Position numbers and translations under genes: made by a program. 64,000 nt of DNA. It comes from Octopus vulgaris (Eukaryota). The stretch is from assembly GCA_951406725.2 (NCBI GenBank), contig OX597827.1, forward strand, positions 36,828,001 to 36,892,000, read 5' to 3'. How positions within the stretch are numbered: the first letter of the stretch is position 1; every line of letters starts with the position of its first letter. Below the pieces are notes generated by a model. The model saw nothing but the letters and a program-made list of their open reading frames with translations, did not search any database and was not told the DNA's origin. Shown piece after piece: positions 1 through 64,000 of this stretch.

Positions 1-490
1 TATGGAAATTAGCAGCCCAGCGGATGTTAACATAAAGCTGAAGATCAGTGAAAAAGAGAACACCTATGCTGAACTATTGAGAAATCTGCTGTTATTCTGT
101 TCAGATTACAAGTTTAGGTTTATACCTGTAATTATTGGGACCCTGGGATATAACACACTGCCTAAATACCAATCTTGGAAAATTAGGCTTCTCAAAACCA
201 GAGAGGAGAAAGCTAACTCGAAGACTACAGATCCAATCCATCACTGGAACTGTAAAATTCTGTAAAACTTTCCAGAAGGTTATCATTTAAATTTATATGA
301 GCATGTCTAGATATGCAACTATATGCATGAGAATATATACATAAAGCAAAACATACAAATTGGCACATATACATACATGCATACAAACAAGACTATCCTG
401 TTGTTGATGTTGAAATTTCACTGAAAGAATCTAGGTTAGAAACCGGCTCTTTCTCTATTGGCAAGAAATCTTGAAATAAAACTGAACAAT
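1..490 (+). mobile_element. 3' end of non-LTR retrotransposon with C-terminal restriction-like endonuclease (R4/Dong-like), truncated by window edge
   Basis: ORF 2-265 EISSPADVNIKLKISEKENTYAELLRNL..FIPVIIGTLG matches the REL motif. It is homologous to 54870-55310, including the 3' end ggcaagaaatcttgaaataaaactgaa followed by CATA-type repeats. Confidence 0.75.
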
Positions 491-1002
491 ACATAGATAC
501 ACACATATGCATGCATGCATCATATGTACCTGCAAATACACACACACACATGCGTTAAATATTACTACTGATGCAGGCCATCCTTAACTTTCCTGAATCC
601 TGCCTGTTTATCTCTTATGTACACACACATATACATATAAACACATACATACCCATAATTACGCATGCAAATACATAGATACATGCAGTCATGTTCTCTC
701 ACATGATAATCCGATACCATTTGTATATGTAATATTATGGAATATTTGCAGACAGAGATTAACTTTAATCTATCTAGAATCTGACTTTGAACTTGTTATA
801 TATGCACACATACTCACATACCCATGTGCAAATAGATATATTTTACACACTGTGGAGGCAGATTTTTCCAATCACTTAAGGGGAAAAGTCTTTTCAATAA
901 TAGTGTAATCACCTGATTATATTATGCAGACAATAATTTTGATATCTGTGATTATGATAATTTATGGGTAGCTCTGTATATGCAAATTTTACAATATATA
1001 TC

Positions 1003-1086
<84 letters not shown>

Positions 1087-1514
1087 TAGTACATACATGG
1101 ATGTATGTACATGTGTCCCAATGGCAATTGTTGTTTTTATGTGATAGCTCTTCATTAAACAAGTGATGATATTCGCTACAAACATGCATCACCGATTCAA
1201 GTTTTATATGCCAAAAGACACATTGAACTTTTACTTTGCATTGTCCACATCTTGATTAATGCATTGGCTTGGCATTGTGTAATTTGTGTCACCCATACAT
1301 GATTTGCTGTGCTTGCATCCCATGTTTTTTTTTCATTCACCCAACTGGAGTATCAATTAAACGTGTGTAAGGCAACAAATGGAAGCCACCTCAGACTGTG
1401 CTAAACTGTATGCAAACCTTATTAGTTGGTCTCTTATTCAACATGTATATGAAATGTGTATGAAATAAAAGATGAAGACAGGTGAAGGAACAACAAGTAG
1501 GTGTATTAATTTAA

Positions 1515-1734
1515 GCCTTTCGTTACTAACGTGGCTGAAACCAGCTCTGGCTCTGAGTACAAATGTCTTGTTTTCATAAGTTTTGAATTAAAATCTTCCA
1601 CCAAACCTTAGTCACAATTTATGTTCCTAACATTAACTGAATGATAACAAAGTTATTTTATCAAATTCTTTGTTATATTTAAAGTAATTGAAAGAAACAC
1701 AGAGCATCCCAAAATAAATACAGTAATGAAAAGG
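1515..1734. mobile_element. piggyBac-type MITE
   Basis: TTAA|gcctttcgttact ... agtaatgaaaagg|TTAG: degenerate CCCTTT/AAAGGG TIRs with a TTAA-like TSD. It interrupts an older repeat; a related 5' part lies at ~38035. Confidence 0.55.
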
Positions 1735-2200
1735 TTAGTGCTTGGGAAGGATGGAAAAGTCTTTGATGTTTTGAGCCCATGGTTTTTGGCAGAAAGGATT
1801 GAGAGGGAAAAAAACGGAGAGAGAGAAAAAATGTGTTGGGATTATATGTATCATCATCATCATTTTAACATTCACTTCTCCTTGCTTGCATTGTTCAGAT
1901 AGATATTGTTGAGGCAGATTTTCTACAATTGAATTCCCTTCCTGTCACCCGTCACCAGTCCTCACTTGTTTCCAAGCATGGAAATGAAGGACACCACTTG
2001 TACAATGGTGATGGTGACACACATTTACAAATGATACACATACATTGTTAAGACAAAGAGGTTCAAACACATATACATGTTTTATTCCATTTCTTTTTAA
2101 CTTCACTGAGCCAACATAGTCTATGTGCTTCTACTATAAAAGAGGCCTTTTGTTTCTAACCAGTTTGTCTGAAGAATCGTTAATAGACATTAACACATTG

Positions 2201-2415
2201 AAGGCAGTGAGCTGGCAGAATCGTTAGAACATCAGGAAAAATGTTTAGCAACATTCCATCCTTCTTTACATTCTGAGTTCAAATTCTGCTGAGGTTGGCT
2301 TTGACTTTCATCCTTTTGGGGTTTATAAAATAACTACTAGTGGGACACTAGGGCTGATGTAATCAACTTACCCCTCCTCTAAATTTGCTGGCCTTGTGCC
2401 ACAATTTGAAATCAG
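2201..2415 (+). mobile_element. tRNA-headed SINE family A (with gcctttcatcctttcggggtcgataaa core)
   Basis: Head aggcagtgagctggcagaatcgttag and B-box-like gagttcaaattc. Related copies at 56396, 62140, 62385, 63241 and on the minus strand at ~15300, ~28300, ~53200. Confidence 0.7.
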
Positions 2416-3028
2416 TATTCTAACCAGTTATATACCATAACCAGTAATGTATCACCTGATGATGAAGATAATGATGATGATGAAAGTGTGTGTGTGTGCA
2501 CACTAGATTTCTTTCAGTTTCCATCTGCCTAATTCCTTCGGAAAAATTTGATTAATATAGTAAATGACACTTGCCCAGTGTGAATGAACCTGAAACCATA
2601 TGGTTGTGAAGTGAACTTATTAAGCACACCATCATGTCACCACCTATATGTATAGCACTCAAATTTACCATATGTTACATACTATCCTACCATCTTAAAA
2701 AAAATCAATGTAAGAACACCTTGTATTATGAAGTGTCCTATACAATATGTCTAAAGAAAGACATGATGACATAGCTGGCTCCTCATTGATTAATTATAGA
2801 TTGGCATAAACAGATTACCAACAACAGCAACAACAATTAAAACAAAATTTGTTTATGAAATAAGATAATGTGCTTGAGTGAATGTTTCAATTACTTAGTA
2901 TGGTAATTTCATTGTTCTGAGTTCAATCTCTGTTAGCTTCTGTTAAACAATATAATATTTGCTGTCACAGGCCATCCCCTCCCCAAATCTCCTTGGATTT
3001 GGGGGTTTTAACCAACACATATACACAT

Positions 3029-3063
<35 letters not shown>

Positions 3064-4271
3064 ATGTATACAGTGGAAGCTGCTTAATGTGATCACTTTG
3101 GGACATAGCCTTTTAGATAACAATAAATTCCGATAACATTAAACAAAAGAAATACTTATGTGCATGGCTCGAAACGTAAAAGACTTTTTCTATTCCTGAG
3201 CGTTATACTAATACACCTGTTTGTTTTATACACCACCTGTCTTCGCCTTTTGTTTTTTTCGTAAACTCTCCCTATATGTAAGTGTATACATATATATGTC
3301 TTTCTGTGTATGAGTATAGAATTCTCAGTTTGCTTGACTGTAAGGTATGTGTAGCTTCATATCCTTCCTAATGTACAATCATCATCATCGTCATCCTCAT
3401 CATTGCCACTACCACTACTGGCCATAACATCACAGATCACCACCCCATCACCACCGACAACGCTGGTACTGCTGCTAAGATTAACAATGACAACATCGAT
3501 GGTGACCATCTCCGTTGTCATTGTAACCACTACTATTACTCCTATCATCATCACCATCATCATCATCTCTAGAAATTGTCTTGGAAAAAATATTGAAAGG
3601 AATCTGAAAAGAGATATAAGATATGAAAAAAAAAACTATGGAAAAAATTAACAATGAACAATTAAGATGATAATTGTTATTGGTTAATTTTTAATAAGAA
3701 TCTTGAAAAATCAATGATGTTTATTGTTTTTAATTTCATTTGAAACATCACAGGTTATTTACAGGAGAACAGCAATGATGATAATGATGATGATGATGAT
3801 GATGATAAAAGTATTTGAGATCAAAAACTATAATAATGATAATTATAATTTTATTTGCCACAGGGGTATCCAGGGATGAGGACATTATAAAAACAGTTTT
3901 TATTTGTGTTCAGATTTATATAAAAACTGTTTGGGGAAAAGACATGAGAGGAGAGAAAAAATATACTTAATAACCAAAATGTGTATTCATGAATGATGCA
4001 GTCCTCCTGAAACGAGAGCCTTCAACTTGAAATAGTGAAGGAACTCCACAGATTCAGGATTACTCTGACTACCAAAAGCATGAACTCTCACCCAACTGTT
4101 GTTCTCCAGTGTATAGATGCAGACCCAATGGCCTACCAAGATTAAGTGCATTGCTTTTACCCCTAGACCAAACATTAACATGTAAAATAAAAGGGTGATG
4201 GACAAAGTAACAAATCATAAAGTTGTTGAGGCTTTTTGTAGAATCAACTGTAGAGGGATTGACACCAGCTG

Positions 4272-4315
<44 letters not shown>

Positions 4316-4328
4316 ATTATATAGAAGG

Positions 4329-4379
4329 AGCTTCTACAGGACTAGTACTGTTTCATTCAAGAGAAATCTTCAGGAAGCT
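4329..4379 (-). ncRNA. Minimal type I hammerhead ribozyme (left-arm copy)
   Basis: Exact reverse complement of 10534-10584. Confidence 0.75.
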
Positions 4380-4798
4380 ATTTAACAAGAATTGTATTAG
4401 CATTTATACATTTAGGCAGGTTTAAAGGAGTGGTGGTGGGGGACTTTTTGGGGGTAGGCATAGCGCAAAATATCATACTTGGGGAGTGGTCAAGGAGTCA
4501 GTGGTAAGTTAGATGAAGGAATAGATAAATAAAAAAATAAAAAAATAAAAAATAAAAAAATAAAATAAAATAAAAAAATAAAATAAAAAAAGAAAAAAAT
4601 AAAAAATATAAAAAATATATATAAAAATATATATATATAAAATATATATATAAAAAAATATATATAAAAATATATATAAAAAAATATATATATAAAAAAA
4701 GGGGGGATAGAGTTATAGGTAAATAAGGAGATTCTCACTTATACCTATACACACATGTATACGTATCTACACACACATACATACATACACATATATAT

Positions 4799-4845
<47 letters not shown>

Positions 4846-5291
4846 CCTACACATACACACATACATACATACAAATATACATATACATATATATATATAC
4901 AATCCAATACAGGCCCATTCCCTAATTTTAATTTTATTATCTTCATTTATTACTTTTGTTATCTTTGATCGCTAGGGCTAAGAATCCTGGCAATGGCTGC
5001 ATGTCCATTTGTCTGTCTACTAGAAGGCAAGTACTCATTCCCGCACGCACACTCATTAGCACGTACATTCACCCATTCGTACACTCATACACATACACGT
5101 ACGCACGCGTTATATTCATACATACAAACATCTACATACGTTCACGTATATACACATACGTACTCGTACCTACAGATTCGTGTCTACACTTTAGGAGGCT
5201 AGTCTATACATATACACCAATATATATACATATATATATATATATACCCGCATATACATACACACACACACATATATACTCCTACATACAG

Positions 5292-5366
<75 letters not shown>

Positions 5367-5852
5367 CACATACACACATACATATACACACATACATACA
5401 CATATATATACATACACAAACATATATACACACATATATATATACATACACACATACACACATACATACGTATACATACATACATACATCCATACATCCA
5501 TACTTACATGCATTTATACGCATACACACACCCATCTATATATATGTATACATATATATATATATATATACACACTCACACATACATATACAAATCTACG
5601 CACACACATACATACATACACGTATACGCATACACGCACATACACATATACATGCGTACCCATACACGTGCACACACTCACGCGCATCCATATATATACA
5701 CACACACACATATATATACACGTGTGCAAGCATACATACATACTCATACGCGCACACATACTTACAAATACATATATGCACACACTTACACACATATATA
5801 TACATACACATATACATGCATACATACATATATGCATACATACACACACGCA

Positions 5853-5904
<52 letters not shown>

Positions 5905-5959
5905 TACATATATAGATATACATACACATACATACACATACACATACATACACACATAT

Positions 5960-6004
<45 letters not shown>

Positions 6005-6554
6005 TACATATATACACATATACATACATATACATACACACACACATACACATATATACACATATACATACATATACATACACACACACATACATATATA
6101 CATATACACTGATACACATACCCATACATACACATGCATATACTTATATCACTACATACTCACATATATAAACATATATACATATACACACATACATATA
6201 TACATGTACATACACATACGTATGCATATATATATATATACATATATATACACATATATATATATATATATACATACATACACACACACACACACATACA
6301 TATACACATATACATGTATACATACGCAAAAATGATACACATATATACACATACACACACACAGACAGATGCATATACATACATATATATATATAAACTA
6401 CATATCTATATAAATACATACATAATACACATATACACACACATATATATACATTCATGCATATACATATACAAGTATACATACACATACATACACACAC
6501 ACGCGCACACATACATATACACACACACATATACAAATACATACATACACACAT

Positions 6555-6595
<41 letters not shown>

Positions 6596-6963
6596 TACAT
6601 ACATGTACACATATACATATGTATATATATATCAACAAGGGAGGGTAAAGTTAATTAGTTATTAATCAATTTCATCAAGTGTTCAGTATGTAAAGGGACC
6701 ATTATTATTTTGAGTAAACAATGTTAGAGGGAAAAAATTCTCTAAGTAGTGGAAGAGGCTAAAAAACTTTATTGGCTGCTATTTCTAGAAAGTTTAGTAT
6801 GTGGCAAAGTAATTTATTTTATTTTCCTAAGCCCTAATTATATAATATTTTATACATACATACACATACATAAGCACATACATTTACACATACATATGCA
6901 TATACATATATACACATATACATACAAACACATATACACATATACACACACACACATACAAGC

Positions 6964-7008
<45 letters not shown>

Positions 7009-7257
7009 AATATATATACATATATATTTTTACATGCATACATACACACACACACACATAATACATGCGTATATTCCTACTGTACCCATGCATTTCTATA
7101 CATATATACATACATACGATACACATATACAAGCGTGCACATATAATATGTGAAAGGTCCTAGGAGAAAAGGTAATCGGGGGTGCTAGGGGAACAGTGGG
7201 GTTGGGGGGGGTTGGGGGGGGGGCTGTAGGGTGGGGGGTTGTAGGGGGGGGTTGTCA

Positions 7258-7467
7258 TCAATCAGGTTGCTGGGTAGGTCTATAGTTCTTGTAGTTCGCA
7301 TACTTCTTATGCATGCAATTTGGGGAGTGTTCTGAAAATTTGTTAAGGAGAGGGCCTTTGGCGAACAAGATCTCTAGGCTCTCTGATATGCATAGGTCAC
7401 AGCAGGTATGTCCTCCTGTGTACGAGCGCGCCTTCTGTAGTGGTTTCCACTTGGTCTTGAAGGGGAT
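7258..7467 (-). pseudogene. PLE GIY-YIG endonuclease C-terminal fragment (left-arm mirror)
   Basis: Minus strand reads IPFKTKWKPLQKARSYTGGHTCCDLCISESLEILFAKGPLLNKFSEHSPNCMHKKY...*. Confidence 0.7.
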
Positions 7468-7470
7468 TGA

Positions 7471-7680
7471 GTTCCTTTTAAGACCAAGTGGAAACTACTA
7501 CAGAAGGCGCGCTCGTACACAGGAGGACATACCTGCTGTGACCTATGCATATCAGAGAGCCTAGAGATCTTGTTCGCCAAAGGCCCTCTCCTTAACAAAT
7601 TTTCAGAACACTCCCCAAATTGCATGCATAAGAAGTATGCGAACTACAAGAACTATAGACCTACCCGGCAACCTGATTGA
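7471..7680 (+). pseudogene. PLE GIY-YIG endonuclease C-terminal fragment (not in the ORF track, no ATG)
   Basis: Hand translation VPFKTKWKLLQKARSYTGGHTCCDLCISESLEILFAKGPLLNKFSEHSPNCMHKKYANYKNYRPTRQPD*. The W..L..Y..C.LC..E..IL..LN..E..C.H pattern is also seen at 59748-59948. Confidence 0.75.
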
Positions 7681-7925
7681 TGACAACCCCCCCTACACCC
7701 CCCCCCCCTACAACCCCCCTACAACCCCCCAACCCCACTGTTCCCCTAGCACCCCCGATTACCTTTTCTCCTAGGACCTTTCACATATTATATGTGCACG
7801 CTTGTATATGTGTATCGTATGTATGTATATATGTATAGAAATGCATGGGTACAGTAGGAATATACGCATGTATTATGTGTGTGTGTGTGTATGTATGCAT
7901 GTAAAAATATATATGTATATATATT

Positions 7926-7971
<46 letters not shown>

Positions 7972-8340
7972 ATGTGCTTGTATGTGTGTGTGTGTGTATA
8001 TGTGTATATGTGTTTGTATGTATATGTGTATATATGTATATGCATATGTATGTGTAAATGTATGTGCTTATGTATGTGTATGTATGTATAAAATATTATA
8101 TAATTAGGGCTTAGAAAATAAAATAAATTACTTTGCCACATACTAAACTTTCTAGAAATAGCAGCCAATAAAGTTTTTTAGCCTCTTCCACTACTTAGAG
8201 AATTTTTTTCCCTCTAACATTGTTTACTCAAAATAATAATGGTCCCTTTACATACTGAACACTTGATGAAATTGATTAATAACTAATTAACTTTACCCTC
8301 CCTTGTTGATATATATATACATATGTATATGTGTACATGT

Positions 8341-8378
<38 letters not shown>

Positions 8379-8924
8379 ATGTGTGTATGTATGTATTTGT
8401 ATATGTGTGTGTGTATATGTATGTGTGCGCGTGTGTGTGTATGTATGTGTATGTATACTTGTATATGTATATGCATGAATGTATATATATGTGTGTGTAT
8501 ATGTGTATTATGTATGTATTTATATAGATATGTAGTTTATATATATATATGTATGTATATGCATCTGTCTGTGTGTGTGTATGTGTATATATGTGTATCA
8601 TTTTTGCGTATGTATACATGTATATGTGTATATGTATGTGTGTGTGTGTGTGTATGTATGTATATATATATATATGTGTATATATATGTATATATATATA
8701 TATGCATACGTATGTGTATGTACATGTATATATGTATGTGTGTATATGTATATATGTTTATATATGTGAGTATGTAGTGATATAAGTATATGCATGTGTA
8801 TGTATGGGTATGTGTATCAGTGTATATGTATATATGTATGTGTGTGTGTATGTATATGTATGTATATGTGTATATATGTGTATGTGTGTGTGTATGTATA
8901 TGTATGTATATGTGTATATATGTA

Positions 8925-8969
<45 letters not shown>

Positions 8970-9024
8970 ATATGTGTGTATGTATGTGTATGTGTATGTA
9001 TGTGTATGTATATCTATATATGTA

Positions 9025-9070
<46 letters not shown>

Positions 9071-9570
9071 TGCGTGTGTGTATGTATGCATATATGTATG
9101 TATGCATGTATATGTGTATGTATATATATGTGTGTAAGTGTGTGCATATATGTATTTGTAAGTATGTGTGCGCGTATGAGTATGTATGTATGCTTGCACA
9201 CGTGTATATATATGTGTGTGTGTGTATATATATGGATGCGCGTGAGTGTGTGCACGTGTATGGGTACGCATGTATATGTGTATGTGCGTGTATGCGTATA
9301 CGTGTATGTATGTATGTGTGTGCGTAGATTTGTATATGTATGTGTGAGTGTGTATATATATATATATATATGTATACATATATATAGATGGGTGTGTGTA
9401 TGCGTATAAATGCATGTAAGTATGGATGTATGGATGTATGTATGTATGTATACGTATGTATGTGTGTATGTGTGTATGTATATATATATGTGTGTATATA
9501 TGTTTGTGTATGTATATATATGTGTATGTATGTGTGTGTATATGTATGTGTGTATGTGTATGTATGTGTA

Positions 9571-9618
<48 letters not shown>

Positions 9619-10068
9619 TATGTATCTGTATGTAGGAGTATATATGTGTGTGTGTGTATGTATATGCGGGTATATATATATATATGTATATTTATTGGTG
9701 TATATGTATAGACTAGCCTCCTAAAGTGTAGACACGAATCTGTAGGTACGAGTACGTATGTGTATATACGTGAACGTATGTAGATGTTTGTATGTATGAA
9801 TATAACGCGTGCGTACGTGTATGTGTATGAGTGTACGAATGGGTGAATGTACGTGCTAATGAGTGTGCGTGCGGGAATGAGTACTTGCCTTCTAGTAGAC
9901 AGACAAATGGACATGCAGCCATTGCCAGGATTCTTAGCCCTAGCGATCAAAGATAACAAAAGTAATAAATGAAGATAATAAAATTAAAATTAGGAATGGG
10001 CCTGTATTGGATTGTATATATATATATGTATATGTATATTTGTATGTATGTATGTGTGTATGTGTAGG

Positions 10069-10115
<47 letters not shown>

Positions 10116-10533
10116 ATATATATGTGTATGTATGTATGTGTGTGTAGATACGTATACATGTGTGTATAGGTATAAGTGAGAATCTCCTTATTTACCTATA
10201 ACTCTATCCCCCCTTTTTTTATATATATATTTTTTTATATATATTTTTATATATATTTTTATATATATATATTTTATATATATATTTTTTTATATATATT
10301 TTTTATATTTTTTATTTTTTTCTTTTTTTATTTTATTTTTATTTTATTTTATTTTTTTATTTTTTATTTTTTTATTTTTTTATTTATCTATTCCTTCATC
10401 TAACTTACCACTGACTCCTTGACCACTCCCCCAAGTATGATATTTTGCGCTATGCCTACCCCCAAAAAGTCCCCCACCACCACTCCTTTAAACCTGCCTA
10501 AATGTATAAATGCTAATACAATTCTTGTTAAAT

Positions 10534-10584
10534 AGCTTCCTGAAGATTTCTCTTGAATGAAACAGTACTAGTCCTGTAGAAGCT
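10534..10584 (+). ncRNA. Minimal type I hammerhead ribozyme in PLE pLTR
   Basis: agcttc CTGAAGA tttctcttgaat GAAA cag-tactagtc-ctg TA gaagct. Stem I agcttc/gaagct, stem III cag/ctg, GUA cleavage triplet, palindromic ACTAGT in loop 3; stem II weak. Confidence 0.8.
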
Positions 10585-11209
10585 CCTTCTATATAATAAA
10601 TTAATTTTACTCTGCTATGTATTGAGTACCTTACTTACTGTGGTTAACCCCGAATCAACCCGGGACCTACATATATATATATATAGATAGATAGATAGAT
10701 TATATATATATATATATTTATTTATATCTACATGCATATATATGTATATAATTATATGTGCATAAATATACACATATCCATACACGTATTTGCTAGAAAC
10801 AAGTAGAAGAAGTACAATTACAAAAACCTTTCATTAAAAGGAAATAAAACATGAAAGGTCATTGGTTAGGTTGAGTTAAAGCAGTCCATGATCCTGTTCA
10901 TCTAACCATTTCTAAAATTATGTACGAGACCAGTTGAATGCACCAGTAAACATTTTTTGAAATATTTGGTGCTGAAAATCTCAGTCTTGTGGGTATTCTC
11001 TTATTAAGTTTTGTGTAATGTCTTGCTTTTAATTTCACTGCTAGTCTATCTTCTCCATACTGTTACTGTTTTGAATTAACTAATTGTGTATCATTCTCTC
11101 TGTAGCATTACAGATGCTTTTTTCTGTTAACTATATGTTTGGTTTTCAATGAGTTGTGAATCCTAATTCGGCTTCATCTTCTTTATTTTCGCAATGGAAA
11201 TTGAAGCTG

Positions 11210-11850
11210 TGATACTAGTGCTGGTGGCACATAAGAGAACTATCCGAATGTGGCCATTGCCAGCGCCGCCCCGACTGGCCTCTGTGCTGGTGGCACATAA
11301 AAAGCACCATCCGATTGTGGCCGTTGCCAGCCTCGTCTGGCCTCTGTGCTGGTGGCACATAAAAAGCACCATCCGATTGTGGCCGTTGCCAGCCTCATCT
11401 GGCCTCTGTGCTGGTGGCACATAAAAAGCACCATCTGATTGTGGCCGTTGCCAGCCTTGTCTGGCCTCTGTGCTGGTGGCACATAAAAAGCACCATCCGA
11501 TTGTGGCCGTTGCCAGCCTCGTCTGGCCTCTGTGCTGGTGGCACATAAAAAGCACCATCTGATTGTGGCCGTTGCCAGCCTCGTCTGGCCTCTGTGCTGG
11601 TGGCACATAAAAAGCACCATCCGATTGTGGCTGTTGTCAGCCTCGTCTGGCCTCCGTGCCAGTGGCATATAAAAAGCACCCACTACACTCACGGAGTGGT
11701 TGGCGTTAGGAAGGGCATCCAGCTGTAGAAACTCTGCCAGATCAGACTGGGCCTGGCGCAGCCTTCTGGCTTCCCAGACCCCAGTTGAACTGTCCAACCC
11801 ATGCTAGCATGAAAAACGGACATTAAACGATAATGATGATGATGATGATT
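11210..11850 (+). repeat. RTE-3'UTR/SINE-type element containing a 62-bp tandem array (about 8 units, 11218-11680)
   Basis: Unit tctgtgctggtggcacataaaaagcaccatccgattgtggccgttgccagcctcgtctggcc starts at 11281, 11343, 11405, etc. It ends in ...gacattaaacgat(GAT)n. Related copies at 33400-33840, 36575-36770(-), 49760-50120 and 58573-58880. Confidence 0.8.
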
Positions 11851-12660
11851 ATTTTCCTGATGTAAATGATGTATAGTTGCCATTTTAAAGAAATTGTTCC
11901 TCCCCACTCATTTCCATTGTTTTATGTTTATTCTTCCCTTTTGTGATTTTTATCCCTCTTTTTCTTCCTTTCATGTTTTTTTTTAGTTGTTCATAGTTTT
12001 TCACTTGCAATTATTATTTCTGCTTCATTGCATAATGATAATGTGATAATATAGGTTGGAACTATTTGAAGACAGGGTGTTTGCTCATCAGTTTCTAATA
12101 CTGAGCATAAAGGTATTTCACTTGCTATCCCCATAGTTTTGGTTGGAGGTACTGTAGAAACTGGGTTTCATGGTTCTTTTTGCTCTCACTGTTGATTTCT
12201 ATTTAGTTTTTTTGTTTGCTTAGTCTTTCCAATTTTTCTTTCAGGTAACAAATGTAGCAACTAAGTATTTTGTCCCGCATCATTAATCTCATTCCCTTTG
12301 TCTTAGTACCTTCTACTTGGTACAGTATGGCTTTGTGGCCTTTGGACGTCATTAAGACTTGCAAATACATTTTGACTTTCATTGACTAAATGTCATCTTT
12401 TGTTAGCCCTTCTTTAAACACTGATCTATATTTTGATACAAAAGTGATGCTATCCATGAATTTACATTGTTTCCAGTATCTTCTATTATTGCTCTCATAT
12501 TTTGTTAACTCATCCACTAGTGTACAAATGTATAGTCAGAGGTATATCTGACAATTTCAGCCTGTGTTGGGATTGAGTCTTCAGTTTTGAAGGTACAACA
12601 GAGAGTACTCTATACATTATTTACATTTGATGGATATTTGTCTTCATCTTGTTTGTTGTT

Positions 12661-12708
12661 AATACAACGTTTCAGCTGATATACCCTCCAGCTTTCATCA
12701 GGTGTCTT
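12661..12708 (-). ncRNA. Minimal hammerhead motif in a solo pLTR-like repeat (12615-12760)
   Basis: Minus strand: gacac CTGATGA aagctg-gagggtatat-cagct GAAAC GTT gtatt. Self-complementary AACGTT at stem III; stem I has one mismatch. Confidence 0.65.
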
Positions 12709-12754
12709 GGGGGAAATTTTGAACCTGGATTCTCATTCCTAAGGTATTTTTCAA

Positions 12755-12786
<32 letters not shown>

Positions 12787-12788
<2 letters not shown>

Positions 12789-13270
12789 GAGTGAGAGAGC
12801 AGTGCATGCCATCAAAGTGACACTGGGGTAAAATATACAATGCCTAATATACCCATCATGACTACCCGTCTGATAAGGGTACACTAGGCACATGCATCAC
12901 AACCATATGTGCACCACATAGTGATCTCATATCAAGATAAACAGCACATGTCCTTGCAGGTGGGGCCCAGTTAGCATTTTCTTCTGGTCAAGTAACCCAT
13001 CCTGCTCAAAAGTTCCTTGAATAAGGGTTATTTAAGGATGTTGAACAAAACATCCATGTTTCCAGAGGTGAATTATTCAAACCTCAGGGAATCCCTCTCA
13101 ACACATGGCTAAGATGCCCCCCCCTACTTTTGATCGTGATCAGAGATGCACATATCGTCAGCCACTAAGGGACATGGTCAACTGGTTAAGGTCAAACAAC
13201 TGACATGCAAATCTGTAGTATTGAGCTGAATATTTGCTGTAGCCCATCTTTTATACCAAGACAAGCATAC
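12787..13270 (-). repeat. Dispersed ~480-bp repeat with (TAA)n tail, probably a retroposon 3' end
   Basis: Clearly homologous to 62625-63110; both abut (TTA)n. Confidence 0.65.
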
Positions 13271-13443
13271 GTTGATTCCTCTGTAGTGTTGGTTAACATT
13301 TATGATAAAATAAATATATTCAACTTAATAAAAAAATATTCAGTATTGTTTCTACTTCGCAGATTTTCACCTATTGCAGGCTCAAAGCTTGAAATTTTGT
13401 GGGAGGAAGGTTAATCAATTAAATTAACCCAATGTTCAACTGT

Positions 13444-13463
13444 GCTGATACTACTACTGCTGA

Positions 13464-13522
<59 letters not shown>

Positions 13523-13676
13523 ATAATGATAATAATAATAATAATAATAATAACGTAATAATAATAATGTACTAATAATAATAATGTAATAATAATAATA
13601 ATAATAATGTAATAATAATAATGTAATAATAATAATGTACTAATAATAATAATGTAATAATAATAATGTAATAATA
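13444..13676. repeat. Compound (ACT)n/(AAT)n microsatellite
   Basis: Seen directly; it abuts the 5'-truncated LINE. Confidence 0.9.
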
Positions 13677-15270
13677 AGTATCTGGGTATTTAGGAGTGTG
13701 ACAAAATCAAGGAGAGTTAGATGGAAGAAAGCTTTAGGCAAGAATACTTCAGAAGAACCAAATTAATTATGGAGAATAAACTCAATGAAAAGAACAAGAT
13801 CAGGGCAGTGAATACATGGGCTGTCTCCTTAATGTGATATGATGCAGGTGTTGTTAAGTGGGCAAAGAATGAGCTTAAGGAAATGGATAGAAAAACCATG
13901 AAAATGATGACAATGAACAAGGAACTGCACCCCAAAAAGTGAAATTTGTAGACTGTATGTGCATAGATACAAGGTAGGAAGAGGTCTCATGAGATGCAAG
14001 ATGTGTGTTGACAGTAAGTAAAACAACAGATTGAACTTTTGGTTGTTGCTGTTAGAAATAGCAACAGATTACCCAGTGAAAATGTGACACACCCAAAAAA
14101 CATTTAAGAAACGAGATAGAGAACAAAAATTAAACAACTGGAAAGTGAAAGTGAAAGTGATGCATGGGCAATACCTCAGAAAAATGGAAAGGAAAGACAA
14201 GACTAATACTTGGAAGTGGCTAAGGAAAAGTGTTCTGAAAGGATACACTGAGGTATTGATATGCAATGCTCAAGAACAAGCACTGAGAAGTAATTACACC
14301 AAGTTCCAAATAGATAAGAGCAATGAATCACTCCTTTGTAGAATGTGGGGCAGCAAAAACAAAACAATTTCACATATTGTGAGTGAGTGTAGTAAACTGA
14401 CTCAAAAGGAATATAAAAGGAGGTATGATAACATAACAATTGCAGCGTGGAAGGTGTTTGTAAGCCATTTAAGAAACACACAAAAGCCGTTCGATTCACT
14501 TCAACATATAAGTTTAATTTGTCAAAATATTTTCGTCGCTTAATTTGATTTGTCAAACTTAAATGTTGAAGTGAATCGAATGGCTTTTGTGTGTTTCTTA
14601 AATGGCTTACAAACACCTTCCACGCTGCAATTGTTTTCGTTTCAGCACACGATCTCAGATCAAATCACTTGCTATGCAAGTACATCTCCGTAATATGATA
14701 ACATAGCTGTGAGTAAGTTTGTTCACTGGAGACTGTGTGAGAAGTATAGTCTTGAAAGAACACAGAAATGGTATGAACATGAACCAAGAGGCATCACTGA
14801 GAATAATGAGTATAAGATCTTATGGGATTTTGCAATCCAGTGTGATTCAGTGTTTGTTGCTGTGGATAAAAAGGAAGAAGGAAACCAAGATCGTAGATAT
14901 TGCCATACCTGGGAATGCACAAATTAGTGACAAAGAACTGGATAAGATTGAAAATTACAAGCTACCAAATGACGAAATTACATGAATGTGGGCCATGAAC
15001 AGAGTAACTGTCTTCTCAGTGGTTGTTGGGGCACTGGGAGCATTAGCAAGCAAGTTTGAGAAATATGTTGACAAAATTGGAATTGGTATGGGAGTAGAAC
15101 ACACTCAAAAAACTGCATTATGGGGGATAGCTAGGATCTTGAGATTGGCACTTGGGTATTAAGTATCATAGAAAGAGACCTTGTGAGACCATTGACAAAA
15201 GGTTGCTGTCTACTCATACAGAGATAGCTGGAGCAAGGAAAATTGGGAGCTCTGAGAAGTGAAATAGAAA
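13677..15270 (+). mobile_element. R4/Dong-clade non-LTR retrotransposon, 5'-truncated and decayed
   Basis: KYLGI, KIRAVNTWAVS, MDRKTMKMMTMNKELHPK, HGQYLR..QEQAL..CRMWG..TISHIVSEC, ILWDFAIQCD, VDIAIP, VVVGALG: RT C-terminus, CCHC and REL motifs. Flanked by AAT repeats. Confidence 0.8.
14436..14693. mobile_element. 258-bp foldback-plus-tail insertion with 12-bp TSD, probably PLE pLTR-derived
   Basis: TATGATAACATA at 14424-14435 and 14694-14705. Inverted arms 14436-~14515 and ~14554-14634; tail 14635-14693. Confidence 0.8.
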
Positions 15271-15602
15271 TGATAATAACAACAGTAATAATAATTTCTA
15301 ACACAGCTCAGGGCCACAAATTTGGATAGGGGCAACATCGGATTATATTGATTTAATACTTGACTGGTATTTTATTTTATTGAACCTAAAGGATGAAAAA
15401 TAAACTTGGCTTTGGTAGGATTTGAACTGAGACTGTAAAGAGCCAGAACATATACTGCAGAATTGTTCAATCTGAATTAGAACTCACATTTAAAACCAAT
15501 TAAGAAAGAGAGATGTAAGACAAACTGGACTCTCTAGCAGGACAATAAAATAATACTGAAAGAATTTTGTCAATAATAGAAGCTATCCCAATGTTAATAA
15601 TA

Positions 15603-15655
<53 letters not shown>

Positions 15656-15835
15656 AATGATGATGATATGAATTAAATATCTCAATGAGGAAGGTCAATG
15701 ACTTACAAAAATATCAGCCCTGGGCTTAGGTAAATTGCCTCACAACAATGAACAAAGATCTCAAATCAGTTCTTGAAATTAATGAAAGAGAACAGAACTA
15801 GTTAGGATTTGTTCCTGTAGTCATTGTAGTTCCAT

Positions 15836-15876
<41 letters not shown>

Positions 15877-17583
15877 TGATCATTCTCTGTAGAATCCCAC
15901 AAAGTAATTGAAATACTCTGTTAATGATTAAATAGTTCTTTTCCTCATTTGCCCAGTGCTATACATGCAAATTGTGGAGACTGCAGAATTGATTGTAAAG
16001 CTTTTATTAGGGAAGGTAACTTTTCCTGACAGGTGGGAGCTTTTGTTTTTTGTGTATGCCAGAAAGGTTATTACCCATGACCTTCACAGACAGCTCCAAG
16101 ATTGGTAAAGTTGATACTGTTTTTGTTCCATTTAAATTGTCGAAGGTTATCACCTACAGGAAAGACATGGGCAAGAAGATTCCTAGGGGAAGATGTTCTA
16201 GGGAGAAAGAACTAAGAATAATGATTAGTGTTGGGGTAAAAAGAGCAGATATACCAAGAATGATAAAATGTGGAAAAAGAAGTGGGTCAAGGGGTGCCTG
16301 TGTGGTGGAGGCATGAAATCAACCAACTCTGAGGAACAGAGGCCATTGTAGTAGCATTAGAAAAGACAGATGTGTAATGTTGATTATTAGCTGTATGGTA
16401 CCTTGAACGAGAAATTGTTTTCTGTTAGAGCTATAGGTCAAGGAAAACTTTGTGAGTGATATTTCGGTAGATAGAAACTCTGTGGAAGCTTGTCAGAGGG
16501 ACTGCTCCTTATATTAGGTGTTAGACTTAACCTGTTGCAACAAGATCCACTTTGTAGAATCTTTTGAGTCTGGTCTCCAGTCTGAAGGTAAATTCTTCCT
16601 TCCTTTCTACCAATTTTGGTGACCTTGGAACTGTACAAGAACAGTACTTCTCTTCCTGTGACTAAACCTATTAAAAAAAACAAAATCTGATAATGCCTTA
16701 CTGCAAACTATAAATAAATAATAAACTAATGACTAAAACTTATAAAAAAAAACTCAACAACCACATTATACATTATTAATGCTATCTTCAGAATTAGCTT
16801 CAGTTGGTTCAGTAACTGTTTGTTTATTTTCTCCAAAAGCCAAAATATCATAATTTAGATATAACTAGTAACTATACGAGTGTAAAATATAGAAGGTTAT
16901 TTAAAAGTGTTCACTAGAGAAGATTTTGGGTTGATTGGATTAAAATATTGAGTCCATTCAGTTTTGTTTTTGGTACTTGACCCAGTGCTACAACAATAGC
17001 ACAACTATTATTATTTTTGTTATTATTTTACTGGTTACAGCCATTAGAATTGGTCATACTGGGGCAGTGCCTTCAGGGATTTTAGTTGATTGTATTAACT
17101 CCAATACTGATTTCAGTCTGTTAGCAATTTTATCGATCTCTGTTTATCAGATGGTTATGTTACTTTTTGATGTAAAGTGACACCACTCTAGACACAGGTA
17201 TACACTTTAAACATACTCAGTTGTATAGTGCATGTGCATACATGGATGCATGTGTGTGTGTATGTATGTTCATCTAACCAAATCTAGCATGGGAAAATAG
17301 ATGTGAAATGACATATATATATATTTATACAGCAGGTATCACACTGTAGAAAAGTGCTATATAATGGGATCAAACATAATCTGTGTTATTGCAAAGCAAA
17401 ATTTGTTACTACTAATTGCAATGACTAATCCATAACAGGTGATACTCACAAAGCATTACAGGTATGGTCTTAAATACGAAGGAACTCAGAGTTTCTCACC
17501 ATGTCTTTCCATCTAATACTCAAGGCATTTGATATTAGAGACTTTTTTAGAATGACATCTGTTGTCCACGTTTCACTACAATA

Positions 17584-18125
17584 TATCAGGTCATCCCATA
17601 AGTTCTGTCCGATTTTACCCTTTTTAAAATTGAATGAAATTTAATGATATTTTAGAATGTCTAATGGAATTAAAAATTATTTTTATGCATTTGCATACAT
17701 TTAAACTAATTAAATATTATTTCACAGAATTAAAGAATTAAAATTTCTTTGATTAAAACCCCTTCTTAACATGGAAGTATTCAAAGAGCATTTGAGGCAC
17801 ATAGTGCTTTATGAGTACAAAAAAGGAAACTCTGCAGCCAAAGCGACTCAAAACATATACTCAGTTTATGGGAAAGAATACTTGAATGAAAAAACCTGCA
17901 GAAGATGGTTTGCAAAATTCAGAAGTGGAGATTTCAACCTTGAAGATGAAGATCAAACAGGATGTCCAGTTGAGTTTCATGATAAGCTCCTTGAGGCATT
18001 ACTTGAAGAAAATCCTGCATTATCAGCTGAAGAATTGGCAATAAAGCTTAGTTCATTGTCATCTTCAACAACTTAGAAAGGTTCCTAAACTTGGAAAATG
18101 GGTGCCTCATGAATTGTCCAAAAGC
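17584..18125 (+). mobile_element. Mariner transposon 5' fragment (TIR plus HTH part of transposase)
   Basis: TIR-like tatcaggtcatcccataagttc. ORF 17771-18076 RHIVLYEYKKG..RRWFAKFRSGDFNLED, then KLGKWVPHELS at ~18087-18120. Confidence 0.85.
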
Positions 18126-19410
18126 AATCGCATCTCCATTCTTGCAATGTCTCTCCACAGAAATCAGTCACCTCACTACCCATGTGACATGGGACATGGC
18201 CATTCAACTCTTGAAAGTCTAAGGCCGGCCTGATCTTACCCTTCATTGGCTGCACCACTGCCATTAGTGGCAGCACTCTGCTCTTCACTTCCTCCTTGCA
18301 CAGGATTAGGATACCCTCCTTGATTCATCTATCTACCTCTCCTTCAAACTCACTCCTGCAATCTCCTTTCAAGGTATACTGATAACAGCTTAGCCTGTTC
18401 TCAACGTTGAGGGCTCCCCTTTCCAGCACCACTCAAACATCCACTGTTGACCATTGAACACTGCCTGAAAATTTTTATCTTCAATGGTACCCATGCTAGC
18501 ATGGAAAGCGGACGTTAAACGATGATGATGACGATGATGATGGTGTGGACAGTACAATCCTCCCTAGGGTTCTGCCCACTCTCTTGTTGCATACTCACAG
18601 CACATGATGCCCCTGCATCACCAAATGAAACTGTGTCTCCACTAATAATGACGCCTCCTAGGTGGTTGATTGCATCCATGCCTATCACCACATCAATTCC
18701 ATCTACCACATGGTCAATCACAATTACCCGCAGTCTTAGTGTTGTAGTGCCCCACACTGTCATCTCTACTTTACTGCTACCTTTACATCTAATTTCGTTG
18801 CCATTGACTGCCTGAACATTAGTTGTCCCCTTCCACTTTTTTGTCACCCTTGGGATCATGAGAGACGTTGTACAGTCCATATCCATGAGGGCTTTGAATG
18901 CCTTTCCTCCAGCTTGGACTTCAACTTTAGGCAGTAACTGCATGAGAGCCTTTATTTGCTCATGGGGAAAGTTTGAGAGGCAACAACTTCCTCATGATCT
19001 TTTCCCTGGCTGTTCTGCTTGTACTAGTAGCATATGGGTTTGGGCTTCGTCTCTGCACAGTTCCTTGCCATGTGAAGTCCCTGGCACTTGAAACACTAGC
19101 CCATAAACGGTTGCTGCCTCACCTTGCAGCTTTTCTCTCCTCATTCTTCGCCGATTGTCATATGATGCTGTGGGTTTCCACAGCTGCCATTGCCACTACA
19201 TTTGGGTGTTGACATATGGGCTTGAGTAATGAATTTGCTCATCACCATTTTCTCACTGTCCAGCAGTTGTTGCAGCCACACCAATATGTCATCAGGGAAT
19301 CCTTTTACAAAAGTCAACCATGCTGTCTTTTCTAGTCCCTCTCCAGTAAAACCAGATAGCATGACCAGCCTCCAAGTTTCTGCTGCATACACATCCACCT
19401 GTTCTCCTTA
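18126..19410 (-). mobile_element. Ty3/Gypsy-like gag-protease-RT fragment, decayed
   Basis: Gag-like ORF 19141-19398; aspartic protease-like FKALMDMDCTTSL..DVVIGMDAI (18515-18943); RT start VQPMKGKIRPALDFQELN (18085-18288). Confidence 0.7.
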
Positions 19411-21066
19411 ATCATCACAATAGCTGCATTACTGATTCCCTTTGTAATCTCAGTTTTTTAAAATAAGTTGTTCATTGTAATTGAGCCTAGATATCTGAAG
19501 TTGTCTACTACTTTCACTGTGGAGCCATTAATGGAAAATGAAGGAAAGATGTAGTGCATCATAAGTCATAATCTCAGTTCTCTTTATGCTTACAATGAGG
19601 GCAAAATCAGTGCATGTATGTGGTTGATGAGAGCTGAATCTTCTTCAAAAAGCATTTATCTGTGAGTTATTTTAGACATATTGGATGTCTTGCAAACAAC
19701 TTGCACATGCAAGTCAAGTGCTACCAGTCAAAAACTCTGCATACCGGAAGCTAGCAAGTGTATGGGGTCATCACGAGAGAATGCACACCGTTTTGGGGCC
19801 TACCTCTCGACGGCATCAATGCACACTGGCCCCACCTCACTGATATGAGGCCCGCTTGCTAGATCAGCTGGTTATCAAATAAAGCTCAATATTCTACTAG
19901 CCATTGCTCATCGTCCCTTTTTAACCAAATCCAGTGGCTAGCCTTCTCCACTGTAGTTTGGATATATCTGAGAAGAGTATGAGTTGTTTTAGTCTTGGGA
20001 TACAAACAGGATAAGTTTACAACTTACCATCATGTCATCATGTAAGGAGAGATGAAAAAACAGTTGGAGCAAACATGTTGCCTCACTTGACTCTACTAAG
20101 GATCAGAAAAAATTTTTGGTTGAGTCACTGTGAATAGCTAACGTTGCCCTTCAGACAACTGTGTGATGATCAGATTATGTTAAACAAGTTTGATGGACAA
20201 CCTGATCTGTGTAGTAGCTGGAAAAGTCCATTGCAATTGATGCTACCCCTTGCATTTAGAGTAGTCTCTCAGGAAATATCTTCTCAGTAGACCATTGATC
20301 TGATGAAATTCTATACTGTGTAATTGCAATCAACTATCACCTGTAATTTAGTGAGAAAACCTGAACGGATACCCTGCAGACAATATGGATAAGGGATATT
20401 CCATAATGACTTTTATGATCACTGTAGTCATATAGTCATGTTTACTCGTGAATAGGGTGAAAATCTTTGCATCTCTCACTTTGCCCACCTTTCTAGCAGA
20501 GACAGAAGAGGTGCAGTCTAGAGATGTAAGTTTGGTGGCAGTGTGGTTGCAGGAGTTGCTGTAAAATCTACCAAATAGTCATATCTTATCATCTCTGGAG
20601 TTCCATTCTGATATTTCTATTAGGTTTTGTTTCCCGTAGCTTCATGTTGTCTTTAGCATTCACATAACAATGAGACAGGCTGTTCAACCTATAGCTGGGC
20701 ATCTGCTGATGAGCAGTAAAGTGTGATCGCAAACTGGTGGCTTATACGCTATATCTCTGGAAGAAGTCTACCATTGAGTTATTGGTAGTGTTACCCTGAA
20801 ATTTTACAGCCTTGAATGATTGTGAGTCATCACGATAAGATACTGTCAAAAATTTGCTTCTGGAGAAATTGTGTAATAGGAAGCTCTCTATTTTGCATTT
20901 CTGTATGTCAGAAGTGAAAGCTAGAAGTAAGAGGATGATTAGCATCTAACCAACCTCACTGACACGTTAGATACATAACAGTAACTAAGTATTACATGTG
21001 CCCACACACAAATACACATGTATGTATGCATGTGTATACTTTTATGTTTATGTATTTATGAATATA

Positions 21067-21222
<156 letters not shown>

Positions 21223-21974
21223 ATGCATGTGTGTATATATATGTATGCATATATTTATATATGTGTATACACATACTCATAAATATGCACACACACACAA
21301 ACACAAACACACACACACACACGTATGCAAGCATGCACGTGCATGATATATATCCTGAAAACCAGCCATTAACAGGTCTTTGCAGTTCCACAATCCCATT
21401 GTTACAGTGCCCATACACAGTTATGGTTAGAATTTTCATTATCATTTAAATTGAACAAAAGTATGTAACCACTTCCTGCCCCCTCCCTGCTCCCTGATTT
21501 TCTCACTTACCAAATATAATCAATAGTAATGAATAACAAATGGCTTGACATCAAAAGTAAAATAATCACAACATTCTCCTTATTTATTATTCTATAAACC
21601 GCATTACCATTTCTGAAAATATAAAGTTGCAATTTTTGGTTGCGTGCTTTGTCAGGGCAGTCCAAGTAAGAAAAGACAAGACCCCTTCTCTAGAAAAGAG
21701 AAGAAAAATGTAAAAAAATATAAAAATAACTAAAGCAAAATATACGATAAAGAATAAAATCTAAAGCTAGAACGAGAAGGGAATGTTTGTTCTGTGAATT
21801 AAATAAAGATTTTTTGCAGTGATATGGATGAGAAAAATTTTAATAATTCTGTTGCAACAACTATAGTTGAAGTTTATATTAGTGTCCTTTGAAGAAAATG
21901 GTTTTTATCAGTTATTTCAGACTTAATTCTGTTACTATGGTTTGAAATGGTAGCTTACACATACCTACATATAT

Positions 21975-22029
<55 letters not shown>

Positions 22030-22032
<3 letters not shown>

Positions 22033-22455
22033 TCTCTTATTCTTTTGCTTGTTTCAGTCATTTGACTGCAGCCATGCTGGGGCACTGCCTTGAAGAATTT
22101 TAATTGAACAAATCAACTCCAGGACTTATTTTTTTTGAAGCCTAGTACTTATTCTATCAACATCTTTTGCTGAACCACTAAGTCATGGGTGCATAAACAT
22201 ACAGACACCAGTTGTGAAGTGGTGATGGAGGGACAAACACATACACAAAGACACACACACATATAGATATATACATATACACATATATATAACGGGCTTC
22301 TTTCAGTTTCTGTCTACCAAATCCACTCACAAGGCTTTGGTTAGCCTGAGGCTATAGTGGACGACACTTGCCCTGGGTGCCATGCAGTCGGACTAAACCC
22401 AGAACCATGTGGTTGAGAAGTAAACCTCTTACCATACAGTTACATCTATGCCTGT
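22030..22455 (-). mobile_element. tRNA-headed SINE family B
   Basis: Reverse-complement homologue of 31287-31690. Confidence 0.7.
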
Positions 22456-22697
22456 AAATATTAACTTTTTACTTCAGTCATTGGACTGTGACCATGCTGG
22501 GGCACAACCTTGAAAGTTTTAGTGCTTCTGTGTTGGTGATCTGCTAAGTTAAAGAGACATAAACAAGCCTACACAGGTTATTAAACCAGGAGGGACAAAA
22601 ACACAGACATGTAAAAACGCATGCACACACATAAACATGTATATATGATTACTTTGTAACTTCTGCTGATTAAATATGGTAATAATAATTCTTTATA

Positions 22698-22745
<48 letters not shown>

Positions 22746-22932
22746 CATCTATCTATACACACGCACATACATATTTATGTACTGACTCCTTCTTGCAATC
22801 CGTAACCTCACATCTCTGAGCATAAAACCGCCTCTGTCTCTATTGTAGCTCTGTTCATTTAAAGGGGATCTTAGGCTTGTGAACTGCATTGGGACCTCAC
22901 TGATATTGCTGTCACACACACACTCACTCACT

Positions 22933-22964
<32 letters not shown>

Positions 22965-23429
22965 CACACACACAAATACAATCTGTAAAGAGGTTGGCAT
23001 TACGAACAATATCCAGCCATAGAAACCATGGCAAAGTAGACACCCAAGAGTTACACAATCCTCATACTTGTCAGAATCTGTCAAACCATCCAACCCATGC
23101 TATCATGGAAGGCAGATGTTGAATAAGTAATGGTAATGCAGATGATATCTCTTTTGTGGTTGGATATCCTTAATATTTCTAGCTACTTCACTGTGAACTG
23201 GGTTCAATTTACCATGTCACTAGAACTAGTGAGTTTGCCAGAACTAGTGATTGAGACAAGATCAATGGGAGAAAACTAGAATGATAAGAATGAGAGGGTG
23301 ATGGATAGAGAGATAGATAGATAGATAGATAGATAGGCAGATAGACAGATAGGTAGGTAGGTAGGTGGGTGGGCAGGCGGGCGGGTGGGCAGGCAGGCAG
23401 GTAGGCAGAGTGAGAAAAATTGATGGCTA

Positions 23430-24530
23430 GCAATAAATAAGTGGTAGGCAGGGATGACTTTCTCTGTCCCAGACATCATCACTGCAATAAATGAAACCAA
23501 GTATTTTTCTGCAGTAGGCCCTTATAGGATTTACCACTAGAGTCCTGAAGAAGAGCAGACTCTAAATTGCAACTCTTCTAACCAACCTCTGGAGAAAGTC
23601 TTTAGACTCTGATCTTTAGAATCAAACTACATACCAAAGCACGTCTTTTCTCAAAAACATCAGAGAAGACCAAATAAAACTTGTCTGATCTGCATGCTGT
23701 GAGTCAGAGGGTGGACAAAAACAACATGCTGTTAAATGAGTGAAGATTTGATCTCATGCACTTCAAAAAAGAGAATGCACTCTTACAACCATATTCTCTT
23801 CCTCCAGGAGAACTATTTCTGGCATCCAATAATATCAGAGACTTAACAAGAATCTAACATCCACAATAAAGTTGATATGGCTCACAGGACAAGTTCTTGG
23901 ATCCTCAGAGGGCCAGATGTCATCATTCCCTTTTTCTTCCCCTTTGTATGGCCACACTCAGAATACTGTGGTTACCTTGTATCAAACAAAATATGATAAT
24001 TGAGTCAACCCAGAGAGCAATCACTAAAAAAATAAAAGGCATAACTAATCTTTATTATTGGAACCAAATTAAAACTGTGAAACTTTATTCTCTCCAGCAC
24101 CATCAGTACTATATTCTCGATGGTGTGGAGATTATTGCACTGCATTGCCCAAAAACCCTTAACATCAAGTTCAGAATTCATACAAGGCTGGGATCCTGTG
24201 CAATGTTCCCCTACACAATTCAGCTACTCAACATGTAAATACACTGCAGCACAATTACTTTTGTACAATAGGCTCTACTCTATTTAACATCATCCCAAAA
24301 CAAGTTGAAGGGGAAAAAGATCTCATCTCTTTCAACTGACATCGAGACAAATTTATTTGAGAAATACCATACAAATCACTTAGAACTGGATACATCTCAG
24401 TCAATAATTACTCCCTACTTGAATGGGGAATGAGACCACACAACTTGACTTAACAAATCCTATCAGGATGTGCTTTTATGTTAGACATGGCCTGGCCAAT
24501 TTATGGCTGAAACATACCTAAATTTAAGTT
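23430..24530 (+). mobile_element. CR1/L2-like LINE 3' fragment, decayed
   Basis: DLHAVSQRVDKNNMLLNE, IRDL, RPHSEYC..W.P, IESTQRAITKKIKGI..L.YW..IK..KLYSLQ: typical CR1-group RT C-terminus. Confidence 0.65.
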
Positions 24531-24563
24531 TGAATTGAAATATATACATGTGTGTGAATGTTT

Positions 24564-24606
<43 letters not shown>

Positions 24607-24749
24607 CTTACATACATGTATAACTATATGTGTATATTTATATATATTTCATATAAATATAAATGAATATATACTTATCTGTCCATCTGTCTGTCTATAT
24701 GTATATATGTATGTATGTATATTTATACATATTTATATATATGTATATT

Positions 24750-24810
<61 letters not shown>

Positions 24811-24973
24811 CGTATGTATTTTTATTCATATTTCTATATATGTATATCTATGTATGTATATATATATGTATGTATATTTATACAGATTTATGTATGCGTA
24901 TTTGTATGTATATTTATATATATATGCGTGTGTGTGTGTTTGTGTATGCATATACATATGTGTCTGTCTGTGT

Positions 24974-25019
<46 letters not shown>

Positions 25020-25049
25020 TTGCATGCCTATAAGTAGATTAAATATCTA

Positions 25050-26381
25050 AATGTCTGAGATAAGTTATTGTTAATACAATTATAATTATTCAGACTATTA
25101 ACTTCCATCTTTAGAGATAAAACAGTTTTCATATATTTACATCTCCATTAAGTCTCCGTTGGTTTGAAGCTGGTGTAATGTTGTCTCAAACATCACTCCA
25201 TTGATGTATGAACATTTAGTGCTTAGTGTTTGTGGTTTTATTCACTCTCTCTCACAGTAAAGGCAAACATAGCTTACCCTTGTGAGGGGCTTTTCACCAG
25301 GTACTCTATGTGGGTACTACTTTACTCATTGTGGTTCTATTTTAGTTAAGGACATTTCAATCTTTATCACTGTATTATTTTACTTTTCTCACTAAAGATT
25401 TTCAGCTCAACTTCACTTATATGTATCATTTACTGTTAAGAATTGTTGGTGATCCTTTATTCTGATTCTTAGAAGGCCTCTCTATCTCCTCTATAAGATC
25501 TGAAAATGAAGATGGCTGTTATAGCTGTTATAGTTCTTATGTTTTGGCCATTCCTGTGTGGGTTAGTTGTACTAGTTCTTCTCTGGTGTTGATGATAAGA
25601 AGGGAGATTTGGGATTTGATAGGTGTTACTTGTAACTATGTTGCTGTGGAGCCATGTTTCCTGGTGGAAGTGTTTATATTGCAGTGTCTGGATGGAGATA
25701 AAAAGATGCAAAGGTGATGTCATCTGTGCATGGGACTGTCTGCATATTTTGTAGAAGTGTGAAAAATCAAGTTGGTGTTAACTGAAAAGAGTGACAGGAC
25801 AGATCCCTATGGTACCCCATATGGGAAACTGCTGGTTCTACATGTGTTGTTCTCATAATTAGAGATGAGGATGTGTAGGCTGGGTGAGTGATGTCAAGCC
25901 TTAGCTTTGTTAGAATTTAGGAGAGTGATGGATCTGTATGATGTTACATCACTTCTAGTCTTTTTACACTTTAGAATTGTTCTAATTCGGCCCAGTTTCA
26001 AGATTCTGAGATTTTAACAGTTTTTATACAAGTAGTTGTAAAAATTGTCAGTGCAATGTTTCCCTTACATCTTAGGTGTTTTAGGTGTTTATAATTTTGT
26101 CTGACTTTGAGGTTTTTGACTTTTCTATTGTTGTTGAGAGTGTGTGGTAGAAAGGTAAAGGTGAAGATTGTAGGCCAGGTGGAAGGTGTGTATTTTCAGT
26201 TTTATATTCATGTCTTATTTGTGAGGTTTAGAGTAGATTATTTTTGAGAAATACTGCCCAGAGGATTTGCTTAGTGTTGTGATGTGGCTATTTTATCTGA
26301 TGCTGTTATTGTGACATGGGGTGTTGTTGTTGATAATTACTCTATATTGTATTATTTATATACACCCTATATATATATAGG

Positions 26382-26412
<31 letters not shown>

Positions 26413-26622
26413 CAAAATGTGACCTTGTGTGTACCGTTGGCGATTTTTTTCCTCTGTCTTCCCTTCTCTGGATCTTTCCTTCTCCTATGTTTCCGATGAA
26501 GAGCTCCGCTTGAAACGTTAAACCCTCCTTCTTTCCTTCTTTCCTGAGCGTCCAATAATACTATATTTGTTCCACGTCCTCGCGTTGTTGTGTTTTTTTT
26601 TTGTGCTTTCTTGTTTGGATTA

Positions 26623-26691
<69 letters not shown>

Positions 26692-27240
26692 TTAGGATTG
26701 TGATTTGTGTGGGATATAAATGATTGGCAGTTTTCTGTTTTTCTATGATAAATATATTTGCTTCATCTTTGTTTACTTGTTTGATGCTGAGGTTTATTGT
26801 GCTTGTATATGTTTGGGTATATGTTGTATTATTTTTCATACTGCCCCATGAGACATGTTTTTAGATGTGTCTATAATTATTTTATTGAATGTATGGACTG
26901 CAGTGTCTCTGTTGATGATTGTTGAATTTTGAAAAACCTAGATTTTGTTTCCTGATGAACTTTGTTTTATTCTGTTTCTTTGAAGTGTGTAAAAATGATT
27001 TTGCTTTCTTCACTGATGTGTGAGTGAGTTGAGAAGATAATTGGTAAGTGGTCTGAGACTTGGGGAGTTATTTGCCAAGTTGCTGTGATTGTTAGATAGA
27101 GGTGGAAAGCAAAATGTGATATCTAGGAAAGATTTGTTGTAGTTGGTTTGGTGGGTGAGATGTGTGTATGAATTTCTTAGTTTGGATGGTTTAGGATGTA
27201 AAGGGAATCTAGTTGTAATGATATTGTAATGATATTATGT
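25050..27240 (-). mobile_element. Jockey/I-like LINE RT remnant, heavily decayed and interrupted
   Basis: Minus-strand TSYRSITLL (~25945), GVP*GSVLS (25790-25820) and a DDIT motif (~25720). Boundaries are approximate. Confidence 0.55.
26412..26626 (+). mobile_element. Solo pLTR-like element in (TA)n with hammerhead-like motif at 26489-26523
   Basis: gttt CcGATGA agagc-tcc-gctt GAAAC GTT aaac; TA repeats on both sides. Relatives at 32480-32630, 35434-35650(-), 3165-3275 and ~1475-1790(-). Confidence 0.6.
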
Positions 27241-29230
27241 TACCTTTCTTCTTATTTGTATCATTTAAAAAGCAACAGGTATTGAGGGCATTGAAATCTC
27301 TTCAATGACAGTGTTTGTTGTAGTTTCAAAATGCCACAGCTAGGGATACAGCTTGATGGGAAGAGGTACACACATATGTGTGTGAGTGAGTGTGTGTGTG
27401 TGTGTGTGTATGTGTGTGTGTGCACGTGCACATATATTATATTAATATTCTTTGTGTTGCTAGATTTTAATTTCAAAGCCTGCATTTGCAGCGTGATTTT
27501 TATTCCATATTATATTACAAATATCATTTGTGATACCTGTATACTGAATGTGTTTACTTATGTTATCAAGACTATCCCATTGTGAATGCTCAAAGTTTTA
27601 GGCATTTGACAGTTCTGTTCTGGTGGTAAAGAGAAGATGGAATGACGAAGATAAAAGAATGAGAGAAATAATCTTGCTTGAGTCTAGTATGTGTAGGCTT
27701 TTTGTTCTCTGATGTTTTGACACCTGGTTTTACTTCTCTCCTTTCCACCAAAGCATCAAGCAAAAGTAGTTTTATTTTCTTTTTCCAGGTTAAACTGGAT
27801 TGATACAGTGGATTTATGTGGCTGACAACAACTTCAATGTCAGCTTGATATTGTTATAGCATAAACATATCCAGAAATTTATACTGAGTTTTCTACTGTG
27901 ACTACTAAAACCTGTAATCCTTGGAGCAAATTTGTCTTTGTGCCATTCTTTTCAAATAACAATTAGCAAACATGTCTCACCCCCCCCCCCCCTACACTAA
28001 CAAACCGAGTATTCTTCTGAATGATTGGAATGTGATTGTGCTACCAGATCAGAGTTGACCTAGACTTAAACAACAGATCTGAGGCCTCTGTCTCATAGAA
28101 TTAACCATTTATCTCCATCTTTTAGTTAAGGCTTTATTGTGGAAGATTGATAGTTGCCCTTGCATGCAAACCTACTCTCTTTCAATATCAACTATACAAC
28201 TTAGCATTGGAATTGTTGTTGGTATTGTGACCAGAATACAAAGGACCAGAACAAATGCCACAAAGTATATTATCTGCTGCTTTAATAGTTCTGCCAATCC
28301 ACTGCCCTGAATTAGTATTTTTTTAAAAATCAACCTTGAAAAGATGAAAAACTAAGTTGACCTTGGTGGTATTTATAACTAGAGACAGAGAGTTGAGATA
28401 AATAGTGAATGGCATTCTATCCAAAGGTTTAATGATTCTGCCAATTTGTCATCTTTCAATTAAATGACAACAACTAAATGCAGTCTTCATTACTATAGTT
28501 AAGGAAAAGAAAGACTTAATGCAAACATAGAAAGAGATGGTAATGCTACTGGGGTAGATAAGGTGTTGAATCCCCCATAACCTCACTAACAGTTTTATTC
28601 AATCCTTTCTTCCCAGAACATCTGTCCTTTAGTTTCCTCCTTGCACTTGTCTTTCATACAGGCACCAATTAGGAACAGTCGAAGTAAAATGTCCAAAGTA
28701 TAAATCTGACCAGGCTTGAAGAGCCTGTGAAGGCCATGGGGAAAGCCTTTTCCTCTTGATGAAGATAATGATAATTTAAAAAATCTGCAAGCTTCTTTGT
28801 TGTAGCTTCCAGAGCCAAGTATTTTATAGAATCTGTCAAAAATTCTTGGAAAGATAAAAGGTAAGATTGTTATGAAGAAGCTACAGCTGGGCAGTATCAT
28901 CATATTTCTATGATTAGGCAGGGTTAATGGCACTCTGTTGATGGGTAACATAGAATAAATAATACAATGACAAAGTGAGGATTCTTGTGAATGCTTCTGA
29001 TAGATAGTCTGGAGATGTGATGTGAATTAACAACAACAACAACAACAATGATGATGATGACAATGAAAACACACATTGATGTGATGTTGTAATTGTTAAA
29101 GCTGAACACAAAAAAATAATATGAAGATAGAGAAAAGGAATATTAATGGAAAAGATTAAGAGAAATGAATTGTACTGAAAATAAGAAGCTGGAGATGTGA
29201 TGTGAATTAACAACAACAACAACAACAATA

Positions 29231-29731
<501 letters not shown>

Positions 29732-30476
29732 CTAGCAATGATGATGCATCAGATCAGCTGTTACTTATCATATACTTTTACTTCTTCCCAATTTTCTCAC
29801 TCCCTCTCTTCTCTTGCTCTCTGTATACTTATGTGTATGTGCATCATGTATGCATATTCATATATACAATATATCTATCATAGTTTCTCTCTCCCACACT
29901 CACTCACTCAATCACTCACTCATTCACTCACAATCAATCAATGAATCATTCAATAAAGAAATAAATAAATAAATAAATAAAGAAAGAAAGAAAGAAAGAA
30001 AACTGTCAGCAGACCTGAAAATGAACAGTGGTAAATTATCAGGAAAATGACAGAAAATTTAGATAAATATTTGTATCTAATTGGAAGAAATGTCTGAAGG
30101 CAATCAGACCAACATTGAATTGATTTGTGTAATGTCGTCCTCAATGATGTTTTTTTGCTGTTGCTTGTTGTTGATGTTGATCACACACACCATTCTAGCA
30201 TATTATATGTATTCATTATGTGTGTGTGTGTGTGTGTTTGTGTGTGTATTTGTGTGTGTGTGTGTTTGTGTATGTGTGTGTGTTTATATATTGATATATT
30301 TTTCTAAACTTCATAAGTTCAAATCTAAATGACAAATAAAGAAAAAATTAAAAGGTAAAAATAGATAAATGGATACATTGAAAGAAAGGCTGAGATTATA
30401 TGTCAGTCTGTATGTGTGTGTGTTTATATATATATATATATATATCAAAATAAGCAACAAGGATATCCAAGGTAGA

Positions 30477-30562
30477 GTAGTACAATTGTTTCATGCTACT
30501 TCGTTTTATTAAACCCTGTAAGTATTACATCAGTTTTAAAATGTCGAGCAATCTTCAGCCAC
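30477..30562 (-). ncRNA. Hammerhead ribozyme (mirror copy in left arm)
   Basis: Reverse complement of 30703-30788 with intact core. Confidence 0.6.
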
Positions 30563-30702
30563 ATATAGAATTCTTCAATTAAACGGACAATGCACAATGA
30601 TGAAATTAACCTCCCTGTCTATATATATACCCTCTTTGCAATGTTGGCAAATGAAATAAGTATAAGAAAGTGCATTGTCCGTTTAATTGAAAGATTCTAT
30701 AT

Positions 30703-30788
30703 GTGGCTGAAGATTGCTCGACATGTTAAAACTGATGTAATACTTACAGGGTTTAATGAAATGAAGTAGCATGAAACAATTGTACTAC
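30703..30788 (+). ncRNA. Type I hammerhead with long stem/loop II
   Basis: gtgg CTGAAGA ttgct...agcat GAAAC aatt GTA ctac. Stem I gtgg/ctac; palindromic ACAATTGT. Confidence 0.65.
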
Positions 30789-31286
30789 TCTACCTTGGAT
30801 ATCCTTGTTGCTTATTTTGATTATAATCACCCCATTTGATTTATATGGATAATACCATACAAAATTCTGGTGCCTTTAAATTAAGTACCATATTCATCTG
30901 AATCTAAATTTTGCTGAACTTATATATATATATATCAATTATCCCACCTCATCATCAACAGACAAGACAGGCAGGTACAAAAAAAAAAGTAGAACTTCTT
31001 TATGGTGTAGGAAATTTGCATAAATGAAATGAAAATGAGCTAAGAGAAATAACTAAGAATAGCCAGTAACAGGCATTTATAAAGCAGATAAAAAGAAGGG
31101 TATATTAAATAAAATACAAGATAAACTCTTGTATTATTGAAATTATTTCCACTTCCAGAGAGAGTAGACCAAGTGCTTCATGGCATTTGGCATGCCAAGT
31201 TCAAATGAGTAGGAAAGATAATCTAAAGAATCAAAAATTCTCAAAAACTAACATGCCATTTAGGAAAAAAAATCAAATCACATTGA

Positions 31287-31690
31287 AGTGGCTGTGTGGT
31301 AAGTAGCTTGTTTATCAACCACATGGTTCCAGGTTCAGCCCCATTGTGTGGCACCTTGGGCAAGTGTCTTCTACTATAGCTTCTGGTCGACCAAAGCCTT
31401 GTGAGTGGATTTGGTAGACGGAAACTGAAAGAAGCCAGTCGTATATATGTATATATATATATATATATGTGTGTGTGCATATGTTTATGTGTCTGTGTTT
31501 GTTCCCCCAATATCACTTGACAACCGATGCTGGTGTGTTTATGTCGCCGTAACTTAGTGGTTCGGCAACAGAGACCGATAGAATAAGTACTAGGCTTACA
31601 AAGAATAAGTCCTGGGGTCGATTTGCTCGACTAAAGATGGTGCTCCAGCATGGCCGCAGTCAAATGACAGGAACAAGTAAAAGAGTAATT
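31287..31690 (+). mobile_element. tRNA-headed SINE family B
   Basis: A-box-like gtggctgtgtggtaag, B-box-like ggttcagccc, core ccttgggcaagtgtcttctactatagc, internal TA/TG tract, tail aaagagtaa. Confidence 0.8.
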
Positions 31691-31800
31691 GTCTGAAGAC
31701 AAAAGGACAGCAAGTATTTCTACTTCAATAGGTATCATCAGTACAGCATTTGACTTATCTGCAGCAGACAAAAAAGCTTTAAAACACACACACACACATG

Positions 31801-31853
<53 letters not shown>

Positions 31854-31869
31854 CCACACACAGAAACAG

Positions 31870-32047
31870 AGAGTGCTGAAAAGATCCTGGCTTTGGGTAA
31901 AAACAAGTAGGAGGACCAGTTAGTTATCATTTTATTGAACATATTCCCGTCCAGATACACACACTTATTGCAACAGTTCTTCAGTTTTTCTAAGCCCTGT
32001 AAAAGAACTCGGAAGGCTGGGCTTCCAACCAGAAGTTTTCAGCACCA
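31870..32047. mobile_element. Tc1/mariner-derived MITE
   Basis: TIRs gtgctgaaaagatcctgg / ccagaagttttcagcac; a second copy in opposite orientation at 33905-34112. Confidence 0.65.
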
Positions 32048-32640
32048 CTTGTCTATATAACTTCATAGATTCCTGAGTAGTTAGATAGATAAAAAAAACA
32101 ATACACTGTACATTACAGTAGCAGATAGATTTTATATATATTTATACATATATATAAAATATATCTGCTACTGTAATTATATATATATAATTACAGATAA
32201 CAAGTTGTGTGGATGTATTAAAGTTAATTAAAGTTGTTTATGGTTATTTTTGTGACTTCTGTATTCAAGTATTTAGTGTTTAATTTTAATGGGCTAAAGT
32301 GCGGAGTGTAGGTCATCTATTACTGAAAGAGTAAAATGGTAAAACAGAAGAAATATTGAAGGAGAATAAGAAGGAGGGGTAAAAGAGAGTAAGATGAAAT
32401 TGTAATAGTATACATAAACCAGTGGAATATAAAAATACAGAAAATATAAGTGAATCAGAAAAGGACATTAAAGATACCAATATATATGTCTCCTGTTTCC
32501 GAAGAAGAGCTTTGCTTGAAACTTAATAAAACAACCACTCTTTTTTCCCTTCTCTGAGTGTCATATTAACAGTTTGCATGTACCACGTCCTCATGTTGTT
32601 GTTTTTTCCTGTTGTCTTTTTTTCTAATTTTTTTTAATTA

Positions 32641-33045
32641 GGCATGGCTGTGTGGTAAGAAGCTTGCTTCCCAACCACATAGTTCTAGGTTCAGTTCCAT
32701 TGCATAGCACCTTGGGCAAGATCTTCTACTACAGCTTCGGGCCAACCAAAGTCTTGTGAGTGGATTTGGTAGATGGAAACTGAAAGAAGCCTGTCGTATA
32801 TATATATATATATATATATGCGTGTGTGTATGTATGTTTGTATATGTATATATTTGTGTGTTTGGTCTGTATTTGTCCCTCCATTATCACTTAACAACTG
32901 ATCTTGGTGTGTTTACGTCCCTGTAACATAGCAGTTTGGCAAAAGAGACTGATAGAATAAGGCCAGGGGTCAATTTCTTTGACTAAAAGGCGGTACTTCA
33001 GCATGGCATCAGTCAAAATGACTGAAAGAAGTAGAAGAGTAAAGA

Positions 33046-33046
<1 letters not shown>
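32641..33046 (+). mobile_element. tRNA-headed SINE family B
   Basis: Homologous to 31287-31690. Confidence 0.75.
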
Positions 33047-33103
<57 letters not shown>

Positions 33104-33149
33104 TTATGTATATGTATATGTGACATATATACATATATATGTATGACAG

Positions 33150-33840
33150 AAAAAGAGAAATGTGGGGCATAAGGGACATCAGATGTTTGGTCATGTGTTG
33201 CATATGAAGGAGGACAGTTGTGCAAAGAAGTACCAATCTCTAACTGTGGAGGGAACCTGCGGTAGAGGTAGACCCAGGAAGACATGGGATGAGGTTGTGA
33301 AGTGTGATCTTTGAACATTGGGCCTCACAGAGGCAATGGCTAGTGGCCAAAACCTTTGGTGATATGCCATGCTTGAGAAGACCCATCAAGTCAAGTGAAA
33401 TACTAATCATGGCTGATGCTGGTATCACATAAATGGCACCTGTGCCAGTGACATGTAAAAAGCACCTTTCAAATATTAGGTCTTATGGAGATAATATGGC
33501 TGATGCCGGTGGCATGTAAAAAACACCTTTTGAGCATTGGACCTCATAAAGGCAGCGACAAATGATCAAGACCTTTGGCAATATGCTGTACTGGAGAAGG
33601 AGACCCATTGAGCCAAGTGAAATCATAGCTGTGACAGGTACTGGTGTCACACAACTTGCACCTGTGCTTGTGTCATGTAACTGTCATTTACACTCTTGGA
33701 GTGGTTGATGTTAGGAAGGGCATCCAGCCGTAGACACCATATTAAATCAAACTGGAGTCTGGTGTAGCCCCCTCGGCTTGCAGCCCTGCTCAAACTGTCC
33801 AACCCATGCCAGCATAGACAACAGACATTAAATGATGATG
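33150..33840 (+). mobile_element. RTE-clade LINE 3' end with repeat-bearing 3' UTR and (GAT)n tail
   Basis: FGHVLHMKEDSCAKK..VEGTCGRGRPRKTWDEVV..DL, followed by gcatgtaaaaagcacc repeats and the same tail as 11680-11850. Confidence 0.75.
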
Positions 33841-33904
33841 ATGTTGATGATGATGATGATGATGATGTTGATGATGATGATGATGATGATGATGATATAT
33901 ACAA

Positions 33905-34112
33905 TGGGGTGCTGAAAAGTTCCTGGCTTTAAGGGTATCACAAAAGTCCTGTTGGAAGCCCAACCTTCCCAGTTCTTTCACAGGGCTTAGAAAAACTGAA
34001 GGACCACTGCAATAAGTGTGTGAATCTGAGTGGGAAATATGTTAACTAAAATCATAATTAACTGTTCTTCCTGTATTTCTTTTACCCAAAGCCAGGAACA
34101 TTTCAACACCTA
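33905..34112. mobile_element. Tc1/mariner-derived MITE
   Basis: ggggtgctgaaaagttcctggcttt ... aaagccaggaacatttcaacacc. Confidence 0.65.
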
Positions 34113-34214
34113 CTCCCTCGTGTGTTTGTGTGTGTGTTTGGTTTTATGTTCAGTTATGATAAAAACAGTTTTGCATTAATCTGAATTTGTTATTCTTTAA
34201 CTAGAATGATACTT

Positions 34215-34862
34215 CAGGTAATGATTCAGCTATGACAGCAAGGTCATTAGCTTAGAGAAGCTCTCAGGGGCAGCCTGTCATGAATTCCTCTGTTATTGCC
34301 TGGAGAACTATGATGAACAAGAGGGGGGGCTGAGCATCAGTCCTTGGTGAACCCCTACTTGTACCCTGAATTCTTTGCTGTATTCATTGTCCACCCACAC
34401 CTTACTAGTAGCGTCCCTGTACAAGGTTTGTACAGCTCTCACCAACCCCTCGTCTATCCCTAGTTTCTCCATTGACCACCAAGTCAACAAAAGCTAAGTA
34501 CAGAGGTTTATCTTTGGCTAGGTATTTCTCCTGCATCAGCGGTGCTTCTACCTGGCACAAAGCCAAACTGCATCTCATCTAGACTAACTCTCTCACTGAT
34601 TAGTTGGACTATGCCTCTCTCTGCAACTTTCATCACTTGATCCAACAATTTGATACCTCTGTAATTATTTCTATCTAACACATCACCTTTACCTTTGTAT
34701 CACTTGACTATGGTGCTGCTACACCAGTCATTAGGTATGATTCCTTCATGAACCACCTGATTTACAATACAAGTGACTAGACCATAACCCACACTGCTAC
34801 ATATTTTAAGCATCTCAGTGATTATTCTTGATGGGCCGGGGAGGGGGGGAGGGGCTTCCTTG
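34215..34862 (-). mobile_element. RTE-clade LINE RT fragment
   Basis: IPNDWCSSTIV, YRGIKLL and WWSMEKLGIDEGLVRAVQTLY..VQVGVHQGLMLSP. Confidence 0.8.
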
Positions 34863-35374
34863 ACTTCATGTATATATATATAAAATATATATACACACAC
34901 ACATATATGTTATAAATTAGAACAAACTGTAAAAGGTTGTCATTATAGTATTTGGAGTTTCAAATGCCAGAGTGAAGAACTATGATACATTCTTGTCGGC
35001 TATTAATGGCAACAGATGCTACAAAAACCATTAAATACAAGGGAAGTAACTGTAATAGGTGGAAAAAGAAAAAAGATAAAGATAAAAATATAAAAAACAT
35101 AAATAAAAATATGCACAACCATATTTTCACAATACATAGACATAAACCTCCTGTGTTCACAATGTCTACATATGTAGATACTCACACAAACATGTATATG
35201 TATATGCACACACACAAACATATGTATGTACGTACTCATACATACATATCCACACACACACACACATGTCTATATGTACACAACCGCATCTTTATATACA
35301 CATAGGTGCTTACATGCATACATGTAACAATGCATATATGTTTAGACATTTATATGCATATGTATATGTGTGTG

Positions 35375-35437
<63 letters not shown>

Positions 35438-35489
35438 AATTCCAAAAATTGAAGAACAAACACAAAAAAAACCACCACAACGCAAGGAC

Positions 35490-35524
35490 GTTTAATGTTT
35501 CGAGCAATGCTCTTCTTCAAAAAC
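35490..35524 (-). ncRNA. Degenerate hammerhead-like motif in solo pLTR-like repeat
   Basis: Minus strand: gttt TTGAAGA agagc-att-gctc GAAAC ATT aaac; the element abuts (TA)n at 35378-35433. Confidence 0.45.
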
Positions 35525-36151
35525 AGAGGAAAGTCCAATAGAAAGGAAGACAGAGGAAGAAAATTGCCAACAATTCACATGTGGTTACATTTCGGAATGA
35601 CTGAAAGGGTAAGGGTGAAGTTCTTTCTCAGATAGGAGAGTGTAAGAGAAGGATGTATGTGTGGGTATGTGCGTGCTCACAAGACTGTGTGTGTAATAGC
35701 ATGTGTGTGTGCATATGTGTGTGTATGTGGTTTTGGCTGTTTATATGTGTATGTGTGAGTGGCCTGGTAGCTTTGTGTAGTTGTGTGTCTCTTCACATGT
35801 GCATAGAGGAATGGTCGGTAGAAAGGTGTTTGACTGGCAGTTTGAAGTATGTCTGTGCGTGTGTATGTATGTGTGTGTGTGTGTATTTATATGTTGTGCG
35901 CGTAGTATGTGGGGTTATGTGTATGGAGTATATGTGCGTTCCTCTGTGCATGTGTGCATGCGTGTGTGTGTGTGTGTGCATGTATCTGATGTGTATATGC
36001 CCATGTATGTGTGTGCATGTGTGTGTATGTGTGTATGCATGAGGTTGTGTATGTTAGGTATGTGTGCATTCCTGTGCAGCCTGTGTACACATGTATGTGT
36101 GCATGTGTATATATATATGTTTGTATATATATGTATGTGTGTGTGTGTATG

Positions 36152-36192
<41 letters not shown>

Positions 36193-36312
36193 TCATATGT
36201 GTATGTGTGCATGGTGGGGAAAAATATGCTGAAGTAATACTGTTGATTGACGTGAATTTTGAAGAAAATAGAAAGTAAAAATATATTCAGATGAAAAGAT
36301 TTCAGTGTGTTA

Positions 36313-36346
<34 letters not shown>

Positions 36347-36496
36347 ACATACACACATAGTTATTGATGTATAATGTTTATTTGTATCTATAGTTATTTA
36401 TTTATGCATAATGTATTTATATATCCATCTATTTTTGTCTGTCTGTCTAACCTATTTATCCATTGATCTATATATGTATGTACACACACACATGTA

Positions 36497-36562
<66 letters not shown>

Positions 36563-37974
36563 GCTATCATCATCATCATCGTTTAACGTCTGTTTTCCAT
36601 GCTAGCACGGGTTGGACAGTTCAACCAGGGTCTGGGAAGCCAGGAGGCTGCACCAGGCTCCAGTCTGATCTGGCAGTGTTTCTATAGCTGGATGCCCTTC
36701 CTAATGCCAACCACGTGAGTGTAGTGGGTGCTTTTTACGTGCTACCGGCACAGGTGCCAGGGGAGGCAGGTACCTACCATCTGTCTCTCTGTCTATCGAT
36801 CTCCTTGTCTGTGTGAATGTATGTATATAAATCACTTAATATATTTTGCTATGGACACAGATATAATAAAATCTTTAATAGAATCTCATTTAAAATTAGC
36901 TATTGTTGTAAAATCTATTAAGCAGTGTAAAGGTATAAAGTGCTCTGATGTTAATATCAATACTTCTACATGTAATTATGTGAAGCCTCAACAACAACCT
37001 CTTTATTGATAGTTGTTGGTCTGTGAGATTATGTAAAGTATGAGGGTGCAAAATGACAACAATCCAATATCAAAGATTTACTCTGGATTGATGGACAAAA
37101 TATATTTATATGTGATTTTACTAGTGTAAGAATTCTTTAAATAGTCAGATAAAATGTTTTCTCTGTGTCTAAGTATATTTGGCTTTTAAAACAATGTAGC
37201 TCTGCACCTTTTAAGGTATACTTGCTTATCTTAGAATACATGTTCGTCCATGCAGGCATGGCTCCCAGCATGCCTGTGCATGGTGTACTTTGTGCTTCAG
37301 TAAAGATTCTTCCTTATATTCAGAACTAATTGGATTTTGAATGGAAAAGGTGAATTATTAAATTCTTGCAGGTATTTCTTGAGATTCTTGTGTTGTAATC
37401 TAATACTTTGCAATAATGAAATACATATAAGTACTATATTGAACAGTCCCATTGAAATGCATATTAAATGATTTTAAATGATACTTTGACCGACTAATTT
37501 TATACCTCGGTTTGAAAATTTTTTACTATTTTCTATTTTCTCATATTTTCCGTAATCAACGGAACATTTTTAATTTCCTGATTTGACAAACTCTTACCCT
37601 TTATGCTGTGAAACTCTCTGTTTTAGAATAGCTCTCTCCCTTGTAATTAATAAAATATTTTACATCTATTGAAAAAAATTAATTTACATACTTTAAAATA
37701 AATTCATCTGAAGAATTTGAAATATTCTAGGCAAGGTCTCACTTCTTTACCTATAACTATATTTTCTAAGTAGTATATATTTGTCAACTCATGCACATAT
37801 TTACCTATATACACCCATGTTAGCTTACGTATGTACCTGTGTATATGTTTGTGTAATATACATTGTAGCATTTATTTTTATATATTTCTATCTTCTATTT
37901 TTAACATATTTTCTTTGCTTATTCAATGTTTTTTCACATGCACATGCATGCTCTCTCTCTCTCTCTCTCTCTCC

Positions 37975-38036
<62 letters not shown>

Positions 38037-39379
38037 CCCTTTGATACTAACCTGCCTGAAACTGTTCTTCCTTTGATGATACAAATTTCCTGTTTTAAAG
38101 CAATGTAAAATAGTTTTCTAGCAGAATTTCATGTTAATTTGTATTTCAAAACACCAGACAAACGAAGTCAGAAAGGTGGGAATAAGAAGGTTCATGTCCA
38201 TTTTAGATACATTTATATTTATTATATATATATTACCATACCTGTTTCATAAAAATGCCAAGAGTTTTATAAATGATAGAAAATGGCTCAAGACAATTGA
38301 AGAAACCATAGATAAATGTCACCAATCGAGCAAATATATGTACATACACAGAATAGAAGCACTTAATCAGATACAATTGTAACATTACAGTCACTCACTT
38401 CCATTATGTTGCTTTAGTTTCCCCTCACCATCATGACCAATGTGTAACACATTGCGATTTATCATATGTACAATATCTCTTTTATATATTCTATTTATGT
38501 ACTTATACAACTTTGGCCCTCTATTACAATTTATTCTTCTCCTGTTCCTCCACTACAATTTGTCAACTTATTCAATCCTTGATATTTGTACAAATAATGA
38601 TTGTACAAATTATCCAATAGCATCTTTTCCTTTCCAAAGTTGTTGGCAAGCTTTATCCAATCATCATTACATATTTGCTACAATATTTTTTATGTCTGCT
38701 CTATTCACATGCTGCTTTTCCATGTAATGGTCTTGACCTGTTGTACTCTGTAATAGTCTTGACTTGTTCTACTCTGAGATAGTCTTAACCAGTTGTACTC
38801 TTGGCTCTGTCAATATGTTTCTGTATGCTCATCTTTGTCTACTTCCAGGTCAACTCTGATGATCAGATCATATTCACTAATAGTCAATGACATTTCACCC
38901 CTAACCATTATGTATTATATAAGACTACATTATTTAATATACCTTGTCCTTATTATAAGACAGTATTGTGTGATGTGAGAAAGATTTGGCTCTTATTTTT
39001 AGCAGATTAAGTGACCACATAGACGCTTCCTCAATTGTTTGTATGTCTGTAACTTCTAGTGATAAACCCCAACAGCTGTGGTGAAAGTGAATCCAGTTTC
39101 ATTATAACAGTTTCCGTTTCTTTGTTCTTTCCATTGTTTGGAGTTAATGGAGACAACTTCACTGATGTTTGTCCTTGTTGTGACACAATGATGTAAGTCC
39201 ATCTCTGTTTAAGTAACTACTGTTGGCAAATCCTGATATCTATGCAATATCTATGATATTTCAATATCTGTAATTATTCTAAATAGATTTATAACTGCAT
39301 CAACTTCTCTAGATTTATTGTTTCAGCAATGAAGTTGGGCCAGTCTTTCATTCCCTCACCTCTACTAAATTCACAAAAA

Positions 39380-39825
39380 CAGAAGATCAAGCCCATTATA
39401 ACTATAGTCATCATAATTATCCCTTGTCATAATTACCATTGTCGTTATTATTGTCATCAATCATTTTCATCGTTATCATCAGCAGTTTTTATCATCATCA
39501 CCATGGTTGTCGTCATCGTCATCAACATTGCTATCACTATCACCATTACCATCACTATCATTATCAATATCATTATCAACACCACTATCACCTTCCTTAT
39601 CATAATATTCAACATAAAAACCACCACGACCACCATGAACACCACCACTACCACCACAACCACCACCACCACCACCATCACCACCATCACCACCATCACC
39701 GCCACTGCTGCCAATACCACCACCACCACTGCCACCACCAACCCCACTGCCACCGCTGCCGCCACCACCACCGCCGCCACCACCACCACCCTCCTCCTCC
39801 TTATCATCATCATCATCATCAAATA
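39380..39825. repeat. Low-complexity (CAT/CAC/CCG)n mosaic
   Basis: Seen directly; gives poly-His and poly-Thr ORFs. Confidence 0.85.
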
Positions 39826-40009
39826 ATGTCTGATAAACATTCATGTGTCAATGTCTGCATTATGTCTTCTTATTGATTTATCTGTGTTTACGCTGGTGTA
39901 CACAGAGTCCTGTCTTTAGTTTAACTCTATAGAGTCTTTTAAGACATTGTAACACAGTCTATATATGGAAGTACCAGTGTGTGTGTGTACACACATACAC
40001 ACAAATATA

Positions 40010-40124
<115 letters not shown>

Positions 40125-41039
40125 TAATCCCCATCAGTATTGGCAATGTTTATTCTGACGTACACAAATTTCTGTCTTTAACTATATACAGTCTTTTAAA
40201 GCAACTCTCCTCAATGCACACACACACACACATGCACACCAATATAACCTATCATATATCATTTATTGATATTTACAACAGTCTGCCATAGTGAACCATG
40301 TTACATCACTCCCCCCCTCTCTCTCTCTCTCTCATATTTCATTCAACATAAACTATATATAATTCCTTATTTCCCTATAATTATGCTGCTGTCCAGATTT
40401 TCCATCTCAGAGTTTTAGTTAAATGTTGTTCAATAACAACAACATTCGAAGCAATCTTCTTCTTCTTCTTCTTCTTCTCCTCCTCCTCCTCCTCCTCCTC
40501 CCCCATCTCCCCTCCTACTCTCCTCCTCCCCCACCACTTCTCCTCCTCCTCCCCCCATCTCCCCTCCTACTCTCCTCCTCCCCCACCACTTCTCCTCCTC
40601 CTCCCCCCATCTCCCCTCCTACTCTCCTCCTCCCCCACCACTTCTCCTCCTCCTCCTCTCAGATGCAGCCACATCACATTATATCCACTGATATCTGATC
40701 TACCCTCCACAAACTATAATCTCTTGTTTCTTCCAACTGCTATTATCCAGTCCGCCTGATTCTAGTTATAAACAGTCGGATCAAACTATAACTTTTTTCC
40801 AGCTAAATAATCTAAAGTTGCTAAGTTTGTTTCCCAAAAGTAATTGGACACCTACTGAAATAGTTGTATGCACATTTTTAGCCCGGATTAAGTGATATGC
40901 TTGTTTCAAAATTCTGCTACATATTATTGTGGCTTGCCAAAATTATTTTCAAGCAAAGGAGTAGTGGTTACAGATGTCCTCTCTTCTCACCTATCCTGAT
41001 GTTCAGCAAATAAACTGCTCCTGCCTATCTTTTATCTTT

Positions 41040-41322
41040 TGTTTTTTATCTTTTACTTCTTTCAGTTATTGAACTGTGGCCATACTGGGGCATCACCTTG
41101 ATGGGTTTAGTGACACAAATTGACTCCAGTACTTATTTTATGTTTTTCCTTCAAATCTGATCTGATAGAATTTCTTCAAATTCTATCCATCCTATTTTTT
41201 TTTTTGTTTTGGCGGAATTGCTAAGTTATAAAGCTGCAAACAAATGAACATTAGTTGCCAAGATGAGGAACAAACACAAAGGCACACATACATGCAGACA
41301 CACACACACACAGACACACACA

Positions 41323-41414
<92 letters not shown>

Positions 41415-41560
41415 ATGGGCTTCTTTCAGTTCCCATGTACCAAATCCACTCAAGAGCTCTGGTCAGCCAGGACTACAGTTGAAAACACTTGCCTAAGTGC
41501 CATGCAATGGAATCATGTAGCTTGGAAGCGAATGTCTTACCTCACAACCTCACCTGTGCC
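41040..41560 (-). mobile_element. tRNA-headed SINE family B, diverged, with expanded (CA)n
   Basis: ggcttctttcagtttc..caaatccactca..acacttgcc motif shared with the other copies. Confidence 0.6.
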
Positions 41561-42178
41561 TATAGTAAAGAATGACTTGACAGTTGCTGAAACCTAGCCA
41601 AAAGAGACACTTGAATGTTTCTCACCAAATTTCAACACGAGTAACAACAATGCTTGTATGACAATAACTCCATCAATTTCTCAATTAAATTGTAAAAATA
41701 TAATGGATAAAGCAATCCTGTACCTGAAACAGTGGTGGAATAGTTACAGCTGTAATATTTTGATCATAACTTTACTCCTTCAGAGATAAACTGGGACTAT
41801 AAAACAACAACAACAACAAGATGATTATTGAAAATGTGAAGACACCAGAAGTAAATAATTTTACAGAAAAATTAAGAAATGTATAACAAAGTTCAATTGT
41901 TATTTTCGATTTTGGCACAGATTTCGTATGAAGACCACCTCACCGACTCCACTCCTGACTTGAGACATAAATAAAGTGCTGAAAATCACTGCAATTAATT
42001 CACTTCTCATGGCAAAGCCATCACTCAATCACTGTCATCACAATTACTGTGTCTTTCACAGCTACATTATTGATATACTATCACAAGAATTTTGGACAAT
42101 AGAGGGTCTGATAAAGAAAGACATAACTGTTAAGAAAGTGGTGAACTATAGAAACCTGTGGCCAGATACACACACACA

Positions 42179-42249
<71 letters not shown>

Positions 42250-42301
42250 ACACACACACATACACACACACATGTCTTGACATTGCATGATGGTTGTAAA
42301 C

Positions 42302-45300
42302 TGTTGTGGAAGGATTCTGATCATTCCTCAAGTGACTAAAAGGTGAACTGACTCATTGTAATAAAACAGAACTGTGAGTGATTGGCGATTCGTGTTGGTA
42401 GCAGTTCACTGTGAACCTTTGATATAGAGTGTTGAGTCTCATGTAATAGTAATAGTAGTGCATCGTGTGTATACTTTCTACCCCCTGCTTCATTATATTA
42501 TATGTCCAATACAAGGATATAAAAGAAGCGATGAGTTGTTCAAAGCTTGTGTTGAGTGTTTAAAATTTTTTGGGGTATGAAACGAAAGAAAAATTTGTTT
42601 AACGTGGAGAACTTATTGGCTTCCATGGTGCAGTTGCAACAGCAACTACAACAACAGCAGTTGCAACAACAACAACAAAACCAACAATTGCTAGAATTAA
42701 TGTTGAAGAAGTCTGAAAATACTTCAGGTGCATACTCGCTAGATGGTGTTGCAAACTCAATTGAAGAATTCAGCTATGAACCAGAAGGGATTACCTTCTC
42801 TGCATATTTTCGTAGATAAGAAGAAATTTTCCAAGAAGAGTGTAAAAGTTAGTCTAGCAAGAAAAAAATTCAATTACTTTTAAGAAAGTTATACCTTGCC
42901 GAACACACACACACACACACACACACAAAAAAAAGACAGTAATTATATTCTGCTGTAGAAGCCAGGTGAGATTTATTTTGATGAAACAATATTTTATCAA
43001 AAATGTTTGGTGGAAGAAATTCCCTGTTCAATGCATTCCGGCAATGTTTAAATTTGGTCAAAAAAGACAAAGATTTTGTCATCTATGCTAGAGTAGTTAA
43101 CAGAGAGTGTGAAAAATTCAGACTGAATGAGTTGACAACGGATATGTTCAAGTCTTTAAGTTTTGTTCAATGGCTTACTACAAAGATGCAGATTTACATT
43201 TCTGGATATTAACAAAATTAGAACGAGATAAAAATTTAAGTTATAATTGGATACAGGCAGCGACATCTCAGTAATTAACTGCGATACATGGAAAAAGATT
43301 GGAATACTTAAATTAAATGAAACCTCGAAAATTGCCTGTGGTGTTTCAGAAACAAAATTATATCATAAGGATGAATTGATAAGTAAGATTACAATTCCTG
43401 AAAAAAACGTTAAACATTTTTGTGTTAAATAGTACAACAAACTTGTTCAGTACTAACTGCATGGAACAGTTTAATTTAAGGGACCTTCCTATAAATCTTT
43501 TCTGTAAAAATGTAAATTGTTTTCCCTCCAGTACAAATAAGTGATCAGACGAATCGAAAAAAATGTTTTAATATTTCTCCTAAAGTTCTGTCTGATAAAT
43601 TAGGTCTGTGTACTAAAATGAAGGCATGGTTTCAAATACAACAAAATGCCATACTGACATTTAAACAAAAACGAACATTAGAACAGATAAACTTAAAGAG
43701 AGATTAGAAAAAATTGGAGTTATCCAAAAAGTGAAATATTCTGAAAGGGCAGCAACAACTGTATACATTAAGAAAAAGAATAATAAAATCAGAGGAGTGT
43801 GCACTGATTTTTACACTGGTTTAAATGAATGTCTTAAAATGTGCCACTATCTGCTACCTGTTCCAGAAGATATTTTTGTGAAATTAAATGGTGGCAAGTA
43901 TTTTCTAAATTGGATCTCTCTGATGCATACCTACAAACTAGAGTAAACGATGAATGCTCTAAATACCTAACAATTAACACACATAAAGGACTGTATAAAT
44001 ACAACAGGTTACAATTTGGCTTAAAAGTCACACCAATGATTTTTCAACGGAATATGGATGCAATGTTGGCAGACTGTGAACTTGCAATTCCATATCTGGA
44101 TCATGTACTCATTAACAGTGAATCCAGGGATCAGCAGGTAGAGCTCGTAAAATATGTGTTTGAAAAAATTAGACATTACGGCTTTACTTTGAGTGAAGAA
44201 AAGTGTGTATTTTTCTTACCAGAAATAAAATATTTAGGACATATCCTGTTAAGAGCAGTTGTAATTAAAACTATGTCCCCTCTGACTAATATAGCGACCT
44301 TAAAAGCATTTTTACGATTGGTAAATTACCAAAATTATATTCCAAATATTTATAAGGTGAAGTTTCCACTAAATAATCTGCTGAAAAAAAGATATGAAAT
44401 GGAATTGGTCAGAAAATTGTCATTAGGCATTTGAGGGAATAAAAAAAAATACTAACATACGATTTATTGTTAGCATATTTCAATATTGCAGTGGAGATTG
44501 TTGTAGCTTCAGATGCTTCTCAGTACAGTATAGGAGCAGTAATGCTATATAAATATAAAGAGGGTAACATGAAGTTAGTGTTCATGCCTCATATTCTTTG
44601 ATATCAGCAGAGGAAAATTATAGTCAAATCGAAAAAGAAGCTCTAGTGATCATTTTTACCATGAAAATCTTTCACAGATTTTTGCATGGTAGAAGTTTTC
44701 ATCTACAGACTAATCACTGCCCGTTCATCTGGATTGTCTTTCAAGACTGATTTCAAAAAGTGAGGAACTATTTGAAGATACTGTGACTGCTGCTTTGTGA
44801 GCGGAAAATGAAATTATAAATGTTTGGTGTAACATTATTCATAAACTGCCAGTGACTTTACAAGGCATAAAATTAAAATCAGAAAATGATAAATGCATTA
44901 TAAAAATGAAGGAAATACTGAAGGCTAAAAGTGCTAAAAATATGCACAACACAAATGTGACCCATTTCTCACTGTGTGACAATGTACTGATGTATGCACA
45001 GAAAGTCATAGTGCCAGCCACATTGCAAAGGCAATTATTAAAGGAATTTCATATGGGTCACCAAGGGATTTCAAGAATGAAATCATTAATGAGAAGGTAA
45101 GTATATTGGCTAACAGTGGACTGTAGCATTGAAGAATCAGTGAAATCATTCAGAGAGTGTGCCTTAGCTACAAAATCTTCTACCACTAAATGGCAACCAT
45201 GGCCAAAGACAGATGTTCCATGGGCCAGACTGCATATCGATCATACAGGTCCACTTAAGGGTTCACATTACCTTGTGGTGGCGGATAGCTTTTCAAAGTG

Positions 45301-46305
45301 GCAGGAAGTGCAGAAATATAAGAAGCTGACATCTGTAGTTACAGTAAGTTTTTTTACACAAATTGTTAACCAGGTATGGTATTCCAGATACCATTTTGTC
45401 AGATAATGGAGCTCAATTTATGTCAGTCGAATTCAGAAAATTTTGCAAAATGTTCATTATTGGACATGTTATCACTCTGCCCTATCATTCTAGGTCAAAT
45501 GGACAAGCAGAGCATTTTGTTGACGCTTTCAAGAGGGTGTTGAAAATGGCAAACAGTGAAGTAATGGATAAATTGCACTGCAACAATTTCTAAGAGTGTA
45601 CTGAGTAACACTTAATCCAAAAACACTGTTGGGAATGTCACCCACAGAATTGATGCTTGCTAGAAAGATCAGATCCATCTTTTATAAGCTGATACCTAGT
45701 GAAAATAAAAAGAAGGCGAGCATCAAAAATACTTCAAAATTCTTCAAGTTGGGTAACAAAGTTTTTTTGAAACCTATTGATATGGTAAAAAATAGCTGGG
45801 AGGATGGTGTAATCATTAAACAAATAGGAAGAATGATATTCCTGGAAAAAGGAAAAAAAACGTTGAATACAAAAGCCAGCTTAAAAAGAGATTCATGGAA
45901 AAAACAGTCATGAGAAATGAAATCCCTATGGAAGTATTGTACGACATGTTTGAGGTACTAACACCCAAACAATCTGAAGCTACAACATTCTAGCACCAGA
46001 AAATGGAAAAGAATAGAGACGCAGGAATTGAACCCTAAACGCAAGAGATATTAAGACTCTGAATGGGGTTCCAATCCCAAAAGGTGAGAACATAGGGTTA
46101 GGAGATTTGTTGCGGAAGGATTCTGGCCACCTCTCAAGTGACTAAAAGGTGTACTGACTCTTTGTTATAAAACAAAAAATTGTGAGTGATTGGCAGTTCA
46201 TGTTTATAGCAGTTCACTCTGAGCCTTTGATACACAGCGTTGAGTCTTGTGTAATAGTAGTGCATCATGTATATACTTTCTTTATTATATTATATATCCA
46301 CTACA
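42302..46305 (+). mobile_element. Ty3/Gypsy LTR retrotransposon relic with both LTRs
   Basis: LTRs 42302-42513 and 46108-46305 (TGTTG...ACA, diverged). Gag (FSYEPEGITFSAYFRR), protease (DTGSDISVI), RT (FSKLDLSDAYLQ, GLYKYNRLQFG, PYLDH), RNase H (DAS, YSQIEKEAL), integrase (H.GHQG, WARLHID, SDNGAQF, YHSRSNGQAE). Many stops and frameshifts. Confidence 0.92.
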
Positions 46306-46540
46306 ACTATATAAAATAAACAAGTATCCTCATCCTATCAGCAATGTTGTTAGTTTACAGTCTTCCAAGAAAAGTATGTTTGGCTACGGGGGAAATATTA
46401 TCTTTACTAGAATCAAATGAGGGTTGGCAACAGGAGGGCAAGCAGCTGTAGAAAATCTGCATTAACAAATTCTAAAATCCAGGCAAGTATTAAAATCATG
46501 TGTGTGTGTGTTTATGCATGTGTGTGTGCATGCACATGTA

Positions 46541-46592
<52 letters not shown>

Positions 46593-46619
46593 CACATATG
46601 ATATATATATTTATATATA

Positions 46620-48830
46620 TGAGAGGTTTTGGTATCCAGAAGATCCATTTATACTTCCTATATTCCTCCCTTTCTAAAATAAATTCTTATATTGAACTCT
46701 ACTATTTCCCTATATTTAACTCTCTCATATTGTCTTTGATGAAGGGATATTTTCCTCATACCCCTGAAACAGCTGTAAGACAACCTTTCTCGTTATAAAC
46801 ATCCTAGAAATTTTACACTGCCTTGGCTTTGTTGTCTCATTTTATTTAACATCTCGCTAAATTCAAGGAAGACTTATACAACATTGTGAAAAACATTGAA
46901 TTTAGAAAAAAAATATATGCAAACACCCACACCAATGTAAACTTAGGAAAATACTTGATGTGTTTGAAAAGGCCCAGGGAATAATTGTACCAGCTGACAA
47001 AACTGGTAATGTTTATATTGTTGACTTTAATCCCTATAACAATCTCATACGTCACGAACTATGCGGTAAATACAGACATGCACAAACAGACACATAATAA
47101 ATAGAAAGGGATTAGAAATAGTAAATAACTTAAATATACACGATAGAACTGAATCTTGTATGCCATGGAAACCTCAAATACAAATAAAAATCACAAGCCA
47201 AACTTCCACATTGCCCCCTCTGTTAGATTAATCTGTCCCTCTAAATCTGACACCGGGAGGAATAGTCAGACAATATTAGATAGGATTATACCCCAACTTT
47301 GATTTAGAAATACCCTAGGACTATGGTTCAACACCCAACAAGTAATTGGGTGGTTTAACCACTTAATAACAAGCAAAGAAAGCAAATTCATTCAACTATA
47401 CATCGAGGGATATTATGCCAGCATTAACCCTATCCTCTTAAATAAGGCTTTAATCTTTGCTAGAAATATTTCAGATCCTTTCAGATACGAAATTGACATA
47501 GCTATGGGACCATTTGATTCTGCAGAAGTAACTGACCTTGTAGGAATTTACATCCTATCCCAGATACAATTATATATTCCTGGATTGAATGGAGGCCTAT
47601 ACAGAGATGACACATTATACTTCCTACAGAGATGTAGCGAAGTACAGAACAAAAAATCTCTATTTAAGTTTTTTAAAAATAATGAACCAACGAATACTGT
47701 AGACTCAACTTTTTAGATGCTACTTTTGACTTGGATACTGGTCTACATGAATCATTCCATAAACCTAATGAGTACCTAAAATACATCAACGTTGGATCTA
47801 ATCATCCACCATCAGTAATTAGGGGACTCGTTAACAACACCTCTGCTTGAATATCCAGGTTATCTGCAAATGAAAACACAACAATAACTACATAAATAAT
47901 ATCAAAAACCTAGATAATAGAATCCAAAACCATAAGATAAGACTAATCAAACCCTGACACATTCGAATCAACCACGAGTTAAAGAAAACTTGTAACAGAC
48001 AACAAATTAAACAACTACTGCTACAAAATACAATTGATGCTCCAAGCACCCAGACAGACAGACCTAACTGAAAATATAAAAACCATGATGTCCTTTGGTA
48101 TAACCCAATCTGGAACTCCAACATCTCATCTAAGATCACGAAACAATTTTTCACCGCACTTGTTTGCTGCTTCCCTAAAAATGGAGTGTACAACAAAATA
48201 TTCAACTCTCACACTATGAAACTGTCCTATGCAAATTCATCAAACTTAGAGCACCATATTCGTAAGATTAACAATCGTAAACTGAGGTGAAGACTAGTCA
48301 ACACTCAAAATAACCTTCTTGACATCAACCATAACTCATATGAACAGCCTAAAGACAACGTTTATAACTCGAATTATACTACCAGCTAACAGAGCAATAA
48401 TTACAATATCCATGATAACCATCCAAAAGACAACACCAGCAATAATTAAAATAATAAACTGAGAACACCTAGTGATTATAAAATGATAATATTGACAACT
48501 AAAATACAGAACAGAACCAATCTCTCCAGTGCTCGATGTACACAAGCCAACAAAATCAAACAGTTATGCTCATGCAAAGATAGATCCAGTTGCCCTTTGG
48601 ATAACCAATGTATGACTTAGAACCTGGTATACAAGTGCACTATAAAGACTAGAGGAGGCCCCTATGTATATATCGGGGCATGTGTCGTACCCAATAAAAT
48701 ATTTTACTCACTCCATCTATTTTATTAATACTGTTACCCCAACCGCCACTACGAAGTTCCTGCAATAAATTTAAGGATAACAACAGATAATCGAAACTGT
48801 GCCGGTAGTTTACTCATCATCTGTTTATAC
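46620..48830 (+). mobile_element. Penelope-like element, decayed body with upstream pLTR
   Basis: ADKTGN, MGPFDSAEVTDLVGIYIL..GLYRDD, HKPN...YIN..SNHPP, KIFNSHTMKLSY, CSCKDRSSCPLDNQC..NLVYKC..YVYIG: PLE RT and GIY-YIG. Confidence 0.85.
46730..46783 (+). ncRNA. Minimal type I hammerhead in PLE pLTR
   Basis: ttgtct tTGATGA aggg...ccct GAAAC agct GTA agacaa. Perfect 6-bp stem I, palindromic ACAGCTGT, C3U core variant. Confidence 0.8.
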
Positions 48831-48921
48831 ATATATATATACATATATGTGTGTGTGTGTGTGTGTGTTCATACATTTATATATGTTCATATTCATATAG
48901 GGATGTCCATGATGCTCCATG

Positions 48922-48986
<65 letters not shown>

Positions 48987-49759
48987 TGGGATTAAATGTG
49001 GAAAATCTGTTGAGGCTGGAGAGAAAGGAAGCCAGTATAATCCGAAAGATATATAATATAAAGTGGTATCAAATGCTAGAGCAGAAATGAGTTGCTGAGA
49101 GAGTGAGTCGATATTAAAGACATGAGATGAGGATTATTGGAGAGATTACTACAACAGTAGAACAAACCTGAATTAACTGATTTTAAGACATATCAGGACA
49201 GAAGATAAAAATCGATAAAATGGTCATATAAAAGAGAAAACAAAAATACAAAAGAAACTACGAAGAAGGAAAGAAAGAAAACAAAAGAATATAAGATTTT
49301 AAGTACACATAATGAGTAGCTTTCTTAGATATTTGTTCAGGATATACAGAGAGAACAAGGGTTAAAGCTCTTTTAAACTTACAGGGTTTTGGGTGTTAGT
49401 GATTTAACAAAACTTAGTTTTGATAGTTTCTTTCTGTTCTTCCCTGTAATTATTTGAATAAAATATCTAAGTCACTATAGTCTCTTAACTACTTTTTAAA
49501 TTACTTCTCCATGACATGATATTGCTATGGTAGCTAGTTAAAAATAAATATATATTTTTTTTCATTTTTCATTGGTTTTTAGTTTTGAGTTCTACTTTCA
49601 GTTAATCATATCAACCTTTGTACTTCTTTCTGCCTTGTACTATTTCTTGATTGCTTAATTTACGCTTTTTCAGATAACCACCAAGTTTATAATGGTAAAC
49701 AAAAGCACACACTAAGATATAACTACATACGCACATATGCACACAAATATGTGTATATG

Positions 49760-50117
49760 TGCATGCCGGTAGCACGTAAAAGCACCATCCGTTCGTGTCC
49801 ATTGCCAGCCTCGCCTGGCCCTCGTGCCGTTGGCATGTAAAAGCACCATCCGCTTGTGTCCGTTGCCAGCCTCGCCTGGCCCCCGTGCCGGTGGCACGTA
49901 AAAACACCATCCGTTTGTGGCCGTTTGCCAGCTCTGTTTGGCACCTGTGCAGGTGGCACGTAAAAAGCACCCACTACACTCACGGAGTGGTTGGCGTTAG
50001 GAAGGGCATCCAGCCGTAGAAACACTGCCAAATCTGACTGGGCCTGATGAAGCCTTCCGGCTTCACAGACCCCAGTTAAACCGTCCAACTCATGCTAGCA
50101 TGGAAAACGGACGCTAA

Positions 50118-50150
<33 letters not shown>
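49760..50150 (+). repeat. RTE-3'UTR/SINE-type element with ~4 internal units
   Basis: Same units and tail as 11210-11850. Confidence 0.75.
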
Positions 50151-50191
<41 letters not shown>

Positions 50192-50429
50192 CCGAATTTC
50201 TATATATATATATATATATATATTATAAGGCAGTGCCCCAGCATGGTTGCAGTCTAATGACTGAAACAAGTAAAAGATAATAAATAAACAAAATAATGTG
50301 CATATCAGTGAAGATGTAGTGGTGTGGTAAGAAGTTTGCTTCTCAACCACATGACTCTGGGTTCAGCCCCACTGTGTGGTACCTTAGGCAAGTGTCTTCT
50401 ACTATAGCCCTAAGCTGACCAAAATCCAT

Positions 50430-50842
50430 ATCTCTTTACTCTTTTACTCTTTTTACTTGTTTCAGTCATTTGACTGCGGCCATGCTGGAACACCGCCTGT
50501 AGTCGGGCAAATTGACCCCGGGAATTATTCTTTGTAAGCCCAGTACTTATTCTATCGGTCTCTTTTGCTGAACCGCTAAGTGATGGGGATGTAAACACAC
50601 CAGCATCGGTTGTCAAGCAATGCTAGGGGGACAAACACAGACACACAAACATACACACACACATATATATATATACATATATACGACAGGCTTCTTTCAG
50701 TTTCCCATCTACCAAATCCACTCACAAGGCATTGGTCGGCCCGAGGCTATAGCAGAAGACACTTGCCCAAGATGCAAAGCAGTGGGACTGAACCCGGAAC
50801 CATGTGGTTGGTAAGCAAGCTACTTACCACACAGCCAGTCCT
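50430..50842 (-). mobile_element. tRNA-headed SINE family B, full length
   Basis: Reverse-complement homologue of 31287-31690; flanked by further SINE fragments. Confidence 0.8.
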
Positions 50843-51827
50843 GCACCTATATGACTGAATTTGGTTGATGGAAACTGAAAGAAGCCTATCATAAGTGTGT
50901 GTGTGTGTGATAGCCTTCTGTAAAGTTTCCATCTTCCAAAAGCATTCATTGGACGTTATGAGGAAGACATTTGCCCAAAATGCCCCACAGTGGGATTGAA
51001 TTCTTAAACACCTAGGTGGGAAACAAACTTCTTAACTACACACCCATATCTGTGCCAAATATATCATCATCATAAGCAGCAGTATTTCACATCTGTGTTC
51101 CATGCTGACCTGCACTGGATGGTTTGAAAGGATCCAATGTCTCCAGTGTGTAATTTGGCATGGTTCCTATGGTTGCATACCCTTCCTAACACCAACCACT
51201 TTACAACATGTACTGGATGCTTTTTTGTGCCACCCACTAACGAGGTCGCCATGCAGTTCATGAAACTACAAATTCTGAGGAGTGGACTGAGTGAGAATGA
51301 TTGAGTGGGGCTGGAAAGAGATAGATTTGGTAATGAGGCATCCCGATGGCATCACAAGATATGAGGTGAGATAGAAGTGAATGGAGACAGAGGAATTAGC
51401 AGTATGCTGATTAGGGGCAGGTTGCAAGAGAGTATGGGGGAGCAAGAGATGAGGGAATTGGTGAGAGGAAGGGAGCTAAGTAAAGATTAGGTCAGGTTGA
51501 AAAGTGGATGTAGGGAATGGTTGATAAGAATCAGAGGATGGTAAATAATGCAGGAATTGGGGAAGGTAGAGTGATAGGGGATGATCAATGCTGCTTGGGT
51601 TGAGAAAGATATAGGGATGCAGAAAAGAGCAAGGTGGGATCATCAGGACAGTAGTAAAGATACAGCTGACAAGGATAGGATAAAGATAAAGATGACAGGT
51701 GGTTGGGTAGTCTGCAGGGTGGGAGATACAGATATAGATAGATAGATAGTTAGATAGACAAACAGACAGACAGACAGACAGATAGATAAATAGATAGATA
51801 GATAGATAGGTAGAGAGATAGAGATAG

Positions 51828-51878
<51 letters not shown>

Positions 51879-52155
51879 AACAGAGAGAGAAAGAAGTGGT
51901 ATCAGTGTAATGTACAGGTTGAAAGAGCAGTATTAATAAATGAAGAATAGATTAGATAAAAGGTTCCAAATAGCAAGAAAAATAAAACAGTATCAAGAGG
52001 AAGCTGCAGTGGTTGGAGAAGTGTGATTTGAGGAGGAGGTTGGGCAAAGACCTAAGTTAGATGTTTGTGTTAATTTTGTCATTTCTCCCAAATCATCTAT
52101 CAGCTTCACACATTCAAAGATGTGCAAAATAAGAGATTCCTGTATTTATGTATGT

Positions 52156-52281
<126 letters not shown>

Positions 52282-52989
52282 AATGTAAGATGTAAGTACT
52301 TCCATTTCCTCTGACTTTAAACAATAAATTATACAACAAGTTTCCACTATCACATCCTAACTCAATTTCTGGGTGTATATGTGTGTCTATCTGTTTGTGT
52401 TTATAAAGTAGGTGTGTGTGTTTATATCAGTTTTCCTTCTCTATATTAAAGACTTAATTGCTGTTGTCTCTAAAATTTCTCATACAGACAATATCACCCT
52501 TCACATACCCACTTCTCATACACAAGTACCCTTCTTTTCTGATCTAGACGTCTCACACCAGACAAATATTATTTCTATGAACAAAGTCTTGGAGAACTAT
52601 CTTCAGTCTAGTCTCTTTCAACCATAACCAGACACTATATATAGATGAAAGACAGTCATCAGTGTTCTAGATGTCTCATACTAGACATGCACTTCTTCTT
52701 TGAACAGAGGCTTGAAGAAATATCTTTGATCTAGTTTCTTTCAATATAACACCAAGACACAATCAGTGCATACTCATCAAGGGTGCTGTCTTCCATTTCA
52801 TCTTCTCTACACATAACCATACAAATGAATGCTTTCAATGTTATAATGAATGCTATACCACCCAATATCTTGATAGTTTTTCATGTTGACTCAACGCATA
52901 AATGGACACACATATATATACATTCACACACTTATTCTTCACCTCTGCTTTTGTCAGAGTTGACCATGCACTTGTACATATATGTACAT

Positions 52990-53162
52990 GTATGAGAAAG
53001 ATATTTTTGTAGATGACTGGTAGCTGCCCAAGTTTCCCTCCATTTGTCTAAGGTGAAAGGCCCAAAGTTAAGGCCTGAACAGCTTGACACCAGTCTCATA
53101 GCAGACATTGCTGTCAGAACTAAAAAAAAACATAATCTAAGAGTTCTACAATCCAGAGCCAT
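52990..53162 (-). CDS. Candidate first coding exon of a secreted protein (3' boundary uncertain)
   Basis: Acceptor ctttttcaag at 53184, ATG at 53162, signal-peptide-like MALDCRTLRLCFFLVLTAMSAMRLVSS. Non-repetitive; no convincing donor site and no recognised homology. Confidence 0.25.
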
Positions 53163-54129
53163 AGACTGGTAGTCTCGTATCAACTTGAAAAAGATGTAAA
53201 GCAATGTTGACCTAGCCAGGATTTGAACTCAGGATGCAAAGAGATGAAGCAAAATATTGCAAATGTTTCTGTACAACACTTAATGACTCTGCCAAATTGC
53301 TAATTTAGTGTGTGTGCACACTCACACTCACACACAATTTTATTAGCTGATGTTACTTTAGGAACGATCCAGGAATCTAGAGTTTCAAGAATCAAGATAG
53401 TAACAAAATCAGGGCCTGTTATATAATAATTACGGAAACATTTTAAAAGGTAACATTTTAGGACCTTGAGTCACTCCTGTGGCAATATTAGTTAATAATG
53501 TATAAGTTCTGCTTTATATATTGAGTTCTATTTGTTCCATCTGAAAATCAAATGTGTGTGTGCATTCTTATATTTATATTGTTGAGCAATATATTACTGG
53601 CATATAACTGGTCAGAATGTTATTGCACTTGACAATATTTATAACTCTTCAAATATGAATATTTATAACTCTTCAAATATGATGGAGGTGTATAAGTATA
53701 GCCCTGGTAGGCTCAGTGATATTAAAAAGTACTAGAATGAGAATGTGATGAAAAGTTATGCCATTTTGGTGGAAAGAAAGAAAAATTGCCTTCTATAGAA
53801 TAATATCACTATAGATGAAAGGTGTTAGTTGTGCATGTGTACATGTGTGTCATTCTCTGGTTGAAAATGGGAATAACCACATTGCCAAAATGAATTTCTT
53901 TTCACGAGGGCAGCAATGAATTATTTCACTTTCTGAGTTCAAGAAAGTACCCATATTTGAATAAATTTTTTAGAATGATTTTATTTTTGGTCAAGCAAAG
54001 TTTGCAATATCTACTTACATTCAGATATGGTCCAGCTTGATCCAGCACTTTTCAGTTGATTTTGTATAGCATTGCTTCCTCTTTTTATCACTATGTATAG
54101 CTGGTAAATTTTGTAACATTATTCCTCTC

Positions 54130-55310
54130 CAGGTTGCTTTTGAATGTCATATATTCCTTCAGCTACATCTTTTGACCACCAAATGTCGAAGTTCATCCTT
54201 TGACCAAGTTTATATACATGAGGCAGATAACATCATAAGGCTTGGAAAGCAGCTCCTTGAGCAGCATTCCTTGTCTGATAATCTTGAATACATGCCCAAA
54301 GAAGTTGCACGGCTCTACTACAACATATCATCAAATGAAAGGATGAGAATATATCAGCAGAAGACTATTCATGGATATATTAGCAGAAAGCTCCAGGATG
54401 ATACTAACATTGATAATCAGAGCAGTTTATCATGGACCAACAAGTGGATTACTAACTCCCTCTTTGAAGGTATATGTTTGCAATCTAGGAACAGGAAATA
54501 TCAACCAAATACTTGATGCACAAAAGAGACAGAAATGCAGAAAAAACACCAAAGTGTGGTAACCAATGCAGACTTTGTGGAGTTAACACTGAAGATATCA
54601 GCCATATCACAAGCAGTTGTTCAAAAATATCATTGCAGTATTATCTGCCAATGAGACATGATACTGTAGTCAAGACACTGTATAATGAGCTCTGTTGGAA
54701 GGATAACTCTGAGGCCAAAGAAATAAGAAACCTCAGTGTGGTGGAGGCCACAGCCACTCATAATAAAAATGAGTACTGGTGGAATGTCCCAGTGAAAACC
54801 TCAGTTAAATGTAAGCATAATAGATCTATCATAGTGATTTGGATCAGAGAAGAGAAACTGTGTACAATAGTAGAAATCAGCTGCCCAGCAGATATTAACA
54901 TAAATCTAAAGATCAGTAAAAAAGGAAACACCTATGTTGAACTGTTGAGAAATCTACAGTTACTCGATCCGCATTAAAAATTCAGGTTTATACCTGTAAT
55001 TATTGGAACATTGGAACACTTTCTAAGTACCAGACTTCAGAAATTAGGCTTCTCAAAACCAGAAAGGAGAAAGCTTATTTGAAGACTACAGATCCAAACC
55101 ATCAGTGGATCTGCAAAGAATACAAACATACAAACCTGCAAACAAACATACAAACCTACACATGCTCTGACTCCAAGCACTGCACATATACACACACATA
55201 CACGCAAAAATACCTGTTGGTGTTGAAATTCCAATGAAGTAGGCTTGGATCTAGGTTAGAAACTGGCTCTTTCTCTATTGGCAAGAAATCTTGAAATAAA
55301 ACTGAATAAT
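54130..55310 (+). mobile_element. REL-endonuclease non-LTR retrotransposon 3' fragment
   Basis: HGYI, QEQEI, CRLCG...EDISHITSSC, RHD, WWNVPV, VEISCPAD; same family as 1-490. Confidence 0.8.
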
Positions 55311-55325
55311 GACATACATACATAC

Positions 55326-55358
<33 letters not shown>

Positions 55359-55410
55359 TGTATGTATGTATGTATGTATGTATGTATGTCATGAATGTAT
55401 GTATGTATAA

Positions 55411-55449
<39 letters not shown>

Positions 55450-55527
55450 TATATGTGTGTATGTGTCTATAATGCCTATATTCATACACACATATATATG
55501 TACACACACACAGACATACACACACAC

Positions 55528-55566
<39 letters not shown>

Positions 55567-55638
55567 TACAGTTCAAAAACTAAGGTTACTTTTAAGTGCT
55601 AGAAAATATTTGAACCTTAATCAGTTGATACTCTATAT

Positions 55639-55890
55639 CAGTAGTTCTCAGCCATTTTTTGCTTATGGTCCCATTTGATTCCTATCTTACTCTGCTGGAT
55701 CCCAATAAATATTATGTCTCTATAAAAGTCCCATTATATTTTTATAATTAAATATTAGGAATTGTATTAAAAAAATGCTGAATTATTTTTTGTTTTGTAG
55801 AAGTATAAACAATTTATTGCACACAAATTTTAACAACAATATCTTATGTAGACTCCCAAGGGCCATCTGGACTCCAGTTGAGAACTACTG
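55639..55890. mobile_element. hAT (Charlie-like) MITE with 8-bp TSD
   Basis: TIR cagtagttctca / tgagaactactg; TSD CTCTATAT at 55631-55638 and 55891-55898. Confidence 0.9.
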
Positions 55891-56395
55891 CTCTATATGG
55901 TCACTGACCCTTACAAACTTATAGGAAGAACACATTGGATAATGTAGCCCTAGATATGCTATGTCTGAAAATAAGATATTATAGTTATGGCTGAACCTTT
56001 TGATCATAGGTGTACTTGACCAGGGCTGACCTGGAGTTAAACAATATCAGCAACAGTTGGAGTACTGCCCCTTTAGATTAGACTGTATTGCTGGTATTCA
56101 CATGAATAATCTAAACACCATCTTGAAAGTGCCATCCACCTAAATTGCTAAAGATTCTCTCCCAAACACATTACAATCAGTCCCTCTAAGACTGAATGGT
56201 GGAAGTTATTCTCAGACCAGTGACCTAGTTTGAATCTTTGCAACAGCTTGAACTTTGCTGTAAGGCACCACAAAGGCCAGGTGGGGGATGTTAAACTGAC
56301 AGATTAAGTCTATCACCCAAGAAAAGAAACGGATTTCTACACAACTTTTTACATAGGTTGACTCAGAGTTATAGTTGACAATATTTAATCAAGGT

Positions 56396-56582
56396 AAAGC
56401 AGTGAGCTGGCAAAATAGTTCGCATGCCAGGTAAAATGCTTAGTGGCCTTTTGTCCATCTTTATGTTCTGAGTTCAGATTCTGCCATGATCAGTGTTGCC
56501 TTTCATCCTTTCAGGGTCGATTTAATTAACATAGCCCCTCCTCCAAACTTGCTGATCTTATTCCAAAATTTGAAACCAATTA
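56396..56582 (+). mobile_element. SINE family A
   Basis: Homologous to 2201-2415. Confidence 0.65.
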
Positions 56583-58572
56583 TTAAATCAAAGTGCTGTG
56601 GAGTAGGATTGAACTGGAAACCATGTAGTTATGATGCAAACTTTTTAATTACATTACAATGTCTGCATCTTGAAACATAGTCACCCAACATGAGAAAACT
56701 ATTCTGAATACATCAGTAAACTACAGTGTATAATACTCGTATAATACTGATATATATATCATTATTCTGCAGTATATAATACTGGTATACTGATGTATGT
56801 GTGTGTGTATATGTATGTGTCTGTGTGTGTATATATGTGTGTACGTATGTATATATGTATGTATGCTGCAGTGCATAATACTGATATATATATATATATA
56901 TATATATATGTTATACACTCGTATATGTATTCTGTGATTTATTAACAACTGACATTTATGTAGCTAGCAACATTAATTCATTTGTAATAGTTATATTTAA
57001 TTTTATCATGAGAGTAGAGTGTAGTTAATTGAATTAACTAACCTCTATACTTAAGTACTTTTCACTCCATTTCATTCCCATTGCAAAAATAAAAAGTCAA
57101 ATGAAACTAGTTGGATATGGAGACAGGATATTTTAACCATTTTGCAGTTTAGTCTGAGAGCAAAGGCAATGACCATCAACTTTTATTTAGAGTTCCCAAC
57201 ACTGCTGAATAGAAGAAACCATAATCTATGAATTGCAGTGTTCAGGAGCAGTAGATCAATCTGGTCTGAATAATTGCAACAGAGTGAGCTTTGTTAAAGT
57301 CCTCTGCCTAAAATCCAGGTAGCAGTGTAAAACCAGGCATTAAATTCAGTCAACACTCATGATTAAGATATATGCCATTGCAAGGTGACATAGCTAAATA
57401 TTAACCCTCTCTTAGTTGCACCATCTTTGTATATGATGACAACAACAAAAACAAGAATAAGAATAAGAATAAGAATAAGAAGACGAAGAAGAAGAAGAAG
57501 AAGAAGAAGAAGAAGAAGAAGAAGAAGAAGAAGAAGAAGAAGAACAACAACAACAACAACAACAACAACAATAATAATAGTAGTTAGTGTGAGAGGAAAT
57601 AACACCATATTAAACATTTATTTTAGGCCAATAGTTATTTCTACTTTTGGTAGACTTGATAGACTATTATTTCTTCAGTTTGGTATGCTGCTGCTGCTAC
57701 AACAACAACTACTGCTGCTGCTGCTAGATACAGTTGCTGGAGATTATTGAATTACTACAATAGCTGCTTTGTAAAATTGATAATATGAAAATAATCTTGG
57801 AGGAGTTTTGAAGGAAAATGAATTGGTTTTAGCAAGAATAAAGATTTCTTCCTGGGAGGTAACACACACGCACATGCACATATGCACACAAGCATGGCTT
57901 GGGGTGTCACACATAAATGGATAAATATATATAGTAATTGTTTATGTTTTCACGCCAAAAAAATACAAACATGACTGAAAAACATACAAAAAGTATTTTG
58001 GTCTTCTGACTAAATAGAAAATAAGATAACATAGTCTTTCATATGTAATAAAACAAGTGATGGTTGTGCATAGAACTAATGCAGGGAAGAAGAAATGAGC
58101 TAATTGTTGAAATAATGGTCATTGAACAGAAAAAAGCAGAGGTAGAAGTAAGCCAATATGAAATGTAGCTGGGGAAGATTGAAAACAGGATGAAAAGAAA
58201 AACTAGGGAAATTAGGCAGGACTGAATCCTGCATGTGTTGGTGTTAAGGACCAAAAAGGAAGAAATTAAGTAGAAAGGTCAATGAAAACTTATGATGCAC
58301 ACATAAATATAATCTTTTATCCTTTACTTGTTTTGGTCATTAGACTGTGGCCACTCTGGGGCTTTACCTTGAAGAATTTTTTGTCAAATGAATCGACCCC
58401 AGCATATGTTTTTTTAAGCCTATACACTGTAAAATGGTTGGTGTTAAGAGACCTTGCCAAAGCAGACACTGGAGTTCAATGCAGTCCTCTGGCTCATTAG
58501 CTCCTGTTAAATGATCCAACCCAAGCCTAAATGATGATGATAGTGATGATGATTTTATATGTATATATATAT

Positions 58573-58900
58573 GTGCTGGTGGCACGTAAAAAGCACCATC
58601 CGAATGTGGCCGATGCCAGCGCCGCCTTGACTGGCTTCTGTGCTGGTGGCACGTAAAAAGCACCAACCGATCGTGGCCAATGCCAGCCTCCCCTGGCACC
58701 TGTGCCGGTGGCACGTAAAAAGCACCCACTACACTCACGGAGTGGTTGGTGTTAGGAAGGGCATCCAGCTGTAGAAACACTGCCAGATCAGACTGGAGCC
58801 TGGTACAGCCTCCTGGCTTCCCAGACCCGGGTCGAACTGTCCAACCCATGCTAGCACGGAAAACGGACGTTAAACGATGATGATGAGGATGATGATGAAA
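58573..58900 (+). repeat. RTE-3'UTR/SINE-type element with 3 internal units
   Basis: Same units and tail as 11210-11850. Confidence 0.75.
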
Positions 58901-58919
58901 TGTGGCTCTGGTTTAAGGC

Positions 58920-60225
58920 CTACATCTCCTACATGTCAGGTCCTAGCATCCACAAAAGAAGTGCCACTGAAACATGGTTTGGTTTGCCCCACCCTTCTCA
59001 CACAACGTCAAGATTTGTGTGGGAAGGATATTCCTGAGGTTTATAGACAAACACTTCATGCAGTTATTCAACAGACACAACCTAAGGGTCTCCTTTAGTT
59101 GTGCACCTAACATGAAAAGTATATTAGCTAACACCCTTAAAACACAGGAAGAGGCTGGTTGCTCTTGCAGAGTGTACAATGACTGTCCAGTGGGAAGCCA
59201 ATGTGAAGCCAAGGGAATCATCTATGAAGCTGTGGTGATACCCAGGCCTAGCGACCACAGTAATAATAGCAATGGATCATCCAACAGCATCAAAGGCAGT
59301 GACAGCAGCAGAAACACCAGCACTGACCCCAGTACCAGCACTACAGCCAGAGAAGATGACCAGCAGCACCAGTGAAGCTACTGGCCCCACACCCAACATT
59401 ACCACCGATGGTACCTACATCACCACCAGTAGCAATAGCACCAACCTACAGCTAGGGACAACCACAACATCAGTAACTATAGCCACATCACTGGATATCA
59501 TAACAGCACTGAGAGCAGCCCCAACAACATCAGTGGCAACATCCCCAAGCTCAGAAACAACCAGAGATGCATTAGTAATGTGAACATAGCCAGCACCCAA
59601 GCCTGGAAATACATTGGATCAGTTAGTACGGCTTTCAAGTGACACTTGTATAACTACAGGTCCTCATTCAAGGTCTCAGGAAGACAATTCATGATATTTG
59701 TTGCCAGCGATGTGTGGTGCCTCAAAAATCAATATTTATCATATGATATCAAGTGGAATATCTTAGAACAGCCAGGCACCTACATCAATGGGGGCTGATA
59801 CTGCAAGCTCTGTATTGCTGAGTGAACTAGGATACTTGAAGACTCCCTAAGGCCTGGGGTACTGAATACTCACCAAGAAATCTTCACACCATGCATCCAT
59901 TTCAAGTGCTATCTGCTGCAAATATGGTATTCCCTGTTTGCTGATTAAGCTCAGAAGAGACTTCACATTCCATTAGAAAGGAGTAGATCCCTTATTCCCT
60001 TCTCAAAATAGCTGGTCTAGGGGAGATAATCCATCTTCACTATTGCTGGACTCTTTATTCTCTGATGACCTTTTGACCATTGACCTTAACAACTTTCCAC
60101 TTCTAAGAGGTGAAGAGTTAATTTTGTCTTTGGACTAGAATCTGATTAGTCGTCCACAAAGTTATGGCTTTCATGGACGCGAAACCATTGGTCACTTGAT
60201 GATCAGACATTAACTTTACTACTTG
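58920..60225 (+). mobile_element. 5'-truncated Penelope-like element (linker, GIY-YIG, 3' pLTR)
   Basis: VWFAPPFSHNVK..FLRFIDKHF..FNRHNLRVSFSCAPNM..CSC..CPVGSQC..GIIYEA; KYIG..FK..NYRSSF; IKWNIL..CKLC..E..LN..E..CIH; stop at 59948; ends in (TA)n. Confidence 0.85.
60136..60199 (+). ncRNA. Degenerate hammerhead in 3' pLTR
   Basis: CTGATtA g(t)cgtcca...tggacgc GAAAC cattg GTC. Strong stem II, near-palindromic ACCATTGGT, mutated core, weak stem I. Confidence 0.5.
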
Positions 60226-61779
60226 TATATATATATATATGTACACACACACACACATATACACACATCACACACACTGCTTCAATACACCACTCAAACA
60301 CACCACCACAAAATAAGAAGCAAGTGCTAGTTTGATGTTTTATTGCCATCATCATTCTGTCTTAACTATATCCTCTTTTGAAATAATGCCATGGAATCAT
60401 TGCTTGGAATTCACCTCAGCAGTTTACATTAGAACTACTCTATTGATTTTACAATCATGTTTTTACAATTTTTCAAGAAATCACTGTTTTACTTTAATTT
60501 ATATTTTTATTTGTTTGCTTATTAGAAATCATTCTTTTTTTGTGCGCCAGTTTTCTATTGTGAGTCATTACCATTATTGTTGTTGTTATTATTATTATTA
60601 TTATTTGTTTCATGCTGATATGGTTGGTATGTAGCTTTATAACAACAACTCTCCATCTATGTTGATCCTCTGTCTTGGCTGTTTATGAGCTCCAGCCTTC
60701 TAATGTATCTCTTCTGAAAATATTTCCTGGCCAACCTCAACCACTAGCATACTTCACTGTCACTGCCACCACCATCCCTACCAACAACTCTGTCACACAT
60801 TTTCTCTCTGTATGCATAAAGCATAGTTCTTACATGGAAGGCAATTTTGTCTTTTTTAACGGCACAAACATGTTACTCAACATATCAAAGCTTCTATATC
60901 ACAATCTTTGATCACATAGATCACCCATCATCATACATCATCACAAGTAACCCACCACACTACCAAAGATGAGAATTAAAATCTTCAAAGACCCTACAAA
61001 TATTCAACTTTTAGTATAATTCCATTCATATTTATGGTGCATTAAAAAATATATTAACTGACTTCTTTGGCTTGGATTTGAACACAGAATGTAATGGGCT
61101 GTAACTAAATACCACTAGGGATTTTTTTAAATTCTCTAACAATTCTAGCAGTTCACACACACACACACTCACAGAAATAGAGAGAGAGAGAGAAGTAAAA
61201 AAAACCTATTTAACCTGGTATGCGTTGACCAATGTCACTTTTGATACTTAAGGAAACCCTGTTGTTCTTCACATTCATTGCTTGTTGTCATGTCACACTT
61301 CCATATATATCATCATGCACTACCACACACTACTACCTGTACTCCAGACACTACCATACACTCACCATATGCACTATCACATGCTGTGTATTACCACACA
61401 CCATCACATTACTGCGCAAATTATCACAGTACCATTGTACCATCACACTACTACCACTACTACTACTACTACTACTACAACTACCACATGCTACTACACT
61501 CTACCGTACATACACTATCATACTCTATCATTACCATCTTGCCATCACATATTATCTACTTTTCTGAATATTTCTAAATCAAATTGAGACCCTTATATCG
61601 TCAAGCATTGTCATATTAACAATGTCACTGTTGTTGTTGTTGTTGTTGCTGTTGCTGGTAGTGGGACGGAAAAATAAAATTTACATTGATTTACCTGTTG
61701 AAATTACTTTACCTTCATCACTTGTGCCACAGGAAGAGGTATAAATGTCACAAAACTTTTCCCTTGTAAATTCTATGTT

Positions 61780-61865
61780 CCTCGATTATATAAAAAAATC
61801 ATTATCATTGAGTTGATTTAAATGGTACCATTGGCTGGCTAGTTGGCCAGCTGATTGGCTGATTT
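61780..61865 (-). promoter_or_regulatory. Candidate Pol II promoter (two CCAAT boxes plus TATA-like box)
   Basis: Minus strand AGCCAATCAG (61851-61860), GCCAATGG (~61828-61835), TATATAA (~61786-61792). Donor-like sites AAG|GTAAAG at 61713 and CAG|GTAAAT at 61695. Confidence 0.3.
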
Positions 61866-62344
61866 TATGTATTAAGCCATATCTATTTCAAGATATCTCC
61901 CCTAGCTTGAACTCACTTTCCATTGCATTAAAGGTCAGTAGAATATGTACCGTACTATTCCAACTTTCAATCAGTTGATTATATTTATCCATTTACACGA
62001 GCTGGGTTTCCTAATTTATGAAGTCATCACAACCATCACCGTTATCACAACCATTACTACCATCGACATTACGACCACCATCACTACCATCGCCATCATC
62101 ATTATTATTTCTATTGTAATAATAAATATTATTAAAATAGTGGGTTAGAATCCATTAGAGCATCAGAAAAAAATACCTTGCAGTATTTGTTTCAACTCTT
62201 GACATTCTGAGTTCAAATCCTGCTGTGGTCACCATTTTTCATTCCTCTAGGTTCAATAGAATAAAGTACCAGTCAACTATTGGGTCACTCTAATTAAATG
62301 ACACCTTCTCAAAACAGCTGGCCTTGTACCTAAATCAGACACAC

Positions 62345-62384
<40 letters not shown>

Positions 62385-62600
62385 AGCGGTGAACTGGCAG
62401 AATTGTTAGCACACTGGATGGAATGCTTAACGGTATTTTGCCCGTCACTATGTTCTGAGTTTAAATTCCACCGAGGTCGACTTTACCTTTCATCCTCTAG
62501 GGGTCGATAAAATAAGTACCAGTTGAACACTGGGGGTCGATATAATTGACTCATCCCCTCCTCCAAAGTTGCTGCCCTTATGGCAAAATTTGAAGTCATT
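62385..62600 (+). mobile_element. SINE family A, well preserved
   Basis: gcggtgaactggcagaattgttagc..gaggtcgactttacctttcatcctctaggggtcgataaaataagtaccag; neighbours at 62140-62340 and 63241-63350. Confidence 0.75.
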
Positions 62601-62624
62601 ATTATTATCATTATGATTATTATT

Positions 62625-63110
62625 ATTGAGTGAGAAAGCAGTGCATGACATCAAAGTGACTCTGGGTTAAAATATACAAAGCCCAGTATACCCATCATGA
62701 TTACCTGTCTGATAAGGTTACACCAGACACATGCATCACAACCATATGTGCACGACATAGTGATCTTATATCAAGATAAACAGTGCATGAATTTGCAGGT
62801 GGTGCCTTGTTAGAATTTTCTTCAGGTTGAGTTGCCCATCCTGCTCAAAAGGTCCCTGAATAAGGATTGTTTAAGGATGTTGAATGAAAAACCCATGTAT
62901 CCAAAGGTGAATTATTCAAACTCCTAAGAATTCCTCTCAACACATGACTATGATGCTCCCCCACTACTTCTGCTCGTAATCAGAGATGCACATATCATCA
63001 GCCACTAAGGGACATGATCAACTGGTTATGGTCAAACAACTGACAAGCAAAACTGTGGTATTGAGTAGAATATTTGCTGTTGCCCATTTTTTATACCAAG
63101 ACAAAACAAT
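62625..63110 (-). repeat. Second copy of the ~480-bp repeat at 12787-13270
   Basis: Direct sequence similarity over the full length. Confidence 0.7.
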
Positions 63111-63126
63111 GTCTTGGTATAAAAGA

Positions 63127-63198
<72 letters not shown>

Positions 63199-63199
63199 C

Positions 63200-63240
<41 letters not shown>

Positions 63241-64000
63241 AGGCAGTGAGCTGGCAGAATCGTTAGTCTACTGAACAAAATGCTTAACAGTATTTCACCT
63301 GTCGCTATGTTCTGAGTTCAAATTCCACCACTTTGCAGCAAAGTTTGAAACCATTATTATCATTATCATTATTATTATCATTATTATTATTATTGAAGAC
63401 GTCCCACAGTATCCAATATCGTGATGTTGTGGATTGATGATATTATGTCTACTAGGGATTTTTACTGGCTGTCAAGTCACAACAAGGACCTCAAACAGAC
63501 AGTACTTTACACAGTATGCGTCCAGTTCCAAGTAAAGCTGATTTATGCAACACACCTAGATTACAGGGTATTTCTAAAGCTTCCAGACATTTCTTCAAGC
63601 TGGGTGGTTTTGAACCCAATTCTCCGATGCCACATCTTGCAGCTGCCACATCTTGGCGATTTCAATTCTCAAATCTCCATATTTATCAATCTTTTCTTTT
63701 TCTTTCATGAAAATATGTCCTAGGGTCAATTTCTTCGACTAAGGGGTGGTGCTCCAGCATGGCCACTGTAAAATGACTGAAACAAGTAAAAGAATAAAAG
63801 AATACCAGAAAAACGTTCCATACCACTAAACCAAGAAGGTCCTTTGAATATGTACGATGTATTTTAAGGCTAAATAGTGATTCCATTTATGTTTGTGTAA
63901 CTGAGATATTTTGGCTGGATTATATAGTCATTGGTGTTACATTACACTCTGTATTCTACAACTACCATAATATACTTTTCTAGGCCTGACATTTTTGTGG

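Follow-up and report, generated by a model that had tools for sequence, protein, structure and literature searches.

A 258-bp foldback insert with a one-sided tail in an Octopus vulgaris LINE probably arose by PLE-type insertion and reaches into a predicted hammerhead with a swapped core

In the analysed stretch of Octopus vulgaris DNA (64 kb, hereafter the window), the decayed 3' part of a LINE is interrupted by a 258-bp insert that consists of two inverted copies of one sequence and a tail on one side only. We consider it highly probable that this insert represents one retrotransposition event by PLE machinery, which brought in no more than the terminal ~140 nt of a high-copy family of PLE type. 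The tail-less copy runs upstream into the 3' half of a predicted hammerhead ribozyme, and contigs from public sequencing runs supply the other half. More tentatively, and as a possible rather than a probable reading, we propose that this very high-copy animal family has fixed a swapped G3-C8 core, with an extra G after A9 and with U17, which would still cleave and would be undescribed. The inserted copy is dead, having no ORF and half a ribozyme, and its architecture is ordinary, a clean instance of a described pattern. The features are listed in Table 1.

Table 1. Features of the insert, its target site, the host LINE and the 6.3-kb palindrome (positions in the 64-kb window)
Feature	Position	Strand	Remarks
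6.3-kb palindrome, head-to-head PLE 3' end (very likely)	4313..10669	+	arms 4313-10600, tail about 10601-10669 (~69 nt), in (AT)n
Host: decayed LINE 3' part	13680..15295 (approximate)	+	between TAA-type repeats
Left TSD copy	14424..14435	+	near-palindrome, 10/12 bases self-complementary, TAT at 5' end of both strands
Tail-less inverted element-end copy, 5'-truncated	14436..14541	-	106 nt
Left foldback arm	14436..14515	-	80 bp
Type I minimal hammerhead, 3' half (predicted)	14518..14541	-	window sequence; pairing partners in loose-end consensus
Junction filler, locus-specific	14542..14554	.	13 nt; shuffle test, low family depth
Right arm = sense tail-bearing copy	14555..14634	+	80 bp
One-sided tail = family 3' end	14635..14693	+	59 bp; depth like arms
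Right TSD copy	14694..14705	+	exact repeat of left 12-mer

The 12-mer that encloses the insert (14436-14693) occurs exactly twice in the 64-kb window, and the repeat grows on neither side. At the base composition of the LINE, two given ends would have an exact 12-bp repeat no more than 5 bp away by chance with a probability of about 3e-5. Self-complementarity at 10/12 bases and TAT ends are found in 4 and 1 of the 1205 12-mers of the LINE, respectively, the target included, and were noticed post hoc. The foldback arms match at 78 of their 80 positions, with mismatches at 14489/14581 and 14508/14562. The fold z-score was -23.5 for the minus strand as RNA and -23.0 for the plus strand as DNA, and in both cases none of 200 shuffles folded equally well. 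Two small hairpins are predicted in the tail. These results agree with the first-pass annotation, which had described a perfect 12-bp duplication around a 258-bp insert with ~80-bp inverted arms and a 59-bp one-sided tail.

Neither of the two copies contains the other, and the tail-less copy reaches 26 nt farther upstream than the tail-bearing copy, into the hammerhead. The sequence between the arms had been taken as one spacer, but it falls into two parts: 14516-14541 is family sequence of the tail-less copy, and 14542-14554 is filler specific to this locus. The filler is templated. Across the junction 14540-14557, positions 14540-14547 copy 14514-14521 (8 nt) and positions 14548-14557 copy 14517-14526 (10 nt), the last 3 bases belonging also to the right copy; 2 of 5000 shuffles were as good.

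The insert was found in public sequencing runs in 21 of the 24 rows listed, in 19 of them with at least half of the sampled words; these runs came from 11 studies, mainly of three coded organisms. Contigs of four runs (X1, X2, X4 and X6) were mapped on 14300-14850 at 85% likeness. X1, X2 and X4 are DNA-like runs, the RNA nature of X6 is a guess, and run X20, a marine metatranscriptome (share 0.11), was left out of the mapping. The mapping rows listed (15 of 87 joints, 24 of 1116 loose ends, 40 of 151 variants and 32 of 38,643 pieces) were read for presence only. Summed contig depth, which is not a copy number and allows the term very high copy relative to the LINE flanks and to single contigs (about 20-70x for individual listed contigs in X1 and X2), was 0.7-4.0 million over the arm and tail bins of X1, X2 and X4 versus 0.1-22 thousand over the LINE flanks. 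The depth of the tail equalled that of the arms, indicating that the tail is part of the element. The inner half of the right arm was shallower because contigs matching both arms were divided between them, and the bin 14547-14565, which holds filler, was ~20- to 40-fold shallower than the arm bins.

Loose ends clustered before 14433-14439 and behind 14693-14696 and continued in sequence that was unrelated or (AT)n, indicating that both outer boundaries are common to the family. The exact duplication lies at both of these boundaries, and the claim of a real insertion with a target-site duplication was borne out. Among the joints listed, arm-to-arm joints at other loci connected 14534 with 14588, 14541 with 14617 and 14541 with 14615, with short fillers where shown. 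The arm joints therefore differ between loci, indicating that the centre is formed anew at each insertion. Several family sites were polymorphic at about 45-57% among the variants listed, indicating subfamilies, and the two arms agree in their letter at each of the four arm sites that were listed as strongly polymorphic (14486, 14492, 14512 and 14610). The change at 14508 is private, the other letter accounting for 97% of summed depth in X1. We also observed a family variant with a 40-nt duplication within the tail (14639-14678 joint; depth 418 in X2 and 40 in X4), given which the tail length may differ by subfamily. An exact 28-nt pattern taken from the spacer and arm matched no locus in contigs from metagenomes, genomes and viruses. 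The family of the insert may already be present in a published repeat library.

TAA-type repeats flank the host LINE fragment at 13470-13680 and about 15275-15300. Repeats of this type are typical of Dong/R4 elements, and zinc-knuckle and restriction-like endonuclease motifs suggest a clade that we take to be Dong/R4. Recent activity in O. vulgaris is reported for Dong-R4 (PMC13282606). When the insert was removed, a single continuous frame ran across the junction. The left flank aligned with residues 861-969 of P0105, a 1125-aa RT protein, at 66% identity, and the right flank with residues 966-1014 at 51% identity; 57 of 81 candidates were homologues of the left LINE frame, many with an RT domain. 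A search of the ESM Atlas with the LINE returned unnamed eukaryotic clusters, and a PDB search returned nothing useful. The proposal that removal of the insert restores the LINE frame holds at the junction but not beyond it, where the LINE is broken by many other stops and frameshifts.

A 267-nt contig joins 14423 directly to 14694, skipping 270 positions with 12 bases that fit both sides, and was present at 34x in X1 and 60x in X2. It showed 6 differences in 156 positions and no gap, whereas the remaining LINE pieces listed, which mostly begin at 14714 or later, had 13-19 differences. Being gapless over the flanks, it shares the small surplus of the locus over P0105. This contig is probably the orthologous or allelic empty site, and possibly a close paralogue. 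No contig across the flank-insert junction of the filled allele was found among those listed (15 of 87 joints and 32 of 38,643 pieces). The identity of the duplication (12/12) and the 2 differences in 80 arm positions indicate that the insertion is young.

We then consider the hammerhead, using criteria from PMC4209133 and PMC3088659. On the minus strand, the window holds the 3' strand of stem II (14539-14535), G12-A13-A14-A15.1 (14534-14531), a palindromic hexamer (14531-14526), U17 (14525) and the 3' strand of stem I (14524-14518), with a predicted cut at 14525|14524. This half is incomplete and cannot fold by itself, and its 11-mer at 14534-14524, which occurred in 14 of 100 shuffles, is weak alone. 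Contigs continuing behind 14541 (92, 80, 77 and 21) gave a near-identical 30-letter consensus in all four runs, with an agreement of 0.75-0.85; the 5' half is thus a per-position consensus of contig ends (median 12-28 nt), not of single full copies. On the minus strand, the core of this consensus is G3-U4-G5-A6-A7-C8-A9, with one extra G between 9 and 10.1. Paired by eye, not by folding, the consensus and the window form a 7-bp stem I and a 5-bp stem II that is closed by G10.1-C11.1 and carries a 9-nt loop; U4-G5-A6 and A9 are in register, and stem III is palindromic.

The pairing partners in the consensus and the motif at 14534-14524 substantiate the suggestion that the minus strand of the spacer resembles the 3' half of a minimal hammerhead. 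Longer copies had been expected to extend to a CUGANGA core, and they do run into the missing half, but its core is G3-U-G-A-A-C8-A. The C3-U4-G5-A6-N7-G8-A9 core is therefore not matched at G3 and C8, while the Watson-Crick 3-8 pair is retained. G12-A13-A14-A15.1, U16.1, H17 and the core-closing stems I and II, as paired by eye, are present, and the H17 consensus admits U (PMC3088659). An Rfam search (E<=5) returned no hammerhead among the best 150 of 268 matches, all of which were microsatellite-driven miRNA or snoRNA hits below gathering scores. A strict scan that allowed any Watson-Crick 3-8 pair found no complete hammerhead in the 64-kb window. With a looser pattern, the canonical core appeared in both arms of the 6.3-kb palindrome and in one other place in the window, together with seven G3-C8-like strings, none of which was accepted by the strict scan.

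Minimal type I hammerheads of PLE pseudo-LTRs are described with an extra base between 9 and 10.1, a G10.1-C11.1 pair and a palindrome in the 15.2-16.2 region without a stable stem III, on the sense strand and with the site shortly upstream of the tail (PMC4209133), and the predicted hammerhead of the insert family is alike in all these traits. It differs in the 3-8 pair, which is G-C versus the C-G and natural U-A of that source, and in its U at 17, 7-bp stem I and 5-bp stem II. Natural U3-A8 variants are reported (PMC4209133, PMC3088659). In Poseidon PAc of Anolis, the hammerhead contains the start of the ORF and has a C3-G8 core; G3-C8 is there an engineered double mutant that partly restores cleavage (PMC11167929). 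A G3-C8 mutant is also reported to be more active with G17 than with C17 (PMC3884650, its data not displayed), which would suggest why the family has U17: this base may prevent a G3-C17 mispair. A natural G3-C8 hammerhead was not found in the literature searched, which did not include Lunse et al. on PLE hammerhead variants. Since minimal PLE hammerheads are described as working weakly and as dimers (PMC4209133), the predicted hammerhead in the source RNA is most likely a weak, dimeric or protein-assisted cutter. The single insertion has little weight as a clean example of a known pattern, and the possibly new part is the swapped-core hammerhead. Should the G3-C8 core cleave, whole abundant families would escape hammerhead searches that require C3-G8, and some PLEs reported to lack canonical hammerheads may merit re-examination.

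In its architecture the insert behaves like an insertion of an endonuclease-bearing PLE, of which it is a probable member. An inverted, 5'-truncated copy lies at the 5' end, with other centres at other loci; the tail is one-sided, with fixed family boundaries and 59 bp; the duplication is short (12 bp here), with (AT)n flanks in other copies; and the hammerhead is on the sense strand, its 3' half in the window and its 5' half in the consensus of 4/4 runs. PLE insertions are described as having a tail of 30-40 bp and an inverted copy that is 5'-truncated (PMC8557442), and Pen2a has a 31-bp tail and a 9-bp TSD (PMC3846280). Insertions of endonuclease-bearing PLEs (Penelope/Poseidon, Neptune, Nematis and Naiad; PMC3846280, PMC8557442) share with the insert the head-to-head copies, one-sided tail, short duplication, heavy 5' truncation and (TA)n bias. 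Compared with these published insertions, the tail is longer (59 bp versus 30-40) and so is the duplication (12 bp versus 8-10), and both copies are reduced to about 100-140 nt with no ORF linked. The first-pass annotation had regarded the insert as showing that this architecture arises by endonucleolytic insertion; the insertion is real, but these sources had reported such an architecture for PLEs before, with 8-10-bp duplications.

We found no RT or GIY-YIG ORF within the 258-bp insert, and the PLE ORF that the first-pass annotation expected in longer copies was not linked to the family, which the loose ends extend by 30 letters. In 14555-14693 (+), two frames are open through the tail: a 44-codon frame (14559-14690) that stops exactly at the family 3' end, and another of ~30 codons from ATG. 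Pfam, the ESM Atlas and a protein word search gave no homologue of the 44-codon frame. This result fits the most serious alternative, which we regard as a real but minority possibility, namely that the family itself is ORF-less, a short non-autonomous hammerhead unit (derived from a PLE pseudo-LTR and resembling a retrozyme or SINE) that PLE protein mobilises in trans. In that case the insertion chemistry would be unchanged and the source RNA alone would differ. The very high depth relative to the LINE and the sites polymorphic at about 45-57% speak for such a unit, as do a proposal that animal retrozymes derive from PLE pLTRs (bioRxiv 10.64898/2026.07.22.740005) and a report that PLE pLTRs are sufficient for mobilisation in trans (PMC3846280). 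Animal non-LTR retrozymes resemble the insert family in being short, non-coding and PLE-related and in having a type I hammerhead, but they are defined as head-to-tail tandem units with complete hammerheads (bioRxiv 10.64898/2026.07.22.740005), and the locus holds an inverted, truncated head-to-head pair with half a hammerhead. Moreover, autonomous PLEs too leave mostly 5'-truncated ends (PMC8557442). In O. vulgaris, 30 recently active Penelope families with 329 insertions are reported, in a main text that does not mention ribozymes (PMC13282606), which fits a PLE-type origin of the insert.

Under the preferred reading of one PLE-driven event, a GIY-YIG endonuclease, probably as a dimer, would nick both strands 12 nt apart at the near-palindromic TAT...ATA site, which would mimic the (AT)n targets of the family. 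Each 3'-OH would then prime reverse transcription on element RNA, one at the tail end and the other 59 nt upstream, and both cDNAs would halt early, after about 139 and 106 nt. Host alternative end-joining would seal the ends head to head, leaving the 13-nt templated filler, and gap filling would yield the 12-bp duplication. A purified PLE protein cuts and extends both DNA strands, prefers AT-rich DNA, is a predicted dimer and starts at two RNA sites bracketing the tail (PMC11167929), and the filler resembles the short templated repeats of polymerase-theta end-joining (PMC2895639). The insert is comparable to Poseidon PAc in vitro (PMC11167929) in its two putative reverse-transcription starts that define the tail, its AT-rich target and the presumed cutting of both strands. 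The hammerhead cut precedes the proximal start by 85-92 nt in PAc (PMC11167929), and the predicted cut of the insert family does so by 89 nt; the corresponding distance of 22 nt in the 6.3-kb element indicates that this spacing is not general.

Each copy holds sequence that its partner lacks, 26 nt in the case of the tail-less one, and thus neither was simply copied from its partner. Together with the locally templated centre, this favours two separately primed cDNAs joined by end-joining. Two priming events appear to be the simplest reading, although a single cDNA that folded on itself and was then resected would give the same end product. We consider this snap-back route, in which one cDNA of the same element primes and copies itself and later resection shortens one arm, rather unlikely. 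Self-priming has been proposed for PLE palindromes (PMC3846280), and the identical letters at 14486, 14492, 14512 and 14610 indicate that both arms came from one source copy or subfamily, which is compatible with either two priming or snap-back. Against snap-back, the tail-less arm carries sequence missing from the tail-bearing copy, tail-less ends fall within 7 bp across many loci, as for a second start site, and the centre is filler copied from the tail-less arm and not the loop of a tail-bearing copy. If two-site priming is correct, the many young foldback insertions of the family would document, in vivo, priming at two sites and on two strands and the end-joining that follows. A family of this abundance, with short insertions in unique sequence, makes PLE inversion and tail formation directly testable from genome data.

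A very unlikely alternative is that a LINE enzyme inserted a SINE-like RNA by twin priming, which would account for a 5' inversion and for a 12-bp duplication, a length within the LINE range. Twin priming inverts a separate stretch of the RNA that lies farther upstream, whereas in the insert 80 bp are duplicated. Although several LINE clades are reported active in O. vulgaris (PMC13282606), the insert has no poly(A) or LINE-like 3' end, and its hammerhead shows PLE-type traits. A MITE with 80-bp terminal inverted repeats and an unrelated neighbour as the tail would account for the near-perfect long inverted arms, the duplication and the high copy number, but it was ruled out by outer boundaries that are both shared and a centre that differs between loci among the joints listed, as well as by a duplication that encloses the tail, a tail depth equal to that of the arms and the continuation of the family into a hammerhead; the first-pass view that the insert is not a symmetric TIR element was therefore upheld. 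Equally far-fetched is an assembly or library foldback artefact, for although the empty form was seen in two runs and the contigs listed include none over the filled junction, the exact duplication at both family boundaries, the two arm differences and the templated filler all speak against it, as do comparable joints at further loci, seen in three organisms.

The 6.3-kb palindrome is very likely biological, as judged from its own predicted anatomy of a PLE endonuclease end, hammerhead core and tail. The frame 7474-7680 corresponds to an endonuclease C-terminus, with 98 protein matches at E<=0.001 in a HMMER search, and the protein word search with the palindrome ORF gave no match. In an alignment of this frame with 8 of these proteins, P0029 contains what we take to be RT motifs, a cysteine linker, a GIY-YIG-type core and C-terminal Cys/His residues. 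Pfam GIY-YIG was matched in 1 of 10 homologues tested, below the cut-off (E 0.0016). The putative cysteine linker points to Neptune or Nematis (PMC8557442). Positions 10540-10563 and their counterpart in the mirror arm hold a canonical hammerhead core, with a weak 3-bp stem II, and the 3' UTR is laden with microsatellites. A blastn search of the insert against the window returned only the insert itself and its own inverse, indicating that the palindrome belongs to a different PLE family. The support that the insert had been thought to lend to a biological palindrome is thus by analogy only, as the two have no detectable sequence in common. At the palindrome centre (7457-7482), the arms differ at 5 of the 11 innermost pairs and at only 2 of 207 pairs outside; this centre may be filler or may reflect two slightly different templates.

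Other repeats were also observed in the window, whose host genome is rich in microsatellites. A dispersed SINE-like repeat occurs at 11218-11831, 49764-50122, 58572-58878, 36578-36770 and 33655-33836; the family ends at a GAT-type microsatellite at 11831, and the copy at 11218-11680 contains a tandem run of ~62-bp units. Another dispersed repeat of 477 bp is present in two copies that are 87% identical (12789-13264 and 62628-63104). Further dispersed repeat fragments lie in both orientations at 22033-22521, 31281-31688, 32645-33043, 50227-50890 and 63712-63804, and a pure (GAT)n microsatellite of roughly 500 bp is located at about 29230-29730.

Follow-up and report, generated by a model that had tools for sequence, protein, structure and literature searches.

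A foldback with a hammerhead motif in each arm in Octopus vulgaris, probably an insertion made by Penelope-like element machinery

Results

Layout of the locus

The window, i.e. the whole stretch of Octopus vulgaris DNA that was analysed, comprises 64,000 nucleotides of contig OX597827.1. Near its middle, at 30444-30920, lies a foldback that we attribute to the 3' end of a Penelope-like element (PLE), with the following parts.

30425-30443, no strand: left (TA)n target microsatellite, delimited by sequence; the AT at 30444-30445 can be assigned to either side
30444-30596, minus strand: left arm, probably a copy of the element's 3' end that is inverted, 5'-truncated and devoid of the tail
30477-30562, minus strand: type I minimal hammerhead of the left arm, core 30558-30552, predicted cut after 30481
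30597-30920, plus strand: main copy, probably the non-coding, 5'-truncated 3' end (UTR/pseudo-LTR) of a PLE
30597-30669, plus strand: 'spacer', the 5' part of the main copy that lies beyond the reach of the inverted copy
30670-30821, plus strand: right arm, that section of the main copy of which the inverted copy is the mirror image, delimited by alignment
30703-30788, plus strand: type I minimal hammerhead of the right arm, core 30707-30713, predicted cut after A30784
30822-30920, plus strand: one-sided tail of 99 nt, which belongs to the family and is among its most deeply covered parts
30921-30935, no strand: right (TA)n target microsatellite, delimited by sequence and by contig loose ends

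A first-pass annotation of this DNA had described 152-bp inverted arms, a one-sided tail of about 100 bp and (TA)n flanks, and all three were recovered at the positions listed. The arms align over 152 nt each (30444-30595 and 30670-30821) with five mismatches. Position 30596 was added to the left arm because the family has a T at the mirror position 30669 in ~99% of contig depth. The inverted copy is 5'-truncated and joined to the main copy at its 5' end, and the tail is present on a single end only; both features are found in endonuclease-bearing PLEs. The inverted copy stops 37 nt past its own hammerhead cut site. The insertion lies in (TA)n, a trait that is not unique to the Hydra clade of PLEs, and contig loose ends past 30912 and 30935 continue with (TA)n, followed by mixed sequence. 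The two copies are head to head, with no tandem array at 30444-30920. The delimitation of the main copy is based on one family contig of run X1 that is collinear with 30600-30719, and family contigs cover the 'spacer' in all three contig runs. The tail and the spacer contain short open frames only, without similarity to PLE proteins.

Three of the five mismatches between the arms are G:T on the plus strand (30503:30762, 30507:30758 and 30572:30693); the other two are A:G at 30540:30725 and C:A at 30573:30692. The first-pass annotation had counted the G:T pairs correctly. The bias that this count seemed to indicate is not significant, with three G:T among four transition mismatches (binomial p 0.31), or five of six when pooled with the mismatches in the unique sequence of the sister element at 4313-10670 (p 0.11). 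Compared with the family states, each of the three G:T mismatches is a private A>G change on the plus strand, which would fit editing, yet the excess is not significant.

Other features were observed around the element. A TATA-like word is present at 30661-30669, ~35-40 nt upstream of stem I and near the rise in family depth; it may be a chance occurrence in a sequence with 65% AT. The right flank contains pieces of other, rarer repeats at 31004-31071 and 31106-31241, with a summed contig depth of 600-5000. A perfect (ATG)n run occupies 29231-29730 (500 bp, 167 units, 100% matches).

Hammerhead motifs

Each arm carries one hammerhead pointing outward, on the plus strand in the right arm (core 30707) and on the minus strand in the left arm (core 30558), as the first-pass annotation had claimed. 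In the right arm, stem I comprises four base pairs (30703-30706/30785-30788), an extra U is found at 30714, and a long stem II (30715-30771) precedes the GAAA at 30773-30776 and a palindrome at 30776-30783. The palindromic stem III reads ACAATTGT, and 59 nt separate CTGAAGA from GAAA, in agreement with the palindrome and the ~60-nt stem/loop II noted before. The insert in stem II amounts to 51 nt between TGC and GCA. The cut that had been expected after 30784 is predicted at the correct position for this motif.

A relaxed hammerhead scan of the whole window returned four cores, all inside the arms of two foldbacks (30444-30920 and 4313-10670), and the same scan on 40 block-shuffled windows gave a mean of 0.075 cores with a maximum of one. 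At the gathering score, Rfam gave no matches in the window, and at E up to 10 it gave only chance miRNA and snoRNA matches, without a hammerhead. A pattern scan of metagenome contigs likewise returned no matches. The predicted long stem II is modestly stable (z -1.74; nine of 200 shuffles equally good). Family variants preserve the palindrome of stem III through a two-sided change, 30778 A>G, with a loose end reading ACGATCGT. As judged from sequence and predicted structure, a minimal type I hammerhead lies near the 3' end (pseudo-LTR, pLTR), which is typical of PLEs. Its core is canonical and its cut-to-end distances are 37 and 136 nt, consistent with the Hydra clade; the intact core argues against Naiad/Chlamys PLEs, which lack canonical hammerheads.

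The idea that the hammerheads 'cap' a foldback unit did not hold: each is a ribozyme motif near the element 3' end and was doubled together with that end, so that the hammerhead is present twice because the 3' end is present twice. The whole plus strand is predicted to fold at -269.6 kcal/mol, or at -136.3 kcal/mol with the hammerhead forced. The arm duplex is thus favoured over the ribozyme fold by ~133 kcal/mol, and according to this model the 152-bp arm duplex should block hammerhead cleavage at 30444-30920. For the main copy alone, the corresponding energies are -53.6 and -42.0 kcal/mol, and the palindrome duplex contributes -6.4 kcal/mol. With one motif per strand, the two hammerheads at this locus cannot dimerise in cis. 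For the same reason, and because a read-through transcript would form the 152-bp duplex, this copy is probably inert.

The repeat family in public contigs

A search of sequencing runs covered 24 runs, of which 20 contained part of the stretch, with four organism labels and ten studies; none of those listed as containing it is recorded as RNA. Four of these runs (X1, X4, X9 and X22) were mapped to 30290-31280 at 85% likeness. Family contigs numbered 6616 in X1, 5855 in X4 and 499 in X9; X9 is RNA by guess only and consists of contigs, which say nothing on expression or cleavage. In X22, 16 of 12.9 million raw reads mapped, too few for copy number or an empty site. Over the element, the summed contig depth reaches 10^5-10^6, which is not a copy number, and single contigs have depths of 24-70; from these data, we infer that the family comprises thousands of copies.

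Among the entries listed, at least 13 distinct antisense-to-sense junctions were found at other breakpoints (15 of 59 joints and 12 of 30 between-letter rows), for instance 30547 to 30638, 30567 to 30751 and 30562 to 30910. Four of these 13 are present in both X1 and X4. The contig sides at the junctions are short (20-54 nt where given), and in some other copies the main copy is too short to contain the hammerhead. At the mirror positions 30515/30750, both arms of our locus carry the same minority base, from which ~98-99% of the family depth differs; as this base is shared by both arms, they were copied from one parent in one event. Among the contigs listed, none crosses the junction of 30444-30920 itself, and among the joints listed, none corresponds to an empty-site allele. 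One X4 contig joins 15 nt of the element end to the right flank, too short to serve as a bridge.

In seven of the 13 listed junctions, the inverted copy terminates at mirror positions 30698-30718. The summed depth falls ~6-fold at the 5' edge of stem I, from 819,000 in the X1 bin 30528-30561 (mirror 30704-30737) to ~137,000 in the two bins just upstream of that edge; X4 behaves alike. These observations are a hint that the majority of copies start at the hammerhead, with the reservation that depth is unreliable and that the listed rows were selected. A clustering of main-copy starts at 30793-30805, just past the cut site, was also considered and was rejected, since the between-letter sequence of at least two rows shows earlier starts with divergence there.

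Other foldbacks in the window

The first-pass annotation had reported three such elements in 30 kb. Three foldbacks with a one-sided tail are indeed present, of which only two carry hammerheads. The sister foldback at 4313-10670 has arms of ~3.1 kb that are near-identical outside microsatellites. Its centre (~7303-7635) encodes, in both arms, the C-terminal end of a Hydra-type GIY-YIG endonuclease (E 4e-10 and 5e-10), with the CxxC/CxH motifs at 7477-7635. The distance from the end of this ORF to the hammerhead is ~2.9 kb, mostly TA/CA microsatellite; as the Hydra clade is described as shorter than 3 kb in all, this stretch is unusually long. The sister foldback is a PLE by its protein, and 30444-30920 has the same layout, cut shorter. 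As had been noted before, the layouts match and the sequences are unrelated: the local alignment score of 126.5 lies within the range of 200 shuffles (122 +/- 8), and nothing is shared beyond the core.

The third foldback (14435-14695) has arms of 73 bp at 14435-14507 and 14563-14635, a 55-bp spacer and a one-sided tail of ~57 bp. It is flanked by a 12-bp direct duplication instead of (TA)n and lies inside a decayed ORF, presumably a LINE fragment, for which Pfam gave no significant match. Neither scan detected a hammerhead in 14435-14695, and this foldback possibly belongs to another PLE clade.

Penelope-like ORFs and other repeats in the window

A 137-aa frame at 47303-47713 has 577 relatives at E up to 0.001 in a representative protein library, and among 89 candidates it has one long relative, P0001 (E 6e-17). 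P0001 carries the motifs RWK, DKT, CxCX5C, CxxC and CxH, which are described for the Hydra clade (PMC8557442). A PLE profile was built from the 28 of 151 fetched proteins that are at least 550 aa long, and it matched at 46.8-48.7 kb (best E 4e-35), at 58.9-59.9 kb (E 3e-25) and, with the E values given above, in both arms at the centre of the sister foldback. Pfam at its curated cut-off gave no family for the PLE fragments or for P0001, and their identity is based on sequence searches and motif comparison.

The region 46620-48830 is a decayed Hydra-type PLE comprising the reverse transcriptase (RT) with the DKT motif, the linker and the start of the GIY-YIG domain, with TA-rich repeats on its flanks. 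A decayed hammerhead with a C3>T core change lies at 46736-46777, just upstream of the ORF and on the same strand. The region 58947-60226 is the decayed 3' half of a Hydra-type PLE, in which the linker was recognised and a Ser/Thr/Asn-rich insert lies inside the endonuclease region; by eye, it resembles Hydra-1_Obim. A decayed hammerhead follows its ORF at 60142-60193, 32 nt before (TA)n.

RT fragments (Pfam RVT_1, E 1.4e-21) and a weakly scoring aspartyl-protease match (E 0.069), at 43838-44434 and 18515-18991, are probably decayed LTR retrotransposons. A dispersed repeat family is found at 11218-11831, 49764-50122, 58572-58878 and 36578-36770, the 5' part of which contains 2-7 tandem units of 61-67 bp.

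Discussion

Insertion by Penelope-like element machinery

The locus has a two-copy geometry, a tail on one side and a TA target, and the junctions vary among the members of its family. In our view, 30444-30920 is very probably one insertion made by PLE machinery, and the TA-targeting Hydra clade is the most likely origin of that machinery. We have high confidence that insertion at this locus works like PLE insertion. As no ORF was tied to the family, we infer clade and autonomy: membership of the Hydra clade is likely, but the clade could also be Neptune or Nematis, since both carry hammerheads and Neptune is linked to microsatellite targets. No RT or endonuclease profile matched in 30444-30920, and the contigs are too short to reach the upstream part of the element; the absence of a protein-profile match in this copy is expected, because it is truncated within the 3' UTR.

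By analogy with published PLE work, the GIY-YIG endonuclease would cut (TA)n, and reverse transcription would start at two sites within the transcript's 3' end, ~37 and 136 nt downstream of the cut site. These two start sites would produce one end with the tail and the other without it. Two prematurely ended cDNAs would then be joined at their 5' ends, with a turn-round point that would vary from copy to copy. The hammerhead would be the ordinary ribozyme of the PLE pseudo-LTR, which may act as a dimer through its palindromic stem III in tandem, same-strand copies. The parent RNA could be that of an ORF-bearing element or of a short non-autonomous derivative. The first-pass annotation had taken the foldbacks as the sign of a general mechanism rather than an accident. 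This is true in so far as the mechanism is PLE insertion, which had already been described, and with hammerheads in only two of the three foldbacks.

Alternative explanations

The same features could suggest that the foldback is a unit capped by hammerheads, which transposes as such, is trimmed symmetrically by its ribozymes like a viroid and owes its G:T pairs to selection or A-to-I editing. The presence of a hammerhead in each polarity, the three private A>G changes on the plus strand and the junction 30567 to 30751, ~3-fold deeper than the others, are in line with such a unit, which we consider very unlikely. Breakpoints vary between copies and some copies lack a second hammerhead, the arm duplex is favoured over the ribozyme fold by the ~133 kcal/mol given above, the G:T pairs are not in significant excess (p 0.31; 0.11 pooled), and PLE insertion accounts fully for the layout. 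An only slightly less probable view is that of a MITE or another DNA transposon that has terminal inverted repeats of 152 bp and targets TA. It would be expected to show inverted arms flanked by TA, whereas the tail of 99 nt is situated beyond the right arm and ranks with the deepest-covered regions of the family, the arms differ in length from copy to copy instead of ending at fixed positions, and a PLE-type hammerhead is present. A fold-back artefact of the assembly or of reads can be practically dismissed: it would agree with the finding that none of the contigs listed spans the junction of this locus, but the arms differ at five of 152 sites, the flanks are unrelated and analogous junctions occur in independent runs.

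A distinctly more serious alternative, which we nevertheless regard as doubtful, concerns the parent of the family rather than the insertion. The family could consist mainly of a SINE-like, non-autonomous derivative of ~220 nt with its start immediately 5' of the hammerhead, which a PLE protein would copy in trans, in which case 30444-30920 would be a minority copy with extra upstream sequence. The ~6-fold fall in depth at the 5' edge of stem I and the seven of 13 listed junctions with inverted copies ending at 30698-30718 speak for this derivative; capture in trans by pLTRs has been published (PMC3846280), and retrozymes have been proposed as non-autonomous PLE derivatives (bioRxiv 10.64898/2026.07.22.740005). 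Against it, depth in contigs does not measure copy number, and diverged upstream subfamilies are lost at the 85% likeness cut-off; moreover, the family sequence extends at least 100 nt upstream, ordinary 5' truncation yields a trend in the same direction, and the junction rows are a selected subset. Tentatively, this can be extended to a mass-amplified non-autonomous PLE parasite of roughly 220 nt, probably present in thousands of copies, with an RNA that starts just 5' of a hammerhead whose 51-nt stem II insert is unusually long and that ends at one or the other of two RT start sites ~100 nt apart. As two end classes occur clade-wide in the published Hydra consensuses, the Hydra clade would then have a tail of 70-100 nt. 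This extension is possible rather than probable, and no description of such a long Hydra-clade tail was found in the literature searched. If it is true, the many natural inversion junctions would map where both cDNAs start and stop.

Significance

With PLE insertion as the preferred reading, the single locus matters little, as transposon debris of this type has been described before. The family is abundant, and the locus is an instance of an already described PLE insertion pattern, not a new system. The family itself was not described in the literature searched or in the supplement of Craig et al. 2021; it may already carry a name in Repbase or Dfam. The parts of the literature drawn on here (PMC8557442, PMC11167929, PMC3846280) treat as open questions by which route PLEs generate inverted copies and tails and which role their hammerheads play, and the family, with its very many short insertions, could be useful for testing models of both the inverted copy and the tail by counting end points and turn-round points. 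In annotation work, stubs of this sort easily pass for MITEs or microRNA hairpins.

Comparison with known systems

The layout resembles that of endonuclease-bearing PLEs, which have an inverted pLTR and a tail (Arkhipova et al. 2013, PMC3846280; Frangieh et al. 2024, PMC11167929); the head-to-head copy and the single-end tail are alike. The tail of these PLEs measures 30-40 bp, so that the 99 nt at 30444-30920 is ~3 times longer. In addition, a target duplication is unreadable inside (TA)n at our locus, and its junction is without a palindrome. Craig et al. 2021 (PMC8557442) describe an inverted 5'-truncated copy, a one-sided tail of 30-40 bp and a (TA)n bias, and a curation guide treats inverted pLTRs and 3' extensions as routine (PMC8969392). 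For a Poseidon element, the PLE endonuclease is reported to cut AT-rich DNA on both strands, with reverse transcription starting at two internal sites whose interval equals the tail (PMC11167929). Hammerhead cleavage is described as dispensable for insertion in vitro (PMC11167929). The joining of two 5' ends is unsettled in print, self-priming on an antisense template having also been proposed (PMC3846280).

Among Hydra-clade PLEs, Penelope-13_HM, Penelope-5_HM and Hydra-1_Obim likewise have (TA)n targets and a hammerhead near the 3' end, and Penelope-13_HM is listed with an inverted 5' copy and a hammerhead on each strand (File S2, PMC8557442). The T-TGC...GCA-TGAA scaffold is the same in eight of 25 families of File S2. 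In 24 Hydra consensuses, the distance from the cut to the 3' end is 30-48 nt in 10, 63-70 nt in two, 88-153 nt in 11 and 355 nt in one; these distances were taken from the numbers in Files S1 and S2, leaving out Penelope-18_HMa and the antisense row of Penelope-13_HM, and are approximate to a few nucleotides. The two ends at 30444-30920, at 37 and 136 nt, correspond to one in each main distance group, and those of the sister element are at ~20 and 92 nt. In contrast, stem II loops have 3-10 nt in the Hydra rows of that source and 51 nt at 30444-30920; long loops are listed there for the spike-moss PLE-X1. The hammerhead and flanks of Hydra-1_Obim, as listed, differ from those of our element, and two 14-mers of the element are absent from the supplement of PMC8557442.

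The hammerheads themselves can be compared with the dual minimal hammerheads that lie 100-700 bp apart on opposite strands and are related to truncated PLEs (Cervera and de la Pena 2014, PMC4209133). Schistosoma Cercyon and truncated PLEs in that work resemble our locus in having a pair of minimal type I hammerheads, one per strand and ~150 bp from each other, and the motifs share a short helix I, an extra nucleotide 5' of stem II and a palindromic helix III. The consensus given there has a much shorter stem II with G10.1-C11.1 at its base, whereas 30444-30920 has U:U and then U-A. Metazoan PLE hammerheads are reported to cut weakly, as dimers (PMC4209133). Animal non-LTR retrozymes (Cervera and de la Pena 2020, PMC7229834; bioRxiv 10.64898/2026.07.22.740005) are also short and non-coding, carry type I hammerheads and are probably moved by PLE proteins. 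As described in these sources, they are head-to-tail tandems with same-strand hammerheads, whereas the locus at 30444-30920 is a head-to-head pair with a minimal, PLE-type motif.
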